A stretch of 64,000 nucleotides of DNA from an uncultured Acidobacteriota bacterium (lineage in GTDB: Bacteria > Acidobacteriota > Vicinamibacteria > Vicinamibacterales > 2-12-FULL-66-21): contig CAVZMJ010000007.1 in the NCBI GenBank assembly GCA_963776315.1, positions 69,752-133,751 of the forward strand, given 5' to 3'. Of this stretch, positions 1-64,000 are shown piece after piece. Every line of letters begins with the position of its first letter. Within the stretch, counting starts at the first letter, position 1. Under the pieces are notes generated by a model, which was not told where the DNA came from, searched no databases, and saw nothing but the letters and a program-made list of their open reading frames with translations. A program made the translations under genes and the position numbers.

Positions 1-379
1 GTTCGGCAAGTCCACGGCTCCCCGCGTCGGGGAACCCGGGTTCGTCGTCGAGCGCGTCGGTCATCTGAATCGCCCGCCCGGTGCGGCTCCGAAGATAGTC
101 GAGGCAGAGATTGACCGCCAGTCGGTACAACCACGTTCCAAGCGCCGACTCGCCGCGGAAGCTCTCGAGCTTGCGGTGCGCCGCGAGGAAGATCTCCTGA
201 AGCATGTCCTCCGCGTCGGCCGGGTTGCCCAGCATGCGAACGGCCACGCCGTAGAGCCTCCGCGAATGCGTCCGGTACACCTCTTCGAACGCCCCGAGGT
301 CGCCCTGCCGGCATCGCTCGACCAGGTCGAGGTCGTCTTGCCGTGACCGCCCCGGGTGTCTCGTTACGTTAGACGACAC
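1..379 (-). CDS. ECF-subfamily RNA polymerase sigma-70 factor, 5' part only (3' end lies left of the window)
   Basis: Absent from the ORF track because no stop lies inside the window. Reverse-strand translation reads ..RQDDLDLVERCRQGDLGAFEEVYRTHSRRLYGVAVRMLGNPADAEDMLQEIFLAAHRKLESFRGESALGTWLYRLAVNLCLDYLRSR.., which is sigma-70 region 2 as in ECF sigma factors. The start (GTG at 379 or 385) is tentative. Confidence 0.8.
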   Translation of the reverse strand, partial: MSSNVTRHPGRSRQDDLDLVERCRQGDLGAFEEVYRTHSRRLYGVAVRMLGNPADAEDMLQEIFLAAHRKLESFRGESALGTWLYRLAVNLCLDYLRSRTGRAIQMTDALDDEPGFPDAGSRGLAE

Positions 380-422
380 AGGCACCTGACGGCGTTGCCG
401 TCATTCTCCCCACAGTTTCGGT

Positions 423-758
423 CTATTTTTGCCACCGCCGGGCGCCGAACTCACGAACCCTGTTTCCTGAGACCAGAACGCCTTCGGCCCGAAGGAGCGC
501 CCGTTTCATTTCCAGCCGGCCCCCGTACCCGCCGAGCCCGCCTGCGGCGGCAATGACCCGATGGCAGGGCACGTCGCGGGCCGTGCACTCGCGCATGATA
601 TTCCCGACCGCCCGCGCAGCCCTGGGGCGCCCTGCTGCGGCCGCCACGTCGCCGTAGGTGGACACGCGGCCGGGCGGGATCCGACGCACCACGGAGAGCA
701 CGCGACGGGTAAATGGAGAGCCCTCCACTTGGGTCAATTCAGGAGCCCGACGAGTCAT
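423..758 (-). CDS. ogt: methylated-DNA--protein-cysteine methyltransferase (MGMT/Ogt) DNA-binding and active-site domain protein
   Basis: ORF 423..839 contains the MGMT active-site motif PCHRV. The first 27 codons of the tracked ORF are read out of the heptamer-repeat element at 785-878, so the internal ATG at 758 (MTRRAPELT..) is preferred. Confidence 0.75.
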   Translation of the reverse strand: MTRRAPELTQVEGSPFTRRVLSVVRRIPPGRVSTYGDVAAAAGRPRAARAVGNIMRECTARDVPCHRVIAAAGGLGGYGGRLEMKRALLRAEGVLVSGNRVREFGARRWQK

Positions 759-784
759 AGATGCGCCGCCGGCTGTCTCACGTT

Positions 785-878
785 GGGCTTCTAGGCTCTC
801 GGCTTTAGGCTCTAGGAAGATTTTCGAGTATTTGGTCAAGGTTTTGCTAAAGCCTAAAGCCTAAAGCCTAAAGCCTCA
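785..878. repeat. composite heptamer palindrome with conserved core (copy A)
   Basis: The left arm is ggcttct aggctct cggcttt aggctct (786-816). The core is gaagattttcgagtatttggtcaaggttttg (817-846). The right arm is (ctaaagc)x4 (847-874), the reverse complement of the left-arm unit type. Confidence 0.85.
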
Positions 879-895
879 GAACTGACCGGTTCACT

Positions 896-1750
896 TCAGA
901 ACAACAGCCGGATGCCTGCCCCGGCGTAGACGCCTCCCGCATCGACCGAGATCGTCCGATTGCCCGGCGCGTCGAGATCGACTGACGCTTTGGAGTACCG
1001 CACCAGCCCGCCGACGCCGAAACGGGGATTGAACATCCACATCACGTCGGCGCCGACGTTGAACGCAGGCGCCGAGCCTTTCTCCCGCGTCAGCCGCGCC
1101 GAGGCGAACGCGGCAGCGTCGAACGGGTAGGTCTCGGTGACGGTGACCTCGGTGACGATGTCCTGCTGGACCGAGAAGAACGACGGGCCCCCGGACAGGA
1201 CGAGCCGCAGCCGGCCGCCGGGATTCACCAGGTACATCGCCTGGACGTGCACGGCCGTCTCCGACCGCTTCACGCCGGTGGCTTCGCCCGTGACCTCGCG
1301 CGGCTGGTTGAAGAAGAAGGGGTGCGGAACGCTCGACGTCGTGCTGGCCACATCGTCGCGCGTGAAAAAGGAAACTGAGACTCCCGCGGCGAGGTTGTTC
1401 CAGAACCGGTAGCCCGCCCCGGCGTCGAAGATGAATCCGCCCTGAACGGGATAGTCGACGCTCGTTGATCCGGTCTCGAGGTTGCGCTCGAACTCGAACC
1501 GGTCGCTGAAGTCGTTCGAGGTGGCCTGGTACCCGCCGTTGAGGCTGACGTGGACTCGCTCGGGCCAGCTCTGGGCGGTCGCGGGAGCGGCGACGCAGAG
1601 CCCGAGCGCAAGGCAGACGAGGCCGACGATCACGGCACGATGAGCACGATGATTCGACCCGATTCGCCCCGTCGGGCTTCGTCGAGGTTTCGCCGAAGCG
1701 CTTCGCGCGAGGGCGGATGGGCACGACGAATTCCTCCATGCCTTGTTCAT
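896..1750 (-). CDS. outer-membrane beta-barrel protein (porin/OmpA-like barrel family)
   Basis: This is the C-terminal part of the fused ORF 896..3469. It has a signal-like segment VIVGLVCLALGLCVAAPATAQS, an alternating beta-strand pattern and the ending ..GAGIRLLF, with the terminal Phe typical of outer-membrane barrels. The start is uncertain (ATG 1750 or 1759, or GTG 1633) because 1631-1780 is a cacgatg/catcgtg inverted repeat. Confidence 0.65.
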   Translation of the reverse strand: MNKAWRNSSCPSALARSASAKPRRSPTGRIGSNHRAHRAVIVGLVCLALGLCVAAPATAQSWPERVHVSLNGGYQATSNDFSDRFEFERNLETGSTSVDYPVQGGFIFDAGAGYRFWNNLAAGVSVSFFTRDDVASTTSSVPHPFFFNQPREVTGEATGVKRSETAVHVQAMYLVNPGGRLRLVLSGGPSFFSVQQDIVTEVTVTETYPFDAAAFASARLTREKGSAPAFNVGADVMWMFNPRFGVGGLVRYSKASVDLDAPGNRTISVDAGGVYAGAGIRLLF

Positions 1751-1818
1751 CGTGGCCATCGTCTCATCGTGTCCATCGTGACGGACGCACGTGGGTCTTG
1801 CAGTGACGACGCGCATCC

Positions 1819-3469
1819 TCAATTGACTCCCACCGCAGTCCAGGCTTGCGCCATGGCACGTTCGGCGGCGCTGTTGGCGCCGAAGAGATCGCGGGCCGCC
1901 TGGATCGTCGCCGCGCGCGCGACGGCGAACGTCGCGTTCGACGGCAGCATCTGCGTGAACGCGCGGTAGAACACCCGTTCGATCTGCTCGCGGTTCGCCC
2001 CGCCAACGCCCTGGACCGAGAGCCCCGACGTGCGGTTGGTGCCGCCCTCGATCGCCAGGTAATAGACGTTGTTCGCAATGCCGGAGTTGGTGTGGACGCC
2101 GCCGTTGTCCTGGGTTCCCGTGTAGCGTCGCGAGTAGTGGTCGGGATCGCCGTACGCCTGGGGATCGGCGTGCGACCGGATCCCGCCCGGCCGAAACACG
2201 TCCTCGCCCATGAGGTAGTCGGCGCGCAGGTTGCCGCTGCCGGGCTGCTGGAAGTAGAACTCGACAGAGGTCCCCATGATGTCCGAGAACGCCTCGTTGA
2301 GCGCCCCGGATTCGTTCTGATAGATCAGGTTCGACGTGTACTCGCGTCACGCCGTGCGTGAGCTCGTGGGCGACGATGTCGAGCCCAGCCGAGAAGAAGT
2401 CGACCGTCTGACCGCCGGTCGTGACGCCAGGCGGCAGGCCCTCGCCGAACAGCATGACGCCGTCGCCGGCGTAGAAGGCGTTCAGATAGAAGTCTGGCAC
2501 GAGCGGGAAGAGCTGGAAGAAGTCCGCGCGCCGCGCGGGGTGCACGAGGCAAATGAGCGGGAGGTCGCGATTGTCGAGCCCGCGGCGGGTGAATCGCTTG
2601 TAGTAGTAGTCGTACGTCCAGCCCACATAGACGTGAGCGTCGACGACGGCGCCGTCGGTCCACGTGTTGTCGGCGTCCGAGCCCAGGTCGTTTGTCGTCA
2701 GCTGGATGACCTCGTTCAGGTAGTTGATCGTGCGGAGGTAGTCGCCGCGCATGTCGTAGGTGTTGATGGCCGGCGGCCGCAGCCGGTCGGTCGTCACGAA
2801 CTGCCCGCCGCTCGGCGAGACGCTGACCTTCTTGGCGTCGCCGAGCACGCCCTGCCCGCGCCCGACGGCGCTCTGCGTCTGGAGGTCGCTGAAGTCGAAC
2901 GCGATGCTGCCGTCGCGTGCATCGACGAAGTACTCCCGGATGTCGCCCTGCGCGGCGGCGCGCACGCGCCATGTCAGCACGTAGCTGTCGCCCTGGGGCA
3001 GGATCACGAGCTCCGGCGCCCGGCCGATCTCGACCCCGGTGCGGGCTTCGATGATCTCGCGGGCGCGGTCGGCCTCGATAGCCGGCGAGGTGTCGACGTC
3101 GACGCCTTCGTAGACGTTGCCGAACGCGGAGATGATCTCGCCGCCCCTCAACTGTTCGGCGACATCGGCGCCGAACACCCGGACGCCGCGGTAGTACTGG
3201 TCGTAGCGCTCGTGCGCGCGTCCGGCCACGAGCGGATCGTCGCGACGGATGCGAAGGCGCAGCTCACCCGATCGGCGCAGGCTGTCGAGGCGCGGTGCCC
3301 AATCGCGGAGTACTGCGGACGAGCTGGACGTGATGGTGACGCGCCCGCGACCTGGCTGCTGCGCGGCAACCGGCATCAGCCAGATCGCCAGCGCGCACCC
3401 GCAGACGGCCGCGGCGCCGGCACTGAGCCTGGCAGTCCTCCATCGTGGCCCCCCCCGCGAACGTGACAT
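1819..3469 (-). pseudogene. secreted thermolysin-like (M4) zinc metalloprotease, reading frame broken once near 2343
   Basis: The N-terminal part (frame of ORF 896..3469) has a signal peptide, a propeptide and the HEXXH motif (VAHELTHGVT). The C-terminal part (ORF 1819..2277) has ..DNGGVHTNSGIANNVYYL... The two join as [33 protein letters not shown] only if one nt around 2343-2345 is removed. Confidence 0.85.
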
Positions 3470-3479
3470 TGAACGCCTC

Positions 3480-5153
3480 CTATTTTCCCGTGATTGCTTC
3501 CGTCAGCACGCGCCCATCGGTCCTGGCGATCTTGACCCTGGCGACGGCGGCGAGCGTCGGCATCAGGTCCGCGGGCGTGGCGGCTGCGGTGTATCGCCCA
3601 GTCCGTACCGAGGCGCCGAAGAGGATCACCGGCACGCGCTGGTCGTAGGAATACTGGCTGCCGTGCGTCGTGACGGCCGTCGACATCAGCCACTTCTCGC
3701 GTGGAGCGATGACGATGTCGCCGCTGCGGCCGGGAAAGTGGCTGAGCGCCGCCGCGCGACGCACGCGATCACTCGAGGCGCGAGCCGACGCGCTCGCGAG
3801 ATCCGGTCCCCAGAACGCAACTGCGACACCCTCAACCGAGCACAACGCCGTCAACGCCGCCTCGCGCAGCACCTTGTCCTTCGACAGCCGCTTGTGCGCC
3901 GCATCGTCGAGGTAGATGTCCGTGTAGACCGATGAGAGCACGTGCGTTCCGGGCCCGATCGCGGGCACGAGAACGTCCTGCAGAGCGGCCGCCACGCTCT
4001 TGCTTGCGACACGGCCGCCGCCGATCTGCTCGGGGATCTCCGAGACGCCGTGATCGGCGCTCAGTCCGACGACGTAATTGCCGGCGCCGACGGTAGCGTC
4101 GAGGTGATCGAGCAGCCGGCCGATCGTCCGGTCGAGCCGGACCAGGAGATCCTGGATCTCGTGGCTGCGCGGTCCGTAGACGTGGCCGACGCCGTCGACG
4201 GCCGAGAAGCTCACGCCGAGAAAGTCCGTGGTCGGGCCCTGTCCAAGCTTCAGTGCATCGATGGATGCCGCGGCCATGCGCCCGAGGTACTCGTCGGCGT
4301 ACGGCGAGCGCTGCCAACGGGCGTAATAGTCCGCATCGATCTTCCCCCCGGGCACGGCAAGCGGGTGCGGGAACGTGCTCGTCCAGCCGACCACCTTGCC
4401 CTCGCCCTTCATGTCGTCCTGTCCCTGATACGCAGAGAGCGGAAGCGTGCGCTCCCACACCTTGTCGTAATCCGCGGTGATGGGGTTGGCGTCGATGAAC
4501 GCCTGCAGGAACGGGACCGGCCCCGGCGTGAATGCCATCGACGTCGTCCAGCCGCCGCGATCGTCGAACCACAGGACGGCCGTGGCTTTGTGCCCGGTCA
4601 GCGTTACGGCCGAGCGCGGCTTGAGCGAGAGCGCCACGCTGCGGCCGCCGCGATTCATGATCTGCTCGCCGATCGCCGGCACGCGCAGGAGCTTGCCGCT
4701 GTCGCCCTGCACCGGCGGCAGATGGTTGTAGCTGATTTCGGTCACCGTCGGATCGTCGGTGCAATACGGCGACTTGCCGGTCTTCGGGTCGAACCAGTTG
4801 TTCAGAATCATCCCGTGCCGGTATGGGAATGAGCCGGTGCCGATCGTCGAGTGACCGGGGCAGGTAACGGTGTTCAAGTAGGGATAAGCGGCCTCGGTGA
4901 ACCACGCGCCGTCGCGAATCAGCCGCGCGAACCCTGCCGAATAGTTCGACGCATACCACTGCAGGTAGTCGATGCGCATCTGATCGACGACCAGAATCAC
5001 GACGAGCTTCGGCGGCGCCGCGCCCTGTGCGGACACTCCCGGCGCGGGGCAGCCGATCCAGACGGCGAGTGCGCACATCCACGCGACCGTCAATTGGCGC
5101 AATCGCCTGCGCGTCGGGGCTCCAGGGGCAGCGTTCTTGTATGTGTGGGTCAT
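3480..5153 (-). CDS. alkaline phosphatase / nucleotide pyrophosphatase-phosphodiesterase superfamily enzyme (PafA-like), secreted
   Basis: Taken from ORF 3480..5567, starting at the ATG at 5153 (MTHTYKNAAP..). It has a signal peptide. Motifs VVDQMRIDYL, TVTCPGHSTIGTG, SADHG and THGSQYSYDQRVP are typical of NPP/PafA-type phosphatases. The start overlaps the upstream gene's stop by 4 nt. Confidence 0.75.
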   Translation of the reverse strand: MTHTYKNAAPGAPTRRRLRQLTVAWMCALAVWIGCPAPGVSAQGAAPPKLVVILVVDQMRIDYLQWYASNYSAGFARLIRDGAWFTEAAYPYLNTVTCPGHSTIGTGSFPYRHGMILNNWFDPKTGKSPYCTDDPTVTEISYNHLPPVQGDSGKLLRVPAIGEQIMNRGGRSVALSLKPRSAVTLTGHKATAVLWFDDRGGWTTSMAFTPGPVPFLQAFIDANPITADYDKVWERTLPLSAYQGQDDMKGEGKVVGWTSTFPHPLAVPGGKIDADYYARWQRSPYADEYLGRMAAASIDALKLGQGPTTDFLGVSFSAVDGVGHVYGPRSHEIQDLLVRLDRTIGRLLDHLDATVGAGNYVVGLSADHGVSEIPEQIGGGRVASKSVAAALQDVLVPAIGPGTHVLSSVYTDIYLDDAAHKRLSKDKVLREAALTALCSVEGVAVAFWGPDLASASARASSDRVRRAAALSHFPGRSGDIVIAPREKWLMSTAVTTHGSQYSYDQRVPVILFGASVRTGRYTAAATPADLMPTLAAVARVKIARTDGRVLTEAITGK

Positions 5154-5602
5154 CGTCTCAGAATCGGCAGATAGCAGAGTGCACCAATCACGACATCGTA
5201 GGTCGCGCAGCCGATCAGGTACCAGCGCGGCGCGATCGCATCCGGCAGCCAGCCGGGACGATGGGCGATGTCGAGAACCGCATGGGCGGCAAACGCCAGG
5301 GCGAGGACGGTCAGCGCGTGGCGCGGATCGCGCACCATCGTCGACGCCGCCACGATGAGAAAGCCGACGGCAAAGGCCACGTCGAAGCCCACGCCCTGCT
5401 GCGCTTCGTGGCCGATCGCGAATCCAATGTAGACGCCGGCACTCATGGTCAATAGCAGGGCGGCAAACTGGCCGAGGCGAAGCTCCGACACGAGACGGTC
5501 CGGCGACGAGGGCGGGATGAGCGATGTGCGGATGGCGTGCCACGCGAATCCGATCGCCAGTCCGCACCCCGCCACGGCGACCGTCCGCAAACCTTCAGTC
5601 AC
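5150..5602 (-). CDS. small integral membrane protein (about 4 TM helices), unknown function
   Basis: Taken from ORF 5150..5791. The hydrophobic part begins at GTG 5602 (VTEGLRTVAVAGCGLAIGFAW..), and there are four hydrophobic segments. I recognise no family motif. Confidence 0.55.
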   Translation of the reverse strand: MTEGLRTVAVAGCGLAIGFAWHAIRTSLIPPSSPDRLVSELRLGQFAALLLTMSAGVYIGFAIGHEAQQGVGFDVAFAVGFLIVAASTMVRDPRHALTVLALAFAAHAVLDIAHRPGWLPDAIAPRWYLIGCATYDVVIGALCYLPILRR

Positions 5603-5636
5603 GAAGAAAGTATAAGCTGGTCGACTCGGCGGGAGA

Positions 5637-7025
5637 TTACGCCCGCGCGACATCGATGAAATTGAGCGGGTCGATTCCGTAAGGCGTCGGATCGAGCGGC
5701 GAGAGCACACTGTCGGCCGCCGAGCCATCGGGATCGCGCTCCCAGAGGTTGCGCTCGAGCGGTGTGTCGTAGCGGGTGCCGTCCGGACCAAACAGGACCT
5801 TGACCCGCGGCCGATACGGATCGGGCGCGTGGACGCGCGTCACCACGGCGACCGAATTCGACGCCAGCTTGACGAGTGTGCCCGGAGGATAGATGCCGAG
5901 CAGCTGGACGAAGCGGCGCACGAGCTGCGCCTCGAAGTGCGCGCCGTCGTCTTTCTTGAGGACCGCGAGGACGCGTTCGGTCGGGAACGCCTGCTGATAC
6001 GCGCGCTGCGATCGCATGGCGTCGTACACGTCGGCAATGCTGCAGATCATCGTGCCCAGGTTGAGCGCGCTGCGCTTGGCGCCCTCGGGATAGCCGGTGC
6101 CGTCAAGGCGGAGGTGGTGCTCGAAGGCGACGACCGGTGCCAGGATCGGCATCTCGGGCGTGCGCCTGAGGATCTCGGCGCCTTCGACCGGGTGGCGCCG
6201 CATGATCACGAACTCCTGCTCGGTCAGGCGCTCGGGTTTCTGCAGGATTTCCTTCGGCGTGCGCACCTTGCCGATGTCGTGCATGAGCGCCGACAGGCCG
6301 AATTCCCTGAGGAGGCGCCCCTCGATGCCGAGCGCGCGCGCCTGGCCCATGGTGAGGATCGACACGTTCACCATGTGGGTGAACGTGTAGTTGTCGTAGT
6401 TGCGCATCGCCGTGAGCGCGACGAGCGCCGTCCGGTTCTGCGTCACCGCGTCGGCGAGGCCCTCCACGGCGTGCAGCGCCGCCGGGACATCCGGCTTGCC
6501 TTCGGCCGCGGCGCTCTCCCACAGGGTCTCCGCCGCGGAGACCGCGTTCGAGTAGAGCTGCCGGATCGCCGCCATGTCGCTCGCGATGCCGTCGCGCCCG
6601 GGCTCTTCCGAGGTGATTCGTCCGAGGCGGACGTGCGGGAAGTGCCAGGAGGGCTCGGGCCCGCCGCCCTTGGGCGACAGCTTGGCCACGCCGAGCATCA
6701 GGCCGACGACTTCTTCTGACGTGACTCCCCGCTCGAACGAGATTCGCTCGACCTTGTTCGCGAGCAGGCGATCGATCAGATCCTTCATGCCGCTGCTGGC
6801 CTTTGGCAGCGGCGTGTCGGCGACGACGAATTCGTTGTCGACGATGCCGACCGTGATCGTCGGTTGCTGCTGCTGGAGCGCCTTGAGGGCGGTGAGCAGG
6901 CCGTCGACGTTCCGGCCGAGGAGCGGATGGTCGGCGGAATAGAGCTGCGCCGCGCGGGTGCCGGAAGCGAACCGCCGCAACAGTTCGTCGTAGAGTGCCA
7001 GGCGCGCGCCGGGATCGGTGGACAT
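5637..7025 (-). CDS. HD-GYP domain c-di-GMP phosphodiesterase with N-terminal regulatory domain
   Basis: This is the C-terminal 462 aa of ORF 5637..8201, starting at ATG 7025 (MSTDPGARL..) behind an aggagcgggg ribosome-binding site. Motifs are ..LMHDIGKV.. and HHLRLDGTGYPEG. Confidence 0.9.
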   Translation of the reverse strand: MSTDPGARLALYDELLRRFASGTRAAQLYSADHPLLGRNVDGLLTALKALQQQQPTITVGIVDNEFVVADTPLPKASSGMKDLIDRLLANKVERISFERGVTSEEVVGLMLGVAKLSPKGGGPEPSWHFPHVRLGRITSEEPGRDGIASDMAAIRQLYSNAVSAAETLWESAAAEGKPDVPAALHAVEGLADAVTQNRTALVALTAMRNYDNYTFTHMVNVSILTMGQARALGIEGRLLREFGLSALMHDIGKVRTPKEILQKPERLTEQEFVIMRRHPVEGAEILRRTPEMPILAPVVAFEHHLRLDGTGYPEGAKRSALNLGTMICSIADVYDAMRSQRAYQQAFPTERVLAVLKKDDGAHFEAQLVRRFVQLLGIYPPGTLVKLASNSVAVVTRVHAPDPYRPRVKVLFGPDGTRYDTPLERNLWERDPDGSAADSVLSPLDPTPYGIDPLNFIDVARA

Positions 7026-7030
7026 GGTGT

Positions 7031-9256
7031 TTACCCCGCTCCTGCCAGCTCGGCGCGGGCGGCGCCGCGAGCGCCGGGCGCGCCGTTCGCGGACGCCTCG
7101 CGCAGGGCGTCCATCGCACCGGCGGTGCCGATTCGGCGCAGCGCGTGGGCCGCGGCGCCGCCGTATTTCCGGTTGGCGAGAATCGTCCACCAGTGTCCGG
7201 TGTGCAGCGCGACCGTCAGCGCCTCGATGGCCTCCGCGCCGCCGAACGATCCCAGCGCCTCGATGGCCGTCAGGTAGAGCTGCGGGAACCGTCCACGATC
7301 CATTTGTCGGACGAGGTAGCTGTACAGCGGCGCGGCCCGCTGGTCCCGCATCTTCAGCACTTCGCCGAGCAGCGTCACGCGCGTCTGCCCCTGGGCCGCG
7401 GTCAGCGCGCTCAGCAGGATGACGGCCGCTTCCTTCGTGCCGTTCAGCATGAGCCCCTGCACCGCTTCGCGCTGCACGAGCGGCTCGGAGTCGGAGAGGA
7501 GCGGCACCAGTTCCTTGAGGCTCTCGACGCCGCCGAACTCGCGCAGCAAGAAGGCCGCAGTGCGGCGGACCTCCCAGCTCTGCGCGTTGAGCAGCGGCCG
7601 CACGGCCTCGGCGCCGCGCGGACCGAAGCCGACCAGGAGATCGCGCAGGCGCTTCCTGGCTCGCGCGTCCTGTTCCGCGGCGAGCACCTCCGCCAGCGGC
7701 GCGATGATCGAGGGGCCGATCGCGTGGCAGATGCCCTTGAACCGCTCGTAGGTTGCCTCGTCCGCCGAGCGCAGGTGCGACGCCACGTGCTTCATGAGCG
7801 ATCCGGCCGCGAAGCGATCGAGAGCGGCGGCCGCGTGCGATCGCCGGAACGGGCTGGGATGGCCCTGCGCGATGACGGTCTCGATGAGGGTCCACGCCTG
7901 ATCGAAGTGACCGACGCGCACCAGATCGTCCGCGTGCGTGACGACCGTGTCTGCGACGTCGCGCCAGCGCGACGGGTCGGTCTCGATGTGCAGCAGGTCC
8001 GTCAGCAGATCCTGATCGAGGCTGCGCAGCGCCGCGTCGCTGACCGTCGACAGCCACGCCGCGATCCGTTCCGGAGGGTCGTCGCTGACGCGCTCGACGT
8101 CCACCGGCAGCGTGCGGGCGTGCGAGAGCTCGCGCGCGTAGTCTTCCGAGACGTAACGTGCGTCGGTATACGACGTCAGCATCTGCTCGACGCCGTTCCA
8201 CAGCCCGGTGAATTCCTCGGGATTCTGCTCGCGCGCCATGTCGGAGGTCGAGACTTCCTCGCGCGCGAGCGCGAGGAGCTGGCGCTGACGATCGAACTCG
8301 GGGACGAGCGACCGGAAGGCGTGCGCGAGTCGTTCGGAGGCGCCGCGTTCGGCGACGACCGAGTCGGCCACGAACCCGGCCACCGACGCGTCGCTCATGC
8401 TCTCGATGAGGGCGCTGACCACGTTGACGCTGCCCGCCATCGCCTCGGGCCGCTTCCGCTCCGCGAGGAGCGCGATCATCGCCTCGACCGAGAGATGCCG
8501 GGCGCCCCGGCCGAACTGCTCGAAGATCGTGTTCAACTGCTGCGGGGCAGTTCGCCCGACGTAATCCACCAGTCCGCGGACGATGTTGAGGAGCGCCGCG
8601 GTCTGGAGCTCGACGCCCTGCGGACTTCTCGACGCCGTCTGCTCGAGCGCCTGCATCATCTGCTCGAGCTTGGCCGGATCCTCGATGATGCCGATCACCG
8701 CCCGCATCGCCGCGTCGTCGACGGTCAGCGTCGGCCCCGACATCGCGGCTTCGATAATCGAGTCGATCGTCGCGGCGAGCCCCTGCTTTTCGCGCAGGAC
8801 CTCGGCGTAGTCGATCTCGGTGATCTCGAGGCTCGGTCCGCCGGCCGTGGCCCAGAGTCTGGCCATGCCGCCGTCGGCGCGCACTTCTTCAGGGCTTCGC
8901 GCCAGGAGCAGGAGCAGCGTGCGCCACGATTCGGCATTGGCGCCGGTGTTGACCGTCAGGCGGCCGATGAGATGGCGGTGCAGCAGCGCGGCCAGCTCCG
9001 CGACGGCCGGATCCGGCTTGGCCATCCGCGCCCCCTCGATCAGGAGTCCGTCCGACAGCACTTGGACCTTGTAGGGGCCTGCGTCGGTCAGCTTGGCGGT
9101 GGCCTGCTCGAGCCGGGACAGCGACACGCCGATTGCGGGGTGTCCGCCAGGGTAGAGCGATACCGCGCGCGCCGCGGCTTTGCAGACACGCGAGAATTCG
9201 GCCAGTCGATTGGCAGCGTCGGGCGCGAGCGGTGGCGTGGCAGGTGCCTCGGACAT
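7031..9256 (-). CDS. large HEAT-repeat protein whose N-terminal domain is paralogous to that of the downstream HD-GYP protein
   Basis: Taken from ORF 7031..9259, with ATG 9256 preferred over TTG 9259. The C-terminal third has HEAT-like repeats (SWEVRRTAAFLLREFGG..LVPLLSDSEPLVQREAVQGL..). The stop lies 5 nt before the HD-GYP start. Confidence 0.75.
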   Translation of the reverse strand: MSEAPATPPLAPDAANRLAEFSRVCKAAARAVSLYPGGHPAIGVSLSRLEQATAKLTDAGPYKVQVLSDGLLIEGARMAKPDPAVAELAALLHRHLIGRLTVNTGANAESWRTLLLLLARSPEEVRADGGMARLWATAGGPSLEITEIDYAEVLREKQGLAATIDSIIEAAMSGPTLTVDDAAMRAVIGIIEDPAKLEQMMQALEQTASRSPQGVELQTAALLNIVRGLVDYVGRTAPQQLNTIFEQFGRGARHLSVEAMIALLAERKRPEAMAGSVNVVSALIESMSDASVAGFVADSVVAERGASERLAHAFRSLVPEFDRQRQLLALAREEVSTSDMAREQNPEEFTGLWNGVEQMLTSYTDARYVSEDYARELSHARTLPVDVERVSDDPPERIAAWLSTVSDAALRSLDQDLLTDLLHIETDPSRWRDVADTVVTHADDLVRVGHFDQAWTLIETVIAQGHPSPFRRSHAAAALDRFAAGSLMKHVASHLRSADEATYERFKGICHAIGPSIIAPLAEVLAAEQDARARKRLRDLLVGFGPRGAEAVRPLLNAQSWEVRRTAAFLLREFGGVESLKELVPLLSDSEPLVQREAVQGLMLNGTKEAAVILLSALTAAQGQTRVTLLGEVLKMRDQRAAPLYSYLVRQMDRGRFPQLYLTAIEALGSFGGAEAIEALTVALHTGHWWTILANRKYGGAAAHALRRIGTAGAMDALREASANGAPGARGAARAELAGAG

Positions 9257-9289
9257 CAATGAATCAGTCGAGTCCGGGAGCCAATGGCG

Positions 9290-9350
9290 TCATTCATCAT
9301 TCCATTCAGCATTCAATTCAGCACTCAGCATTCGACATTCAGCATTTCCC
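9290..9350. repeat. tandem cattcag-type heptamer array
   Basis: The sequence is cattcat cattc cattcag cattcaa ttcagca ctcagca ttcgaca ttcagca. It sits in the divergent spacer between the HEAT operon and deoA. The same unit (as ctgaatg) recurs at 50940-50995 and 55807-55836. Confidence 0.8.
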
Positions 9351-9423
9351 CAAGCGCCCTGGCCGGAATTCTAGCAAATTCCACTATAGTAGACTCCGCT
9401 TTGAACCTCCTGACACGCTTGCC

Positions 9424-10734
9424 ATGCGCGCGATCGACCTGATTCGGCACAAACGGGATGGCGGTGTGCTCGACCGAGCCGCGATCGACTCGTTCGTTTC
9501 GGGCGTCACCGACGGCACACTCCCCGATTACCAGACCTCCGCGCTCCTCATGGCTATCCTGCTGCGCGGCATGACGCCGGAGGAAACCGCCGCCCTCACG
9601 GATGCGATGGTGCGGTCTGGTGTGCGCGTCACCTATCCGGGGCTCGCCGGCCTGCCGGGGACGCCGGTCGACAAGCACAGCACCGGCGGGGTGGGGGACA
9701 AGACGTCGCTCGTGCTCGCGCCGCTTGCCGCCGCGTGCGGCGCGCACGTGCCGATGATGTCGGGCCGCGGTCTCGGTCACACCGGCGGGACGCTCGACAA
9801 GCTCGAGGCCATTCCCGGCTTTCGCACCGGGTTGTCGCTCGACGAGTTGAAAGCGGCGGTCGGCGCGATCGGATGCGCCCTGATCGGTCAGACCTCCGAG
9901 ATCGCGCCGGCCGATCGGAAGCTCTACGCGCTCCGCGACGTCACTGCCACGGTCGAGAGCATCCCGCTCATCTGCGCCTCGATCATGAGCAAGAAGATCG
10001 CCGAGGGCATCGGGGCCCTGGTGCTCGACGTCAAGACAGGCAGCGGTGCCTTCATGAAGACGCCCGAGTCGTCGCGAGCGCTCGCCGAGGCGCTCGTCGC
10101 CATCGGCCTTGCCAACGGGGTTCGCACTGAAGCGCTGATTACGCGCATGGACGCCCCCCTTGGCCGCGAGGTAGGGAACGCCAATGAAGTGATCGAGTCG
10201 ATCGAGACGCTCAAGGGATCCGGTCCCGCCGATCTGGAGCAGTTGTCGGTCCTGCTCGCGGTGCGGATGCTCGTCGTGGCGGGCGTGGCCGGCGACGAGG
10301 CCGGCGCTGAGGCACGCGTGCGCGCAGCGATCGCCTCGGGCGCGGGCGTGGAGAAGTTCCGCCAGATCATCGAGCATCAGGGTGGCGATCCGCGCGTCGT
10401 GGACGACTACTCGCGGCTGCCGTCGGCGCCGGACCACGAGATCGTCGCCGCGGCGGGGAGCGGCTTTGTCGGCGCGCTCGAGGCCGAACAGGTCGGCCGC
10501 GCCGCTGTCGCGCTCGGCGCGGGGCGGGGACGCCTCGACGATGTGATCGACCATGGCGTGGGGATTACCGTGATCGCCCCGCCAGGGACGGAGGTGCGGG
10601 CCGGCGACCGGGTCATGGAGGTTCGGCACCGGAGCGGCCGCGGGCTGGAGACGGCGCTGGCCCTCCTGCGGCAGGCCGTGCAGATCTCCGACGCGCCGCC
10701 GGTCGTGCGGCCGATTGTCGCCGATCGGGTGTGA
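9424..10734 (+). CDS. deoA: thymidine / pyrimidine-nucleoside phosphorylase
   Basis: Taken from ORF 9133..10734, starting at ATG 9424 (MRAIDLIRHKRDGG..). Motifs DKHSTGGVGDK and SGRGLGHTGGTLDKLE are present, and the match to the family runs the full length. Confidence 0.92.
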   Translation: MRAIDLIRHKRDGGVLDRAAIDSFVSGVTDGTLPDYQTSALLMAILLRGMTPEETAALTDAMVRSGVRVTYPGLAGLPGTPVDKHSTGGVGDKTSLVLAPLAAACGAHVPMMSGRGLGHTGGTLDKLEAIPGFRTGLSLDELKAAVGAIGCALIGQTSEIAPADRKLYALRDVTATVESIPLICASIMSKKIAEGIGALVLDVKTGSGAFMKTPESSRALAEALVAIGLANGVRTEALITRMDAPLGREVGNANEVIESIETLKGSGPADLEQLSVLLAVRMLVVAGVAGDEAGAEARVRAAIASGAGVEKFRQIIEHQGGDPRVVDDYSRLPSAPDHEIVAAAGSGFVGALEAEQVGRAAVALGAGRGRLDDVIDHGVGITVIAPPGTEVRAGDRVMEVRHRSGRGLETALALLRQAVQISDAPPVVRPIVADRV

Positions 10735-10737
10735 AAG

Positions 10738-10808
10738 TCACGAGCACGACGGCTGGTCACGATGTCCATCCTGCTCCGCTCCTCGTGAGTTCGCGCACAT
10801 CGTGAACG
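10738..10808. repeat. inverted cacgag/cacgatg heptamer arms
   Basis: The arm tcacgag cacgacg ..gtcacgatg faces ctcgtga gttcgcg cacatcgtga. Confidence 0.6.
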
Positions 10809-11007
10809 ATTTGTGTGACTCGAGATAGTAGAAGCTATCTCATAAACGTGACGCTCGTTCCAAGTCGCGAGCGAGCTTGGCGAGCGAGCCACGCGAGGGG
10901 AGCGCGCCGGCGAAGCGGCGCGCGAGAGAGCGTGTAGGGGAGTCCGAGGGGCGAAGCCCCTCGGAAAAGACTAGTTCGACGGGTCTGTCATTCGTCAGCG
11001 AGGATTC

Positions 11008-12378
11008 ATGTCCGATCCACACAGTCCGGCCGCCCGTCCGCCCTTGCAGCGCGCGCCCTATGACTCCAGAGACGTCATGGTGCTCGGGGCCGCCGCGGCC
11101 GGCGCAACGGTCTGCGCGCTCGTCGCTCAGTATGGAGGTGTGCCCAAACTGCAGCCGCTCGTCGGCCTCATCGTCATCATGTCGGTGGCGTATGCGATGT
11201 CGACGAACCGCCGAGCCATCGACCGGCGGACGGTCGCGTGGGGGTTGACGCTGCAGGTGGTGTTTGCGCTGCTGGTGCTCAAGACCGCGCTCGGGCAGGC
11301 GGTCTTCCAGCGGCTGGGGGCCGCCATCAATCGCCTGCTCGATTTCGCGTTCGTCGGGTCGGACTTCGTGTTTGGGGCGATGGGGAACAAGGAGGTGTGG
11401 CCGCGCGTGATGACGACGGTGCTCGGGGCTGAGGGCGCGCGCTACGGCGTCGTCTTCGCCTTCCAGGTGCTGCCGACGATTATCTTCATCGCGGCGCTTT
11501 TCGCCATCCTGTATTACTTTGGCGTCATGCAGGTCATCGTGCGCCTGTTCGCCGTGATGATGCGCCGGGTCATGAAAGCCTCGGGCGCGGAATCGCTGAA
11601 CGTGGCCGCGAGCATCTTCATGGGCCAGACCGAGGCGCCGCTGACGATCCGGCCGTTTCTGCCGCGGATGACCGAGTCCGAGCTGATGACGGTCATGACG
11701 TCGGGGATGGCGCACATCTCGGGCGGCATCATGGCAGCGTACATCCTCTTCGGGATCGAGGCGAAGCACCTCCTGACGGCCGTCATCATGACCGCGCCAG
11801 GCACCCTGATGATGGCGAAGATCTTCGTGCCCGAGACCGAGCAGCCCGACACGATGGGGACGGTGAAGCTCAACGTCGAGCGGACCGACGTCAACGTGAT
11901 TGACGCGGCCGGGCGGGGCACCAGCGAGGGCTTGTCGCTGGCGCTGAACGTCGGCGCCATGTTGATTTCGTTTCTTGCGCTGGTCGCCCTGGTGAACGCG
12001 ATGCTCGGCCTGGCGGGCCTCAGCCTGCAGCAGATTTTCGGGTGGGTGTTCGCGCCGATTGCGTGGGCCATGGGGGTGCCGTGGCGGGACGCGCCGACGA
12101 TCGGCAACCTGCTCGGCACGCGCATGGCGCTCAACGAGTTCGTCGCCTACTCGCAGCTCGGCCCGCTCAAGGCGTCGCTCGACCCGCGGTCGTTCACGAT
12201 TGCCACGTTCGCGCTGTGCGGCTTCGCCAATTTCAGCTCGATCGGCATCCAGATCGGCGGCATCGGCGCCCTGGCCCCCAACCGCCGCCACGACCTGGCC
12301 CGCCTCGGCCTGCGTGCGATGCTCGCCGGCACTCTGGCCAATTTCGTCACCGCCACCATCGCCGGGTTCCTGCTGTGA
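11008..12378 (+). CDS. nupC: NupC/NupG-family concentrative nucleoside transporter
   Basis: ORF 11008..12378 is multi-TM and carries typical CNT motifs (..SIFMGQTEAPL.., ..GFANFSSIGIQIGG..). Confidence 0.88.
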   Translation: MSDPHSPAARPPLQRAPYDSRDVMVLGAAAAGATVCALVAQYGGVPKLQPLVGLIVIMSVAYAMSTNRRAIDRRTVAWGLTLQVVFALLVLKTALGQAVFQRLGAAINRLLDFAFVGSDFVFGAMGNKEVWPRVMTTVLGAEGARYGVVFAFQVLPTIIFIAALFAILYYFGVMQVIVRLFAVMMRRVMKASGAESLNVAASIFMGQTEAPLTIRPFLPRMTESELMTVMTSGMAHISGGIMAAYILFGIEAKHLLTAVIMTAPGTLMMAKIFVPETEQPDTMGTVKLNVERTDVNVIDAAGRGTSEGLSLALNVGAMLISFLALVALVNAMLGLAGLSLQQIFGWVFAPIAWAMGVPWRDAPTIGNLLGTRMALNEFVAYSQLGPLKASLDPRSFTIATFALCGFANFSSIGIQIGGIGALAPNRRHDLARLGLRAMLAGTLANFVTATIAGFLL

Positions 12379-12617
12379 CCGGGGACACTCAATCGGGACA
12401 CTCAACCGGGACAGTCACGGGGGACATTCAACCTTGAGTGTCCCCGGAGGTTTGACCACGCCTTGTGCAGTTTCTGCCATAGGCAGGCCGTTTCGAGGGT
12501 TGCCAGGGTGAGTACCTGTGGTGAGTTCATGAAAGATCGTCGCCGACCTGAGTTGCCTGTTCCAACAAACCGGCCCCGGGGACAGTCAAGAGTGACTGTC
12601 CCGGTTGAGTGTCCCCG
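12379..12617. repeat. inverted arrays of a 12-13-nt unit (cgggacaYtcaa) around a short-core variant
   Basis: Positions 12379-12448 hold four tandem units followed by an inverted copy (cttgagtgtccccgg). Positions 12574-12617 hold ccccggggacagtcaag/agtgactgtcccggttgagtgtccccg. The spacer between them contains gtttcgagggttgcc (12490-12504). Confidence 0.8.
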
Positions 12618-13436
12618 ATGACATATTTCGACAGCGTTCAGGAGGCGGCGGGGTGGGTCAGGGAGCGGATTGGACCGCCCCCTGACGTGGCGATCGTGCT
12701 GGGTTCGGGCTTGGGGGAGTTTACGGCGGCGCTCGGGGAATCGACCTCGTGTCCCTACGACGACATCCCGCACTGGCCGGCGTCAGCGGTGATCGGGCAC
12801 GCGGGGAAGCTCGTCGTGGGGACGCTCGCTGGCAAGCGCGTCGCAGCGCTCTCCGGGCGCGCGCACTTCTACGAGGGGCACGACCTGCGTACGGTGACGT
12901 TCGCGACGCGCGTCATCGGCGCGCTCGGCGTGAAGACGCTCATCCTGACCAACGCGGCAGGTGGCGTCAACCTGACCTTCAAGCCCGGCACGCTGATGCT
13001 GATGGATGATCACATCAACCTGATGGGCAGCAACCCGCTCGTCGGCGCCAACGACGAGCGCTTCGGGCCGCGTTTTCCGGACATGTCGGAGGTCTACTCG
13101 ACGCGCCTGCGGCAGCTCGCGGGAGATGCGGCGCGGGCGCGCGGGCTGGCGCTCGCCCACGGCGTCTATGCCGCGTTACACGGACCGAGCTACGAAACGC
13201 CGGCCGAAATCCGATTTCTGCGGACGATCGGCGCCGACGCCGTCGGGATGTCGACCGCGCCCGAAGCGATCGTCGCCCGGCACATGGGCGTCGATGTGCT
13301 CGGGATCTCGTGCATCACCAACATGGCGGCCGGCGTCCTCCCGCAGCCGCTCGTCCACGACGAGGTGATGGAGGTCGCCCGTCGCGTCCGCGGCGAGTTC
13401 TGCGCGCTGCTGGAGGGCATCGTTGAGCGACTCTGA
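12618..13436 (+). CDS. punA: purine nucleoside phosphorylase (trimeric PNP type)
   Basis: Taken from ORF 12609..13436. ATG 12618 is preferred because 12609-12617 belongs to the repeat. Motifs are ..VLGSGLG.., HFYEG, LTNAAGG, GPSYETPAE and GADAVGMSTAPE. Confidence 0.9.
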   Translation: MTYFDSVQEAAGWVRERIGPPPDVAIVLGSGLGEFTAALGESTSCPYDDIPHWPASAVIGHAGKLVVGTLAGKRVAALSGRAHFYEGHDLRTVTFATRVIGALGVKTLILTNAAGGVNLTFKPGTLMLMDDHINLMGSNPLVGANDERFGPRFPDMSEVYSTRLRQLAGDAARARGLALAHGVYAALHGPSYETPAEIRFLRTIGADAVGMSTAPEAIVARHMGVDVLGISCITNMAAGVLPQPLVHDEVMEVARRVRGEFCALLEGIVERL

Positions 13437-14046
13437 CAAGCCCAAGCCGATCTGGCCCGCTGTCGAACGGCGAGGGCCGACCGACCGCAGGGTCGAGCGG
13501 CCGGGCGCCGGCCCGCGCCGGGCTGGCGCCGAGGATCTCGAGGTGCGAACTCCGCGCCCCATGAGGCGCGACGAGCGCCGATCCGGCCGGGATCGCCGAG
13601 ACGATTCGGCGTGGCGGTCCGTGCCGCTCGAGATCACGATAGCCACCGAGGCCGACCTCTCCGAGGCGCTCGTCGCCGCCGCCACGCTCGCACGCTCGCG
13701 GGCGCACGCCCGTTACTCGGGGTTCAAAGTCGGCGCCGCGCTCGAGACGAGCGACGGCGATGTGGTGACCGGCTGCAACATCGAGAACGCGACCTACGGC
13801 CTGACCCTGTGCGCCGAACGCGTCGCGCTCGTCAAGGCGCTCTCCGATGGACACGCCGTTTTCACCCGTATCGTCGTCGTGGCCGACACCGAGAGCCCGA
13901 CACCGCCCTGCGGGCCGTGCCGCCAGCTTCTGTGGGAGTATTGCGGCGACATCGACGTGATTCTCGCCAACCTGGAACGGACCACGGCGACGCTGCGGCT
14001 ATCGGACCTGCTGCCCATGCCCTTCGATGCCAGGCTGCTAGAATAA
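13423..14046 (+). CDS. cdd: cytidine deaminase (possibly with a 66-aa Arg/Asp-rich N-terminal extension)
   Basis: ORF 13423..14046 has the core motifs ..YSGFKVGAAL.., CAERVAL and PCGPCRQ. The TTG start at 13423 overlaps the punA end. An in-frame GTG at 13621 would give a canonical ~141-aa enzyme. Confidence 0.8.
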   Translation: MSDSDKPKPIWPAVERRGPTDRRVERPGAGPRRAGAEDLEVRTPRPMRRDERRSGRDRRDDSAWRSVPLEITIATEADLSEALVAAATLARSRAHARYSGFKVGAALETSDGDVVTGCNIENATYGLTLCAERVALVKALSDGHAVFTRIVVVADTESPTPPCGPCRQLLWEYCGDIDVILANLERTTATLRLSDLLPMPFDARLLE

Positions 14047-14050
14047 CTAT

Positions 14051-14191
14051 GCTGAACGTTTGAAGTCTGACGTTTGAAGGTTGAAGTGAGGAAGGCTGAA
14101 GTTCGAAGTCGGAAGTTGGAGTTGGAAGAAGGCTGAAGTCGGAAGCTGGAAGCTGGAAAGAACCCTGAACCCTGAACCCTGAACCCTGAAC
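14051..14191. repeat. tandem array of about 20 degenerate heptamers NNNNGAA
   Basis: The array reads gctgaac gtttgaa gtctgac gtttgaa ggttgaa gtgagga .. gtcggaa gctggaa gctggaa .. ccctgaa x3. No complementary arm lies nearby. Confidence 0.85.
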
Positions 14192-14201
14192 GCGATCATA
14201 C

Positions 14202-15260
14202 ATGCTCCCCACCATCGACTGGCAAGGCGACACGATCGTCATGGTCGATCAGCGCAAGTTGCCTGGTCAGGAAATCTACGTGCGCTGCCGGACGGCGCAG
14301 GAGGTCGCGCGCGCCATCCGCACGATGATCATCCGCGGCGCGCCGGCCATCGGCGTCTCGGCGGCGATGGGCATCGCCCTCGGGATGCAGCGCAGCACGG
14401 CCAAGGGCACCAAGCAGTTCGCCGTCGAGTTCCAGAAGACGTGCGACATGATGGCCGCGACGCGGCCGACGGCCGTGAACCTGTTCTGGGCGATCGATCG
14501 CATGAAACGCGTCTTCGCCGAGGCCGCGCAGGCTGGCCAGTCGACCGAAGAGATCGCCAGCCGCCTCGAGCACGAATCCCGTCTGATTCATGATGAGGAC
14601 GTCGCGAGCTGCCGCACGATGGGCGGCTTTGGCGCCGATGTCGTGCCTGACGGCGCGCGCGTGCTGACCCATTGCAACGCGGGTGCGCTTGCCACCGCCG
14701 GCTACGGCTCGGCGCTCGGCGTCATCCGGGCGGCGGTGGAGAAGGGCAAGAGAGTCGCCGTCTTCGCGGACGAGACGCGTCCGTTTCTCCAGGGCGCGCG
14801 CCTGACCGCGTGGGAGCTCGTGCGCGAGGGCATCCACACGACGGTCATCACCGAGAGCATGGCGGGACCGCTCATGCGCGCCGGCGAGATCGACCTCGTG
14901 GTCGTCGGCGCCGATCGCATCGCCGCCAACGGCGACACGGCGAACAAGATCGGCACCTACACCGTCGCGGTCCTCGCGCACGAGCACAAGGTGCCGTTCT
15001 ACGTCGCGGCGCCGCTCTCGACGGTCGATCTGGCGACGCCCGACGGCGACAAGATTCCGATCGAGGAGCGCGATCGCCGCGAGGTGACGCATCTCGGATC
15101 GTCGCGCCTGACACCGGAGGGCGCACACATCCGCAATCCTGCGTTCGACGTGACGCCGCACCGCTACATCACCGGCATCATCACCGAGAAGGGCATCTTC
15201 GGGCCGCCCTACAGCGAGACCCTGAAAGGGGCCTTCGACACCATCAGCCCGTCGAAGTGA
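14202..15260 (+). CDS. mtnA: S-methyl-5-thioribose-1-phosphate isomerase
   Basis: ORF 14202..15260 has full-length eIF-2B/MtnA family resemblance (..IRGAPAIGV.., ..[10 protein letters not shown].., ..[20 protein letters not shown]..). Confidence 0.88.
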
Positions 15261-16356
15261 ACCTGCTCGCCATCGAGACCTCGTGCGACGAAACCGCGGC
15301 GGCGCTCGTCGCCGAAACGGGCGATGCCGCGCGGCCGTGGCTCATCCGATCGTCGATCGTCGCGTCGCAGACCGAGATCCATCGTGAGTGGGGCGGCGTC
15401 GTTCCCGAGCTCGCGTCCCGTCAGCACGTCCGCGACATCTGCGGCGTCGTCGAGGCGGCTCTGGCGCAGGCCGGCGCGCAGACGAGCGACGTCGATGCCG
15501 TCGCCGTGACCCAGGGACCGGGGCTCGTCGGGTCCCTCCTCGTCGGCGTCACGTTCGCGAAGACGTTCGCGTGGGCGCGGGGCATTCCGGTCATTCCCGT
15601 GCATCACCTCGCGGGCCACATCGAGTCGCTCACCCTCGCGCACGGCGAGCTGCCGCTGCCGGCGGCCGTGCTCGTGGTATCCGGCGGTCACACGAGCCTC
15701 TATCTGGTGCCCGAGCCCGGCGTCTACCGGCTCGTCGGGCGCACGCGAGACGACGCGGCTGGTGAGGCGTATGACAAGGTGGCGAAGCTGCTCGGCCTCG
15801 GCTATCCGGGCGGGCCGGTGATCGATCGACTCGCGCGCGAGGGTCGAGAGGATCGCTTCAACTTTCCGGTGACGCGGCTGACGCACGCCGATCGCAACGC
15901 GCCGCGCGCGACCGGACTCGATCTGCTGCCGGCCGCGTGGCGCGACGGACCGACTTCAGCTTCTCCGGACTGAAGACGGCCGTGCTGCGGCTCGTGCAGG
16001 AGCGGACCGCCGGCCTCGCGCCTGGCGCCACTCTTCCGCAGCAGGACGTCGCGGACATCTGCGCGAGTTTCCAGCGCGTCGTGGTCGACGCCCTTCTCGA
16101 GCGAACGTTCGAGGCGGCGCGCTGGCTCGACGCCCGGAGCGTCGGGATCGCCGGCGGCGTGTCGGCCAACAGCCGGCTGCGCGCGGACGCCGAAGCCCGC
16201 GGTGCGCGCGTTGGTCTTCCGGTCTTCGTGCCGCCAATCGCGCTCTCGACCGACAACGCCGCCATGATCGGCGCCGCAGGGCTGCGCCGCTACCGTGCCG
16301 GCGTGGTTGGCGGCTGGGATTTCAACGCCGACCCATCGTTGCCGTTATCTCCATGA
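15257..16356 (+). pseudogene. tsaD: tRNA N6-adenosine threonylcarbamoyltransferase TsaD, one frame change near 15940-15950
   Basis: The GTG at 15257 overlaps the mtnA stop. The N-terminal part lies in the frame of ORF 14672..15973 (LAIETSCDETAAAL.., GPGLVGSLLVG.., VSGGHT). The C-terminal part is ORF 15937..16356 (..[11 protein letters not shown].., GGVSANS). Confidence 0.88.
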
Positions 16357-16769
16357 AGACCTTCACCGACTATCTCTGGTTCACGACGAGGCAGCGCCAG
16401 GAATTCATCCGCATCACCGACGACGTCTCCGCGATCGTCAAGAAGAGCGGCGTCGACGACGGGATGGTGCTGGTGTCGGCCAGCCACATCACGGCCGGCG
16501 TGTACGTGAACGATTGGGAGGATGGCCTGATCACCGACTTCCAGACATGGCTCGAGAAGCTCGCGCCCGCGGGTCTGCCCTACAAGCATCATCAGACCGG
16601 CGAGGACAATGCCGACGCGCACCTGAAACGGACGATCATGGGCCATCAGGTGATGGTGCCGATTACGAACGGCAAGCTCGATCTCGGTCCGTGGGAGCAG
16701 ATCTTCTACGCCGAGTTCGACGGGCAGAGACGTAAGCGCGTGGTTGTGAAGGTGATGGGGAATGAATAG
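16353..16769 (+). CDS. YjbQ-family (UPF0047) secondary thiamine-phosphate synthase-like protein
   Basis: ORF 16353..16769 is intact. Its start overlaps the tsaD stop (ATGA). Family resemblance includes ..[13 protein letters not shown].., ..NADAHLKRT.. and [12 protein letters not shown]. Confidence 0.8.
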
Positions 16770-16822
16770 GAGCTAGGAGCTAGGAGACAGGCGACAGGAG
16801 ACAGGCGACAGGAGACAGAGCG
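16767..16822. repeat. tandem heptamer array (taggagc x2, then caggaga/caggcga x5)
   Basis: Eight consecutive 7-nt units begin at the stop codon of the YjbQ-family gene. Confidence 0.8.
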
Positions 16823-16956
16823 TGCCCTCCTGCGGCCGTGCCCGGGCTGTCGGTGGGCTTTGCACCTGAGCTCATTCGGCAGCGCCTGCGGCCTGAGCGC
16901 GGCGCGTAGTCGCCGCGCGAAAGCGCTTGGGGGTGGGGCCCCACGCGCATTGATAA

Positions 16957-17518
16957 ATGCAGGCCGATCGATGGTTACAAGAAGGCGCCCAAGAGACTGA
17001 GCCAGATGCCATCGACCGCGAATATCCCGCACGCCCCATCGTCGGCGTCGGCGCTGTGATTCTCGTGGCGCCAGCCGAGGCGCGCGCCTGTGGATGGTCC
17101 GAACCGTTCGGAGGGACCGGCGTCGTCCTCGTCAAGCGTCTGTTCGAGCCGCTGGCGGGGCAGTGGAGCCTTCCCGGCGGGACGCTCGAAGTCGGGGAGA
17201 CGCTCGAGGCGGCGTGGCGCGTGAGATCGCCGAGGAGACCGGGCTGACGGTCGACGTCGGGCCGATCGTCGAAGTCTTCGATCGGATCTTTCGCGACGAG
17301 GACTCGCGCGTGCGGTATCACTTCGTGCTGGTCGACTATCTGTGCCGCGCCGACAGGCGGGTGTCTTCGCGCCGGATCGGATGTCGGCGATGTCACGATC
17401 GCCGATCCCGATGACCTGGCGGCATTCGGGCTGACCGAAAAAACTCTGGACGTGATTCGCAAAGCCGTATCGGGCGAGAAGGGAAATGGGCGACATGCTG
17501 TCTCGTGACGATGCCTGG
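16957..17518 (+). pseudogene. NUDIX hydrolase, two frame changes (about 17215 and 17350)
   Basis: The Nudix box GGTLEVGETLEAA/VAREIAEETGL is split between ORF 16957..17247 and ORF 17094..17414. The tail (..DVGDVTIADPDDLAAFGLTEKTLDVIRKAV..) lies in the third frame and ends at TGA 17516-17518. Confidence 0.75.
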
Positions 17519-18070
17519 GCGTTGATGACGGAGTACACCGAGGGCGAGAGCCTGCGCAAGCACATGCTCGCCGTCGAGGCCGCGGTGCGCGGCTACGCGC
17601 GGCTGTGGGGGGAAAACGAACTCGAGTGGGGCGTGGTCGCGCTCCTGCACGACTTCGACTACGAGCGGTGGCCCGACCAGGCCAATCATCCGTTTCGCGG
17701 CGTCGAGATCCTGAAGCAGAAGGGCTACCCGGAGTGGGTGACGCGTGCGATTCTCTCGCACGCCGAGTACTCGGGCGTGCCGCGCGAGTCGCGGCTCGAG
17801 CACACGCTCTTCGCCTGCGACGAGATGTCGGGCATCGTCACCGCGGCCGCCCTCGTCCGGCCGTCGAAGAGCATCCTCGATCTCGAGGCCAGTTCCGTGA
17901 TCAAGCGGATGAAGGACAAGGCGTTCGCCCGGGCGGTCAACCGCGACGATCTCCGGAAGGGCGCGGAGGAGATCGGGCTGCCGCTCGACGAGCACATCAC
18001 GAATGTGATCGCCTTCATGCGGGTCGAGGCCGAGGCGCTCGGTCTCAAGGGCACTACCGAAACCCGCTGA
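17486..18070 (+). CDS. HD-domain metal-dependent phosphohydrolase
   Basis: ORF 17486..18070 is intact, with ..HMLAVEAAVRGYA.. and ..ALLHDFDYE.. (the HD motif). Confidence 0.75.
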   Translation: MGDMLSRDDAWALMTEYTEGESLRKHMLAVEAAVRGYARLWGENELEWGVVALLHDFDYERWPDQANHPFRGVEILKQKGYPEWVTRAILSHAEYSGVPRESRLEHTLFACDEMSGIVTAAALVRPSKSILDLEASSVIKRMKDKAFARAVNRDDLRKGAEEIGLPLDEHITNVIAFMRVEAEALGLKGTTETR

Positions 18071-18096
18071 GCCCGTTTCGCGTATAAGCTAACCAC

Positions 18097-19119
18097 TTGG
18101 ATTCGAACCTTCAGACCCCCGGGCCAGACGTGAAGGACGTGAAGCCGACGCCCCAGAGCCAGCCGGGTGCGGCGACCGAGCCAGCCGTCCAGCTCGAGGG
18201 CGTAACGGTCATTTACGGCAAGAACCAGGCCCTCAAGAACGTCAGCGCGCGCTTCGAGCGCGGCGCGGTCGGGCTGCTCGGACCGAACGGCGCCGGCAAG
18301 AGCACGATGCTCAAGTCGCTGCTTGGCTTCGTCAAGCCAAACCAGGGCCGCATGCGCGTGCTCGGGCTCGACGTGGCCGAACGGCCGATGGAGATTCGCG
18401 CGCGCCTCGGCTACATGCCGGAGACCGACGGCCACATTCCCGGCATGAACGCGGTCTCGTTTGTCGCGTATTGCGGCCAGCTCGCCGGACTGCCGGCCGT
18501 CGACGCGATGCAGCGCGCGCACGAGGTCCTCTATTACGTCGGCCTCGGCGAGGCGCGCTACCGCAACCTCGAGACCTATTCGACCGGGATGAAGCAGCGC
18601 ATCAAGCTGGCGCAGGCGATCGTCCACGATCCGGATCTGCTCTTCCTCGACGAGCCGACCAACGGCATGGACCCGAAGGGCCGCGACGAGATGCTCGAGC
18701 TCATTCGCGACCTCGGTCACAACAAGAACGTCAGCCTGATTCTCTCGTCGCACCTGCTGCCCGACGTCGAGTTCACCTGCGACCACGTGGTGGTGATGGA
18801 CAAGGGGCAGGTCGCCGCGCAGGGCCCGATCGACGAGCTGAAGGGCCCGGCCGGACGCGTGTTCGAGCTGCGCGTGAAAGTCGCCGCCGGCAACCTGCCC
18901 GGCTTCATCGAGGTTCTGCAGAAGGCCGGAATGGAGTGTCACTCGACCGATGAAGACGTGATGCGCGTGTTCGTGCCCACCGGCGTCGTAGGTTCGGATC
19001 GCCGCGATCAGGAGGTCCTCTTCTCGCTCGCGGCGAAAGAGGGCGTGCAGGTGCGGCACCTGCGGCCGAGCGTCCCGACGCTCGAGGACGTATTCGCGAA
19101 AGCGGTCGGGGAGGAATAG
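18097..19119 (+). CDS. ABC transporter ATP-binding protein (with C-terminal extra domain)
   Basis: ORF 18097..19119 has Walker A (GPNGAGKST), the signature YSTGMKQR and Walker B (LLFLDEP). It uses a TTG start, and a GTG at 18130 is also possible. Confidence 0.88.
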   Translation: MDSNLQTPGPDVKDVKPTPQSQPGAATEPAVQLEGVTVIYGKNQALKNVSARFERGAVGLLGPNGAGKSTMLKSLLGFVKPNQGRMRVLGLDVAERPMEIRARLGYMPETDGHIPGMNAVSFVAYCGQLAGLPAVDAMQRAHEVLYYVGLGEARYRNLETYSTGMKQRIKLAQAIVHDPDLLFLDEPTNGMDPKGRDEMLELIRDLGHNKNVSLILSSHLLPDVEFTCDHVVVMDKGQVAAQGPIDELKGPAGRVFELRVKVAAGNLPGFIEVLQKAGMECHSTDEDVMRVFVPTGVVGSDRRDQEVLFSLAAKEGVQVRHLRPSVPTLEDVFAKAVGEE

Positions 19120-19125
19120 CGCCGC

Positions 19126-19965
19126 ATGCCGATCCACGACCAAAGTTACCGCCACTTCGAAGGCCCGAAGGCTCCGCCGGGCCGCGCGTGGCTGGTGATC
19201 GCCAAGGCCGGGATCATGACCATGATCCGCAAGCGGCTGTTCCTGGGCCTGCTGATGATGTCCTGGGTGCCCTTCCTCATTCGCGCCGGGCAGATTTACT
19301 TCTCGACCAATTTCCCCCAGATGGCGATGCTCGCGGCGACGGCCGAGACCTTTCGCGAGTTCCTGGCCGGACAGGATGGGTTCGTCTTCTTCATGACGAT
19401 CTACGTCGGCGCCGGCCTGATCGCCAACGACCGGCGCGCCAACGCGCTGCAGATCTATCTGTCGAAGCCGCTGCTGCGCTCCGAGTACATCGCCGGGAAG
19501 GCCGCCGTCCTGTTCTTCTTTCTCGTGCTGATTACGCTGGTCCCGGCCATCTTCCTGCTGCTCGTGCAGGTACTCTTCGCCGGAAACTTCCAGTTCCTGC
19601 GGAAGAACCTGTTTCTGTTCCCGGCGATCACCGTGGCGTCGCTCCTCCAGGTGCTCCTGTCGACGTTCACGATGCTGGCGCTGTCGTCGCTCTCGAAGAG
19701 CAGCCGGTACGTCGCCATCCTGTATGCCGGGATCATCTTCTTTACCGCGGCCGTCTATCAGGTGCTGTACGCGATTACCGGCAGCTCCGCGTTTTCATGG
19801 ATCTCGCCTGTGACCAGCCTGGCCCAGGTCGTCGACGTCGTCTTTCGCGTCACCCCCCGCTACATGACGCCGTGGCAGGTGTCGCTCATCGTCATCGTCG
19901 GACTCATCGTCGTGTCGATTTCGATTCTCGAGCGGCGGGTGCGCGGCGTCGAGGTGGTGACGTGA
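19126..19965 (+). CDS. ABC-2-type transporter permease
   Basis: ORF 19126..19965 is intact, with about 6 hydrophobic segments. It lies between two ABC ATPase genes. Confidence 0.7.
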   Translation: MPIHDQSYRHFEGPKAPPGRAWLVIAKAGIMTMIRKRLFLGLLMMSWVPFLIRAGQIYFSTNFPQMAMLAATAETFREFLAGQDGFVFFMTIYVGAGLIANDRRANALQIYLSKPLLRSEYIAGKAAVLFFFLVLITLVPAIFLLLVQVLFAGNFQFLRKNLFLFPAITVASLLQVLLSTFTMLALSSLSKSSRYVAILYAGIIFFTAAVYQVLYAITGSSAFSWISPVTSLAQVVDVVFRVTPRYMTPWQVSLIVIVGLIVVSISILERRVRGVEVVT

Positions 19966-20894
19966 GCGCGCCCGGCGTGCCAATCGTGACGGCCGAGCAC
20001 GTGTCGAAGTGGTACGGCCAGGTCATCGGCCTCAACGATGTCAGCGTGAAGGTCCCGCCCGGCGTCACGGGCCTGCTCGGCCCGAACGGGGCCGGCAAGT
20101 CGACCTTCATGAAGCTCATCACCGGCCAGCTCAAGCCGAGCAAGGGCACGGTGACGGTGCTCGGAGAGCCGATCTGGGGGAATCCGAAGCTCTATTTCCA
20201 GATTGGCTTCTGCCCGGAACAGGACGCCTTCTACGAACGGATGACGGGTCTCGAGTGGGTCACGGCGCTCGTGCGGCTCAACGGACTCGACGAGAAGGCC
20301 GCCGATGAGGCCGCGCGCCGCGCGCTCACGATCGTCGATCTGATGGATGCGGCGGACAAGAAGATTGGCGCGTATAGCAAGGGCATGCGCCAGCGCGTCA
20401 AGCTCGCGCAGGCCGTCGTCCACGATCCAGCGCTTCTCATCCTCGACGAGCCGCTCTCGGGCATGGACCCGCTCGCGCGCCGGCGCACAATCCGCCTGAT
20501 CCGGGACTGGGCACGCGCCGGCAAGTCGATCATCGTGTCGAGCCACATCCTGCACGAGATCGAGTCGATGACGGCGAACATCCTGCTCATCAACAACGGC
20601 CGGATCCTCGCCGAAGGCGACGTCCACCATATCCGCGACCTCATCGACGAGCATCCGCACACCGTCTACGTCCGCGCCGCGGATCCGCGCCGCCTCGCCC
20701 GCGAGTTCCTTGTGCACGACGATGTGAGGAGCCTGCGGTTCGAGCAGGATGCCGTGGTGATCGAGACAGGGAAGCCGGACCGGTTCTACACGCGGTTGAC
20801 GGACATGGCGGCGAGCGGAGAGTTCGGCGCAATAGACGAGGTCACGTCGCCGGACGACAATCTGCAGGCCGTGTTCCAGTACCTGGTCAAGTGA
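19962..20894 (+). CDS. ABC transporter ATP-binding protein
   Basis: The GTG at 19962 overlaps the upstream stop and lies in the frame of ORF 19188..20894. Motifs are GPNGAGKST, YSKGMRQR and LLILDEP. Confidence 0.88.
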   Translation: MSAPGVPIVTAEHVSKWYGQVIGLNDVSVKVPPGVTGLLGPNGAGKSTFMKLITGQLKPSKGTVTVLGEPIWGNPKLYFQIGFCPEQDAFYERMTGLEWVTALVRLNGLDEKAADEAARRALTIVDLMDAADKKIGAYSKGMRQRVKLAQAVVHDPALLILDEPLSGMDPLARRRTIRLIRDWARAGKSIIVSSHILHEIESMTANILLINNGRILAEGDVHHIRDLIDEHPHTVYVRAADPRRLAREFLVHDDVRSLRFEQDAVVIETGKPDRFYTRLTDMAASGEFGAIDEVTSPDDNLQAVFQYLVK

Positions 20895-21811
20895 CAGTGA
20901 GCGTGCCTGGTCAAATGACGAACGAAACGTCACCAACGGCGCCTGTGGCTCTAACGCCGGCTGCTCCGACCGCCCGGCCGCCGGGCTTTGTCGCCTCGAG
21001 CCTGCGCATCTTCGACCTCTCGATCGGCGAGATGCTGTGGTCGCGTCGGACGATCTTCATGGCGCTGGTCGTCGGCGCGCCGGTCCTCATCGCACTCATC
21101 CTGCGGTTGCTGGTGGGCCTGGGGGCGCCGTTTTTCGACGAGCCGAGAGGCAGTGGCAGCGGGGCCATCCGCATGAACGGCCCGGCCATGTTCGGGTTGA
21201 TCATCTGGGGCATGTACCTTCGCTTTATCGTTCCCGTGCTCGGGGTGTTCTACGGGACCTCGCTCATGGCCGACGAGATCGAGGACAAGACGATTACATA
21301 TCTGTTCACGCGGCCGATCCCCCGCGGGGCGGTGCTCGTCGGGAAATACCTCGCGTATCTGGGCTGCACCGTCTTCGTGGTGCTGCCGTCGGTCGTGCTG
21401 GTCTACCTCCTGATCGTGCCGCTCAAGGGCAGCCTGGGCGCCGCGTTCCCGGACCTCTTGAAGGACCTGCTGCTGCTCGGGCTCGGCCTGGCGGTCTATG
21501 GGGCCGTATTCGCGTTCGTCGGGGCCAAGTTCAAGCGACCCCTGCTCATCGGGCTCATCTTCGTGTTCGGCTGGGAACAGGCGGCCCTGGCGTTTCCCGG
21601 ATATCTCAAGCAGTTCACGGTGATGTTCTACCTCCAGGCCATCGTGCCGCACGCCATGCCGAGCGACGGCGTGGTCAGCATGATCCAGGGGCTCTTCCGG
21701 GAGACCCCGGGGCTCGGGACGAGCCTGTTCTGGCTGGCGGTCATCTGGGCCATATTCCTGGGCTGGGGGGCCCGGATCGTCGGGCGCAAGGAGTATGTGC
21801 TGGAGCAATAG
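20891..21811 (+). CDS. ABC-2-type transporter permease
   Basis: ORF 20891..21811 has a GTG start overlapping the upstream stop and is multi-TM. Confidence 0.7.
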   Translation: MTVSVPGQMTNETSPTAPVALTPAAPTARPPGFVASSLRIFDLSIGEMLWSRRTIFMALVVGAPVLIALILRLLVGLGAPFFDEPRGSGSGAIRMNGPAMFGLIIWGMYLRFIVPVLGVFYGTSLMADEIEDKTITYLFTRPIPRGAVLVGKYLAYLGCTVFVVLPSVVLVYLLIVPLKGSLGAAFPDLLKDLLLLGLGLAVYGAVFAFVGAKFKRPLLIGLIFVFGWEQAALAFPGYLKQFTVMFYLQAIVPHAMPSDGVVSMIQGLFRETPGLGTSLFWLAVIWAIFLGWGARIVGRKEYVLEQ

Positions 21812-21902
21812 GCTCTAGGCTTTCGGCTCTAGGCTCTAGCAAGAGCTCCGAGCAAGCTCTCGAAGGTTTTGCCCAGAGCCTAGAGCCTGAAGCCCAGAGC
21901 CG
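21810..21902. repeat. composite heptamer palindrome with conserved core (copy C)
   Basis: The left arm is aggctct aggcttt cggctct aggctct. The core is aagagctccgagcaagctctcgaaggttttgc (21841-21872). The right arm is ccagagc ctagagc ctgaagc ccagagc. Confidence 0.85.
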
Positions 21903-21991
21903 ACGTTCCCCGTCCCACCTAACTGCCGCAAACGTCGTCCTTTGCGGAACTTTTTACCCGCTGACCCGTTATAATCCACAGAGGGCTCACG

Positions 21992-23024
21992 ATGACGAAG
22001 AAAACCCGCTATTTCATGACTGGTTCTGCCGCCGTGCTGGCCGGGGGCCTTTGCACGGGTCTTGTTGCGTATTACGGTGGCGGGTTCCCGGCCCTCGTGG
22101 CCTCGACGGGGCCGACCGAGCTTTCCTACGTGCCGGCCGATGCCTCGGTCGTCGCCTACGCCGACGTCAAGAGCATCATGAACTCCGAGCTCAGACAGCG
22201 GTTCAAGCAGGCGGTCCCGATGCCGATGGGCGAGGAGGGCCAGCGCGAGTTCTACGAGAAGACGGGCATCGACATCGAAAACGACATCGATTACGTCGTG
22301 GCAGCGGCCAGCGCGCTCCCGAGTAACGGGAACATACACCCGAGAGGCGTCGTCGTGGCCCGCGGCCGCTTCGATATCGTGAAGCTCGAAGGCCTGGCGC
22401 GCGAGCACGGCGCCCAGGTGCAGGAGTACAAGGGCAAGCGGCTGCTGACCCTCGTGCACACCGCGTCGAATCTTGACGTTCCAGTCTCGGGCGAACCCAC
22501 GACCGCAGACGGCCAGCAACACCGGCGTCCTCGCGTTCCTCGAACCTGGTCTCGTGGCCATCGGCGACCTCAACAGCGTCCAGCGAGCCATCGACGCGCA
22601 GCTGAGCGCCCACAGCATCACCAGCAACAACGAGATGATGGAGCTCGTGACCGACATCGAGCAGACGAACAATGCCTGGGCCGTCGGCCGCTTCGACCTC
22701 ATCGCCAGCCAGGCGAAGCTCCCCGACGAGATCGCGCAGAAGATTCCGCCCGTCAAGTGGCTCGCGATTGCCGGCCACGTCAACGGCGGCATCTCGGCAC
22801 AGCTGCGCGCGGAAGCCAACGATGACCAGGCTGCCGAGAACCTCCGCGGCGTCCTCAACGGCGTGATTTCCCTCGCCCGGCTGCAGGGTCAGAACGACCC
22901 GAAGCTCACCTCCCTCATCAATTCCCTGCAGCTCACCGGCGACGGCAAGACGGTCAGGCTGTCGTTTGCGGTTCCCGCCGAGATCTTCGAGTTGATGGCG
23001 CCGAAGGCGCAGGTGGTGCACTAG
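21992..23024 (+). pseudogene. membrane-anchored hypothetical protein downstream of the ABC cluster, one frame change near 22500-22520
   Basis: ORF 21992..22825 has an N-terminal TM segment (YFMTGSAAVLAGGLCTGLVAYYG). It continues in ORF 22473..23024 (..NTGVLAFLEPGLVAIGDLNSVQRAID..). I recognise no family motif. Confidence 0.55.
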
Positions 23025-23054
23025 CTCGGTATTCGGGATCCGGGCTCGGGCCTC

Positions 23055-23093
23055 GAAACCGGCCGGCTGACATTCAGCCGGCCGGTTTCTTTT
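23055..23093 (+). terminator. Rho-independent terminator
   Basis: A 16-bp stem (gaaaccggccggctga / tcagccggccggtttc) with a short loop is followed by ttttac. It lies 30 nt after the stop at 23024. Confidence 0.8.
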
Positions 23094-23189
23094 ACGGCTG
23101 CTGCTTCACGCTTACTTCGAACCCGAACCCCGAGCCCCGAGCCTTGCGCCCTTTCCCATCCTCCGTGTACTCTTCTCCCGCGCGTTCCC

Positions 23190-23591
23190 GTGGCTGACCT
23201 GGTTTTCTTCTACGGCACCCTGATGGCCGGCTTCGACCGCCGGCGGCGCGCCGGCATCGACGACAAGCTGACCTACGTCGGACGTGGAGCGATTCACGCG
23301 GCGCTCTTCGACGTGGGGCTGTATCCCGCCGCGGTGCCCGCGCCCGATGGGCTCGTGTGGGGCGAAGTCTACGCCGTGGCGGATCGCGACACCGTGCTCG
23401 CGGCGCTCGACGAGATCGAGGGTTATCGCGTGGACGATCCCGATCGCAGCCTGTACCTCCGTCAGGAAACCGACGTGCGGCTGCCGGACGGCGCCGTCGC
23501 GAAGGCGAGCGTCTACTTCTACAATGCGCCGCTCGGACGGGCGCCGCGCATCACGTCGGGCGACTATCTGGAACACGTTAGGGCCAGGTGA
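23190..23591 (+). CDS. gamma-glutamylcyclotransferase (AIG2/GGCT-like) family protein
   Basis: ORF 23190..23591 starts with GTG and has ..FFYGTLM.. together with ..GLYPA.. and ..VWGEVY.. signatures. Confidence 0.7.
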   Translation: MADLVFFYGTLMAGFDRRRRAGIDDKLTYVGRGAIHAALFDVGLYPAAVPAPDGLVWGEVYAVADRDTVLAALDEIEGYRVDDPDRSLYLRQETDVRLPDGAVAKASVYFYNAPLGRAPRITSGDYLEHVRAR

Positions 23592-23594
23592 GTC

Positions 23595-23800
23595 GCGGAT
23601 GATAAGAACCACGGACAGCTCCGGACGCGGATCACGGAGGCACGAGACGCGGATCACGCGGATCATGGATAACACGGGACGCGGATCAGGCGGATCACGG
23701 ACAACGCGAGATGTGGATCACAAAGATTACGAACAACCTGATGACAAGCCCCGAACCCACAGCCTTGAGCTCCCGAGCCCCGAACGCCGAATCCCGACCA
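23595..23800. repeat. degenerate tandem repeats rich in gcggatca units, followed by ccccgaa-type units
   Basis: The unit cggatca occurs about 7 times between 23628 and 23722. Units ccccgaa/cccgagc occur at 23746-23799. The region fills the spacer upstream of the PilZ gene. Confidence 0.7.
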
Positions 23801-23806
23801 ACTGCA

Positions 23807-24193
23807 ATGATTGACGAAACCGACAAGCGCGAGAAGGAACGGGTCGCCCCGACGGGACAGCTCGAGGGTGCGGTCATGGTGTTCCAGCCCATGACCATCG
23901 TCGAGATCAGCCACAACGGCGCCCAGATCGAAACGCCGTTTCCGCTGCAGCTCGACTCGCTGCACGAGTTCCGCCTGTCGCTCGGCGAGCACTCGGTCGT
24001 CGTCAAGGGCCGGATCGTCCACTGCTACGTCGGCGAGCTACGCAACGACGTCACGGTGTACCGATCCGGCATCGAGCTCGTCGAGCCGTCGGAACCGGTT
24101 CGGCACGCCATCGCCACTTTCGTCGACGCGCTGAGCGCCGCGCGCCGGATTCCAGTCATCATCGACGCCGAAGTGGCGGATGACGGGCTATAG
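23807..24193 (+). CDS. PilZ-domain protein (putative c-di-GMP receptor)
   Basis: Taken from ORF 23711..24193, starting at ATG 23807 (MIDETDKREKERV..). It has an RxxxR motif (REKER) and an (D/N)xSxxG-like motif (EISHNG). Confidence 0.65.
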   Translation: MIDETDKREKERVAPTGQLEGAVMVFQPMTIVEISHNGAQIETPFPLQLDSLHEFRLSLGEHSVVVKGRIVHCYVGELRNDVTVYRSGIELVEPSEPVRHAIATFVDALSAARRIPVIIDAEVADDGL

Positions 24194-24198
24194 ACAGT

Positions 24199-24339
24199 GG
24201 TTCAGGGCTCACGGCTCACGGTTCACGGTTCAGGGTTCAGGGTTCAAGCCGGATCTCGGAGTTGGTGGTCCAAGCACTACCTGAACCTTGAACCTTGAAG
24301 CCTTGAACCTTGAACCCTGAACCCTGAACCCTGAACCCC
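24199..24339. repeat. composite heptamer palindrome with diverged core (copy E)
   Basis: The left arm is ggttcag ggctcac ggctcac ggttcac ggttcag ggttcag ggttcaa. The centre is ggatctcggagttggtggtccaagcactac (24251-24280). The right arm is ctgaacc ttgaacc .. ccctgaa x3. Confidence 0.85.
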
Positions 24340-24449
24340 GCCCCCCGTGTTACAGTGCTTTATCCCTCCGACTATGACTGTGGGAGTCTGACCTGGGAGC
24401 ACGCGTCGGGTACCTGACGCTCGGGCTGGCGCTCATCCTGGCCTACGGC

Positions 24450-26807
24450 GTGGTCGGCTGGACGCTCCAGGGGCGCCCGCTTGCGCTGTCGCTTTTCGGC
24501 AACGCGAGCCTGATTGCGTCGGCCGCCCTGGTGCTGGTGGTCATCTTTCGGCGACGCCGCGAGTGGGCCGGTTCCCAGCGGCTCTTCTGGGACGTCATCG
24601 CCGTCGCGATGACGCTGTGGATCGTCGGCCACATCGGCTGGACTTACGACCAGTCCTGGCTGAAGTGGCACACCCTCTTCAGCATCTGCGCCGGCATCGG
24701 CCCGCTCATCGCGCTGCTGGCGAGACCGCATCGCGGCGCGCGTACCGGCTTCGTCGCGCCGACAGCGATGACGATCGGCGCCTACTGGCTGCTCGCCGTC
24801 TTCCTCTATTCGTACTTCGTCCTGGTCCCGAGCCTCCTGCCCGAAGCCGTGCCCGCGGCGCAGGCACGCCTCCTGTACTTCGTCCAGTACAACCGGCTGC
24901 TGCTGCTCGCCGGCATGGCGGCGGCGGTGTGGTTCGCGCGCGGCACGGACTGGCGCCTGACCTACCTGCGACTCGCCGTGGGCGTCGGCATCGGGTTCGT
25001 GCTGCGGATCGGTACGAATCAGGCGATTGCCAGGGGCGACTATCAGGTCGGCAGCTTCCACGATCTCGCCTGGATCGCGCCGTGGCTGTGCTACGCGTGG
25101 GCCGCTGCCGAGGCGCCGCCGTCGCTCTCGCGCGCACCGGAAAGCGAGGATCAGCACGAGGCCCTGTCGGTGGGCCTGCTGGTCGTGCCTGCGCTCCTGA
25201 TTCCGCTCATCGGCTACAGCGTCCTCAATCTCGAGTCCGGAGGCGACACGGTCGACTCCATCCGGCTCTTTCTGACCAGTCTGACGACCGTCGTCGGGCT
25301 GGGGATTGTGACGCTGCGGCTGGCGGGGCAGGGGTCCGAACTGCAGCGTGCCGACGCGCGGCTGCAGCTGCTGGCCGCGGCGACCGAGCATACCGGGGAT
25401 CTCATTGTGATCACGCGGCCGGACGGGTCGTTCGAGCACGCGAACACCGCGTTTCTGCGTGCGCTCGGCTACACGCGCGACGAGCTCACGACGCGGAATT
25501 TCGTCGATCTGATCGAACCCGGGATGGATCACGTGCAGCGCGACATTCCCGCCCAGGTGATGGCGAAGAGCATCTGGCGCGGTACCCTCAAGGGCCGGCG
25601 CAAGGACGGCTCGACGTTTCCGGCGGCGTGCACGATCACGGCGATCCGCGACCAGGCCGGCCGCATCACGCATTTCGTCGGCGTCGAGCGCGACATGACC
25701 GAAGACCTCGCGCTGCGCGATCAGCTCGTGCACAGCGAGCGGCTCTCGGCGATTGGCGAGCTCATCGCCGGCGTCGCGCACGAGATCAACAACCCGCTCC
25801 AGACGATCATCGGCTGCACGGAGCTCATGCTCGACGAGCCGGAGGGCGTCAACCGCACCGACCTCGAGCTGGTGCGGAAGGAAGCGATGCGCGCCGGCCA
25901 GATCGTCCGCAACCTGCTGGCGTTTGCGCGCCGGGGCGTCTCGGATCGCACGCCGATCGACCTCAACGATCTCGTCCGCGCCACCGCCGAGCTGCGCGAC
26001 TATCACCTCCAGCAGATCAACATCACGCTCGTGCTGAAGTGTGCGCCGCGCCCGCTGCCGGTTGCCGTGAATCGCGAGGAGATCCGGCAGGTGATTCTCA
26101 ATCTCCTGCTCAACGCCGAACATGCGATTGCGTCGACGGCCGGAGGCGGCACGATCACCGTCGAGACATCGGGCAACGGCACCGTGCAGACGGTCGAAGT
26201 CACGGACAGCGGCCCGGGCATCAGCCCCGAGCTGCGGGGACGGATCTTCGAGCCGTTCTTCACGACGCGGGAAGTCGGGGAAGGCACGGGCCTCGGCCTC
26301 TCGATCTCGCTCGGAATCGCGTCCTCGCACGGGGGCGTGCTCGCGCTCGTCGACTCGCCGTCAGGGGCGCGTTTCAGGCTCACGCTGCCGGCCCACGCCG
26401 ACGGCGCGACGCAGGCCACCGGCGCCCTGGGTGAAGGCGTCCGAGCCCTCGTCGTGGACGATGATGCACCGATCCGCAAGCTGATCGTACGTCTGCTGGA
26501 GAAGCGCGGCTACGAGGTGTCGGAAGCCGAGACAGGAGAGTCGGCCATGGCGCTCGCCCTCGACCGCCGCCCCGGCATCGTCATCTGCGACACGGGCGTG
26601 CGCGGGATGACGGGCTTCGATCTCTACCGGCGCCTTGCGGCAAAGGACGCGGCGGGCGCGCCGCGGTTTCTCTTCATCAGCGGCGAGAAGACGGCGGTGC
26701 CCGCGGACTCGGATGTGGCCGGCGTTCCGGTGCTGTCCAAGCCGTTCACGGCAACCGACCTCGAAACGGCGCTCGTCGCGGCCGGGATAGCGGGACCTCG
26801 GGGTTGA
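24450..26807 (+). CDS. hybrid sensor histidine kinase (multi-TM sensor, PAS, HisKA, HATPase_c, receiver)
   Basis: ORF 24450..26807 has about 7 N-terminal TM segments, a PAS domain, an H-box (AGVAHEINNPL), G-boxes (DSGPGI, GTGLGL) and a C-terminal REC domain (VVDDD..ICD..SKPF). The true start may lie upstream at a non-ATG codon. Confidence 0.88.
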   Translation: MVGWTLQGRPLALSLFGNASLIASAALVLVVIFRRRREWAGSQRLFWDVIAVAMTLWIVGHIGWTYDQSWLKWHTLFSICAGIGPLIALLARPHRGARTGFVAPTAMTIGAYWLLAVFLYSYFVLVPSLLPEAVPAAQARLLYFVQYNRLLLLAGMAAAVWFARGTDWRLTYLRLAVGVGIGFVLRIGTNQAIARGDYQVGSFHDLAWIAPWLCYAWAAAEAPPSLSRAPESEDQHEALSVGLLVVPALLIPLIGYSVLNLESGGDTVDSIRLFLTSLTTVVGLGIVTLRLAGQGSELQRADARLQLLAAATEHTGDLIVITRPDGSFEHANTAFLRALGYTRDELTTRNFVDLIEPGMDHVQRDIPAQVMAKSIWRGTLKGRRKDGSTFPAACTITAIRDQAGRITHFVGVERDMTEDLALRDQLVHSERLSAIGELIAGVAHEINNPLQTIIGCTELMLDEPEGVNRTDLELVRKEAMRAGQIVRNLLAFARRGVSDRTPIDLNDLVRATAELRDYHLQQINITLVLKCAPRPLPVAVNREEIRQVILNLLLNAEHAIASTAGGGTITVETSGNGTVQTVEVTDSGPGISPELRGRIFEPFFTTREVGEGTGLGLSISLGIASSHGGVLALVDSPSGARFRLTLPAHADGATQATGALGEGVRALVVDDDAPIRKLIVRLLEKRGYEVSEAETGESAMALALDRRPGIVICDTGVRGMTGFDLYRRLAAKDAAGAPRFLFISGEKTAVPADSDVAGVPVLSKPFTATDLETALVAAGIAGPRG

Positions 26808-26834
26808 TCCTCCGGGCGGCTTCCCGCGCCGGCC

Positions 26835-27585
26835 TCATTTTGGCCCGGCCAGCTTGGCCTTGATGTCCTGCTTGAGCTGCGGGTGCACCTTGAACCCCGC
26901 CTTTTCCGCTGCCTTCACGGCGTCATCGGCCTCCTTGAAGCGTCCGGTCTGCAGGTACAGGACGGCAAGGTTGTTGAGGGTCGCGCCCGACTTGGGGTCC
27001 ACGGCAACGGCGGCCTTGTACTCGCGCTCCGCATCCGCCCACTGCTCCGTGCGGAAGTAGGCGCTGCCGAGATCGGCATAGACGAACGCAGGCACCGAGT
27101 TCTCGACGGTGACATTGTTGCCGCGCGAGATGTAGTCCTGAATCTGGCGTTTCTGATCCTGAAGCTGACGGACGCGATCCTGCGTGGTCAGGGACTGAGG
27201 TCCGGTCTGCGTCAGTCGAATCTGTTCGTCGATTTCGACCAGTCGATCCTGCCGATACCGCTGGGCGTCCTGGCGGTTCGTGAACTGCTTGCCCGCTTGC
27301 GCGCGGTACAGGTCGCGGCATTTCACGTACGCCTGGATGGCGTCCGCGTACTTCTTCATCCGCATGTTCGCAAGACCGAGACCGTAGTAGGCGTCCTCGT
27401 ACTCGTGGTCGGTATCGATGGCCTGCTGAAAGGTCTTGGCGGCCTCCGGCCAGGCTTCGGCGCGCATGAATTCCAGTGCCTTCTTGAAATAGGGCATTGC
27501 GCGCTGCCGTTCCACTGACGTTTGCGCCGCGGCGGTTCCAGATACGCAGGGCAACGATGATCGCCATTACCAGACGCTGTCGCAT
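26835..27585 (-). CDS. TPR-repeat protein, probably secreted (possible frame change near 27556)
   Basis: ORF 26835..27554 holds the TPR repeats. An ATG at 27585 with a good ggagga ribosome-binding site encodes MRQRLVMAIIV in another frame. That peptide would join ..LPCVSGTAAAQTS.. as a signal peptide if one nt were corrected. Confidence 0.65.
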
Positions 27586-27602
27586 GACGATGTCCTCCGC
27601 AC

Positions 27603-27633
27603 AAAAAAACCCCGCGGGCCGGAGCCCGCGGGG
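27603..27633 (-). terminator. Rho-independent terminator of the TonB-dependent receptor gene
   Basis: The minus strand reads ccccgcgggc tccg gcccgcgggg ttttttt, about 30 nt after the TAG at 27662-27664. Confidence 0.85.
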
Positions 27634-27661
27634 TCAAGGATAAACCTAGTCGAGCTTCCTC

Positions 27662-30661
<3,000 letters not shown>

Positions 30662-30920
30662 TGGTGTCTTATCCTCCTGAAATGACGCTATCAAAGTCAG
30701 TAAGTCGGCCGGGAATCCTCGTAGGAAGCCTCGGTCGAGGCTGACGAATAAAGCCGGCGCGGGGAGCACCGGTCAACCTCTTCCAAGCACTCTCCATGCC
30801 TAAACCGTATTTCACACATTTCACAGTGTTTTGTTGGCTTTTCGTCCCCGAATGGCGCCCCTCGTCACTGTTCTTCGGAGTATTGGATCCGATGGGTTGA
30901 ATTGTGGGACGAATGGTGAT

Positions 30921-31100
30921 TCGCGGCTCGCTTCTCGCGGCTCGGCTCCTGCCAACCTCGAGCACCCGAACCACCCCGAGCCGCCGTCCCCGCCGTCCCA
31001 ATGAGCGAGTCGCGACGACAGGACCGTGCGCCACTGAGTCGCTCCAGCCGAAGCTGAGCGCTGAAGCCGCGAGCCGCCAGCCGCGAGCAGCCAGCAGCGA
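30921..31100. repeat. inverted gcggctc / gagccgc-type arms around a centre containing cctcgagcacc
   Basis: The left arm is tcgcggctcgcttctcgcggctcggctcctgcc. The right arm is gctgaagccgcgagccgccagccgcgagcagccagcagc. Confidence 0.6.
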
Positions 31101-31118
31101 CTATCATCTAGCCATCCC

Positions 31119-32169
31119 ATGCGAATAGCACTCATCCCGGGAGACGGCATCGGCAAGGACGTCACGGCCGAGGCTCTCAAGGTACTGACCGCGGTGTCGG
31201 AGCGATTCGGACGGCGGCTCGACTTCGAGTCACCTTCCCTGGGGCGCGGATTACTACCTCGAGTCGAAGGTGACGATGCCGCCGGGCGGCTACGACCTGC
31301 TGCGCGAGTTCGACGCAATCTTCATCGGCGCGCTCGGGGATCCGCGCGTGCCGGACAATCGCCACGCGCGCGACATCCTGCTCGGCACGCGCTTCGAGCT
31401 CGATCTCTTCGTCAACTACCGGCCCGTGCGTGCTGCTCGACGAGCGCCTGTGTCCCCTCAAGGGCCGCGGGCCCGACGACGTCAACTTCGTCGTCTTTCG
31501 GGAGAACACCGAAGGGCTCTACGTCGGCATCGGCGGACGCTTCAAGGCCGGCACAGACGACGAGATCGCGATTCAGGAAGAGCTGAACACCTACAAGGGC
31601 GTGCACCGGATCGTCCGCCACGCCTTCGAGTTCGCGACAGTCGCGCGGCCTGACGAAGGTGTGCATGGCCGACAAGAGCAACGCCATGACCGACGGCCAC
31701 GCGCTCTGGCAGCGCGTCTTCCGCCAGCTCGCGGCGCGAGTATCCCGGGATCACCACGACGCACTACTACATCGACGCGCTCGCGATGTACATGGTGCTC
31801 GACCCCGGCCAGTTCCAGGTGATCGTCACCAACAATCTCTTCGGCGACATCATCACCGACCTCGGCGCGGCGTTCCAGGGAGGCCTGGGCATGGCCGCGT
31901 CGGGCAACCTGCACCCGGGCAAGACGTCGATGTTCGAGCCGGTGCACGGATCGGCGCCGAAGTTCGCGGGCAAGAACATCGCGAACCCGATCGGCGCGAT
32001 CGCGTCAGCCGCGCTGATGCTCGAGACTCTGGGCCTCAACGACGAAGCGGCAGCGATCGACGCGGCAATCCTGAAGGCCGTGCGGGAGCGGCAAGTCACG
32101 CAGGATGTCGGTGGGACGCTCGGCACGAAGGAAGCGGGGGATTTCATTGCGGCGGCGGTGCGGGTATGA
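31119..32169 (+). pseudogene. isocitrate/isopropylmalate dehydrogenase-family enzyme (3-isopropylmalate or tartrate dehydrogenase-like), 4 frame changes
   Basis: The start is MRIALIPGDGIGKDV... Pieces lie in ORFs 31119.., 31270.., 31430.., 31659.. and 31786..32169 (..NLFGDIITDL.., ..EPVHGSAPKFAGKNIANPIG..). Frame switches occur near 31238, 31428, 31645 and 31738. Confidence 0.8.
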
Positions 32170-32295
32170 CGGAGCACGGAGCACGGTGGCATCACGATGG
32201 CCACGAAGCTCGCGAAGAGCGCGAAGGCTCTTCAGGTCTTTTCTTCGTGAGCATCGTGGTCTTCTCGTGTCTTCGCGGTGATGACCGTGATCATG
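32168..32295. repeat. inverted cacgga/cacgatg/cacgaag versus cttcgtg/catcgtg arms
   Basis: The arm gacggag cacggag cacggtg .. cacgatg gccacgaag .. faces .. cttcgtgagcatcgtggtcttctcgtgtcttcgcggtg. Confidence 0.7.
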
Positions 32296-32319
32296 AACGC
32301 AGCGTGACAGTGAGGACTG

Positions 32320-33505
32320 ATGAATAAGGAGATCTACATCCTCGGCGGCGCCCGGACGCCGATGGCCGACTACACCGGCAAGCTCAAGGACTTCTCGGCG
32401 CTCGATCTGGGCGGTCTGGCCTCGCGCGCGGCGATGGCGCGAACGAATGTGGCGCCCGAGATGGTCGACCACGTCGTCTTTGGCAACGTCCTGCAGACGA
32501 GCTCGGACGCGGTCTACGGCGCGCGCCATGTCGGGCTGAAGGCGGGTGTGCCGATCGACGTGCCGGCGCTGACGGTCAACCGGCTCTGCGGCTCCGGCAT
32601 TCAGTCGGCCATCAGCGGTGGCCAGATGATCCTGCTCGGCGAGGCGGACGTCGTGCTGGCCGGCGGCACCGAGAACATGAGTCAGGCGCCGCACGTCATC
32701 CGCGGGCTGCGCAGCGGCCTGCGGCTCGGACAGGGTCAGCTCGAGGACTACCTCTGGACGTCGCTCCTCGATCCGTCATTGCGGCTGCACGATGGCCGGC
32801 ACGGCCGAGAACTGCGCGGCGAAATACGGCATCTCGCGCGAGGAGCAGGATCGGTATGCGCTCCGCAGCCAGCACCTCGCCGATGCCGCGTGGAAGGCGG
32901 GGCGCTTCGCCGAGGAGGTCGTCGCCGGTCGAGATCAAGAGCCGCAAGGGCGTCGAGCTGTTCGCGGCCGACGACCACATGCGGCCGGACTCGACGATCG
33001 AGGGATTGGCGAAGCTGCCCTGCGGCGTTCAGCAAGAACGGCTGCGTCACGGCTGGGAATGCGTCGGGGATAGTCGATGGCGCCGCCGCGATCCTGCTCG
33101 CCTCCGAGCGCGGCGTGAAGACGCACGGCCTGACGCCGATCGGACGCCTGACGCACTGGGCGACGGTCGGCGTCGACCCGTCGCTGATGGGGATGGGCCC
33201 GGCGCCCGGCCACGCGCAAGGTGCTCGAGAAGGCGGGTCTCACGCTGAAGGACCTCGACCTCATCGAGGTCAATGAGGCGTTTGCCGCTCAGTACCTGTC
33301 GGTCGAGAAGGAACTCGGCCTCGATCGCGACAAGGTCAACGTCAACGGCGGCGCGATCGCGCTCGGTCACCCCTCGGGCATGACCGGTACGCGACTGCTG
33401 CTGACGCTGCTCCTCGAGTTGCGCCGCCGAGGCCTCAGGCGCGGCCTGGCGACGGCGTGCATCGGCGGGGGACAGGGGATCGCGGCGGTCGTAGAGACGG
33501 TCTAG
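32320..33505 (+). pseudogene. acetyl-CoA C-acetyltransferase (thiolase II), 4 frame changes
   Basis: Motifs are MNKEIYILGGARTPM.., the active-site region NRLCGSG, and ..[26 protein letters not shown]... Pieces lie in ORFs 32320.., 32792.., 32856.. and 33221..33505. Frame switches occur near 32778, 32920, 33020 and 33205. Confidence 0.88.
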
Positions 33506-33559
33506 GCTCAGGAGGTTCAGGTTCACGAGGTTCACGACCCTTTGAACCCAAGGATGGCC

Positions 33560-34330
33560 CTACTTGAGAGTGGCCATCAGCCGGCGCGCCTTGTCCTTGA
33601 ACTCCCGATCTTCGGGGGCCCATTCCGGATCGAGCGGACCGTTCATCACGCTCTGCAGCTCGGCCCGCGCGTCCGCAGTGCGGCCCATATCGATCAGGGT
33701 TTCGGCCAGGAAGAAATGCGACGAGCTGCTGTTGGGGTTGTAGGTCAGAGATTTCCGGAGGTGTTCTTCCGACTTCCTGTTCGACCCGCCGAAGAGCCCT
33801 GGGACCTTGAAATACCAGCGCCCGAGCGCGCGGTCGGCCGAACCGTGCTGGAACGCGGGATCGATCTTCAGAACGATCAGCAGTTCGTCCTTGATGTCAC
33901 CGCGATACTTGAGGCCCTGGCGCAGACCGAACGACTCGGCCAGCGCGCCCATGTTGGCCGCGATCCAGAAATGGCCTTCGGGCCGATTGGACTCGAGCGC
34001 GGCGGCCGTGCGTCCGGCGGCGATGCCCGCTTCGAGCAGGCTTTTCCGTTCGGCGTCCGGTGCGCGCCCGCCCAGCCAGTACCGCGCGCGGGCCAGCTTC
34101 CACGCCGCTTCGAAGTCCCGCGGATTCTTCTGGAGCCGTTCGGCCCATATGGCTGCGGCCTCGCGAGCCTTCGCGAGGTCCTCTCGAGCCGCATAGAGGA
34201 CGTCGGGGTCCGGCTTGGCCGGAGCCTGCAACCGTTCCGCGCCGACGGCGTCTTTGAGAGAGGAGGCCGAGACCCGCGTCAGCCCCTTGCGGCTCCGGGC
34301 CGCCGCCAGCAGGAGATACAATACGACCAT
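33560..34330 (-). CDS. TPR-like hypothetical protein with N-terminal hydrophobic segment
   Basis: Taken from ORF 33560..34399, starting at ATG 34330 ([11 protein letters not shown]..). It has a helical-repeat character, and I recognise no specific family. Confidence 0.5.
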
Positions 34331-34932
34331 GCAGGACATCATTCGGCAGCTCCTGGCGGAACTGGGGGAGGACTCTTCACGGGAGGGGCTGCTCGACACG
34401 CCGAAGCGAGTGGAGAAGTCGCTTCGTTTCCTGACCAGCGGTTACGCCGCCGACGTCGACGCCGTCCTCAACAACGCGCTCTTCACCGTCGATTATAACG
34501 AGATGGTGATCGTCAAGGACATCGACTTCTACAGTCTCTGCGAGCATCACCTGCTGCCGTTCTTCGGCCGATGCCACGTCGCCTACATCCCGCAGGGCCG
34601 CGTCATCGGGCTGAGCAAGATCCCGCGCCTCGTCGAGATCTTCGCGCGCCGCTTGCAGGTGCAGGAACGGCTGACCAACCAGATCGCCGAGACGCTCCGC
34701 GAGAAGATCCGGCCGCTCGGGCGTCGCCGTCGTGATGGAGGCCTCGCACCTCTGCATGTCGATGCGTGGCGTCGAGAAACAGAATTCCGTCGCCGTCACG
34801 AGCGCGATGCTCGGCGTCTTCCAGCACGACGCGCGCACGCGGATGGAATTTCTCGACCTCATCAAGCGCCCCGAGACAGCCGACCGATCGCTCAAGGCGA
34901 CGCTGCCGGGGATCGCTTGTGTGAGTGATTGA
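34329..34932 (+). pseudogene. folE: GTP cyclohydrolase I (FolE type 1), one frame change near 34720
   Basis: Motifs are [28 protein letters not shown].., ..CEHHLLPF.. and ..RLQVQERLT... The sequence continues in ORF 34732..34932 as [17 protein letters not shown].. after an extra nt in ctcgggcgtc. Confidence 0.88.
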
Positions 34933-34949
34933 GGGGTAGTCTTGTCGGT

Positions 34950-35117
34950 GGTTCAGGGTTCAAGGTTCAGGGTTCAAGGTTCAGCGTTCAAGGTTCAAAG
35001 GTTGCTCCAAGCGAAGGGGTTCTGAACCTGAACCCTGAACCCTGAACCCTGAACCCTGAACCCTGAACCCTGAACCCTGAACCCTGAACCCTGAACCCTG
35101 AACCCTGAACCCTGAAC
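34950..35117. repeat. asymmetric composite heptamer palindrome (copy F) ending in (CCCTGAA)x12
   Basis: The left arm has 7 units of ggttca(g/a) (34950-34998). The centre is short (aggttgctccaagcgaagggg). The right arm is ttctgaa cctgaa followed by 12 perfect ccctgaa units (35033-35116), and it abuts the stop of the gene at 35117. Confidence 0.92.
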
Positions 35118-35911
35118 TACGAATCACGAACCGCTCGCGCGACGCATTCATGCAAGCGCGCCACGCCGTCGGTTAACGCCGCAGGCCCCGGCTGCAGGAT
35201 GTAGGTCGACTTGATCTCGTAAATGTGATCGGCGCGCACGGCGCTCACGCGATCCCAGCCGGGCCGTTCGACGATCGTCCGTTTCTTCATCGCTTTCCCG
35301 CACCACGAGGCGATGATGACCTCCGGGTCACGTGCGGCGACCTCGTCCGGCGTGACGATCCGGTTCTTCGCCAGGCTTTCTCTCCGCAACGCCGGGAATA
35401 GCGGGCTGCCGCCGGCGATCTCCACCAGCTCGTCGACCCAGCAGATGCCCGAGATGAGCGGGCTGTCCCACTCCTCGAAGAACACTCTCGGGCGCCGGCC
35501 GAGCGCTGCGGCCTTCGCGCGAACATCATCGAGGCCGCGCTCGAGTGAGTCGGCAAGCTCCGCGGCGCGATCGCCGCAACCGACGAGTGCGCCCACCATT
35601 CGGATCATCTGCAGAATCTCGCTGATGCTGCGCTGGTTGAACGTGACCACCATGTGGCCGCGTCGGATGAGCTCGGCGGCGATGTCCGCTTGGAGATCCG
35701 AAAACGCCAATATCAAATCGGGACGCAACGCTTCGATCTTGTCGAAGCGGGCGTTGATGAACGCAGACACCTTCGGCTTCTGACGCGCCTCCGGTGGCCG
35801 CACCGTGTAGCCCGAAATCCCGACGATGCGATCGCCTTCGCCGAGGAGGTACAACGTTTCGGTGGTTTCTTCGGTCAGGCACACGATGCGTGACGGGTAG
35901 GGAGTGCCCAC
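35117..35911 (-). CDS. cobalamin-binding / periplasmic-binding-protein family 2 (BtuF-like) protein without signal peptide
   Basis: ORF 35117..35911 starts with GTG. Family resemblance includes ..RIVCLTEETTETLYLLG..RIVGISGY.. and ..LRPDLILAF... Confidence 0.7.
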   Translation of the reverse strand: MGTPYPSRIVCLTEETTETLYLLGEGDRIVGISGYTVRPPEARQKPKVSAFINARFDKIEALRPDLILAFSDLQADIAAELIRRGHMVVTFNQRSISEILQMIRMVGALVGCGDRAAELADSLERGLDDVRAKAAALGRRPRVFFEEWDSPLISGICWVDELVEIAGGSPLFPALRRESLAKNRIVTPDEVAARDPEVIIASWCGKAMKKRTIVERPGWDRVSAVRADHIYEIKSTYILQPGPAALTDGVARLHECVARAVRDS

Positions 35912-36097
35912 GATGACGACAATTATTCCCTGAGTGAACCCCCGGATGTGTAGTTGTTGCTCCTCTCAACAACTGCAGAGCTCACGCGGAATCTCGAGCT
36001 CGACTGGACAAATAGCGATGAAAACGCGTGATTCTGCAGTTGCCTGTGTCTGGCAGCACTCTTGCCACAGTCGGGCCGGGACGTCTGCCTGCGAGGC

Positions 36098-36139
36098 GAG
36101 TTGGTTCCGGGAGTTGGTTCGCTGCAAGCGAGTTGGTTC
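36098..36139 (+). promoter_or_regulatory. three direct repeats of gagttggttc upstream of the 1069-aa gene (candidate operator or regulator site)
   Basis: Exact 10-mers lie at 36098-36107, 36111-36120 and 36130-36139. They sit 80-120 nt upstream of the TTG start at 36217, in a spacer of relatively low GC. Confidence 0.4.
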
Positions 36140-36216
36140 AACGTACACGTCCGTTTCGGCCAGCACTGACGTGACACGCGCTCCGTTCTAGGCGCGCGCA
36201 ACTGGGAGGTTTTGCG

Positions 36217-39200
36217 TTGCCGAAAAGGCTGATTCAGGGCGGAGCTCTATCCGCGGTGGCGTTGGTGTGCGCGTTGACTGTCAACGCGGGTCGAGTCGGT
36301 GCTCAGTCTGGCCAGTTGCCGACACCCTGGTTGAACCGCGACATAGGCGGTCCGGCGCTGACTGGCTCAGCGTCGGTGTTGGGGGACACGTTCACGGTTA
36401 CGGGTGGCGGCGTCGACATCTACAACACGAACGACGAGTTCCACTTCGTGTACCAGCCGTGGCAGGGCAACGTCGAGATCGTGGCGCGAGTCAGCTCTCT
36501 CGAGGAGCGCGATCCCTGGTCGAAGGCCGGCGTCATGATACGCGAGACGCTGACGGGCGGATCGACCCACGGGATGATGCTCGGCTCTTCGGCGAACGGC
36601 TGGCGATTCCTCCGCCGGTTTCAGACCGGTAGTGCGACGCCTCCAGGCGTGGGCCCGGGCGGCGCCTTACCCGGCTGGGTGAGGCTGGTGCGCGAAGGAA
36701 ACCAGCTCACGGGCTACCTGTCGATGGACGGCCAGACGTGGACTGTGGTCGCCACCGACACGCTTCCAATGGCGTCAACCGTGTACGTCGGTCTCGCGGT
36801 GACGAGTCACAATCCCGGCTTCACGTCGACGGCGACGTTTACCAATGTCAGGGTATCAGCGCCGAGCGGATCGGCGAACCAGCCGCCCACGGTGTCGCTG
36901 ATCAGCCCGACACTCGGTTCGACCTATACGGCACCGGCTACCATCGCGCTCGGCGCGGCGGCGGGCGACACCGATGGGGCGATTGCGAAAGTCGATTTCT
37001 ACCAGGGCACGCAGCTCGTCGCATCCGACTCGACACATCCGTACAGCGCCGATCTGACCGCCGCGGCCGCCGGCACGCTGCAATTGACGGCCGTGGCGAC
37101 CGACAGCGCGGGCACGACGGTTACCTCGTCGCCTGTCAGTGTCACGGTTAACGCAAAGAAGAATGAGGCGCCCACGGTATCGCTCACGAGCCCCTCGGCG
37201 GGTGCGACGTTCACCGCACCGGCGAGCATCACCATCGGTGCCGCCGCGAGCGACACGGACGGCGCGGTTGCGGTCGTCGATTTCTATCAGGGCTCGACGC
37301 TCATTGGATCCGACGCCACCAGTCCCTACAGCATGACCTGGGGAAGTGTGGCGGCCGGCTCGTATCAACTGACTGCGATCGCTCGGGACAACGTCGGTGC
37401 GGCGACAACGTCGGCGGCAGTCGCGGTCACGGTCAATGCAGCGGCCAATCAGCAGCCATCGGTATCGTTGTCATCACCGGCGGCTGGCGCCTCGTTCACC
37501 GCGCCGGCGAACGTGACACTCAACGCGGCCGCCAGCGATTCCGACGGAACAGTCGCAAGCGTTGAGTTCTATCGCGATTCCACACTCATTGGCTCCGACA
37601 CGACGAGTCCGTATTCGGTCGTCTGGACCGGCGCGGCGGCGGGCAGCTACTCGCTGACGGCGCGTGCCGTCGACAACGGCGGGGCGACTCGAACGTCGTC
37701 GGCCGTCGCCATCACGGTCACGGGCGCGATTAATCAGCTGCCGACCGTCTCCATGACGAGTCCGACCGCCGGACAATCGTTCTCCGCACCGGCATCGCTT
37801 ACGATCGCCGCCGCTGCCAGTGACAGCGACGGCACGATTGCCGGGGTTGACTTCTACGTCGGCGCACTGATGGTCGGAACCGACTCGACGAGTCCCTATA
37901 CGGCGGCGTGGTCCAACGTTGCCGCCGGCAGCTACTCCTTGACCGCGGTTGCGCGCGACAACGCCGGCGGCACGCGGACGTCAGCGGCGGTCGCGGTGAC
38001 AGTGACGGGAGGCGCGTCCGGGCTTCCGTCGCCCTGGGCGACGAGGGACATCGGTGCCCCCGCACTCGCCGGCACGACGTCCCTGTCGGGGACCACGTTC
38101 ACGGTGACGGGCGGCGGCGTGGATATCTTCTACACGAAGGACGAATTCCAGTTCGCCTACCAGCCCTGGCAGGGCGACGTCGAGATCGTGGCGCGCATCG
38201 ACTCTCTGCAGCAGCGCGATCCCTGGTCGAAGGCGGGGGTCATGATTCGCGAAACGCTCACAGGGGGATCCAGGCACGGGATGATGCTCGGATCGTCGGC
38301 AAACGCCTGGCGGTTTCTGCGCCGCCTACAGACAGACGGAGCGACGGCTTCGGTAGGCCCGGTCGGTGTTGTCCCCGGCTGGGTCAAGTTGGTGCGCGTC
38401 GGGAACCTGGTGACTGGCTATCAGTCAGCCGATGGCGTCAGCTGGACCGTGATCGGTACCGACACGATCACGATGGCATCGGCCGTCTACGTCGGCCTCG
38501 CCGTCACAAGTCACAATCCGGGCGCCACGTCAGCCGGCACGTTTACGAACGTCACGGTCTCAGTACCGACCGGCACATCGAATCAGCCCCCGACAGTGTC
38601 GCTCACGACGCCTGCCGCGGGTGCGAGCTTCACCGCGCCGGCAACGATCTCGGTGACCGCGGCGGCCAGTGACACGGACGGCACCGTATCGCGCGTCGAC
38701 TTCTATCAGGGCTCGACGCTCATCGGGTCCGACACGACCAGTCCGTACTCGGTGGCCTGGACTGGCGCGCCGGCGGGCAGCTACTCGCTGACGGCGCGCG
38801 CCGTCGACGATGACGGAGCGACGGGCGCCTCGACGGCCGTCGCCATCACAGTCACCGCAGCCTCCAATCAGTTGCCGACCGTCTCGATCACGAGCCCGAT
38901 CGCGGGACAATCGTTCACTGCGCCGGCGTCGCTGACGATCACCGCCGCGGCAAGCGACGCCGATGGCACGATCGCGAGGGTCGATTTCTACGCCGGGACG
39001 CAGCTCATCGCGGGGGTTTCGACGAGCCCCTATACCGCGCCGTGGACCAACGTTGCGGTCGGCAGTTACTCGCTGACGGCCGTCGCGCGCGACAACGCCG
39101 GCGGAACGCGGACGTCAGGTGCCGTGCCCATCACTGTCTCGGCAACCGCCCCGGGTCCGACGACGCTCATCTTCGGCGCCTCCTCCGATCACGCTACCAA

Positions 39201-39426
39201 CGTCACGTCTTATATCGTGGCGCTCTATCGCGCCGTCGATCCTGTGACGGCCAGCCCTGTCGCGACGCGCGACATCGGCAAGCCGACCCCCGTCAACGGA
39301 GACATCTCGGTCGACATCTCCACGCTCGTCAACCCACTGCCGGCCGGTTCGTACTACGCCGTCGTCCGAGCATCAGGACCGGGAGGGACGGCCGCCAGCG
39401 CGCCGTCGGCAGTGTTCACCAAATAG
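36217..39426 (+). CDS. large secreted repeat protein: two concanavalin/LamG-like jelly-roll domains, six Ig-like ~95-aa repeats and a C-terminal FN3-like domain
   Basis: ORF 36217..39426 is intact, with a gggagg ribosome-binding site and a signal peptide. The lectin-like domains (~36310-36860 and ~38010-38575) share ..WQG(N/D)VEIVAR..DPWSKAGVMIRETLTGGS.HGMMLGSSAN.WRFLRR... The Ig-like repeats share ..N(Q)xPTVS(L/I)TSP.AG.SFTAPA...AAASD.DG....VDFY.G..L.G.D.TSPY...W.....GSYSLTA.A.DN.G... Confidence 0.75.
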   Translation: MPKRLIQGGALSAVALVCALTVNAGRVGAQSGQLPTPWLNRDIGGPALTGSASVLGDTFTVTGGGVDIYNTNDEFHFVYQPWQGNVEIVARVSSLEERDPWSKAGVMIRETLTGGSTHGMMLGSSANGWRFLRRFQTGSATPPGVGPGGALPGWVRLVREGNQLTGYLSMDGQTWTVVATDTLPMASTVYVGLAVTSHNPGFTSTATFTNVRVSAPSGSANQPPTVSLISPTLGSTYTAPATIALGAAAGDTDGAIAKVDFYQGTQLVASDSTHPYSADLTAAAAGTLQLTAVATDSAGTTVTSSPVSVTVNAKKNEAPTVSLTSPSAGATFTAPASITIGAAASDTDGAVAVVDFYQGSTLIGSDATSPYSMTWGSVAAGSYQLTAIARDNVGAATTSAAVAVTVNAAANQQPSVSLSSPAAGASFTAPANVTLNAAASDSDGTVASVEFYRDSTLIGSDTTSPYSVVWTGAAAGSYSLTARAVDNGGATRTSSAVAITVTGAINQLPTVSMTSPTAGQSFSAPASLTIAAAASDSDGTIAGVDFYVGALMVGTDSTSPYTAAWSNVAAGSYSLTAVARDNAGGTRTSAAVAVTVTGGASGLPSPWATRDIGAPALAGTTSLSGTTFTVTGGGVDIFYTKDEFQFAYQPWQGDVEIVARIDSLQQRDPWSKAGVMIRETLTGGSRHGMMLGSSANAWRFLRRLQTDGATASVGPVGVVPGWVKLVRVGNLVTGYQSADGVSWTVIGTDTITMASAVYVGLAVTSHNPGATSAGTFTNVTVSVPTGTSNQPPTVSLTTPAAGASFTAPATISVTAAASDTDGTVSRVDFYQGSTLIGSDTTSPYSVAWTGAPAGSYSLTARAVDDDGATGASTAVAITVTAASNQLPTVSITSPIAGQSFTAPASLTITAAASDADGTIARVDFYAGTQLIAGVSTSPYTAPWTNVAVGSYSLTAVARDNAGGTRTSGAVPITVSATAPGPTTLIFGASSDHATNVTSYIVALYRAVDPVTASPVATRDIGKPTPVNGDISVDISTLVNPLPAGSYYAVVRASGPGGTAASAPSAVFTK

Positions 39427-39427
39427 A

Positions 39428-39538
39428 CAGGCTCAGGACTCAGGGCTCAAGGCTCAGGGCTCAGGGCTCACGCAAGATCTTCGAGCATGTGGTCGAACGG
39501 TTTTGCTTGAGCCCTGAGCCTTGAGCCCTGAGCCTGCC
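39428..39538. repeat. composite heptamer palindrome with conserved core (copy B, best exemplar)
   Basis: The left arm is caggctc aggactc agggctc aaggctc agggctc agggctc. The core is cgcaagatcttcgagcatgtggtcgaacggttttgc (39471-39506). The right arm is ttgagcc ctgagcc ttgagcc ctgagcc. Confidence 0.9.
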
Positions 39539-39551
39539 TTATACTGCGACG

Positions 39552-40208
39552 ATGTGCCGCATCGGATCCGTCATCGTCGCTCTGTGCATCGCTGTTGCCG
39601 TTCCGCTGCACGCGCAGCGGAGCCGAACGACAGGAAAGAAACCGGTGCCGGCACCCAAGCCGGTGCCGAAGACGGAGCCGGCGGCGGTCACGTGTCCCGA
39701 GCAGCTGGGGACGGGGCTCAGGACCAAGCTGCAGTTCTGCTTCGTGCTCGCGGGTCGGGATCCGGCCGAGGGCGTGCTCGTGGCGATTCCGCCGCACACG
39801 CAGGCGACGCTGACCTTCGATCTGCACAACAGGCACACCTACTCTGAAGAAGAGATCCGGGCGGGCCGCGGTTTCGCGAAGTACACCGCTGTCATCGGCG
39901 TGCTGTCGATGACCGGCGACCTCCTCGGTCGCGGTGCGGTGCAGACGGAATTCCGGGCGGTCAAGGATCTGTTCGATCGCATCACCGGCGGCGCCGGCCC
40001 GGGTGGGACCAAGGCGGTCGCGCCGCTCGGCCGCGAGCAGGTCAGCATCACCATCCCGGCAGGTGTCGATCAGGTGAGCCTGCTCGGCGAAGTCCTGGAA
40101 GCGACCACGGCCGCCGGCCGCGAGGTGGCCACGCCGGGACGGCCCGTCGCGATCGTCAGCAACGTGCAGGTCACTTACCTGCCCGCACCGCCGCCACGGA
40201 AGAAGTAG
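39552..40208 (+). CDS. secreted hypothetical protein
   Basis: ORF 39552..40208 has a signal peptide (MCRIGSVIVALCIAVAVPLHAQ) and a Pro/Lys-rich linker. I recognise no motif. Confidence 0.55.
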   Translation: MCRIGSVIVALCIAVAVPLHAQRSRTTGKKPVPAPKPVPKTEPAAVTCPEQLGTGLRTKLQFCFVLAGRDPAEGVLVAIPPHTQATLTFDLHNRHTYSEEEIRAGRGFAKYTAVIGVLSMTGDLLGRGAVQTEFRAVKDLFDRITGGAGPGGTKAVAPLGREQVSITIPAGVDQVSLLGEVLEATTAAGREVATPGRPVAIVSNVQVTYLPAPPPRKK

Positions 40209-40217
40209 GTGATTCTA

Positions 40218-40330
40218 GAGGTTCAGGGTTCAGGGTTCAGCGTTCAGAGTTCAACGTTCAGCGTTCTTGTGAACCCTGAACCGTGAACCTTGAACCCTGA
40301 ACCGTGAACCCTGAACCCTGAACCCGTTCA
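40218..40330. repeat. core-less heptamer hairpin (ggttcag-type arms)
   Basis: About 7 units of (g/c)gttca(g/a/c), a ttgt loop, then about 9 units of gaacc(c/g/t)t. Confidence 0.85.
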
Positions 40331-40345
40331 AGCTATGATCGCCTG

Positions 40346-41360
40346 ATGGTACTTCGTGACGTCATCGTCGTTGGTGCGGGTCCGGCGGGGCTGGCCACCG
40401 CAATCGCCGCTTCCAAGAGCAAGTTGTCCTGTCAGGTCATCGAAAAGGGCGCGCTCGTCAATTCGCTCCTGCACTATCCGACTGAGATGGTGTTCTTCAC
40501 GACCCCCGAGCTGATGGAAATCGGGGGCATGCCGTTTGTCAGTCCCTACGACAAGCCGACGCGCCTCGAGGCGCTTCGCTATTACCGGCGCGTGTCCGAC
40601 GCCTTCAAGCTGGACATCGTATTCGACGAGGCTGTTGTCGCGGTGAGCCGCGACGCATGTCGCCCGACGGGTCGCCCGACGGCGCCGGGTCGTTCGTCGT
40701 CGACACGCATTCGACACGCGGCGTGCGCCGGTCGCTTCACGGACGAACGGTCGTCGTCGCCACTGGCGCGTACGACATTCCCAATCGCATCGGCGTCCCG
40801 GGCGAGGATCTGCCGCACGTCTCGCACTACTACACGCAGCCGCACCGTTCTTCCGGAAGAAGGTGGTGATCGTCGGCGGGAAGAACTCCTCGGCCGAGGC
40901 CGCGCTCGACCTCTATCGAGCCGGCGCGCAGGTCACGATCGTGCACCGCGGCGCCGGCGATGGGAGATTCCATCAAGTACTGGGTCAAGCCCGACATCGA
41001 CAACCGCATCAAGGAAGGCTCGATCCGTGCGCGCTTCAACACGCACGTCGTCGAGATCCGCCCGACGAGCGTGGTCGTCGAGCGCGAAGGCGTGACCGAC
41101 GAGATCGACGGCCGACGCGGTGTTCCTGCTGACCGGCTACGGCGCGGACACGACGCTGCTGCGGAACGCCGGAATCGAGATCGATCCCGTGACGTGCGGC
41201 CCGGTCTTCGACGCCGAGACGTTCGAGACCAACGTGCCGGGAATCTACGCCGTGGGGCGCGATGGTGGCGGGCGTCCAGAGCGGCCGGATCTTCATCGAG
41301 AACGGCCGCTTCCACGGCGAGAAGGTGATTGAGGCGATCGCGGCAAGACTGCGGAGATAA
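40346..41360 (+). pseudogene. YpdA-family FAD/NAD(P)-dependent disulfide reductase-like protein, 5 frame changes
   Basis: Motifs are MVLRDVIVVGAGPAGLATAIAA.. and ..VNSLLHYPTEMVFFTTPELMEIGGMPF..KPTRLEALRYYRRV... Pieces lie in ORFs 40346.., 40657.., 40863.., 40960.. and 41120.., with a last frame from 41262 to TAA 41358-41360. Confidence 0.75.
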
Positions 41361-41363
41361 GCT

Positions 41364-41464
41364 GGCTCAGGGCTCAAGGTTCAGGGCTCAAGGTTCAAGG
41401 TTCAAGCCTTCAGGAACCCTTACTCGCAAGATCTTGCCGAACCCTGAACCCTGAACCCTGAACC
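41364..41464. repeat. composite heptamer palindrome, core in inverted orientation (copy D)
   Basis: The left arm is ggctcag ggctcaa ggttcag ggctcaa ggttcaa ggttcaa. The centre is ttcaggaacccttactcgcaagatcttgcc and includes the perfect palindrome gcaagatcttgc (41426-41437). The right arm is (gaaccct)x3. Confidence 0.85.
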
Positions 41465-41472
41465 AGCCCTCG

Positions 41473-42103
41473 TCAGTGCTCCCCTCCCCACTTGTTCTGC
41501 GCGACAATCACTTTCATCTCGAGCAGCTCGATGAGCGAGCGGCAGCGGGCGAGCAGGCCGTCGCGTTCGAGCAGGGCCTGTTTTTCGACGGGTTCGAGCT
41601 CGAGGTACTGCGCAAGGGCGTTGACGAGATCTTCGTCGGCCATCGACGCCGGCACCTTGGTGTCGGACGCCCCGGCCCTTGGGTTGCGGCACCAGCAGCG
41701 ATTCGAGCCGCCGCCGCGCGAGGCGCATCTCGTCCCGCTCTTCGCCGTTGGCCGGTACGTCCTCGATCCCGTCGACGCGCGCCAGACGATACGGCCGGCT
41801 GTCGTCCTCGTCGAGGACGCGGAACTTCTCCAGGCCCTGCAGGACGATGTTGTAGCGGCCGTCCCCGAGCCGTTCCGCGTGCGTGATGAGACCCGCGCAC
41901 CCCACCGGATAAATGGCCGGCCTGCCCTCGTAGTTCTCTTCCCAGCCGGGCCGGAGCAGGACCATCCCGATGATGCGGTCCTCGGTCAGCGCGTCCGCCA
42001 CCATGTCGCGGTACCGGTCCTCGAACACGTGCAACGGCAGGAACACGTTTGGAAAGAGCACGACGTTCGGCAGCGGGAAGAGAGGAATGGTCGGTGGCAG
42101 CAT
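41473..42103 (-). pseudogene. stand-alone Lon N-terminal (LON substrate-binding) domain protein, one frame change near 41680-41700
   Basis: ORF 41420..42103 begins MLPPTIPLFPLPNVVLFPNVFLPLHVFEDRYRDM... The C-terminus lies in ORF 41473..41655 (..DEDLVNALAQYLELEPVEKQALLE..). Confidence 0.75.
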
Positions 42104-42150
42104 AGCTGACAGTGTCCGGCGCTCGTCCGTCGCGGATTACAGGGCCCCGT

Positions 42151-42305
42151 GGCTAGAAGCTGTTTCACAAACGTAGACCCCTCACGAAGGTTCCAAAGCT
42201 CACGAAGCCCGCGACGGTTCTTGCGTGAAAACCTGTCTTCGCGATCTTCGTGGTCTTCGGGCTCATGGTGATGAGCCGTCGGCCGTGTTTATGAGATGGC
42301 TTCTA
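42151..42305. repeat. inverted cacgaag / cttcgtg-type element
   Basis: The outer pair is ggctagaagc .. gcttctag. The inner arms are ctcacgaagg..ctcacgaagcc versus cttcgcgatcttcgtggtcttcgggc. The 16-mer cttcgcgatcttcgtg (42237-42252) recurs exactly at 54818-54833. Confidence 0.7.
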
Positions 42306-43583
42306 GTGAACCGTCCTCGTCTTTTTGTCCATGTAGTCCATCAGCACGTACTTGCCGAGCGTCCGCGGCGTCGTGAAGTACGCCTTGCCGTGGCAGATCT
42401 CGGCGACCTTGCGGACGAAGCTGACGAGATCGTGGTCGCGCGCCAGCATGAACGTATTGATGAGGATGCCGGCCTTGCGGCACGCGGCGACCTCCGCGAA
42501 CGTTTCAGAGACGATGAACGGGTCGAGGCCGAAGGCGTTGCGATAGATGCGGCCGTCGGGGCGCGTGAGCGCCGACGGCTTGCCGTCGGTGATCATGATG
42601 ATCTGCCGCATGTCCTTGCGCTGCCGCTCGAGGAGGCGCCGCGCGAGCCGCAGGCCTTCGCGCGTGTTGGTGTAGTACGGCCCGACCCGCACGCGCGCGA
42701 GCTGACTGAGCGGGATCTCTTCGGCCGAGTCGTGGAACAGCACGACCTGAAGGGCGTCGCCAGGGTACTGCAGCCGAATCAGGTTGGCGAGCGCCAGCGC
42801 GACGCGCTTGGCCGGCGTGAACCGGTCTTCGCCGTAGAGGATCATGCTGTGGCTGCAGTCCAGCATCAGGACCGTCGCGCAGGAGCTCTGATACTCGCCC
42901 TGGACGACCATCAGATCTTCGTAATCGACCTCGACAGCCGGCCCGCCGACACTCAGCTGCCGCCTGACGGCGTTGAGGATCGTGGTGCTGGCGTCGATGT
43001 TCATCGTGTCGCCGAACTCGTAGGCCTTGGGTGCGCCGCTCGCCTCGATGCCGGTCGACATCTCGCGCGTGTCGTGGCGGCCGAGGCTGCTCTTGCCGAT
43101 GGAGCCCAGCAGGTCGCGGAGGGCGCGGTAGCCGAGAAAGTCGAGACTCTTGTCGGTGATCTCGAAGCGTAGGCTGCCGTCCTGCCGGCCCTGACCGCCG
43201 CCCTGGCCTTCACGTCCTTCGCGAGTCGACGGATCCGGACTCTGTGGTGCTCCGGTCAGATACCCCTGATGCTGCAGCTTCTCGATGATCCGCCGGATGA
43301 GGTCGTCGAGCCGCTCTTCGGCATCCTCGGCCTGCTGCCAGTCCTTGCCGAGCAGCTTCTCGAGCGTCTCATCCGAGAGCATGCCACCGTTGAGGATCGC
43401 CTCGAGGATGGCATCGTGCAGCGACTGCGCCGAGTGTCCCGGCCCGTCATCGTCGTCGTACGGCAGCCCGTAGGGGCTGTCGAAGCCACTCGAGAGCAGC
43501 AGATCGGACAGACGCGAGAGCAGATCCTCGAGGTCGATCTCGTCGAGGTCGTCGCCGGTGAACTTGGAGTAGCGATACTTCAT
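42303..43583 (-). CDS. von Willebrand factor A (vWA) domain protein, partner of the upstream ChlI-like ATPase
   Basis: ORF 42303..43583 is intact. It has an acidic N-terminal region and a vWA core with a MIDAS-like motif (LMLDCSHSM .. MITDGKPS). Confidence 0.75.
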
Positions 43584-43658
43584 TCAGCTCTCAGCCGTCC
43601 AGCTCTCAGCTATCAGCTCTCTGCTCCAGCTGACAGCTGATGGCTGACGGCTGAGAGC
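43584..43658. repeat. core-less heptamer hairpin between the ATPase and vWA genes
   Basis: Units are of the cagctct/tcagctg type. A 13-bp perfect outer stem pairs gctctcagccgtc (43587-43599) with gacggctgagagc (43646-43658). Confidence 0.8.
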
Positions 43659-43663
43659 GCGCC

Positions 43664-45212
43664 TCAGTTGTAGTACTTCTTCTTGTTGCCCGGCACCTGT
43701 CCTGGCATCTGAATGTCTCGCTCGATCATCTGTTCGGGCGTGACGCCGCGCGGGGCCCGCCGTGTCGGCTCGGCGCCCTGGTACTGAAACTCCTCCGAGC
43801 GGCTGATCTTCTTCTGTGCGTAGAGCCCCTCGAGGATGAAGTCGACGGCTGACGCCATCAGCGGGGCGGGGGCTCCGGCGTCGACGCCGGCGTGCGTCGC
43901 GAGCTCGCGCACGCCCTGCACCTGGGCCACCCGCGTCAGCAGTTCGGCGGCCGGAAGGGAGTCGTCTATCTGCAGCGTTCCTCCGAGATCGAACCACTCG
44001 GTGACCTGCTTGAGCTCGACGCCGGCGAAGTAGCCGCCAAAGACGTTGCCGACCGCGGCGCGAATGATGTCGCGCGCCACGTTGTCGGCGCCGCGCAGCT
44101 CGCCTTCGTACTCGAGCTCGAACTTGCCGGTGATCGCCGGCAGGGCAGCGTAGATGTCGGTGATGCGAGGCACGATGACCGGCTCGCCGGCGAGGAGGGC
44201 GCGGCGCTCGGCGCTCGAGACGACGTTTTCGAGGAGCGAGATGGGCAGCCGCTGGCTCACGCCCGACCGCTTGTCGATCTTCTGATCCTGGCGCGCCTGG
44301 AACGCGATCTCCTCGACGACTTCACGGACGAACGCGGGAACCGAGAGCGCGCAGCCGTCGCGCTCGACCCAGGCTTCCTGCGCGGTGATCGCCATCGCGT
44401 GCTGACGCGTCGCGGGATAGTGCGTGCGGATCTCCGAGCCGATGCGGTCCTTGAGCGGCGTGATGATCTTGCCGCGCGCGGTGTAGTCCTCGGGGTTCGC
44501 GCTGAAGACGAGCAGGACGTCGAGCGGCAGCCGCACCGGGTAGCCCTTAATCTGGACGTCGCCTTCCTGCAGGATGTTGAAGAGGCCCACCTGGACCTTC
44601 CCGGCGAGGTCCGGCAGCTCGTTGACGGCGAAGACGCCGCGGTTCGCGCGCGGCAGCAGCCCGTAGTGCATCGTCAGCTCGTCGGAGAGCTGCAGGCCCG
44701 CCCGCGCGGCCTTGATCGGATCGAGGTCGCCGATGAGGTCGGCGATCGTGACGTCGGGCGTCGCGAGCTTTTCGACGTAGCGCGCGTCGCGGTCGAGCCA
44801 GGCGATGGGCAGGTCGTCGCCGGCCTCCCGCACGCGCGCGCGGCATGCGGAGCAGAGCGGCGACAGCGGGTCGTCATGGATCTCGCAGCCGGGCACGACC
44901 GGGAATCGACTCGTCGAGCAGGCCGACGAGCGCGCGAAGAATCCGGCTCTTGGCCTGACCGCGCAGTCCGAGGAGGATGAAGTTGTGGCGCGACAGGATC
45001 GCGTTGACGATCTGCGGCACGACCGTGTCGTCGAAGCCGATGATCCCCGGGAAGAGCGGCTCGCGCGACCGGAGACGCTCGATCAGGTTGCCGCGAATCT
45101 CGTCCTTGACGCTGCGTCGCGGGACCCGGCCGGCGGCCACCTCGGTGCGGAGCTGAGCCAGGGTAGCCGGCCGGGAGGCCGAAGACATTGAGCGCGAGAC
45201 CGAGGAACGCAT
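43664..45212 (-). pseudogene. AAA+ ATPase of the Mg-chelatase ChlI / sigma-54-interaction-like family, one frame change near 44890
   Basis: ORF 44874..45212 (..[42 protein letters not shown]..) continues in ORF 43664..44896 (..[35 protein letters not shown]..). Confidence 0.75.
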
Positions 45213-45242
45213 GTCTGCATCTTACAACGGGGCCCTGCTAAG

Positions 45243-46100
45243 ATGAGGGCCTTGGCCGAGTTTTCTCAGCCCGGGCTGTCCCGGCCGCTCGTGTTCGCCC
45301 ATCGCGGCGGCGCCGCGCTGCGGCCGGAGAACACGATGGCGGCGTTCGACCACGGACTGTCGCTCGGCGCCGACGGTGTCGAGCTCGACGTTCATCTGTC
45401 GCGCGACGGCGTCGTCGTCGTGCATCACGACGACACGCTCGAGCGCACGACGGACGCGAGCGGGCCGATTGCCGCGCGGAGCGCGGATGAGCTCGCGCAC
45501 GTCGACGCAGGTTACCGGTTCACACCCGACTCGAGTGCGTCTGCACCCGCGCATCCTTTTCGTGGACAGCAGATCGGTGTGCCCCGATTGCGTGCCGTGC
45601 TCGAGCGGCATCCGGCCGCCCGGGTCATCATCGAGCTCAAGACGCCCGAGGCCGAGCTGGCGCACCGGACGATCGACGATGTCCGCGCGGCGGGCGCGGT
45701 CGACCGCGTCGTGCTCGGTTCCTTCCACTGGCGCGCGCTCGACGCGGCGCGCCGCTACGAGCCACGCATTCCGACCGGTGCCGCAAGCGAAGAGACGCGG
45801 TGGGCGCTGTACCGATCGCGCGTGCGCTGGCCGCTCGGCCGGACGAAGTACCGCGAGTTCCAGGTGCCGGAGCGCTCGGGCGCGACGGTGATCGTCACGC
45901 CGCAGTTCATCGCGCACGCTCACCGCGCTGGCCTGCCGGTTCGCATCTGGACCGTCGACGAGCGCGAGGACATGGTGCGGCTCCTGGAGTGGGGCGCCGA
46001 CAGCGTGATCAGCGACCGTCCGGACATAGCCGTGCCGGTGGTGCGCGAGTGGGCCAGCGGGTCAAACCGGGGTCAGACCAAAGGTCTGACCCCGGTTTGA
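45243..46100 (+). CDS. glycerophosphodiester phosphodiesterase
   Basis: ORF 45243..46100 has ..VFAHRGG..ENT..AF.. and ..GADGVELDVHLSRDGVVVVHHDDTLERTT... The last ~12 codons are read from an 18-bp perfect hairpin. Confidence 0.85.
   Translation: MRALAEFSQPGLSRPLVFAHRGGAALRPENTMAAFDHGLSLGADGVELDVHLSRDGVVVVHHDDTLERTTDASGPIAARSADELAHVDAGYRFTPDSSASAPAHPFRGQQIGVPRLRAVLERHPAARVIIELKTPEAELAHRTIDDVRAAGAVDRVVLGSFHWRALDAARRYEPRIPTGAASEETRWALYRSRVRWPLGRTKYREFQVPERSGATVIVTPQFIAHAHRAGLPVRIWTVDEREDMVRLLEWGADSVISDRPDIAVPVVREWASGSNRGQTKGLTPV
46062..46100. other. 18-bp perfect inverted repeat between convergent genes (possible bidirectional terminator, no T-tract)
   Basis: The sequence is tcaaaccggggtcagacc aaa ggtctgaccccggtttga. 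It is followed by a partial third copy (ccccggtctg). Confidence 0.6.
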
Positions 46101-46118
46101 CCCCGGTCTGCCCCCCGC

Positions 46119-47837
46119 TCAGCGCGGGCCGAGCGTCGCCGCGGTCGTGAACCTCGGTTCGATGTCGACGGGGACGCCGGTCAGCCGATCGAGCACCTGT
46201 TGGACCTGCGGACGCACGACGCCGAGCGCGTCGATGAGCGACCTTGGCCTTCTGGTAGCTGCCTTCCGACTGCAGCGTCATGATGTCGCGCGTGAGTGAC
46301 GTCACGGCGGCACCGATCTTCGCTTCGTCGACGGTGAACCGGCCGTCGGTCGCGACGACGAACGCCCCCTGGTCGAGGAAGTAGTTGAGCTGGATGGCGA
46401 TGCCGCGGCCGTGCGCTTCGTTGACGCCGAACCGGATCGATCGGAACGACGAGGCGAGGAACGTCGTGTACATCGTGCGGGCGATCTCCTTGTCGATCTT
46501 CCCCTGATCGGCGAGCTGTCTGAGCGCCCAGAGCCCCGAAACATCGGCCTTCGCTTCTTCGATCGCGCTGTAGGTCTCCTTGAGCTCCTGCCGGACGGTC
46601 GTCTGGCGGCCGCCCACGCTGATGTTGTGTGGCCCGAGACCGTGCATGAGCTCGTGCATGAGGATGTGGGTGAAGAACGCGTCGAACGAGACGTTCTTCT
46701 GCTGCGCCTCTGGCAGTGCCACCTTCGCAATCGGTTCGAGCACCATCCTGAACTTGGCGTCCTGGACGTTCTTCAGCATCACCCGCTTGGTGCCCTTTTC
46801 CCTCACGACGCGCTCGTCGTTCGGGAGGTTGAACGCCGCCGTCTGCACGCCGCGGTTCGCGTCACCGGCGGTGAAGACGACGTTGACGACCTTGATCGGG
46901 GCAAGCGCGCCGAGCTTGGGATTCCTGAGCGCGGGATCGATCGGCAAAGCATTCTCGAGTTCCTGCAGCTCGCGCGCCGAACACCTGCAGCTTCTTCGAC
47001 TCGGCGTCGTCGCGAATCGTGATGAACGCCTCGAACGCCGCCTTGAAGTTGAACCACTCGTCCTCGTACACCTCGTACGGGACCAATCGTCGGCTCGATT
47101 GACGCATCGAGCTCCATCCACGCCACGTCGCTCGCGTAGTAATCGTTCGAGATGAAGGCATCGGCGCGGCTGGTCAGGAACGCCTTGAGCGTCGGTTGCG
47201 CCGTGAGCTGCGCGGCCTCACGCAGCAGCGAGGCCGCCAGGGTCAGCTCGCCCTGGTATTCGACCGAATAGGGCACGGACATGAAGCGGCCGTCGGGCCC
47301 ACGGCGGATGGTCGTGAAGAAACCGGTTGCTGCCGTTCTGGCACTCCCGCTGAGTGAATCGACCCACTTCTGGATCTCGTCCTTTGTGGCGCCCGCCGGG
47401 TAGAAGTTGGCGGACTCGGGCTTGACGGGGACACCGGGGACAAACGGCTTGTGGTGATCGAGGCGCGACCACGGGCCCTTGTTGATCAGGAAGTAGTGCA
47501 GCGCATCGGCGGCGTCGCCGCCCGCGACGGTCTGACGCGCGAGCGATTCGAGCAGGGCCTCGTTGCCGGACCAGACCTGGCGGAGAAAGAGCCCGTCCAT
47601 GATGCGCGCGGCGTCGACGAGCCGCCCGAGCGCTTGTCGCTCGTTCTCGGGCAGCGCCGTGAGGTCGGCGCCGATGTCGGCCGGAGCGAAGCGCGCGGTC
47701 ATCGTACGAAGCGGCGACGGAGCTGGCGCCGTCGCCGCGGGCGGTGCTGTCGATTCTTTCACGGGGGTGTCTCCGGTGCAGGCCGCCATGGCGGCCGGGA
47801 TGAGGATGATGAGAGCGTTCACGCGTGTATGTCTCAT
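46119..47837 (-). pseudogene. M49 (dipeptidyl-peptidase III)-like zinc peptidase lipoprotein, 3 frame changes
   Basis: The N-terminus is MRHTRVNALIILIPAAMAAC (lipobox-like) in ORF 46803..47837. The middle lies in ORF 46862..47161. The catalytic part lies in ORF 46009..47121 (HELMHGLGPH, EEAKAD). The tail is in another frame and ends at TGA 46119-46121. Confidence 0.7.
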
Positions 47838-47858
47838 GGCTGAATTCCGATCCAGAGG

Positions 47859-48130
47859 TCACGAAGGCAACGCGTTCAACACGAAGCAACGAAGCCGAAC
47901 GAAGACGAACGACGCGCTGGTCGGCCGCGCTACGCGCGGCTGCGCAGGGGAGCATGCCAAAAACGCAAGCATCTTATCGAATCTCCTGATGCTTGCGTTT
48001 TCGGCAAGCCCCCCTGCGCGAGACGCCGGCCGTCGGCCGGCGTCCGACCAGCGGTGCAATCGGTGAGTTCTTGACAGTTCTTCTTCGTTCGTCTTCGGTC
48101 GCTTCGGTCCTTCGTGTCGAACCGTTGCCT
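47859..48130. repeat. 270-nt nested palindromic element (heptamer arms plus 10-bp helix plus three internal hairpins) upstream of aceE
   Basis: The outer arms are cacgaag/caacgaa units (47859-47914) versus cttcgtt/cttcggt units (48081-48130). A helix pairs cgctggtcgg (47915-24) with ccgaccagcg (48044-53). The internal hairpins lie at 47925-39, 47940-48022 (about 37 bp, with a 14-nt loop) and 48023-43. Confidence 0.85.
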
Positions 48131-48242
48131 CCGTCGGCTCCGTCAAAATCCGTCCAGGCCCTCAGCGTCCCCCCTCGTCCCGCGCTACAATAAGCGGATT
48201 GTAATCCCGACGAAGTTTCGCAGAGAGAAAGCTTGGACCCCC

Positions 48243-50933
<2,691 letters not shown>

Positions 50934-50939
50934 CAAGGC

Positions 50940-51016
50940 AATGCTGAATGCTGAATGCTGAATGCTGAAGTACGAATGCAGAATGCAGAATGCTGACAGC
51001 TGATAGCTGATAGCTA
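50940..51016. repeat. tandem array of 11 heptamers filling the aceE-aceF spacer
   Basis: The array is aatgctg x4, aagtacg, aatgcag x2, aatgctg, acagctg, atagctg, atagcta. It ends exactly at the aceF ATG. Confidence 0.9.
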
Positions 51017-52351
51017 ATGAGGACCATGCCAACCGATTTCATACTTCCAGAACTGGGCGAGAACATCGCCGGCGGCGATGTCGTCCGCGTGCTCGTCGCG
51101 GCCGGCGACAGCGTGAAGAAGGATCAGCCGGTCCTCGAGCTCGAAACCGACAAGGCGACAATCGAGGTGCCCTCCTCGGTGAGTGGGACCGTCACGGCGG
51201 TGAGGATCAAACAGGGCGAGCGCGTGAAAGTCGGACAGGTCGTGCTGACGTTCGACAGCAGCGCCACACCGGCGAAAGAGGCACCCAAGGTGCCCCAGCC
51301 CGAACCGGCGACTCCGGCTCCGGCGGCAGCAGCCGAGCCCGCGGCGGTCGCGCCGGCGGCAGCTCCCGAACCGAAGCCCAAACGAGCCGAGGTCGTCGAC
51401 ATTAGGGGAGGCGCGCGCAACGTTCCGGTCGCGCAGCCGGCGGCCGAGGCTGACTCCCAGGGACCGGCCGCACCCGCCGCGCCTTCGGTGCGGCGCCTCG
51501 CCCGCGAGCTCGGCGTCGACATCCGCCGCGTCGCCGGCAGCGGCCCGGCCGGCCGCATCAGTGCCGACGACGTGCAGGCGTTCGTGCGCAACGCCATGGC
51601 AGGAGGCATCCCCGCCGCTGGCGCGCCATCGTCGCTGCCCGACTTCAGCAAGTGGGGCGAAGTCGAGCGCAAGGCGATGAGCAACATCCGCCGCAAGACG
51701 GCCGAGCACCTCACCCACGCCTGGAACGCGATTCCGCATGTCACGCAGCACGACAAGGCGGATATTACGGCGCTCGAGACCCTGCGCAAGCAGTTCAGTC
51801 CGCAGGCGGAGAAAGCCGGCGGGAAGCTGACGATGACGGCCATTGCGCTCAAGATTGTCGCGGCCGCGCTCGGGAAGTTCCCGCAGTTCAACTCGTCGAT
51901 CGACATCGCGCGCAACGAGATCGTCTACAAGAAATCGATTCACGTCGGCGTCGCCGCCGACACCGAGCGCGGACTCCTCGTGCCGGTGATTCGCGACGTC
52001 GATCGCAAGGGCATTATCCAGCTCGCCGCCGAGCTCGGCGCTGCGTCCGACAAGGCGCGCGCCGGCAAGCTCTCGCTCGACGACATGCAGGGCGCCGGCT
52101 TCACCATCACCAACCTCGGCGGCATCGGCGGCACCTCGTTCACGCCCATCGTGAATTGGCCGGAGGTCGCGATTCTCGGCATCTCGCGGGGGGCGCGCGA
52201 ACCGGTGTACGTCAACGGCGCGTTCGAGCCGCGGCTGATGCTGCCGCTCTCGCTCTCCTACGACCATCGCGTGATCGACGGCGCCGACGCGGCCCGGTTC
52301 CTGCGCTGGGTTGCCGAAGCGTTCGAACAACCGTTTGTCATGTCCCTTTAG
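51017..52351 (+). CDS. aceF: dihydrolipoyllysine-residue acetyltransferase (E2 of pyruvate dehydrogenase)
   Basis: ORF 51017..52351 is intact. It has a lipoyl domain (..LETDKATIEVPS..), an Ala/Pro linker, a subunit-binding domain (PSVRRLARELGVD) and a catalytic domain (..LSLSYDHRVIDGA..). An ATG at 51026 is an alternative start. Confidence 0.92.
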   Translation: MRTMPTDFILPELGENIAGGDVVRVLVAAGDSVKKDQPVLELETDKATIEVPSSVSGTVTAVRIKQGERVKVGQVVLTFDSSATPAKEAPKVPQPEPATPAPAAAAEPAAVAPAAAPEPKPKRAEVVDIRGGARNVPVAQPAAEADSQGPAAPAAPSVRRLARELGVDIRRVAGSGPAGRISADDVQAFVRNAMAGGIPAAGAPSSLPDFSKWGEVERKAMSNIRRKTAEHLTHAWNAIPHVTQHDKADITALETLRKQFSPQAEKAGGKLTMTAIALKIVAAALGKFPQFNSSIDIARNEIVYKKSIHVGVAADTERGLLVPVIRDVDRKGIIQLAAELGAASDKARAGKLSLDDMQGAGFTITNLGGIGGTSFTPIVNWPEVAILGISRGAREPVYVNGAFEPRLMLPLSLSYDHRVIDGADAARFLRWVAEAFEQPFVMSL

Positions 52352-52370
52352 CTACGAACCCTATTGCAGT

Positions 52371-52468
52371 CACGAGACAATCACGATGGACACGATGGCA
52401 CGATGAACACGATGATGTTGGTTTCATCGTGTCCATCGTGTCATCGTGCCCATCGTGCGAGGATCGTG
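52371..52468. repeat. core-less heptamer hairpin (cacgatg / catcgtg) in the aceF-lpdA spacer
   Basis: The left arm is cacgaga caatcacgatg gacacgatg gcacgatg aacacgatg. The loop is atgttggtt. The right arm is tcatcgtg tccatcgtg tcatcgtg cccatcgtg cgaggatcgtg. Confidence 0.9.
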
Positions 52469-52505
52469 CAGCCGTTAGATAGTTCAGACTAAACCTCCGG
52501 ACACT

Positions 52506-53930
52506 ATGTCTGCTTCCACCCAACTCGTCGTCATCGGCGCCGGCCCCGGCGGATATGCTGCTGCCTTCTATGCGGCCGACCGCGGCATGAAGGTCACGCT
52601 GGTCGATCCGTCGCCCAACCCAGGCGGTGTCTGTCTGTATCGCGGCTGCATCCCGTCGAAAGCGCTGCTGCACGTGGCCGAGATCGTCAACGAAGCGAAG
52701 CACGCCGCCGCGTGGGGCGTGACGTTCGGCGCGCCGTCAATCGAGATCGACAAGGTCCGCGCGTTCAAGGACAAAGTCGTTGCGCAGCTGACCGGCGGCG
52801 TCGGTCAGGTCGCCAAGCTCCGTAAGATCGACTACGTCCAAGGTACGGCGGCATTCCGCGATGCGCGCTCGCTCGAGATCACGAAGGCCGATGGCACGAC
52901 GAGCACGCTCGCCTTCGAGCACGCCGTGATTGCTACCGGCTCGAGGCCGTCGACAGTGCCGGGGCTCTCTATCGACAACCCGCGCGTGATGGACTCGACC
53001 GCCGCACTCGACCTGCCGGACATCCCGAAGTCGCTTCTCGTCGTCGGCGGCGGCTACATCGGGCTCGAGCTCGGGAGCGTGTACGCCGCCCTTGGATCGA
53101 AGGTGACCGTCGTCGAGATGACCGACGGGCTCCTGCCGGGAGCGGACCGCGACCTGGTGAACATCCTCGCGAAGCGGATCGCATCGATCTGCGAGGCCGT
53201 CCTGCTCAACACCAAAGTCTCTTCGGTCAAAGACGCCAAGGACGGCGTGACGGTCACCTTCGAGGGCCAGTTACCCGAGGGGATGCCGAACGAGCGCACC
53301 TTCGATCGCGTGCTCGTGTCCGTCGGCCGCCGTCCGAATTCCGCGGTGCCAGGGCTCGACAAGACGCGCGTGAAGGTCAGCCAGAAAGGGTTCATCGAGA
53401 CCAACTCGTCGCGGGCAACGCACGAACCGACGATCTATGCCATCGGCGACGTGGTCGGGGAGCCGATGCTCGCGCACAAGGCGTCGCACGAAGCGCGCGT
53501 GGCCATCGACTCGATCCTCGGCGAACGCGTGCTCTTCGAGCCCGAGGCCATTCCCGCGGTGGTCTTCACTGATCCCGAAGTCGCGTGGTGCGGCCTGACC
53601 GAGAACGAGGCCGCGAAACAGAAGCGCGAAGTCGTCGTCACGCGGTTCCCGTGGGGCGCCTCGGGCCGCGCTATCACGCTCGATCGCACCGATGGCATGA
53701 CCAAGCTCGTCATCGATCCCAAGTCCGAGCGAATATTGGGCGTGGGCATCGTCGGCCCCGGCGCCGGCGAGCTGATCGCCGAAGCCGTGCTCGCCGTCGA
53801 GATGGGCGCGACCGCCGCCGACGTCAAGCTCAGCATCCACGCGCATCCGACGCTCTCGGAGACCGTCATGGAAGCGGCCGAGGTCTTCTTCGGCGAGTCG
53901 ACGCACGTCTACAAGCCGAAGAAGAGATAG
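52506..53930 (+). CDS. lpdA: dihydrolipoyl dehydrogenase (E3)
   Basis: ORF 52506..53930 is intact, with GAGPGGY, the redox-active CLYRGCIPSK motif, the NAD site GGGYIGLE and a C-terminal ..HAHPTLSE... Confidence 0.93.
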   Translation: MSASTQLVVIGAGPGGYAAAFYAADRGMKVTLVDPSPNPGGVCLYRGCIPSKALLHVAEIVNEAKHAAAWGVTFGAPSIEIDKVRAFKDKVVAQLTGGVGQVAKLRKIDYVQGTAAFRDARSLEITKADGTTSTLAFEHAVIATGSRPSTVPGLSIDNPRVMDSTAALDLPDIPKSLLVVGGGYIGLELGSVYAALGSKVTVVEMTDGLLPGADRDLVNILAKRIASICEAVLLNTKVSSVKDAKDGVTVTFEGQLPEGMPNERTFDRVLVSVGRRPNSAVPGLDKTRVKVSQKGFIETNSSRATHEPTIYAIGDVVGEPMLAHKASHEARVAIDSILGERVLFEPEAIPAVVFTDPEVAWCGLTENEAAKQKREVVVTRFPWGASGRAITLDRTDGMTKLVIDPKSERILGVGIVGPGAGELIAEAVLAVEMGATAADVKLSIHAHPTLSETVMEAAEVFFGESTHVYKPKKR

Positions 53931-53992
53931 CCGCGGCTCGCAACTGGCTGCTCGCTCGGCTGCTGGCGGTTACTCAGGCGCTCGACTGGGCC

Positions 53993-54715
53993 CTAACGAC
54001 TGCTGAGCCTGCGAGCACCGAGCCTGCAGCTCGACCACTCGCTCGCCCTCGCAAACACCGCATCCATCATCGGCGGCGTGAGTTTCCCCGTATTCGTATT
54101 CTGACGGCTCGGGTGGTACGAACCGATCACCGTGTATCCGTCGGCGGTCTCGTAAGCAACGTCGTGACCGAACGGCGGCCGCGGCCGGACGATGATGCCG
54201 CGGTGGGCGAGCAGGCGCCAGGCGGCGTCGAACCCGATGCGGCCGAGGCCGATGATGATCGAGAGGCGCGGTAACGCCGCCGCTTCGGCCACCAGGTGCG
54301 GATGGCAGGCGGCGATCTCGGCGGGCGTCGGTTTGTTGTCGGGTGGCGCGCAGCGGACCGCGGCGGCGATGAACGCGTCGGTCAGTGTCAGGCCGTCGTC
54401 CGCGGTTCGCGCGGTCGGAATACTGGCGAAGCCGTGCGCGTGCATCGCCCGCATCAGGAAGTCTCCGGATCCGAGCGGGCCGTCCCCGGTGAAGACGCGC
54501 CCGGTCCGGTTCGCGCCGTGGGCCGCCGGCGCCAGGCCGATGATCAGGACGCGAGCCTGCGAGTCACCGAATCCCGGCACCGGTCGTCCCCAGTACGTCT
54601 CGTGTCGATGCGCGGCTTTTTTCTCGGTCGCGATGCGCTGGCAGTAGGTGCGCAGGCGCGCGCACGTGTTGCAGGAGATGATCTGCTGTCTGACTTCTGC
54701 GAGGGTTCCTGTCAC
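53993..54715 (-). CDS. uracil-DNA glycosylase, family 5 (UdgB-like)
   Basis: Taken from ORF 53993..55126. Motifs are GLAPAAHGANRTGRVFTGD and SYHPSRQNTNTG. The GTG start at 54715 (VTGTLAEVRQQIISCNTC..) is preferred. The upstream in-frame ATG at 54847 would add a segment read from repeat sequence. Confidence 0.75.
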   Translation of the reverse strand: MTGTLAEVRQQIISCNTCARLRTYCQRIATEKKAAHRHETYWGRPVPGFGDSQARVLIIGLAPAAHGANRTGRVFTGDGPLGSGDFLMRAMHAHGFASIPTARTADDGLTLTDAFIAAAVRCAPPDNKPTPAEIAACHPHLVAEAAALPRLSIIIGLGRIGFDAAWRLLAHRGIIVRPRPPFGHDVAYETADGYTVIGSYHPSRQNTNTGKLTPPMMDAVFARASEWSSCRLGARRLSSR

Positions 54716-54876
54716 GCCGTGATCACGAAGAGCGCGACCAGCCTCCGCCAAAGCTCCGGCGGTCCGCCGCCGCCGTGGCGGCAGCTCGCGACGACTACGA
54801 AGGCTAGATGCTGTGGCCTTCGCGATCTTCGTGAGCTTAGCGCTCATCGTGACGGGTCCGTGACAGGGCGACCGGC

Positions 54877-55803
54877 CTACTGGACGGCCGCCTCGTAGGA
54901 CTGCGTCTGCTCGTGGGCATGATACGAGCTGCGGACGAGCGGCCCCGATTCGCAGTGGCCGAAACCCATCTCGAGCGCGAGCCGCTTGAGATCGGCGAAT
55001 TCGGCCGGAGCGTAGTAGCGCTCCATCGGGAGATTGGCGAGCGACGGCCGGAGGTACTGTCCGATCGTGACGATCTGGCAACCGGCCGAGCGCAGGTCGC
55101 GAAGCGTCGCGACGACCTCGTCCCATTCTTCGCCGAGCCCGACCATCAGGCCGGACTTTGTCGGGATCGACGGCGCGTAGACGCGGGAGCGGTCGAGCAG
55201 CTGCAGCGCCCGGTCGTACCGGCCGCCCGGCCGCGCGGTCCGATAGAGCCGAGGCACGGTCTCGATGTTGTGGTTGAGGACATCGGGCTTCGCGTCGAGC
55301 ACGATGCGCAGCGCCGATTCATCACCCTTGAAGTCGGGGATGAGCACCTCGAGCCGGCACGACGGAATCCTGGTCCGCGTCTCGGCGATGGTGCGCGCGA
55401 AATGGGACGCGCCGCAATCGGCGAGATCGTCCCGATCGACTGAAGTGATCACGACATATTCGAGCGCGAGCGTGGCGACGGCGCTGCCGACCTTGACCGG
55501 CTCGTCAGCGTCGGGCGGCTTGGGCGCGCCGTGCGTCACGTTGCAGTATCCGCAGGACCGCGTACACGTGTCGCCGAGGATCATGAAGGTCGCGGTGCCG
55601 TGGTGCCAGCACTCGCCGATGTTCGGGCAGTTGGCTTCCTCGCAGACCGTATGCAGGCCGAGCGACCGCATCAGTCCCTTGAGCCGGTGATAGTTCTCCG
55701 ACCCCGGTGCGCGCACCTTCAGCCACTCGGGCTTGGGCTGCCGCGGCAGGTCGCTCTCGCGCTTCTTGCGGCCGCGGATGAAGTTCAGGGGGGCGGTGGG
55801 CAC
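54877..55803 (-). CDS. lipA: lipoyl synthase
   Basis: Taken from ORF 54877..56127, starting at GTG 55803. Motifs are the cluster motif CEEANCPNIGEC and the radical-SAM motif CTRSCGYC. The upstream part of the ORF (FGVRGSG repeats, SIQHF) is translated heptamer array. Confidence 0.92.
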   Translation of the reverse strand: MPTAPLNFIRGRKKRESDLPRQPKPEWLKVRAPGSENYHRLKGLMRSLGLHTVCEEANCPNIGECWHHGTATFMILGDTCTRSCGYCNVTHGAPKPPDADEPVKVGSAVATLALEYVVITSVDRDDLADCGASHFARTIAETRTRIPSCRLEVLIPDFKGDESALRIVLDAKPDVLNHNIETVPRLYRTARPGGRYDRALQLLDRSRVYAPSIPTKSGLMVGLGEEWDEVVATLRDLRSAGCQIVTIGQYLRPSLANLPMERYYAPAEFADLKRLALEMGFGHCESGPLVRSSYHAHEQTQSYEAAVQ

Positions 55804-55806
55804 TTG

Positions 55807-55960
55807 GAAATGCTGAATGCTGAGTTCTGAATGCTGTTGGTCTGCAACTCTTGGCTGCCGGAACCCCGAACCCCGAACCCCGAACCCCGAGCGCCCGAAC
55901 TCCGAACCCCGAACGCCGAACCCCGAACCCCGAACCCCGAACCGAGCCGAACGTCCCGAA
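55807..55960. repeat. tandem arrays: ctgaatg-type units, then about 14 ccccgaa units
   Basis: Positions 55807-55836 read gaaatgctgaatgctgagttctgaatgctg. Positions 55859-55960 hold ccccgaa and variants (ccccgag, ctccgaa, cgccgaa). No complementary arm is present. Confidence 0.9.
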
Positions 55961-55984
55961 CCTGTCTTAATTATACTGCCCCCT

Positions 55985-56681
55985 ATGACTCCTCTCGCGA
56001 TTACGTGGTACGGCCACTCCACCTTCGTCATCACCACCCCTGGCGGCAAGCGCATCGTCACGGACCCGTGGCTCGAGGGGAACCCGAAATGCCCCCCGGG
56101 TGCACGCATCGACAAGGCCGACGTCATCCTGCTGTCTCCACGGGCACTCGGACCATACGGGCGATGCCGTCAGCGTCGCGCGCGCGACCGGAGCGCCGGT
56201 GGTTGCCATCCACGAGCTGTCGTTGTGGCTCGGGCGGAAGGGGCTGCAGAACGTCAAGGGCATGGGGATCGGCGGGACGATCACCGTCGCCGGGCTCGAG
56301 GTCACGATGACGCCGGCGGTCCACAGCAGCAGCGTCGTCGAGAACGACGAGATCGTCTATTTGGGCCAGCCCGCGGGTTTCGTCGTGCGGATGGAGGATC
56401 GGCGGGCGTTCTACTTCGCCGGTGATACGGCGCTCTTCGGTGACATGCGCCTCATCGCCGACGTCCACGCGCCGGAGATCGCCTTTCTGCCGATCGGCGA
56501 TCACTACACCATGGGCCCCGAAGACGCCGCGCGCGCGTGCAAGCTGCTCCTGGTCCGCCAGGTCGTCCCAATGCACTACGCCACGTTCCCGATCCTGACG
56601 GGAACGCCCGAGCGCCTGAAAGAGCTCGTGGAACCGGGCGTCGACGTGCTGGTCCTCGAGCCAGGGGAGACGGCTGAATAG
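55985..56681 (+). pseudogene. metal-dependent hydrolase, MBL fold (UPF0173 family), one frame change near 56138
   Basis: The sequence MTPLAITWYGHSTFVITTPGGKRIVTDPW..ADVILLS in the frame of ORF 55817.. joins HGHSDHTGDA.. in ORF 56100..56681. There is an extra nt in ctgtctccacggg. Confidence 0.8.
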
Positions 56682-56788
56682 CTCCCAGCTCCCAGCTTTC
56701 GGCTTCCAGCTGAGAGCGTTCAGAGCCTAACCGAGCGATTGGGATCTCGAGGGTTTGGCTGGAAGCTGGCGGCTGGAAGCTGGAAGCT
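56680..56788. repeat. composite heptamer palindrome with short-core variant (copy M)
   Basis: The left arm is agctccc agctccc agctttc ggcttcc agc. The centre ends in ..gattgggatctcgagggtttg. The right arm is gctggaa gctggcg gctggaa gctggaa gct, ending at the ATG at 56789. Confidence 0.85.
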
Positions 56789-59266
56789 ATGTCTACCGAC
56801 CTCCGCTACTCCCTCCGCACCCTGTCGCGCACGCCCGGCTTCACGCTGAGCGCGGTGCTCGCGCTCGCGCTGGGCGTCGGGGCGAATGCGGCGGTGTTCT
56901 CGGTCGTCTACGCGGTTCTGCTCAACCCGCTTCCGTACGCCGGCCCGGACGGCCTCGTTCGCATCTACGAAGCGAATCCGGCGCAGGGTATCGAACGCGG
57001 TGACGTCTCACCGGGAACATTCGTCGATGTGCGCGCCAGAAGTCGAACGCTCGAGCACATTTCGGTCTTCATGGCGCGGCGATGGATGCTCTCGTTCGGC
57101 GGCGAGCCCGAATTGCTCAACGGAGCACTGGTCTCCCCGAGCGTCTTTCCGATGCTCGGTGTGGCGCCTGTCGTTGGCCGAACCTTTCGGCCGGAGGCAG
57201 TTCAGCCGCCACCCTATGGAGATGATGCGGAAGTGGTCATCAGCCACGCGCTCTGGCAGCGGCGGTTCGGTGGCCGGCCGGGTGTGGTGGGGCAGGTCGT
57301 CACACTCGAGGGACGCCGCGCGCTTACGGTCGTCGGCGTGATGCCTGCCGGCTTCGACTTTCCCGGCCGGACGGAGTTCTGGCGCAACGCGCCGTTCGTG
57401 CGGCCGATTGGCCACGCCGAGCGCGCCGTCCGGTATCACGAGTCGATCGCGCGGCTCGCGCCGGGCGTCTCGCTGAACAGGCGCGCGCCGAGCTTTCGGG
57501 GATTGCCCGCCAACTCGAAGCTGAACATCCGAACGCGAACGCCGGCTACAGCCTGCGTATCGAGCGACTGGACGAGGTGACGGTCGGCGGCGTCAGGCCG
57601 GCGCTGCTCGTGCTGCTCGGCGTCGTCGGCTGCGTGCTCCTGATTGGGTGCGCCAACGTCGCGAACCTGCTGTTGGCCCGGGCGACGGCGCGGCGGCGTG
57701 AGCTCGCGGTGCGCGTGGCGCTCGGCGCGGGACGCGGGCGTCTGCTGCTTCAAAGCCTGAGCGACTGCGCGGTGCTTGCCGTCCTCGGCGGAGCTGGCGG
57801 ACTGCTGCTCGGCTACTGGGGCATGCGTGTTCTGACGGCGCTTGGGCCGCAGGACACGCCCAGGCTGCAGGAGGTGGCTTTCGGAGCGCCGGTGTACGTG
57901 GTGGTGGTCGTCCTCGCGGTGACCGCCGCATGCCTGATTGGCATCGTGCCAATCCTTACGGCGGCCCCCACGAGCGTGGCTGCAGCACTCAAACACGGTG
58001 GCCGCAGCGAGGACGGCGATCTCGGCAGGTCGGCGCGCTCGTGGCTCATCGGGGCCGAGGTCGCGCTGACGCTTGCGTTGCTCGTTGGCGCGTCTCTCCT
58101 GCTGCGAAGCTTCATCGCGCTCAGGCACGTCGACCTGGGATTCCAGGCCGAGCGTGTGCTGACGGCAGATCTGATCTCAGCACTGCCCGATTCGCCGAAG
58201 CGAGCCGTCCCTGGTTCCGTCTCGCTCAGCACTTCGACCAGGTGGTGTCGGAGCTCGCCGCCCTTCCCGGCGTCGAGGCTGCCGGCGGGATCACCGGCGT
58301 GCCGCTGACCGGAGAAGTCCCGTCAGGAAAGTTCTGGATGGGCCACGGCTCCACCGAGCGCCCGGACGCCACGCGACAGTTCGACGTGGGTATCAGCATC
58401 ATCACGCCCGGGTATTTCGAAGCGCTGCGCATCCCCGTTGCACCAGGCCGGAGCTTCACTGCGGCCGATCGCTTTTCCGAGGCGGCGCTCACTGCCCCAG
58501 CCGAGCGAAGGGCGGAGAAGCCGAGGGGAGTGGTCATCGTCAACGAGTCGATGGCGCGCCGGTACCTGGCCCGGCGGCGATGCGGTGGGGCAGTCGATCG
58601 TCCTCGCCGATCACCGGGCAGCCTCCTCGAGCGTCATCATCGGAGTTGCCGCCGACGTTCGTGCCGTAGGCGTCGACCAGCCTTCGACGCCGACCGTCTA
58701 CCTGCCGATGGGAGAGGTTTCCGGATTCCGGCTCTCGGTCGCTGTCCGAGGTCGTGAGGCCGTCGAGCCGCTCGCGTCGTTGCTGCGAGCGCGGTTGCGC
58801 GCGATCGACCCGCAGATGCTGGTGTTGAACGTGCGCCCGCTCGACGACGTTGTCTCAGGCGCGGTCTCCCGACCTCGGTTCAACCTCGTACCGCTCTCAG
58901 GATTCGCGCTGCTCGCGCTGGCGCAATCCGCCGTTGGCATCTCCGGTGTGATGGCCTACCTCGTCACGCGGCGCACGCGCGAGATCGGCATCCGGATGGC
59001 GCTCGGCGCCCGTCGTGGTGACGTGCTCAGACTCGTCCTCGGCGAGGGCCTGAGTCCGGTGCTGGGCGGCCTCGTCGTGGGCGCGGCGGCTGCCATGGTC
59101 GCTGCGAGTCTGATGCGGACGCTCGTCTTCGGGATTGCGCCTGGTCGATCCCATGAGCTTCGCGCTCGCCGGGGCGGCGCTGATGGTTGTCGCCCTGGTC
59201 GCGGCATGGATCCCCGCGCGCCGGGCTGCGGCCGTCGATCCACTGGTCGCGCTGCGGGAGGAGTAG
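56789..59266 (+). pseudogene. duplicated FtsX/MacB-type ABC permease (ADOP-like), 4 frame changes
   Basis: Motifs are MSTDLRYSLRTLSRTPGFTLSAVLALALGVGANAAVFSVV.. and two FtsX modules (..RRRELAVRVALGAGR.., ..RTREIGIRMALGARR..). Frame switches occur near 57472, 58185, 58572 and 59143. The gene ends ..DPLVALREE at TAG 59264-59266. Confidence 0.85.
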
Positions 59267-59367
59267 GCCCCGCCTTCCTCCTTCGCCAAGGCTTCGGCGG
59301 ACCGCCGTAGCTTTAGCGGAGGCTGGTCAGGCGGAAGATCAACGACTGGTCTTCAAAGGAGGCATCG

Positions 59368-59682
59368 ATGGGATCGATATCCGTCGCCTGTTACAAGCCT
59401 CGCCCGGGCTGCGAGCAAGCGCTGCTCTCGCTCGTGCGCGATCACCTGCCGCCGCTGCGCGCCGAAGGGCTCGTCACCGGCCGGCCGTCGATTGTGATGC
59501 GCACGGCGGATGGAACGATCGTGGAGGTCTTCGAGTGGGTTTCGAAGGAGGCGATCGCCGGCGCGCATACGAACCCGGTCGTCCTGAACCTGTGGAAGCG
59601 GTTCGAGGCCGTGTGCTCGTACCAGACGCCGTCCAATATCGCCGAGTTTCAGAACTTGTTCGCGCATTTCGAGGCGGTGTGA
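59368..59682 (+). CDS. small hypothetical protein (104 aa)
   Basis: ORF 59368..59682 is intact and has an aaggagg ribosome-binding site. I recognise no diagnostic motif. Its size and composition are compatible with a small alpha+beta (ABM-like) fold, but that is a guess. Confidence 0.5.
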   Translation: MGSISVACYKPRPGCEQALLSLVRDHLPPLRAEGLVTGRPSIVMRTADGTIVEVFEWVSKEAIAGAHTNPVVLNLWKRFEAVCSYQTPSNIAEFQNLFAHFEAV

Positions 59683-59842
59683 TTGCTCATTCACCGCCGG
59701 CAGGTTGACGCGGCTTCCGAGGACCCCAAGCCTGTCCTCGCGGCTCGCGGCTCACGCCAGTGCCCCCGGATCGGTCTGCGACTCGTCCTGTAGCGGCCGA
59801 ACGAAATCGGCGCCCGCAAGCCGCCGGACGAGAAGCAATGTG

Positions 59843-59877
59843 ACATCATGATGCTCGTATGATAGCATCATGATGTG
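59843..59877 (+). promoter_or_regulatory. two copies of the palindrome CATCATGATG (candidate antitoxin operator) overlapping the vapB start
   Basis: The copies are acatcatgatgc (59843-59854) and gcatcatgatgt (59865-59876). Their centres are 22 bp apart. The GTG start at 59875 lies inside the second copy. Confidence 0.6.
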
Positions 59878-60123
59878 CGAACAACCCTCACGCTTGACGA
59901 CGATGTGGCGGCCAAGCTCCGGTCCCAGGCGCGGCGCTCGGGGCGGCCGTTCCGGGAGGTGGTGAACGAGGCCCTCCGACGGGGGCTGCTGGCCTCGGCG
60001 CCGCGCGTCGATCGGCCGCCGTTTGTCGTGAGGGCCCGAGATCTCGGTGCGCTGCGTCCCGGCCTCACCCTCGACAACGTCGGCGAGCTCCTCGAACAGG
60101 TCGAAGGGCCGGGGCATCGGTGA
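59875..60123 (+). CDS. vapB: ribbon-helix-helix antitoxin (VapB-like)
   Basis: ORF 59875..60123 reads MRTTLTLDDDVAAKLRSQARRSGRPFREVVNEALRRGL.. (an RHH N-terminus). It overlaps the start of the downstream PIN gene by 4 nt. Confidence 0.8.
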   Translation: MRTTLTLDDDVAAKLRSQARRSGRPFREVVNEALRRGLLASAPRVDRPPFVVRARDLGALRPGLTLDNVGELLEQVEGPGHR

Positions 60124-60551
60124 TCCTCGTCGATGCGAACCTGCTCCTCCACGCCGTACAACCCGAGATCCGCGGAACACGACGGCGCCCGCGGGTGGCT
60201 CGAGACGACGCTCTCTGGGCCGGAGCTGGTCCGGTTCACGTGGCTGACCTTGTGGGCCTTCCTGAGGATCTCGACCAATCCACGCGTGTTCGAGCATCCG
60301 CTCTCCATCGTCGAGGCGGAGGCTGTCGTGTCGTCGTGGCTCGCGCAGCCCGCCGCCGGAGTCCTCGACCCTGGCGAGCGGCATTGGCCGACTTCTGCGG
60401 CCTCGCCGAAGGCGGTCAGATTTCCGGGCCGCTCGTCATGGATGCCGCTGTCGCGGCGATCGCGATCGAACACGGCGCCACGCTGTGCACGACCGATCGG
60501 GACTTTGCCCGCTTCGACGGGCTCTCGTGGAAGAACCCGCTGCGGGACTGA
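60120..60551 (+). pseudogene. vapC: PIN-domain toxin (VapC-like), two frame changes (about 60158 and 60395)
   Basis: The sequence runs MILVDANLLLHA.. (ORF 60120..), then ..NPRSAEHDGARGWLETTLSGPELVRFTWLTLWAFLRISTNPRVF.. (ORF 60133..), then back to ..GPLVMDAAVAAIAIEHGATLCTTDRDFARF... Confidence 0.8.
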
Positions 60552-60586
60552 GTTCTCCCTGACCAAGCGGATCGCCATCGGGTTGT

Positions 60587-60988
60587 TCAGCCGACGAGCG
60601 CAAATCCCTCTTGGGCGAAATGCGGATCGAAGGCGAAGGCCTCATTGACGTCCGCCTGTCGCATCGCCACGAACGACACGGCGTCGACGAGGCTCAGTAG
60701 CCGTTTGCGCCGATCGAGCAGCAAGTCGAGCCCGGCGTTGTAGAGCCCTTCGTCCACCCACACGACATCGATGAGCGGCGCGAAGTCCACTCGAAAGCTG
60801 CGGACCGCATCGAGGCCGAGACGCCGGCCCACGAGCGCATACGTTTCAACCAGAACGAAGGACGTCGACACGAGCGCGGCCTGACGGGTGCGCAGGCTCG
60901 CGAAGGCGCGCTCGGCGCGAACATGGTTGGCGTCCTGTCCGTCGAGGAGGGCGAAGAGGGCGGAGGTGTCCGCGAACACTCCGCTCAC
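60587..60988 (-). CDS. vapC: PIN-domain toxin (VapC-like)
   Basis: ORF 60587..60988 is intact and reads MSGVFADTSALFALL.. ..LVETYAL.. ..SLVDAVSFVAMRQ..AFAFDPHF... Confidence 0.82.
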   Translation of the reverse strand: MSGVFADTSALFALLDGQDANHVRAERAFASLRTRQAALVSTSFVLVETYALVGRRLGLDAVRSFRVDFAPLIDVVWVDEGLYNAGLDLLLDRRKRLLSLVDAVSFVAMRQADVNEAFAFDPHFAQEGFALVG

Positions 60989-61233
60989 TCGAATGCCTCG
61001 TCGAGATAGCGGTCGTGCCTGCTCGAGACGTCATGGGCAGCCCGGCGATCGCGGAAACGACCCACGACTCGTGCCGCACGGTCGTACAACGCCGCGCGAT
61101 TGGGAGCTTCTTCGGACAGTCCTTTCTCGACATAGCGCCGGATGACTTCAGCGAGCGAAAGGCCACGCTCGCGGGCTTGGGAGCGCAATCGTCGGGCCTG
61201 CTGTTCGGTGAGCTGAATCTGCGTGCGTACCAT
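60985..61233 (-). CDS. vapB: ribbon-helix-helix (CopG-like) antitoxin
   Basis: ORF 60985..61233 reads MVRTQIQLTEQQARRLRSQARERGLSLAEVIRRYVEKGL... It overlaps the toxin start by 4 nt. Confidence 0.8.
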   Translation of the reverse strand: MVRTQIQLTEQQARRLRSQARERGLSLAEVIRRYVEKGLSEEAPNRAALYDRAARVVGRFRDRRAAHDVSSRHDRYLDEAFE

Positions 61234-61248
61234 GGGCCAAGTGTAAGC

Positions 61249-61260
61249 ACATCATGATGT
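61249..61260 (-). promoter_or_regulatory. palindrome ACATCATGATGT upstream of the second antitoxin gene (candidate operator)
   Basis: A perfect 12-nt palindrome lies 16 nt upstream of the ATG at 61233. It has the same 10-nt core as the two sites at 59843-59876. Confidence 0.55.
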
Positions 61261-61454
61261 GATATCAAGCGCGGTGCTCGTCCGACTCCACGGTTCCCAC
61301 TCGCGCTCGGATTTGACCGCGATCGCCGGATTCAGTACAGTCACGCCCATGCACACCGTCACGGAGCGCGGGTTCGCCTTTACCGGCACGACCGGCCTGG
61401 TCAGGCCGGAGGCTCGCTGCGGGTAGATCCGGACGGCTGAACTCGAAGTTCTCC

Positions 61455-61492
61455 ACGGCCACTGCCCGAAAGGGAGTGGCCGTTTTCATTTT
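61455..61492 (+). terminator. strong intrinsic-terminator-like hairpin 100 nt upstream of pheA (orphan terminator or leader attenuator)
   Basis: The hairpin is acggccact(g)ccc gaaa ggg agtggccgt (12 bp with one bulge), followed by ttttcatttt. No plus-strand gene ends upstream of it. Confidence 0.6.
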
Positions 61493-61597
61493 CAGGGTGC
61501 CAGGGGGCCAGGGTCCATTGTGGTGCGGCGGCTTCGGTGACGCGCGTCATGCTCGAGACACGGATCAACACGGATAGGCCTAGATAGGAGCGGGTTG

Positions 61598-62437
61598 ATG
61601 AAGATCGGATTTCAGGGAGCGGTGGGCGCGTACAGCGAAACGGCGGCGCAGCGCGCGTGGCCGGGGTCGGAGACGGTGGCGCTCGACCGGTTTGAAGACG
61701 TCTTCGAGGCGGTCGCGTCTGGACGGACGTCCCACGGCATCCTGCCGGTCGAGAACTCGATTGGCGGGAGCATCCATCGGAACTACGACTTGCTGCTCGA
61801 GCGCGATCTGCCGATCGTTGCCGAAACGGAGCTGCCGGTCGTCCACAACCTGCTGGCGCTGCCGGGCACGACGATTCAGGCAGTCCGCCGGGTCTTCTCG
61901 CATCCGCAGGCGCTCGCCCAGTGCGAGCTGTACCTCCACACGCTGCCGGGGATCGAGATCGTCGCGACGTACGACACGGCGGGCAGCGCCCGGCTGATCA
62001 AGGAAGGCAACCTCACCGACACGGCGGCGATCGCCTCACTGCGCGCGGCCGAGGTGTTCGGCCTCAGCGTGCTCCAGGCCGGGATCCAGGACTACGAGGA
62101 CAACATCACGCGGTTCCTCCTCATCGGCCGCGACGGCAAGCCGCTCGCGACGCCCGACAAGACGACGCTGGCGTTTGCCCTGCACAACGGGCCGGGCGCC
62201 CTCTTCAAGGCGCTGAGCGTGTTCGCGCTGCGCGACATCGATTTGACCAAGCTCGAATCGCGCCCGGCACGCGGCCGGCCGTGGGAATACGTGTTCTACG
62301 CGGATCTGTCGGCCGGCCGCGAGGAACTGCGGTGCGGGCGGGCCATCGTGCACCTGGCGGAGTTCGCTCGGTGGGTCAAGACGCTCGGCTCCTATCCGCA
62401 CGCCCGGCCGCACGCGGCGACGTCAGACAATAAGTAG
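61598..62437 (+). CDS. pheA: prephenate dehydratase (PDT plus ACT domains)
   Basis: Taken from ORF 61595..62437. ATG 61598 behind an aggag ribosome-binding site is preferred. Motifs include ..GILPVENSIGGSI.., ..TRFLLIG.. and ..ESRP... Confidence 0.9.
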   Translation: MKIGFQGAVGAYSETAAQRAWPGSETVALDRFEDVFEAVASGRTSHGILPVENSIGGSIHRNYDLLLERDLPIVAETELPVVHNLLALPGTTIQAVRRVFSHPQALAQCELYLHTLPGIEIVATYDTAGSARLIKEGNLTDTAAIASLRAAEVFGLSVLQAGIQDYEDNITRFLLIGRDGKPLATPDKTTLAFALHNGPGALFKALSVFALRDIDLTKLESRPARGRPWEYVFYADLSAGREELRCGRAIVHLAEFARWVKTLGSYPHARPHAATSDNK

Positions 62438-62453
62438 TGTTTATGTAAAATGT

Positions 62454-62467
62454 AAGATTATAATCTT
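62454..62467. promoter_or_regulatory. AT-rich perfect palindrome AAGATTATAATCTT containing a TATAAT box, upstream of ilvD
   Basis: The palindrome lies within the AT-rich island 62436-62470 of an otherwise GC-rich window. TATAAT sits at 62459-62464. The ilvD ATG is at 62502. Confidence 0.5.
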
Positions 62468-62501
62468 GACTGATTCGCCAGGCCGTCCTACGGTAGAGGG
62501 C

Positions 62502-64000
62502 ATGTCCGGCTCGCGTACGACGCTCAGCGGCAGCCACCGCGCCCCCGCCCGGGCCATGCTCAAGGCGGTGGGGTTCACCGACGACGACCTGCGGAAGCCG
62601 CTCGTCGGTGTGGCCAATACCTGGATCGAAATCGGTCCCTGCAACCTGCATCTCCGCCGTCTGGCGGCGGCGGTCAAGGAAGGCGTCCGCGCTGCCGGGG
62701 CGACGCCGATGGAGTTCAACACCGTCTCGGTGTCCGACGGCATCACGATGGGCACCGAGGGGATGCGGATGTCCCTTGTCAGCCGCGAGGTCATTGCGGA
62801 TTCGATCGAGCTCGTCGCGCGTGCCAACCAGTTCGACGCGCTCGTCATCCTCGTCGGCTGCGACAAGACGATTCCAGGCGCGGCCATGGCGCTCGCCCGG
62901 CTCGATGTCCCGGGCCTCGTCCTCTACGGCGGGTCGATTGCGCCCGGACGCTGGCAGGGCAAGGACGTCACGATTCAGGACGTCTTTGAGGCCGTCGGCG
63001 CGTTCGACTGCGGGAAGCTCGGCGCCGAGGAGTTCGCGGCGCTCGAGAACGCCGCGTGCCCGGGTGCCGGCGCGTGCGGCGGCCAGTTCACCGCCAACAC
63101 CATGGCGACGGCGTGCGAGTTCCTGGGGCTCTCGCCCTTTGGCAGCGCGACCGTTCCGGCGATGAACGCCGGCAAGGACGAGGTGTCGCGCCAGGCTGGC
63201 GCACTGGTCGTCGACTTGCTGAAGCGCGGCCTCAAGCCGCGGCAGATTCTCACGCGTGCCGCGTTCGAGAACGCCATCGCCTCGGTCGCCGCCACGGGCG
63301 GCTCGACCAACGCCGTGCTTCATCTGATGGCCATCGCCAAAGAGGCTGGCGTCCCGCTGAGTCTCGAGGATTTCGACCGCATCAGCGCGTCCGTGCCGCT
63401 CCTGGCCGACCTCAAGCCCGGCGGCCGGTTCGTCGCAACGGATCTCTACGCCGCGGGCGGCACGACCGTGGTGGCGCAGCGCCTCGCCCAGGCGGGCAGG
63501 CTGGAGCAGGCCTCCATCACTGTCACAGGCCGCACCATTGGCGAGGAGGCCTCGAAGGCCGACGAAACGCCCGGCCAGGAAGTCGTCCGGCAGCTCGACT
63601 CGCCGCTCCAGGCGTCTGGCGGGCTCGCCATCCTCCGCGGCAACCTCGCGCCGGCCGGCTGCGTCGTCAAGGCCACCAAGTCCACGCCCAGGCATCATCG
63701 CGGGCCCGCTCGAGTCTTCGACAGCGAAGAGCAGACCGCCGAAGCGCTCGCCGCCGGGAAGATCCATGCAGGCGACGTTGTCGTCATCCGATATGAAGGA
63801 CCAAAGGGCGGACCAGGGATGCGCGAGATGCTCGCCGTTACGGCCGCCATCATGGGTGCTGGGCTCGGCGAATCCGTCGCGCTCATCACCGACGGGCGTT
63901 TTTCTGGGGCGACCAGGGGCCTGATGGCCGGCCATGTTGCGCCGGAAGCCGCCTCGGGCGGCCCGATCGCCGCCGTCCGCGAGGGGGACGTCATCACGAT
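62502..64000 (+). CDS. ilvD: dihydroxy-acid dehydratase, 5' ~500 codons (runs off the right edge)
   Basis: Absent from the ORF track because there is no stop in the window. My translation from ATG 62502 is open to 64000: MSGSRTTLSGSHRAPARAMLKAVGFTDDDLRKPLVGVANTW.., ..CDKTIPG.., ..CPGAGACGGQFTANTM.., ..ITDGRFSGATRG... Confidence 0.92.
   Translation, partial: MSGSRTTLSGSHRAPARAMLKAVGFTDDDLRKPLVGVANTWIEIGPCNLHLRRLAAAVKEGVRAAGATPMEFNTVSVSDGITMGTEGMRMSLVSREVIADSIELVARANQFDALVILVGCDKTIPGAAMALARLDVPGLVLYGGSIAPGRWQGKDVTIQDVFEAVGAFDCGKLGAEEFAALENAACPGAGACGGQFTANTMATACEFLGLSPFGSATVPAMNAGKDEVSRQAGALVVDLLKRGLKPRQILTRAAFENAIASVAATGGSTNAVLHLMAIAKEAGVPLSLEDFDRISASVPLLADLKPGGRFVATDLYAAGGTTVVAQRLAQAGRLEQASITVTGRTIGEEASKADETPGQEVVRQLDSPLQASGGLAILRGNLAPAGCVVKATKSTPRHHRGPARVFDSEEQTAEALAAGKIHAGDVVVIRYEGPKGGPGMREMLAVTAAIMGAGLGESVALITDGRFSGATRGLMAGHVAPEAASGGPIAAVREGDVIT

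Follow-up and report, generated by a model that had tools for sequence, protein, structure and literature searches.

The 64,000-nucleotide stretch of Acidobacteriota DNA analysed in this study (the window) carries a family of composite intergenic palindromes, a typical element of which consists of four heptamers, a 34-nt apical hairpin and four inverted heptamers, and is about 90 nt long. We lean towards regarding these elements as a dispensable, extragenic family of REP/REPIN-like palindromes that is specific to a lineage of Vicinamibacterales-like Acidobacteriota and evolves at the DNA level. On our best reading, what is new here is the composite of heptamer arms and a conserved tip, a variant of known palindromic repeats, and its function is putative.

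The exemplar at 39428–39538 shows the succession of left arm, core and right arm that had been described in an earlier note on this DNA, and its parts are located as follows.

39430..39470, no strand assigned: left arm, six heptamers (GGCTCAG GACTCAG GGCTCAA GGCTCAG GGCTCAG GGCTCA)
39472..39506, plus strand: core, covariance model E = 1e-17
39507..39534, no strand assigned: right arm, four YTGAGCC units (TTGAGCC CTGAGCC TTGAGCC CTGAGCC)

The left arm starts 4 nt after the stop codon TAG (39424–39426) that ends a 1069-aa Ig-like-domain gene, and the right arm is followed by TATACT, then 6 nt and then an ATG at 39552. The core is composed of a 5′ stem GCAAGATCTTCGA (39472–39484), a loop GCATGTGG (39485–39492) and a 3′ stem TCGAAcGGTTTTGC (39493–39506) with a one-base bulge, and two G·T wobbles are present in the stem. 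The folding check proposed in the earlier note returned one long hairpin for the single-stranded exemplar, with energies of −81.3 kcal/mol (z = −9.9) as RNA and −44 kcal/mol (z = −9.25) as DNA, and an equally good fold was reached by 0 of 200 shuffled sequences. A promoter in the right arm, with TTGAGC as the −35 box, was rejected, as its spacing to the conserved TATACT / TATGAT boxes misfits and a consensus scan found none.

Across the family, the core is a 34-nt apical hairpin made of GCAAGATCTTCGA, an 8-nt loop (consensus GTAAGTGG) and TCGAAGGTTTTGC, with a 13-bp stem that contains two fixed G·T wobbles. The centre is conserved as had been claimed, but it is not a separate part, being the continuation of the stem that the arms form. 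A covariance model, R1, built from 47 copies that all came from outside the window, matched the window at 39465–39513 (E = 1e-17), 21832–21880 (E = 3.7e-12) and 808–854 (E = 6e-11), and these three long cores bear out the existence of a true repeat family whose centre is conserved. Consistently, the core pattern was found three times in the window against 0.00 expected from 100 shuffles, and 25 period-7 arrays (1049 nt) were counted against 0.6 in shuffled sequences, while periods 5, 6 and 8–13 gave 0–1 arrays each. The search for further copies yielded about 55 more with the core outside the window, in soil metagenomes and five Acidobacteriota MAGs, and none in other organisms; all 11 armed matches of the genome scan fell in the five MAGs, arms accompanied 42 of the 50 metagenome matches, and the core was absent from viral contigs and phage records. 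Extrapolation from 4 copies in 64 kb gives an estimate of hundreds per genome. Several matches were discarded: those on plasmids lack the core and represent a simple direct (GGCTCAG)8 array that precedes a MarR gene in Peteryoungia, L094 is a chance match within coding sequence, and L039, on a contig labelled Anaerolinea, is a canonical terminator that fits the search pattern by accident. In the window, the covariance-model match at 59528–59548 lies in coding sequence without arms and was likewise attributed to chance.

The loops of the core cluster loosely about a single consensus and are almost fixed at 8 nt, while the stems are almost invariant, an invariance that stems partly from the collection method, because most copies were collected by patterns fixing the core sequence. 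Among the copies not forced by the core pattern, uncompensated stem changes were present, and the two wobbles were kept in 9 of the 10 unbiased copies. The stem is conserved as sequence, without compensatory changes, and both half-sites are conserved, not merely their pairing. For the arms, the claim that they vary between copies while staying self-complementary within a copy was borne out; calling the heptamers of different copies unrelated was an overstatement, since the units (GGCTCAR, GGCTCTA/GGCTTTA, GGTTCAR and GGGATCA) are point variants of GGCTCAR, 1–2 bases apart, and occur as subfamilies. Arm length has its mode at four units per side, left and right lengths are uncorrelated, the two inverted arrays of one element are separated by 29–46 nt, and the median element measures 90 nt. 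In the local data, the core was present in 37 of 37 inverted pairs with GGCTC-type arms and absent from 7 of 8 pairs with other unit types. Pairing at position 7 of the heptamers is random (20 A·C, 16 G·C, 12 G·T and 6 A·T pairs), so this position is not under selection for pairing.

The remaining elements of the window fall into full members, decayed or truncated ones, core-less heptamer hairpins and one unrelated palindrome.

786..875, plus strand: full member, R1 E = 6e-11, with the core pattern
21809..21901, plus strand: full member, R1 E = 3.7e-12
41364..41464, minus strand: full member with its core on the minus strand (41404–41437), nhmmer E-value 0.04–0.07 for the whole search space and far smaller if hairpin tips alone are counted
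24199..24338, plus strand: plausible decayed member, tip 24247–24281 = GCCGGATCTCGGAGTTGGTGGTCCAAG..
56680..56788, plus strand: truncated member (modest support), a heptamer hairpin whose tip retains only GATCTCGAGGGTTTGGC (56743–56759)
12379..12617, no strand assigned: not a member; distinct palindrome whose arms are 13-mers (GGGACACTCAACC) and whose centre spans ~150 nt
34950..35117, no strand assigned: core-less heptamer hairpin, about 7 GGTTCAR against 14 CTGAACC units, between convergent genes
40221..40325, no strand assigned: core-less heptamer hairpin, GGTTCAG / TGAACCC, with a 4–5-nt loop
43584..43658, no strand assigned: core-less heptamer hairpin, TCAGCTC / CAGCTGA, occupying the spacer between two minus-strand genes

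The element at 786..875 has a left arm of GGCTYTN units (786–814), a core at 815–847 that reads GGAAGATTTTCGAG TATTTGGT CAAGGTTTTGC, and a right arm of four TAAAGCC units (848–875), and it follows the stop of a minus-strand peptidase M4 gene (896–3469) after 20 nt. In the element at 21809..21901, which has arms of TAGGCTC / YAGAGCC and a core at 21839–21872 with the derived variant GCAAGAGCT, the first unit includes the stop codon TAG of an ABC-2 permease gene. The inverted-core copy at 41364..41464 proved to be a true member, as its reverse complement reads GCAAGATCTTgCGAGTAAGgGTTC..GAAGGcTTG; nhmmer was run with a hand alignment of the cores. One of its arms combines GGCTCAR with GGTTCAR units and the other carries GAACCCT, and the element lies between convergent genes (stops at 41358–41360 and 41473–41475).

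The element at 24199, previously described as having a diverged core, has arms of GGTTCAS / GGCTCAC and a tip that retains the 5′ half and loop of the core. This core was not significant when taken alone (nhmmer E = 14, covariance model E = 2), but the same gene end carries a core remnant in the relative L171 (GCAAGATCTTGAG) and a clear core in L173 (E = 7e-10), which makes a decayed copy of the family plausible. Variant or decayed copies were also observed in L136, L123 and L154. Of two supposed short cores, only the one at 56680–56788 was retained: this element, with arms of AGCTCCC / GGAAGCT, occupies the entire spacer from the stop TAG (56679–56681) to the ATG (56789), and its TCTCGAGGGTTTGGC (56745–56759) agrees at 15 of 15 bases with the 3′ terminus of a full, variant core from the metagenome locus L143, giving modest support to its assignment as a truncated member with only the 3′ half of the core. 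The other, at 12379–12617, belongs to a different family, which is conserved in L171, L173 and L174 and has a centre unrelated to the core.

Comparison of the same gene ends in relatives revealed changes in unit number, in unit type of both arms jointly, in the direction of the tip and in the symmetry of its wobbles, as well as loss of the core and absence of the whole element. At the 39428 site, L001 has kept the element with 4/7 units instead of the 6/4 of the window, identical stems and a loop changed at 5 of 8 positions, while in L175 the core is symmetrised to GCAAAACC...GGTTTTGC, both wobbles being corrected together. At the ABC-2 permease site, GGCTCTA arms and a forward core with the derived GCAAGAGCT are shared by the window and L171. 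L173 carries this derived core in inverted direction between GGCTCAR arms, the hairpin of L172 is of the GGTTCA type and core-less, and L174 is empty. A canonical terminator (CCGCAAA..TTTGCGG followed by AACTTTTT) just 3′ of the 21810 element is conserved in 5 of 5 genomes, even where the site is empty, which indicates that this element is dispensable. The 41364 element is absent from the same site of L001, and so is the 43584 element, in whose place only a 12-nt palindrome, TCTCAG|CTGAGA, is found. The core-less site at 34950..35117 is conserved in L001 with an unrelated loop, and that at 40221..40325 in L001 and L175 with units differing in number and type.

The elements lie within 0–20 nt of stop codons, in same-direction and especially in convergent spacers. 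With the context oriented on the core, 17 copies were convergent, 11 same-direction antisense, 5 same-direction sense and 5 divergent, counts that are approximate because the flanking genes were called by a codon-usage script, and the core may point in either direction relative to the flanking genes. No tRNA or tmRNA was found. GC skew, considered for the relation of core orientation to replication, was weak in the 8-kb loci.

For the favoured reading of a dispensable REP/REPIN-like family, the following course of events is proposed. The arms would be microsatellites that grow and shrink via replication slippage, and arms and tip halves would be kept alike by mutual templating in folded-back DNA, that is, by quasi-palindrome template switching. 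Recombination between the inverted arms could flip the tip, which might spread either together with the arms, as a single mobile unit, or through gene conversion that exploits the homology of the shared arms. Accumulation at gene 3′ ends would then reflect the insertions tolerated there. The transcript is expected to form a stem of about 40 bp and might, as a side effect, protect mRNA 3′ ends or contribute to their processing; REP elements are likewise credited with possible side effects on mRNA stability. No transposase, RAYT (Y1 transposase) or partner protein gene was found among the genes annotated around the copies in 8–20-kb pieces of the host genomes, and no target-site duplication, direct repeat or shared insertion motif flanks 59 copies, so mobility between loci is something we infer. 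Conservation of the stem sequence, together with the wobbles being kept despite symmetrisation, suggests that the core is under selection, for example through a binding partner, and such selection is left unexplained by a model that is purely selfish or neutral.

A doubtful but serious alternative is that the elements are host-beneficial RNA structures in 3′ UTRs, acting in U-tract-less termination, as a block to 3′-to-5′ exonucleases or as RNase III sites, with the tip bound by protein. The start shortly past stop codons, the rarity in divergent spacers, which hold promoters only, and the very stable fold all agree with such a role, as do the scarcity of canonical terminator-like sites between 34 and 44 kb (2 against 5.3 in shuffles) and the elements at 56680 and 43584, which occupy whole stop-to-start spacers inside apparent operons. 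The forward-core strand also folds better in 52 of 56 copies; however, this advantage stems almost wholly from the two wobbles of the core, since for the arms alone the G·T strand bias was weak (34 vs. 22; Wilcoxon p = 0.03, binomial p = 0.14). One in seven arm positions is not kept paired, cores in same-direction spacers are no less often antisense than sense with respect to the upstream gene, a relative has the core flipped at an identical gene end, the element is absent without replacement at the same gene ends of the close relatives L174 and L001, and the 21810 copy already has its conserved terminator downstream, all of which speak against a host-beneficial RNA. In particular, a directional terminator is ruled out by the core orientation.

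It is also conceivable, albeit unlikely, that the 34-nt hairpin is a tiny mobile module that lands at the symmetry centre of heptamer palindromes, moved by an enzyme acting on folded DNA or copied via shared arms, and that the palindromes are made and remodelled by dedicated fold-back replication. If true, a major soil phylum would possess a repeat system of two layers, to which the poorly understood small dispersed repeats (SDRs) of Nostoc would be the sole described counterpart.

Quite improbable is the view that a protein recognises the tip as a DNA site by its sequence, be it a tyrosine recombinase, a hairpin-specific HUH / Y1 enzyme or a nucleoid protein, and that the heptamer arms are secondary. 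Such a site would have a role independent of transcription direction, and sequence conservation of both half-sites beyond mere pairing, a variable spacer nearly fixed at 8 and the same two half-site differences kept in the unbiased copies are consistent with it. The tip, as 13-bp inverted repeats around a variable spacer of about 8 bp, presumably has the layout of loxP / FRT-type tyrosine-recombinase sites, but this likeness is one of layout, the annotated neighbourhoods hold no candidate protein gene, the estimated copy number is unusual for a recombination site, and copies decay freely (24199, 56680 and the L136, L123 and L154 variants). An artefact of low complexity or of long-read fold-back and indel errors is effectively refuted: although apparent frameshifts suggest an error-prone assembly of the window (the PDH E1 gene is broken into several ORFs, and an oxidoreductase ORF has 249 aa vs. 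337 aa in L001), the same elements are found in independent assemblies of different projects (JGI metagenomes, ENA/NCBI MAGs and the window), and neither the core pattern nor the period-7 arrays nor the fold energy was ever reproduced by shuffled sequences.

The dispensable palindromic family favoured here resembles REP, BIME and REPIN elements in being composed of abundant extragenic imperfect palindromes at gene 3′ ends and in convergent spacers, with conserved stems, variable loops, copies grouped around a master sequence and individual dispensability. The frequency of 4 copies in 64 kb and the distribution over 17 convergent, 16 same-direction and 5 divergent spacers agree with a REP/BIME-like location. 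On sequence features, the exclusion of REP/BIME by the earlier note stands, whereas by location and evolution the elements are REP/BIME-like. Unlike REPs, they have arms that are variable-number microsatellites, and the conserved part is the tip, not the arms; a GTAG-type tetranucleotide was found neither at the core ends and adjacent unit of 47 aligned copies nor in the 20-nt outer flanks. Possible side effects of REP elements on mRNA stability have been noted (PMC3116915).

Other known classes had been set aside correctly. Fixed-TIR MITEs are not matched, since the arm units differ in number and kind between copies and target-site duplications are missing, and CRISPR arrays have repeats of 24–48 nt with unique spacers, as opposed to the abutting 7-nt units in inverted arrays seen here. 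With intrinsic terminators, the elements share a hairpin directly past the stop codon, and the tip, taken by itself, looks like a weak terminator (AAGA before the stem CUUCGA/UCGAAG and GUUUUGC after it), but the complete hairpin has no T-run after the right arm, its orientation relative to the gene is random, with the core antisense as often as sense, and a consensus scan flagged none of the elements. Integron attC sites were rejected as well, because the core ends GCAAGA...TTTTGC, read directly, misfit the R″/R′ boxes (RYYYAAC ... GTTRRRY); the genes on either side are normal chromosomal ones whose order is conserved, not integron cassettes. In Rfam, the window had no match at gathering thresholds, and at E ≤ 10 the exemplar drew only generic long-hairpin miRNA-precursor matches, far below threshold.

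Among described repeats, the family appears by analogy, on our best reading, to be closest to the inverted GGGAATC arrays of Xanthomonas and to the heptamer repeats of cyanobacteria. In Nostoc, heptamer repeats (STRR) reportedly form intergenic tandem arrays genome-wide, and SDRs are said to be tiny repeats resembling hairpins, whose inverted ends are conserved and whose centre varies, and to be nested inside heptamer arrays. The nesting of a hairpin inside heptamer arrays would be the same here, whereas the Nostoc SDRs are 21–27 nt long rather than 34 nt, unrelated in sequence and from another phylum. The TAACTGA repeats of Beggiatoaceae are intergenic tandem heptamers too (PMC4679880); both these and the STRR arrays are mostly direct and their hosts belong to other phyla, in contrast to the inverted arrays of this study.

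That no description of such an element was known is too strong a statement, as inverted heptamer arrays were published for Xanthomonas (Rehm et al., 2015; PMC4692102). According to the portion of that description drawn on here, X. campestris and X. axonopodis carry 70–75 inverted pairs of about four-unit GGGAATC arrays per genome, the paired arrays being 21–67 nt apart in 9 pairs among the first 30 rows; the repeats are mostly intergenic, lie on average 28 nt past the preceding ORF, are rare between divergent genes, and keep their sites in related species while varying in length and sequence (PMC4692102). The arrays reported here are similarly inverted and intergenic, with a mode of four units per arm, a separation of 29–46 nt and a distance of 0–20 nt from the stop. 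They differ in phylum and in the unit, which in Xanthomonas is G-rich and was addressed in a G-quadruplex study, while runs of at least three G are not repeated four times in the GGCTCAR-type units. A central conserved hairpin, core flipping and symmetrisation do not figure in that portion of the published description. This parallel of four-unit inverted heptamer arrays past stop codons suggests, by analogy, that a general rule may lie behind bacterial heptamer repeats.

Acidobacteriota rank with the most abundant bacteria of soils, and hardly any of their non-coding DNA has been explored. With four DNA-level processes, namely slippage, joint arm change, tip inversion and palindrome perfection, apparent at identical gene ends of close relatives, the family offers a natural system for the origin, persistence and turnover of palindromic repeats. 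The elements are also hotspots of assembly and annotation error in MAGs and could act as strain-typing markers, and a binding partner of the tip, if there is one, would be a new nucleic-acid-recognising protein. As a further observation, the copies in L147 and L150 are nested within an older inverted repeat.

The sequence of the exemplar at 39428-39538 was confirmed exactly as the earlier note had written it, and its parts lie as follows.

39424-26: upstream stop codon TAG
39430-39470: left arm, six GGCTCAR units
39472-39506: core, 35 nt
39507-39534: right arm, four YTGAGCC units
3′ of the right arm: TATACT, then the next ATG (39552)

Folding, which had been proposed as a check, gave one hairpin for the single strand, with −81.3 kcal/mol as RNA (z = −9.9) and −44 kcal/mol as DNA (z = −9.25), and 0 of 200 shuffles folded as well. 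The centre described in the earlier note is indeed conserved but is not a separate part, being the top of the stem. In detail, GCAAGATCTTCGA pairs with TCGAAGGTTTTGC over 13 bp, including one G·T and one T·G wobble, and closes an 8-nt loop with the consensus GTAAGTGG; expressed as the 8 nt flanked by the invariant CGAG and CGAAGG, the consensus is TAAGTGGT. The forward-core strand gave the better fold in 52 of the 56 copies, by 9.5 kcal/mol on average, almost wholly because of the two core wobbles; when the core was swapped for a neutral loop, the arms alone favored the forward-core strand by 34 vs. 22.

The core was also distinguishable from shuffled sequence, as the pattern AAGANNTNCGAG-N(6-18)-GGTTTTGC occurred three times in the window and in none of 100 shuffles. 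Scanning one genome per species with this pattern yielded at least 118 places, mostly chance matches; among the matches listed, 11 were flanked by heptamer arms left and right, and these came exclusively from five “uncultured Acidobacteriota” MAGs (five of them from a single MAG); a twelfth armed copy was found within one of the MAG loci. A JGI metagenome scan with a stricter pattern gave 50 places, mainly from soil samples, and 42 of them carried arms. No match to the core was found in the viral contigs and phage records scanned. A covariance model of the core, independent of the window because it was built only from 47 outside copies, recovered the window's three long cores with E-values of 1e-17, 3.7e-12, and 6e-11, in support of their proposed kinship. 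The invariance of the core is overstated in these data because most outside copies were collected by patterns that fix much of it; six unforced copies showed stem changes without compensation. Extrapolation from 4 copies in 64 kb would give roughly hundreds per genome. These results showed a real, abundant family that, within the sampling, is limited to one acidobacterial lineage. The heptamer itself also occurs in an unrelated phylum, since a MarR gene is preceded by a plain microsatellite array, (GGCTCAG)8 in perfect direct repeats, on the alphaproteobacterial Peteryoungia desertarenae plasmid NZ_CP058351.1 (locus L170, 610706-610746), a record with five such places.

The other window copies listed in the earlier note fared unequally. 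The element at 41364-41464 is a true member with its core on the minus strand (reverse complement GCAAGATCTTgCGAGTAAGgGTTC..GAAGG; nhmmer E 0.04-0.07 over 0.26-0.32 Mb). The diverged core at 24199-24339 was not significant alone (E = 14; E = 2); it retains 10 of 14 bases of the core 5′ half and six of eight loop bases, and the same gene end holds a core remnant in L171 and a clear core in L173 (E = 7e-10), two loci of related genomes, so that it is read as a plausible decayed copy. As for the two supposed short cores, 56680-56788 retains TCTCGAGGGTTTGGC, with 15 nt identical to the 3′ end of the variant full core of the outside locus L143 (GCAAGATCTTCGAG AGTTCTCT CGAGGGTTTGGC), and is read as a probable truncated member, whereas 12379-12617 is another element, built on 13-mer arms and an unrelated centre and conserved in three relatives. 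The 13-mer palindromic family, with arms GGGACACTCAACC, was located in the window and in three relatives.

Window 12379-12617: 13-mer element
L171 1358-1612: 13-mer element
L173 1334-1600: 13-mer element
L174 1664-1900: 13-mer element

It has three to four units on the left and a ~150-nt centre and lies 3′ of a nucleoside transporter gene; a fourth relative, L172, has a simple 17-bp hairpin in its place.

The window contains 25 period-7 tandem arrays covering 1049 nt, vs. 0.6 arrays in shuffles, while periods 5, 6, and 8-13 gave 0-1 arrays each. Some are inverted pairs forming hairpins and others are direct. In core-bearing copies, about three quarters of the arms are GGCTCAR and about one fifth GGCTCTA or GGCTTTA, with GGGATCA (L145), ATCAGCT (L120), and GGTTCAR (window 41364) as rare units. 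The arms thus vary between copies as had been noted, but “unrelated, copy-specific” was too strong a description because the units are one or two bases apart and fall into subfamilies. The modal arm has four units per side (27/43 left, 22/43 right), left-arm length shows no correlation with right-arm length, and the median element length is 90 nt. Arm positions 2-7, in register, were paired in 74-98%, with CG-to-TA exchanges in the GGCTCTA subfamily, and pairing at the R/Y position is random (A·C 20, G·C 16, G·T 12, A·T 6). In the local data, a sample partly chosen for the core, all 37 inverted pairs with GGCTC-type arms had the core, and seven of the eight with other units lacked it (six GGTTCA-type/AGCTCCC-type pairs and one of two GGGATCA-type); the sole exception was the GGGATCA-type pair of L145. 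Direct heptamer arrays were found immediately 5′ of start codons, in some cases within divergent spacers.

14098-14191: direct array
50940-51015: direct array
55809-55943: direct array
9291-9346: direct array

Their units are GAAGTYG, GGAAGCT, GAACCCT, AATGCTG, GAACCCC x 12, and CATTCAG. Direct arrays range from 0 to ~25 units among relatives, as in the array 3′ of a dCMP deaminase gene in five relatives.

Genes were called by a self-trained codon-usage script, and the context counts are approximate. Oriented on the core, elements occupied 17 convergent, 11 same-direction antisense, 5 same-direction sense, and 5 divergent spacers; therefore, they lie at gene 3′ ends, usually 0-20 nt from the stop codon, which in the 21809 copy is included in the first unit. 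The core direction showed no preference relative to transcription; for replication, the GC skew was weak in the short loci. No target-site duplication or flanking motif was visible at the copies, and two have inverted-repeat flanks, which looks as though the element had come to lie at the apex of an older hairpin. The neighboring genes are of ordinary chromosomal types (including peptidase M4, ABC-2 permease, PilZ, hybrid histidine kinase, GTP cyclohydrolase I, and LON-domain protein), with no transposase among them, and neither tRNA nor Rfam matches were found in the 64-kb window.

The same gene ends were compared in relatives. At the exemplar site, the same element is also present in L001 (neighbor protein 86% identical), with 4/7 units vs. 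6/4 in the window, identical core stems, and a loop differing at five of eight bases. In L175 (76%), the core 5′ half is GCAAAACC, a change that turned both wobbles at once into perfect pairing with the 3′ half; symmetrised cores of this kind are uncommon (1 vs. 53 in the local data; 1/10 among copies not pattern-selected). At the ABC-2 permease site, the window and L171 (95%) combine GGCTCTA arms with a forward core of the derived type GCAAGAGCT, while L173 (87%) carries GGCTCAR arms and the derived core in reversed orientation; L172 (91%) shows a coreless GGTTCA hairpin, and L174 (85%) is empty (TGA gcc gttcgtccc). In all five genomes, the terminator CCGCAAA-N8-TTTGCGG is well conserved, as are the AACTTTTT and the TATAAT box that come after it.

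Window 21912-21975 (same position in L171-L174): canonical intrinsic terminator and TATAAT box

Classical terminators therefore exist in this lineage beside the heptamer hairpins. The same sort of turnover was seen at the PilZ gene end, and the 41364 and 43584 elements are absent from L001; at the 43584 site, a 75-nt TCAGCTC hairpin in the window corresponds to only a 12-nt palindrome, TCTCAG|CTGAGA, in L001. Coreless hairpins hold their site, not their loop (34950 vs. L001 4733-4852).

Single copies were shown to be dispensable, and copies to evolve by unit-number change, joint arm change, tip inversion, and tip symmetrisation. These changes are signatures of DNA-level fold-back processes, which would be replication slippage, template switching within the quasi-palindrome, and recombination between inverted repeats; tip flipping would naturally explain why core orientation is random. 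The core-plus-GGCTCAR unit would spread from locus to locus, through some enzyme or through gene conversion via the 28-nt arms common to many loci, and the ~40-bp stem would have at most a secondary effect in transcripts. With moderate confidence, we regard the elements as a REP/REPIN-like family of dispensable repeats that evolves at the DNA level and spreads between loci. Two points do not fit pure neutrality: conservation of the core stems extends to their sequence and is not merely one of pairing, and almost every copy holds the same two half-site differences despite possible symmetrisation. This leaves room for a putative tip-recognising partner, either a protein on the 13-8-13 duplex site or a hairpin-specific enzyme. 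Some room is also left for a putative RNA role, against which count the lack of core preference relative to transcription, the flipping of the core at the same gene end, the empty sites in relatives, and the separate terminator at the 21810 site.

A REP/REPIN-like family agrees with the position at gene 3′ ends, with loops that vary while stems are conserved, with copies scattered about one master sequence, and with presence or absence that differs from site to site, but the GTAG motif that defines REP/BIME is missing. Tiny hairpin-like repeats are said to have been described by Elhai et al. in 2008 as nested in Nostoc heptamer arrays. The nearest description found concerns Xanthomonas genomes, for which ~185 GGGAATC heptamer arrays, mainly of four units, and 70-75 inverted pairs, with arrays 21-67 nt apart in nine pairs examined, were reported, but no conserved centre (Rehm et al., 2015; PMC4692102). 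Those arrays are mostly intergenic, on average 28 nt past the upstream ORF, rare in divergent spacers, and different among species (PMC4692102). Cyanobacteria and Beggiatoaceae have heptamer repeats too, the majority of them in direct arrays (PMC4679880). The literature search returned no description of such elements in Acidobacteriota. Neither extragenic palindromic repeats nor heptamer microsatellites in inverted pairs are new as kinds; new are an apical hairpin of 34 nt that is both conserved and flippable, and the turnover documented at the same gene ends in relatives.

The window has a G+C content of 66%, and the best matches of its proteins are Vicinamibacterales (Acidobacteriota); the 1069-aa Ig-like-domain protein (36217-39426) is 86% identical to a JGI metagenome contig protein, with further matches named Vicinamibacterales. 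The pyruvate dehydrogenase E1 gene (48114-50947) is broken into several overlapping ORFs, and the oxidoreductase ORF (40346-41360) ends at 249 aa vs. 337 aa in L001; both are likely long-read assembly frameshift errors or pseudogenes. Gene calls of L174 are fragmented in a like manner. At two genes downstream of hairpins, a −10-like box (TATACT or TATGAT) is conserved 6 nt 5′ of the ATG.

Window 39540-39554 and 40331-40348: −10-like box
L001 9268-9285 and 10034-10049: −10-like box
L175 6179-6196 and 7066-7081: −10-like box

Because the box is conserved at this distance and no Shine-Dalgarno sequence is present, leaderless mRNAs beginning directly after the elements are suggested. Other repeats were also observed.

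Window 46059-46115 and L001 15477-15580: 11-mer hairpin, units GGTCTGACCCC / CGGGGTCAGAC
52371-52468 and 1747-1780: 9-mer arrays, units CACGATGGA and the complement CATCGTG..
47942-48019: inverted repeat, 32-nt arms, 91% complementary, 14-nt loop
23625-23721: 32-nt period array on ACGCGGATCACGG, upstream of the PilZ gene
36090-36140: three copies of GAGTTGGTTC, divergent spacer before the 1069-aa gene

The 11-mer hairpin lies over the 3′ end of a GDPD gene in a convergent spacer and is kept in L001 with more units. The 9-mer array at 52371-52468 forms a hairpin with 45-nt arms between two same-direction genes, and the inverted repeat at 47942-48019, which lacks internal periodicity, precedes the pyruvate dehydrogenase E1 gene. 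The 5′-region repeats at 23625-23721 and 36090-36140 may be operator-like.

Follow-up and report, generated by a model that had tools for sequence, protein, structure and literature searches.

The analyzed window is a stretch of 64,000 nt (contig 7, 69752-133751) of a 7.2-Mb metagenome-assembled genome (MAG), designated G000, which has a G+C content of 66% and a completeness of 89.5%. The matches of the LpdA protein encoded in the window are soil MAGs of the Vicinamibacterales (Acidobacteriota), with identities of at most 93%. Three intergenic spacers of the window contain long hairpins with arms made of short repeated units, and their coordinates are listed together with those of neighbouring features in Table 1. 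The sequences of all three were as described in an initial annotation, including the 13-bp perfect outer stem of hairpin 3. For comparison, syntenic regions of about 70 kb were taken from five genomes of the same genus with 80-90% nucleotide identity, i.e., G003, which is the closest relative, G005, G010, G009, and G001. Independent MAGs carry orthologous hairpins, and therefore, the hairpins are not assembly artefacts. No Rfam family scored at or above its gathering cutoff in any part of the window, and no description of these repeat families was found in a literature search.

Table 1. Hairpins and neighbouring features, with positions counted from the first nucleotide of the window
Feature	Position	Strand	Remarks
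Second CACGATG-family element of the window	1627..1790	no strand	arms about 1635-1652 and 1747-1780, long centre
TAG stop of the gene upstream of hairpin 1	40206..40208	+	about 10 nt before hairpin 1
Hairpin 1, GGTTCAN/NTGAACC heptamer palindrome	40218..40330	no strand	left arm 40221-40266, loop about 40267-40269, right arm 40270-40325
TATGAT, -10-like hexamer	40334..40339	+	6 nt upstream of the ATG at 40346
ATG of the minus-strand gene downstream of hairpin 3	43581..43583	-	directly adjoins hairpin 3
Hairpin 3, AGCTNTC/GANAGCT heptamer palindrome	43584..43658	no strand	takes up the spacer that separates two minus-strand genes; 13-bp perfect outer stem
TGA stop of the minus-strand gene upstream of hairpin 3	43664..43666	-	5 nt before hairpin 3
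Entire aceF-lpdA spacer, interpreted as an old and diverged MITE-like CACGATG copy	52349..52505	no strand	shared flanks, loop remnant
Hairpin 2	52371..52468	no strand	left arm 52382-52414 (4 x CACGATG, 9-8-9 spacing), loop 52415-52424, right arm 52425-52457, weaker outer pairs

Tandem arrays were called with Tandem Repeats Finder (TRF). The left arm of hairpin 1 comprises 6.6 GTTCAGC-type units and the right arm 8.0 TGAACCC units, and the two arms have different 21-nt higher-order periods. Perfect pairing is limited to the outer 20 bp; further inside, internal loops arise because the variable base differs in its position between the arms (G[N]G in the left arm and, as the complement, [N]GG in the right arm). 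Hairpin 3 is covered by two arrays of period 7, which extend from 43584 to 43631 and from 43627 to 43658. Hairpin 2 is built differently. Each of its arms was called as 3.8 units of 9 nt, with TRF periods of 9 and 17, and a period of 8.5 instead of 7 shows that this hairpin consists of CACGATG heptamers split by one or two spacer bases.

The folding energies of the three hairpins were compared with those of 200 dinucleotide shuffles each. On the plus strand, the values were -69.1 kcal/mol for hairpin 1 (shuffle mean -30.6, z -11.0), -66.2 kcal/mol for hairpin 2 (shuffle mean -37.3, z -8.3), and -51.7 kcal/mol for hairpin 3 (shuffle mean -30.3, z -6.4). None of the 200 shuffles equalled the native value in any of the three cases, and the values of the minus strand were similar. 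All three hairpins thus fold far better than their controls, as had been anticipated.

Among the tandem repeats of G000, a period of 7 is by far the most frequent, with 1745 arrays that cover 56 kb. The arrays form 953 clusters, 378 of which have an inverted partner arm with a consensus within one base; single arrays number 464 genome-wide. The canonical units number 147, and their vocabulary is biased: CTGA/TCAG is found in 42% and AGC/GCT in 73% of all period-7 arrays, the expectation for a given tetramer being about 4% by our own arithmetic. Hairpin 1 belongs to the GGTTCAN family, which has 29 paired loci in G000, and the GGTTCAG hairpin gives 14-37 matches per genome in 10 of the 12 genomes that were searched within the genus. 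The AGCTNTC family of hairpin 3 has 24 paired loci in G000, and its arrays are present in all 12 genomes of the genus and hardly anywhere outside it. Neither of the two families has conserved flanks or any termini beyond the arrays themselves. In the sister heptamer family AATGCTG, the 30-nt arm (AATGCTGAATGCTGAGTGCTGAATGCTGAA) is fixed and its third unit is diagnostic; this family reaches up to 144 copies per genome. The AGCTNTC, GGTTCAG, and AATGCTG families show a MITE-like dispersal with tens to hundreds of matches per genome of the genus.

The CACGATG family of hairpin 2 has a fixed layout. Each arm consists of four CACGATG units separated by RR, R, and RR, and a variable loop is followed by the inverse. 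In G000, 81 clusters with at least three CACGATG/CATCGTG units were found, about 60 of which have inverted arms. A survey with 12 genomes from the genus and 18 from outside, in which reversed patterns served as control, revealed arrays in 10 of the 12 and in none of the 18 genomes, and the controls yielded none. A young subfamily consists of about 17 near-identical copies that can be aligned over about 215 nt and have no coding capacity. The termini of these copies are inverted repeats of 16 bp (CTAGAAGCCGTCTCAT and the inverse) flanked by TA, and CTAGAAGCCGTCTCAT agrees with the inverse of ATGAGATAGGTTCTAG at 13 of 16 positions. The order within the element is TA, GAAGCCGTCTCAT, GTCACGA, the arms with the loop GATCCCTGGAGAGGTTTTC, GCCGTCGGCGCGTTCAGCC, ATGAGATAGGTTC, and again TA. 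TA or CTAG was found at both ends of the copies of the young subfamily, and the orthologous sites that were compared contain a different element and not a clean empty site. The terminal motif is not confined to this subfamily, but also heads several different internal hairpin families. Hairpin 2 has GTCACGA on the left flank, GCCGT..GTTCAG on the right flank, and a loop remnant in common with the young subfamily, and on the basis of these shared parts the whole aceF-lpdA spacer is read as an old MITE-like copy, the first three bases of which are the TAG stop codon of aceF. In the G005 and G010 orthologues, the loop of hairpin 2 reads AGATCCTG..GGTTGGTTT and is 21-23 nt long, while it is about 10 nt shorter in G000.

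In summary, the idea that the identity of the heptamer is free could not be upheld, because each 7-mer turned out to be a motif that is conserved within a dispersed family restricted to one genus, and the vocabulary of units is narrow. The description of the three hairpins as core-less was partly correct: they lack the A/B core shared by other copies, but the CACGATG hairpin has a loop of its own family. Of the 378 inverted pairs in G000, 159 have an A/B centre, while the remaining 219 have either a centre of their own or just a short gap. The A/B core was associated with GGCTCAG-like arms in 87 of 97, 25 of 29, and 16 of 24 cases, and never with AATGCTG arms (0 of 36) or CAGCTCT arms (0 of 11). 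This strong association of unit type and core shows that most core-less copies represent separate families. The possibility that they are decayed versions of cored copies was thus mostly rejected, with the GGTTCAG family as a mixed case, in which about a quarter of the 29 pairs have a recognisable A/B core. The core-less state is the normal state of the other unit families and not a rare product of decay.

Comparison of the orthologous spacers revealed an extensive turnover. At the spacer of hairpin 1, G003 has GGGATCA arms with a type B core, and the outermost units are still GTTCAGG-like. G010 has a GGTTCGN hairpin and G005 has GGCTCGC arms, G009 and G001 have a right arm only, which begins at the stop codon, and in G011 the spacer is about 15 nt long and free of repeats. 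The sole piece that is conserved across the relatives is TATGATC in front of the downstream ATG, which is present in 8 of 8 relatives and is followed by G in seven of them and by C in G005. The TATGAT hexamer may be part of a promoter of a leaderless mRNA. The spacer of hairpin 3 contains arrays of the AGCT or GGCT type in four of the five relatives, with differences in unit and arrangement, and G001 has just one GGCTTCC unit beside the ATG; an AGCT-type or GGCT-type unit abuts the ATG in 5 of 5 relatives. The left arm of G003 carries the insertion of a further repeat of about 110 nt. G001, G009, and L002 have no aceF-lpdA spacer, and their two genes overlap as TGATG. A further example is a young MITE copy at C7:50005-50275, which is located exactly between a TAG stop codon and a conserved GGCYRTTTTGTTG; the same site is occupied by an unrelated palindrome in G003, G005, G009, and G001, and by a third kind in G010. 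The orthologous comparisons at the three focal loci yielded no clean pair of an empty and a filled site with a target duplication. As had been expected, the number of units differs between orthologues as well as between the two arms, and the arms match each other within each genome, but differ between genomes.

The genomic positions of the 378 pairs were analyzed with a strand caller based on local codon usage, which was checked on the window and used in place of a curated annotation. The pairs lie in co-directional spacers in 204 cases, in convergent spacers in 88 cases, and in divergent spacers in 28 cases, and the ratio of convergent to divergent sites is about 5.6 standard deviations away from 1:1 by our own arithmetic. 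The base of the hairpin is located at a median distance of 7 nt after the upstream stop codon (0-9 nt in 171 of 288 cases), and in another 122 cases, the reading frame extends into the hairpin. The median distance to the earliest possible downstream start is 22 nt, and about half of the co-directional copies end at most 20 nt away from it. With these short distances to the stop and to the next start, the elements nearly fill their spacers.

This positional bias, together with the very stable folds, could be taken as a sign that the hairpins are under selection for a function, e.g., as factor-independent terminators or insulators, as stabilizers of mRNA 3' ends of the REP/BIME kind, or as translation couplers that would hide the downstream ribosome-binding site in a stem which is opened by the terminating ribosome. 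The closeness to the stop codons and the excess of convergent over divergent spacers would fit a terminator or 3'-end role, and the copies that end close to the next start would fit coupling. Hairpin 3, which extends from 5 nt after the stop codon to the next ATG and contains an SD-like GAGAG motif inside its outer stem, might mediate translational coupling. However, no T-run follows any of the three hairpins, and a terminator scan called none of them terminator-like, although a stem and a 3'-end position are present. In addition, the corresponding sites of close relatives are empty, hold a single arm, or are occupied by another element. A function under selection is therefore an unlikely explanation, and it also disagrees with the pairing patterns within the arms.

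Selection on pairing, which the initial annotation had suggested, predicts that paired positions covary. In 28 full copies of the CACGATG family, the 28 unit positions form Watson-Crick pairs in 23-28 of the 28 copies with the exception of one position (15 of 28), and 19 positions do so in all 28 copies. The five spacer positions between the units follow another rule: each arm has a purine on the motif strand and a pyrimidine on the other strand, and the two arms assort independently, as exemplified by one position with A·C in 9, G·C in 8, A·T in 5, and G·T in 5 copies. The degenerate base of the heptamers was paired at frequencies of 0.41 (AGCTNTC), 0.54 (GGTTCAN), and 0.69 (GGCTCAN), with shuffle means of 0.43, 0.54, and 0.70, and in these three families the base usage at this position is equal in both arms. 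In the 204 copies between co-directional genes, G·U mismatches of the sense RNA would be expected to be in excess under selection at the RNA level, but they were rarer than A·C mismatches (195 versus 258). The deficit has a p value of 0.0035 and the opposite direction to the prediction, and the excess as a sign of RNA selection was thus rejected. In summary, compensatory covariation was not found in spacer pairs, at N positions, or in the unit order. On the fine scale the arms change independently, which is the outcome that the initial annotation had named as refuting its idea, and no sign of selection for the fold was found, so that the match of the arms would reflect the way in which the elements are built and copied.

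One case at first sight looked like covariation. The alignment of hairpin 2 from four genomes contains three double changes from U-A to A-U in G003, which has CRCGAAG in both arms. A concerted change of both arms in situ was nevertheless rejected. The underlying pattern of three CACGAAG units, which occurs once in G003, was too narrow, and TCACGATGANCGCGAAG is dispersed, with 36 occurrences in G000 and 46 in G003. The arms of G003 start with TCACGATGAGCGCGAAG, and this signature with its 36 and 46 copies in the two genomes identifies them as a sister subfamily, so that the apparent covariation is a swap of one family member for another.

The second suggestion of the initial annotation, hairpin-templated copying, is part of a reading in which the elements originate locally and do not move. 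A short seed would be expanded by slippage, and one arm would then be copied to the other by fold-back or hairpin-templated synthesis. Unit numbers that vary between arms and orthologues would be expected under such a process, as would single arms, which exist both at the spacer of hairpin 1 (G009 and G001) and among the single arrays of the genome. Some heptamer palindromes have a loop of zero length, and if SbcD is missing, products of this kind would be spared. However, hairpin-templated copying predicts arms that are mirror images of each other, and this was not observed. In 86 informative hairpins, the pairing in the best register was not above that obtained when the unit order of one arm was shuffled (mean z 0.29, 2% with p<=0.05), the degenerate positions are not mirrored either, and the spacers are independent. 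Slippage of one arm independently of the other is clear, in contrast, as seen in the different higher-order periods of the arms of hairpin 1 and at 35022-35117, where one arm has 13.9 units with 98% identity versus 7.6 units with 82% identity in the partner arm. Moreover, a local origin cannot explain the diagnostic features that dozens of dispersed copies have in common, such as the 9-8-9 spacing, the 16-bp terminal repeats, and the variant third unit of the AATGCTG arm, or the narrow vocabulary that is common to the whole genus. We consider this reading quite improbable.

It is still less probable that the arms serve as arrays to which one or several proteins bind sequence-specifically on DNA or RNA, oriented convergently so that both strands present the motif and with the hairpin potential as a by-product: the nearly invariant motif positions with free spacers and loops, the purine/pyrimidine rule of the spacers in the absence of covariation, the equal base usage of both arms at the degenerate position, and the sharing of CTGA/TCAG by 42% of the arrays are all compatible with it, but many different motifs coexist, orthologous sites can do without the copies, no protein emerged as a candidate, and the unit number of the heptamer families varies freely.

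Taken together, the results favor the interpretation that the three hairpins are members of three dispersed, non-autonomous families of palindromic repeats of the MITE/REP kind in one genus of the Vicinamibacterales, and we regard this as probable. The families would have colonised short spacers just downstream of stop codons. Each element would be built as an inverted repeat of a family motif array, i.e., CACGATG with 9-8-9 spacing, (GGTTCAN)n, or (AGCTNTC)n, and this mode of construction would account for the complementarity of the arms. Whole cassettes would be gained, lost, and exchanged at the same spacers, either by re-insertion or by ectopic conversion between family members, and this exchange could explain why both arms differ together between species. 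In the true heptamer families, replication slippage would then alter each arm separately, with steps of 7, 14, or 21 nt. Elements would survive only where genes stay undamaged, mainly at the 3' ends of genes, and there may be side effects on transcription and translation. The data show that the hairpins belong to families, that these are confined to the genus, that fine-scale covariation is lacking, that orthologous sites undergo turnover, and that the positions are biased; the mode of movement, the part played by the missing SbcCD, and the side effects are inferred. For the GGTTCAN and AGCTNTC families, mobility is suggested by three features, namely their dispersal, their restriction to the genus, and the turnover at their sites.

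The source of the mobility functions was sought in G000 and in the relatives; absences from G000 alone are weak evidence, because the genome is 89.5% complete. No long-range pair of terminal repeats that encloses a transposase, as expected for an autonomous partner, was found in G000. The IS630 type was the sole transposase family that was tested as a partner with the same termini. G000 contains no gene of this type (DDE_3), and the copies in the relatives lack the terminal repeat of the CACGATG subfamily, and therefore, an IS630-type partner was rejected. A link to RAYT was rejected as well. G000 has two Y1_Tnp genes, one of which is flanked by inverted arrays of an 11-mer (GGGGTCAGACC), while the other adjoins an array of a 13-mer (GGGACACTCAACC), and neither of the two is associated with the heptamers or with CACGATG.

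In E. coli, genetic analyses have established that hairpins of palindromic DNA are cleaved by SbcCD and that long palindromes become viable when SbcCD is lost. A search with the TIGR00619 model in 31 genomes of the order did not find SbcD in 28 of them, nor in G000, whereas it was positive in 13 of 14 control genomes. For SbcC, there was only an N-terminal match of 27 bits. The order thus seems to lack SbcCD, and the missing hairpin nuclease may explain the abundance of palindromes and would allow long hairpin-prone elements to persist. A more far-reaching version, to which we attach little probability, is that one machinery seeds, moves, and swaps palindromic cassettes near stop codons in this order by recognising their structure and not their sequence, e.g., a hairpin-directed nickase or recombinase or a process of replication restart. 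Such a machinery would explain the precise swaps of cassette for cassette at orthologous spacers, the TCAG/GCT vocabulary common to many unit families, the 7-nt step, and the absence of a matching transposase. As a special case, hairpins that bridge stop and start, like hairpin 3, may act as translational couplers.

Several known systems have features in common with the hairpins of this genus. Within G000, the cored heptamer-armed hairpins are found in the same spacers and are also inverted heptamer arrays, GGTTCAG arms occur with and without a core, and in the closest relative the hairpin 1 spacer is occupied by a cored element; however, the A/B core is found almost exclusively with GGCTCAG-like arms. 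The Correia/NEMIS elements of Neisseria are MITEs with terminal inverted repeats flanked by TA or CTAG. The CACGATG family is similar in that its members are about 150-215 nt long, non-coding, present in many copies, located between and near genes, equipped with TA-flanked 16-bp termini, and variably present at orthologous sites. It differs in its centre, which is a hairpin of four-unit motif arrays with free spacers, and no autonomous partner was found; terminal inverted repeats of the MITE kind are present only in its young subfamily. REP and BIME elements are extragenic palindromes of high copy number at the 3' ends of genes, and roles in termination and mRNA stability have been proposed for them. 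REPs are single palindromes of 20-40 bp with a GTAG or CGTC tag and are clustered around a RAYT gene. The copy number and the location at 3' ends are shared, but the arms described here are motif arrays of 30-100 nt, and the Y1_Tnp genes are flanked by other repeats. The STRR heptanucleotide repeats of heterocystous cyanobacteria likewise comprise several different tandem heptamers with an enrichment between the genes of a single lineage, but they form mostly direct arrays instead of inverted pairs. Rehm et al. (PMC4692102) mention heptamers of Calothrix and detected just a few inverted pairs in Nostoc.

The nearest published case is that of the convergent GGGAATC arrays of Xanthomonas. X. campestris and X. 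axonopodis have 70-75 convergent pairs of these heptamer simple-sequence repeats per genome (Rehm et al. 2015, PMC4692102). The pairs are intergenic, lie on opposite strands, can form stem-loops or cruciforms, vary in unit number, are more frequent between convergent than between divergent genes, and are not conserved in length in related species (PMC4692102). Intergenic tandem heptamers on opposite strands, variable length, and the bias toward convergent spacers are thus common to both systems, and hairpins 1 and 3 have a true period of 7. In contrast, hairpin 2 with its period of 8-9 and its fixed unit number is not a heptamer pair of the Xanthomonas type; the CACGATG repeats are not a true heptamer array and have MITE-like termini. 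The systems also differ in diversity. The Xanthomonas arrays have essentially a single G-rich unit, which was studied for the formation of G-quadruplexes (PMC4692102), whereas dozens of unit families exist here (147 canonical units), some with a conserved centre or a fixed architecture. G3N4 tracts are contained in the complement of the TGAACCC repeat of hairpin 1, while CACGATG and AGCTNTC have no G-tracts.

What had appeared as a conserved structure with a free sequence is thus better described as a radiation of palindromic families at the level of a genus, in which a large share of the spacers behind genes has been filled and their contents swapped between close species. For annotation, this means that spacers, some stop codons, and possibly the -35 regions of promoters and ribosome-binding sites consist of repeat DNA. 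For comparative genomics of the Acidobacteriota, it means that intergenic regions cannot be aligned even at a genome identity of 88%. For palindrome biology, the genus offers a natural system for the question of how bacteria without SbcCD, as seems to be the case in this order, tolerate and generate long hairpin-forming DNA.

Hairpin 3, a palindrome of AGCTNTC/GANAGCT heptamers, spans the region from 5 nt past the stop codon of one gene to the ATG of the next, and its 13-bp outer stem contains a buried SD-like GAGAG. At this spot, an AGCT- or GGCT-type unit is kept in all 5 relatives compared (GGAAGC or GAGAGC in the mRNA). In the closest relative (G003), the orthologous hairpin has its left arm interrupted by a GC-rich repeat of about 110 nt (ccgggggacttcgtcccccggaccccc ttacacgctc ... 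cgctccgctcgcgtggctc), which is also found in a second spacer of the region.

The spacer of hairpin 1, which is built from GGTTCAN/NTGAACC heptamers, has a single piece that is conserved in all same-genus relatives, namely TATGATC(G), immediately 5′ of the ATG of the downstream gene. By its sequence, this motif looks like the -10 box of a leaderless mRNA, and the final NTGAAC of the right hairpin arm lies 17 nt upstream, at the expected -35 position. The downstream gene has an N-terminus of the FAD/NAD-binding type (MVLRDVIVVGAGPAGLA). It contains a frame change: the first ORF ends up as low-complexity Arg/Ser sequence, where it is overlapped by a second ORF. The cause is probably either an indel error of long-read sequencing or a genuine frameshift.

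At another spacer, where the genome under study has the GGTTCAG palindrome, three relatives (G005, G009, and G001) carry inverted arrays of 1.05–1.45 kb with longer units of roughly 30–45 nt (cgggacgcggatcacgcggatc...). A related 32-nt repeat (3.1 copies) is present in the window.

SbcD, a subunit of the hairpin-cutting nuclease SbcCD, was not found with the model TIGR00619 in 28 of the 31 Vicinamibacterales genomes searched; the model matched in 13 of 14 control genomes. For SbcC, the genome under study (G000) yielded a weak N-terminal match only.

Two Y1_Tnp genes of G000 adjoin repeats that also occur in the window. The first, which is RAYT-like, lies between inverted 11-mer arrays (GGGGTCAGACC / GGTCTGACCCC), a layout that resembles a REPtron. 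The second adjoins an array of the 13-mer GGGACACTCAACC.

Coordinates of the features (C, contigs of G000; L, individual stretches of DNA)
Feature	Window	Elsewhere
Hairpin 3 region	43581-43666	
Hairpin interrupted in G003	43584-43658	L093-L096 (this row and the next)
Second spacer with GC-rich repeat in G003 orthologue	23118-23143	
GGTTCAG palindrome	34950-35117	
32-nt repeat	23625-23721	
TATGATC(G)	40334-40348	
Gene downstream of hairpin 1 (ATG 40346)	40346-41328	
First ORF	40346-41095	
Second ORF	40960-41328	
First Y1_Tnp locus		C10, about 79.9-80.9 kb
11-mer arrays	46083-46115	L114 1067-1111 and 2056-2103
Second Y1_Tnp locus		C10, about 482.6 kb
13-mer array	12382-12433 (4 copies)	L113 1089-1132
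Terminal motif, example sites		C7:50021, C10:13984, C14:191437, C28:17084

The terminal motif of the MITE-like CACGATG family, TA followed by GAAGCYRTCTCAT, occurs 202 times in G000 when as many as 2 mismatches are allowed; a considerable share of these occurrences look like chance matches within genes. It heads several unlike interiors, i.e., the CACGATG hairpins, the hairpins of the sister subfamily CRCGAAG, and a GC-rich 'gcgagcgagccacgcgaacggagcg' element. This common head on different internal families suggests, at the sequence level, that all three belong to a single MITE-like superfamily with exchangeable interiors.

Follow-up and report, generated by a model that had tools for sequence, protein, structure and literature searches.

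There is a nested palindrome of 276 bp (47859-48134) in the spacer between a gene for an M49-type peptidase and aceE, within the 64-kb stretch of DNA analysed here (hereafter called the window). Its position and elaborate structure raise the question of whether it regulates the pyruvate dehydrogenase operon, since the first-pass annotation had placed it where the aceE promoter and 5′ UTR should be, or whether it arose for other reasons. Our analysis indicates that the structure is real and extreme. Its meaning is likely to be ordinary, however, in that it appears to be a young, lineage-specific compound palindrome derived from a mutational process whose activity is conspicuous in this genome.

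The window can be placed in the order Vicinamibacterales of the Acidobacteriota on the basis of a scan of GTDB representative genomes with a repaired aceE N-terminus. The best GTDB match to this N-terminus is L001, with 93% identity, and across the closest relatives (L001, L161 and L164) the aceE N-terminus is 90-93% identical. The neighbouring gene on the left is 67% identical to a gene with the Pfam domain Peptidase_M49, and its neighbour on the right encodes a pyruvate dehydrogenase E1 of the homodimeric type (aceE). Together these assignments bear out the gene context that had been proposed for the spacer. The peptidase, which carries a lipoprotein-like signal peptide, has its start codon on the minus strand at 47835-47837, only 23 nt from the outermost pair of the palindrome, and the aceE ATG is located on the plus strand at 48243. 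Both the peptidase gene (46009-47837) and aceE (48243-50930) have coding sequences that are broken up among two or three reading frames. Pfam searches with their frameshifted fragments gave no match, and the identities were taken from orthologues. Because the E2 and Lpd genes are intact, the broken frames suggest long-read indel errors rather than pseudogenes.

Architecture and predicted folding

Every layer that had been described for the palindrome was recovered with an inverted-repeat finder. The outer left arm (47861-47912) comprises 28 nt of unique mirrored sequence followed by CGAAG-rich short tandem repeats with a period of about 10, and is evident from inverted-repeat pairs, TRF and the MFE fold. 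The outer right arm (48077-48134), evident from inverted-repeat pairs and TRF, is the mirror of the left arm with slippage of units, and is CTTCG-rich with a period of 9-10. The matching pieces of the two arms are 12-22 nt long and 86-94% complementary. TRF reports one array in the left arm (47888-47912; period 10, 2.5 copies) and two in the right arm (48077-48106 and 48083-48119). The arrays at 47888-47912 and 48077-48119 are mutually complementary, which is to say that short-unit arrays are present in opposite orientation within one intergenic spacer. Arms of about 55 nt built from heptamers had been described. The arms are indeed present, but clean heptamers are not, given the period of 9-10 and the outermost ~28 nt of unique sequence.

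Inside the arms, a perfect 10-bp helix is formed between cgctggtcgg in the left half (47915-47924) and ccgaccagcg in the right half (48044-48053), exactly as predicted. This helix, which is seen both as an inverted repeat and in the MFE fold, closes a four-way junction, and an extended version of it (47915-47928 with 48040-48053) spans 14 nt with 93% complementarity. Hairpin 1 (47925-47939; ccgcgc-tac-gcgcgg) is supported by the fold and by an alignment with relatives (A3). Hairpin 3 (48022-48044; gacgccggcc-gtc-ggccggcgtc), found as an inverted repeat and in the fold, has a perfect GC-only stem of 10-11 pairs, and both of these hairpins agree with their earlier description. Between them lies hairpin 2 (47940-48021), which is supported by the inverted-repeat search, by BLAST and by A3. 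Its 32-nt arms (47942-47973 and 47988-48019) are 91% complementary and flank the 14-nt loop ttatcgaatctcct (47974-47987). The annotated hairpin and loop are therefore retained, although the stem has about 30 pairs and not the ~37 that had been counted.

An asymmetric segment of 31 nt (48054-48084), which separates the inner helix from the right arm, is left unpaired in the MFE fold. It includes the hexamer TTGACA (48071-48076), which has no −10 hexamer to match it, and a sigma-70 scan found no promoter-like site anywhere in the element.

The folding calculation recommended by the first-pass annotation gives a multi-branched, nested layout that is the same on either strand. The predicted RNA fold has a free energy of −171.3 kcal/mol for the plus strand (z −13.5) and −181.8 kcal/mol for the minus strand (z −14.3), and with DNA parameters the value is −112 kcal/mol (z −13.3). 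None of 200 shuffled sequences folds as well as the element. The same fold is found on both strands because the element is a DNA palindrome, and thus the fold alone is uninformative regarding a role as RNA. Some of the small bulges in the arms may be artefacts, given the frameshift-type indel errors in the assembly.

Representation in related genomes

Hairpin 2 is the sole part of the element that has homologues, and they are found in L001, L161 and L164. Each of these relatives carries only one piece of ~60 nt, consisting of a single arm plus an inverted spacer. In a BLAST comparison, window positions 47933-47992 match L001 5923-5864 on the opposite strand with 88% identity over 60 nt (E 6e-17), and the match to L161 extends over 55 nt at 87%. 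The right half of hairpin 1, taken as its reverse complement (agccgcgcg), prolongs the stretch homologous to relatives in A3. The homologous piece is not palindromic, and in the two relatives for which it was folded it behaves like shuffled sequence (z +1.05 for L001 and −1.25 for L161). Instead of an empty site, these genomes have 73 nt of partly homologous filler in the spacer.

There is no trace of the element in the syntenic spacers of L032, L091, L162 and L165. BLAST and motif searches of the 64-kb window and ~165 comparison loci revealed no second copy of the arms, of hairpins 1-3 or of any other module, the only matches being those of the element to itself and to the orthologous sites in L001 and L161. 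The outer-arm motif occurs in the window only as the two arms themselves, and its exact form is absent from 163 comparison loci. The first-pass annotation had made its view of the element depend on pairings that are conserved in related genomes. Such pairings are absent, with a single arm in three relatives and nothing in the other four, and judged in this way the idea of a structured regulator fails.

The spacer of L161 has features of its own. Positions 1-110 of this short-read contig, which ends there, differ from the other sequences on either side of a shared 45-nt core, and a new imperfect inverted repeat (ggcgctcgcac / gtgtcagcgtcc) is present in the flank. The aceE leader of L161 is identical to those of L001 and L164, yet the new flanking inverted repeats set it apart, which indicates that the spacer is rearranging even among near-identical strains.

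A proposed model for growth in place

We consider it fairly probable that what we see here is a compound extragenic palindrome, specific to this lineage, which grew in place and is not a conserved cis-regulator of aceE. Part of the evidence comes from A3. In the relatives, a mini inverted repeat of 4-5 bp, GCAT(C)...GAT(G)C, surrounds a 14-nt spacer, TGGAGATTCGATAC. In the window the corresponding arms are 32 nt long, and the hairpin 2 loop, TTATCGAATCTCCT, is the reverse complement of TGGAGATTCGATAC. Moreover, both arms in the window share derived bases (gcT, cCCc) that are seen in none of L001, L161 and L164. Homogenisation and expansion of arms together with inversion of the spacer is the signature of template switching (PMC8604942, PMC13100816, PMC8794818), and events of this type can create long hairpins in one step (PMC8794818). 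Both changes are apparent here relative to the sister sequences, in A3 and in the opposite-strand BLAST match. Later slippage would be expected to shift the register of the 9-10-nt units, and such shifts are seen between the outer arms, which are otherwise mirror copies of each other.

These observations are consistent with the following series of events. The starting point would have been a short quasi-palindrome, GCAT(C)-14 nt-GAT(G)C, in the peptidase-aceE spacer, such as is still present in the sister lineage. Template switching during replication would have converted it into hairpin 2, with 32-nt arms and an inverted spacer. More inverted copying, combined with slippage of short tandem repeats, might then have yielded the remaining hairpins (1 and 3), the 10-bp helix and the outer arms, which are rich in repeats. 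Many intergenic spacers in this genome are probably filled by the same process, such that mirrored-repeat hairpins are quickly gained and lost.

The outgroups do not have the sequence, and thus the polarity of the change is set by one sister clade, with loss of an arm in L001, L161 and L164 being a possible alternative. In addition, the right flank expected from the model (agccgcgcg) is missing beside the right arm, and extra events must therefore be assumed, as is also the case if the helix and hairpins 1 and 3 are to be explained. Selection could be an alternative source of the very low folding energy and of the perfect inner stems.

Repeat-armed hairpins in the surrounding genome

There are 27 arrays of period 7 in the 64-kb window, and, besides the nested element, about 13 mirrored pairs that can form hairpins. 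Such repeat-armed hairpins are located at 780-880, 1611-1790, 12370-12630, 21805-21905, 24195-24342, 34945-35130, 39425-39540, 40215-40330, 41360-41468, 43580-43662, 46058-46118 and 52375-52462. Two of them, at 1611-1790 and 12370-12630, are further compound elements with multi-branched centres. A frame-independent profile of the coding strand reveals that the elements reside in tandem, convergent and divergent spacers alike.

Long hairpins of this kind occupy most intergenic spacers. Their arms are mirrored short tandem repeats, mostly heptamers (GGTTCAG, GGCTCAG, GGCTCTA), and where one arm of a hairpin has a variant repeat unit, the other arm often has its exact mirror image. Many of the heptamer units contain CTGA, like the TAACTGA repeats in Beggiatoaceae. 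Other spacers carry two heptamer arrays that are not complementary to each other (50940-51015, 55809-55943, 9291-9346 and 14098-14191 in the window, and 8681-8833 in L001). The spacer between aceE and aceF has (AATGCTG)n followed by (AGCTGAT)n, an arrangement that is kept in L001 with another length and an extra centre of ~80 nt.

Arrays of period 7 are absent from 127 of 151 aceE loci that belong to other taxa. Further occurrences are in other Vicinamibacterales and in one genome each of the Ignavibacteriaceae, Gemmataceae and Acidobacteriaceae. Around the pyruvate dehydrogenase operon, paired heptamer arrays that are locus-specific and often inverted were noted in L012 (Ignavibacteriaceae), L029 (Gemmataceae) and L036 (Acidobacteriaceae), as well as in L004, L015 and L163 (Vicinamibacterales), genomes whose relationship to the one studied here is distant or lacking.

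Variation in length and sequence between close relatives is found in the peptidase-aceE spacer (the window versus L001, L161 and L164) and in four other spacers. The hairpin at 43580-43662 has a z-score of −6.4 in the window and −3.4 in L001 (1520-1612), and the spacer downstream of lpd shows the reverse, with −1.8 in the window (53930-54030) and −10.6 in L001 (11630-11725). Orthologous spacers therefore flip between a near-perfect and a decayed hairpin at ~93% identity of the aceE N-terminus. The spacers at 46058-46118 of the window and 4020-4095 of L001 were likewise compared for hairpin turnover, and a palindromic array of 11-mers, GGGGTCAGACC, has unequal copy numbers in these two genomes. 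Between aceF and lpd the window has a spacer of 154 nt with a hairpin (52351-52505), whereas the corresponding distance is −1 nt in L001 and L019, 8 nt in L004 and 12 nt in L032.

One sub-family of these hairpins has a conserved top of ~33 nt, GCAAGATCTTCGAG-N7-TTCGAAGGTTTTGC (also written GCAAGATCTTCGAG...GGTTTTGC), with heptamer arms that differ among its members. There are three representatives in the window (810-854, 21834-21880 and 39467-39513) and one in L001 (11656-11701), recognized by an nhmmer profile of the four cores with E-values of 8e-13 to 6e-9, and the sub-family is found only in the window and this closest relative. The stem of hairpin 2 had been thought reminiscent of this core, but the resemblance proved to be marginal. 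A local match of 13-18 nt is seen for the top of hairpin 2 in 2 of 20 core-by-strand comparisons (shuffle p ~0.007, uncorrected), and the nhmmer profile has no match at E≤10 in 47859-48134. Likewise, the similarity of the segment 48054-48084 to the core is not significant in local alignments with shuffles. Scans of viral contigs produced one chance match to a hairpin 2 arm, in coding-looking sequence, and none to the family core.

Possible mobility of the element

The recurrence of arm units in the window invites the proposal that the element is mobile but non-autonomous, resembling a MITE or a REP/BIME, or that it consists of several palindromic units inserted into one another, and that it reached the spacer by transposition. 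We regard this as improbable for the locus studied here. Long terminal inverted arms are certainly present (47861-47912 and 48077-48134), as in a MITE, and (GGTTCAG)n recurs at no fewer than six sites in the window. The unit TCATCGTGNCCATCGTG is found both at 1747-1780 and at 52424-52457, the latter in the aceF-lpd spacer, where 52351-52505 has been cleanly gained, the two genes being at most 12 nt apart in relatives. It is also the case that Acidobacteria encode IS200-type tyrosine transposases with long flanking terminal inverted repeats (PMC3733652). However, the arms and inner hairpins each occur just once in the window and are not repeated in the 165 loci, and the relatives have the homologous piece of ~60 nt at the same place and not an empty site. 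The geometry of hairpin 3 is also at odds with that of CGTC-type REPs (PMC3733652). Among the features expected of a MITE, neither a target-site duplication, nor a clean empty site, nor dispersed copies were found in the 64-kb window and ~165 loci.

A candidate target-site duplication, TCCGATCCAG on the left and TCCGTCCAG on the right, was rejected because the two strings are at unequal offsets from the ends of the palindrome and similar strings are present on both sides in relatives. With regard to the features of an inverton (an invertible promoter switch), the element has inverted repeats with no promoter-like site within them, and the 60-nt core is oriented differently in the relatives than in the window.

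Some of the other elements in the window, such as the 154-nt one between aceF and lpd and that at 1611-1790, do look inserted and have arm units in common between loci. The arms of the aceF-lpd hairpin are of a mirrored CACGATGG type. The recurrence of its arm unit TCATCGTGNCCATCGTG at 1747-1780 hints that some elements are mobile, and mobility of at least part of the hairpin class is thus hinted at by these sequences.

Position relative to the predicted promoters

The alignment of aceE-proximal upstream sequence from 13 Vicinamibacterales (A2) contains a single conserved block, which is outside the element. In the window this block is the dyad CTACAAT-aagcgg-ATTGTAA (48185-48204, plus strand), and its consensus, CTA(C/G)AAT-N5-6-(A/G)TT(G/C)(T/C)A, is located 39 nt before the aceE ATG. 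The dyad includes a −10-like TAnAAT, and its halves co-vary in L162 (CTAGAAT...ATTCTAC). It is likely that the dyad is the −10 box or an operator of aceE. Possibly it is a two-way promoter common to aceE and the divergent peptidase gene, and it probably serves both of these genes in some manner.

The end of the element is 51 nt from the dyad, on its upstream side. Because the sole conserved block upstream of aceE is downstream of the element, its conservation indicates that the element precedes the likely promoter of aceE and is not part of the 5′ UTR of this gene, contrary to the placement made by the first-pass annotation.

The distance between the peptidase start codon and the dyad is 23 nt in L091, 59 nt in L165, 65 nt in L032, 66 nt in L162, 115 nt in both L001 and L164, and 347 nt in the window. 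Since the dyad is much nearer to the start codon in syntenic relatives, the peptidase promoter is probably at or beyond the dyad. The element would then be interposed between the peptidase promoter region and the peptidase start codon. If so, its minus strand would be part of the peptidase leader, and the element is thus possibly within that leader. The putative leader of 378 nt has a predicted folding energy of −218 kcal/mol (z −14.4), with pairing that reaches just upstream of the start codon.

One interpretation of this arrangement is that the structure is under selection, either as a folded 5′ leader of the peptidase gene that affects stability or translation, or as a cruciform that serves as a supercoiling sink or insulator between divergent promoters. 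The element does lie between the peptidase start codon and the dyad, which is 3-66 nt from the start codon in relatives, and the minus-strand RNA is more stable by 15 kcal/mol, with four G-U pairs versus two for the plus strand. The z-score of the putative leader and the extent of its pairing are compatible with such a role as well. Nevertheless, we judge selection to be an unlikely explanation. The structure is absent from all relatives and orthologous hairpins decay freely. Furthermore, across the repeat-armed hairpins there is no consistent bias of stability towards the sense strand, and so the class as a whole lends no support to selection at the RNA level. The G-U asymmetry was also considered as an indicator of the transcribed strand. 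It favours the minus strand here, but was set aside as uninformative given the inconsistent bias of the class.

For a palindrome that grew in place, transcription, if any, would be of the minus strand and would yield a 5′ leader of ~350 nt for the peptidase, which could fold into a multi-branched structure. As DNA, the element would be a cruciform-prone sequence beside two divergent promoters. There is no sign of a selected function for the element.

A riboswitch-like leader or operator complex for aceE, which the abundant structure in the spacer upstream of this gene might suggest, is highly improbable and largely refuted. The −10-like dyad and a leader of ~45 nt are both downstream of the element, the element is missing from orthologous spacers, and a DNA palindrome that folds alike on either strand provides no evidence for an RNA. 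It is also without a match in Rfam. An E-value scan of 47000-49000 with Rfam 15 yielded only sub-threshold noise from miRNA hairpins (39 bits versus a gathering score of 100), and nothing in the whole window attains its gathering score. ARAGORN, which was run because of the cloverleaf-like junction, found no tRNA or tmRNA. Because it is not a conserved leader, the element matters little for the regulation of pyruvate dehydrogenase.

An artefact of long-read assembly, either a fold-back chimera or a polishing error, is brought to mind by the many frameshifted ORFs in the window, which are typical of long-read indel errors, but is very unlikely indeed given that the arms are imperfect and layered, the element is inside the contig with flanks that are collinear with relatives, its core is present in the short-read contigs L161 and L164, and repeat-armed hairpins also occur in contigs with SPAdes-style NODE names such as L005.

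Implications

The genome-wide class of repeat-armed hairpins is of greater interest than the locus of the nested element. The relatives can be viewed as the state before expansion, with a quasi-palindrome of 4-5 bp, and the window as the state after it, with a hairpin of 32-bp arms, an inverted spacer and nesting. Given these two states and the same process at many spacers, this lineage offers a natural system for observing the birth of hairpins. It could be used to follow how template switching and slippage make long hairpins from scratch, how rapidly such hairpins decay, and whether they are eventually put to use by the cell. The Vicinamibacterales are an abundant but little-studied group of soil bacteria.

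A bolder proposal, which we think quite improbable, is that in the Vicinamibacterales, and in certain other lineages from soil, mirrored-repeat hairpins are built and spread into most spacers by a system that is either dedicated to this or unusually active, and that the nested element is a functional product of it. Candidates for such a system would include an unrecognised class of mobile elements defined by structure, a repeat-binding protein, or a peculiarity of replication or repair. If this were true, the nested element might be, for example, a folded leader of 350 nt or a cruciform by which the promoter of the peptidase gene is coupled to that of pyruvate dehydrogenase.

Comparison with known systems

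A high density of repeat-armed hairpins in Vicinamibacterales was not encountered in the literature searched, and we have therefore compared the element with several systems that resemble it in part. The TAACTGA direct heptamers of Beggiatoaceae, Cyanobacteria and Bacteroidetes and the cyanobacterial STRR sequences are almost all direct repeats of one unit (PMC4679880). Like the arrays described here, they are abundant short tandem repeats that occur in spacers and also within operons and beside start codons. The present element differs in that it is a mirrored, nested palindrome with another unit.

REP, BIME and REPIN sequences have proposed roles in supercoiling and mRNA stability (PMC3733652, PMC3116915). 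The element shares with them an intergenic, GC-rich palindromic character, an occasional clustering into composites and a rapid turnover. Unlike REPs and REPINs, however, its inner hairpins are single-copy in the 64-kb window and 165 loci, it lacks a GTAG tag, and it is not known to have a RAYT gene in its vicinity. The CGTC REPs have stems of 8-9 bp that start with A-T pairs and loops of 4-5 nt (PMC3733652). Hairpin 3 has similar GACG...CGTC brackets, but its stem is an all-GC one of 10 bp and its loop is 3 nt.

There is also a correspondence to the inverted repeats made or expanded by template switching, quasi-palindrome correction included (PMC8794818, PMC8604942, PMC13100816, PMC7202029), in which a short imperfect repeat becomes a pair of long homogenised arms and the spacer is inverted. 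In contrast to the published examples, at least four palindromes are nested or adjacent here over 276 bp, with tandem-repeat slippage in addition, and the apparent genome-wide rate is unusually high.

By analogy, the closest description of the element appears to be provided by the inverted heptamer pairs of Xanthomonas. The GGGAATC heptamer arrays of that genus form 70-75 inverted pairs per genome, are intergenic and strongly variable between close relatives, and have no known function (Rehm et al. 2015, PMC4692102). In both cases, arrays of the same unit are present in opposite orientation in one spacer, where a stem-loop or cruciform is possible, and there are many loci per genome whose length and sequence vary between close relatives. 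The organism studied here belongs to a different phylum, the Acidobacteriota, and its repeat unit changes from locus to locus, with a period of 9-10 in this element even though most other loci in the window have a period of 7. Since the unit is CGAAG-rich and not G-rich, no G-quadruplex is expected, unlike the situation in Xanthomonas. Finally, the arms of the element enclose a four-way junction of 140 nt that is itself composed of further palindromes.
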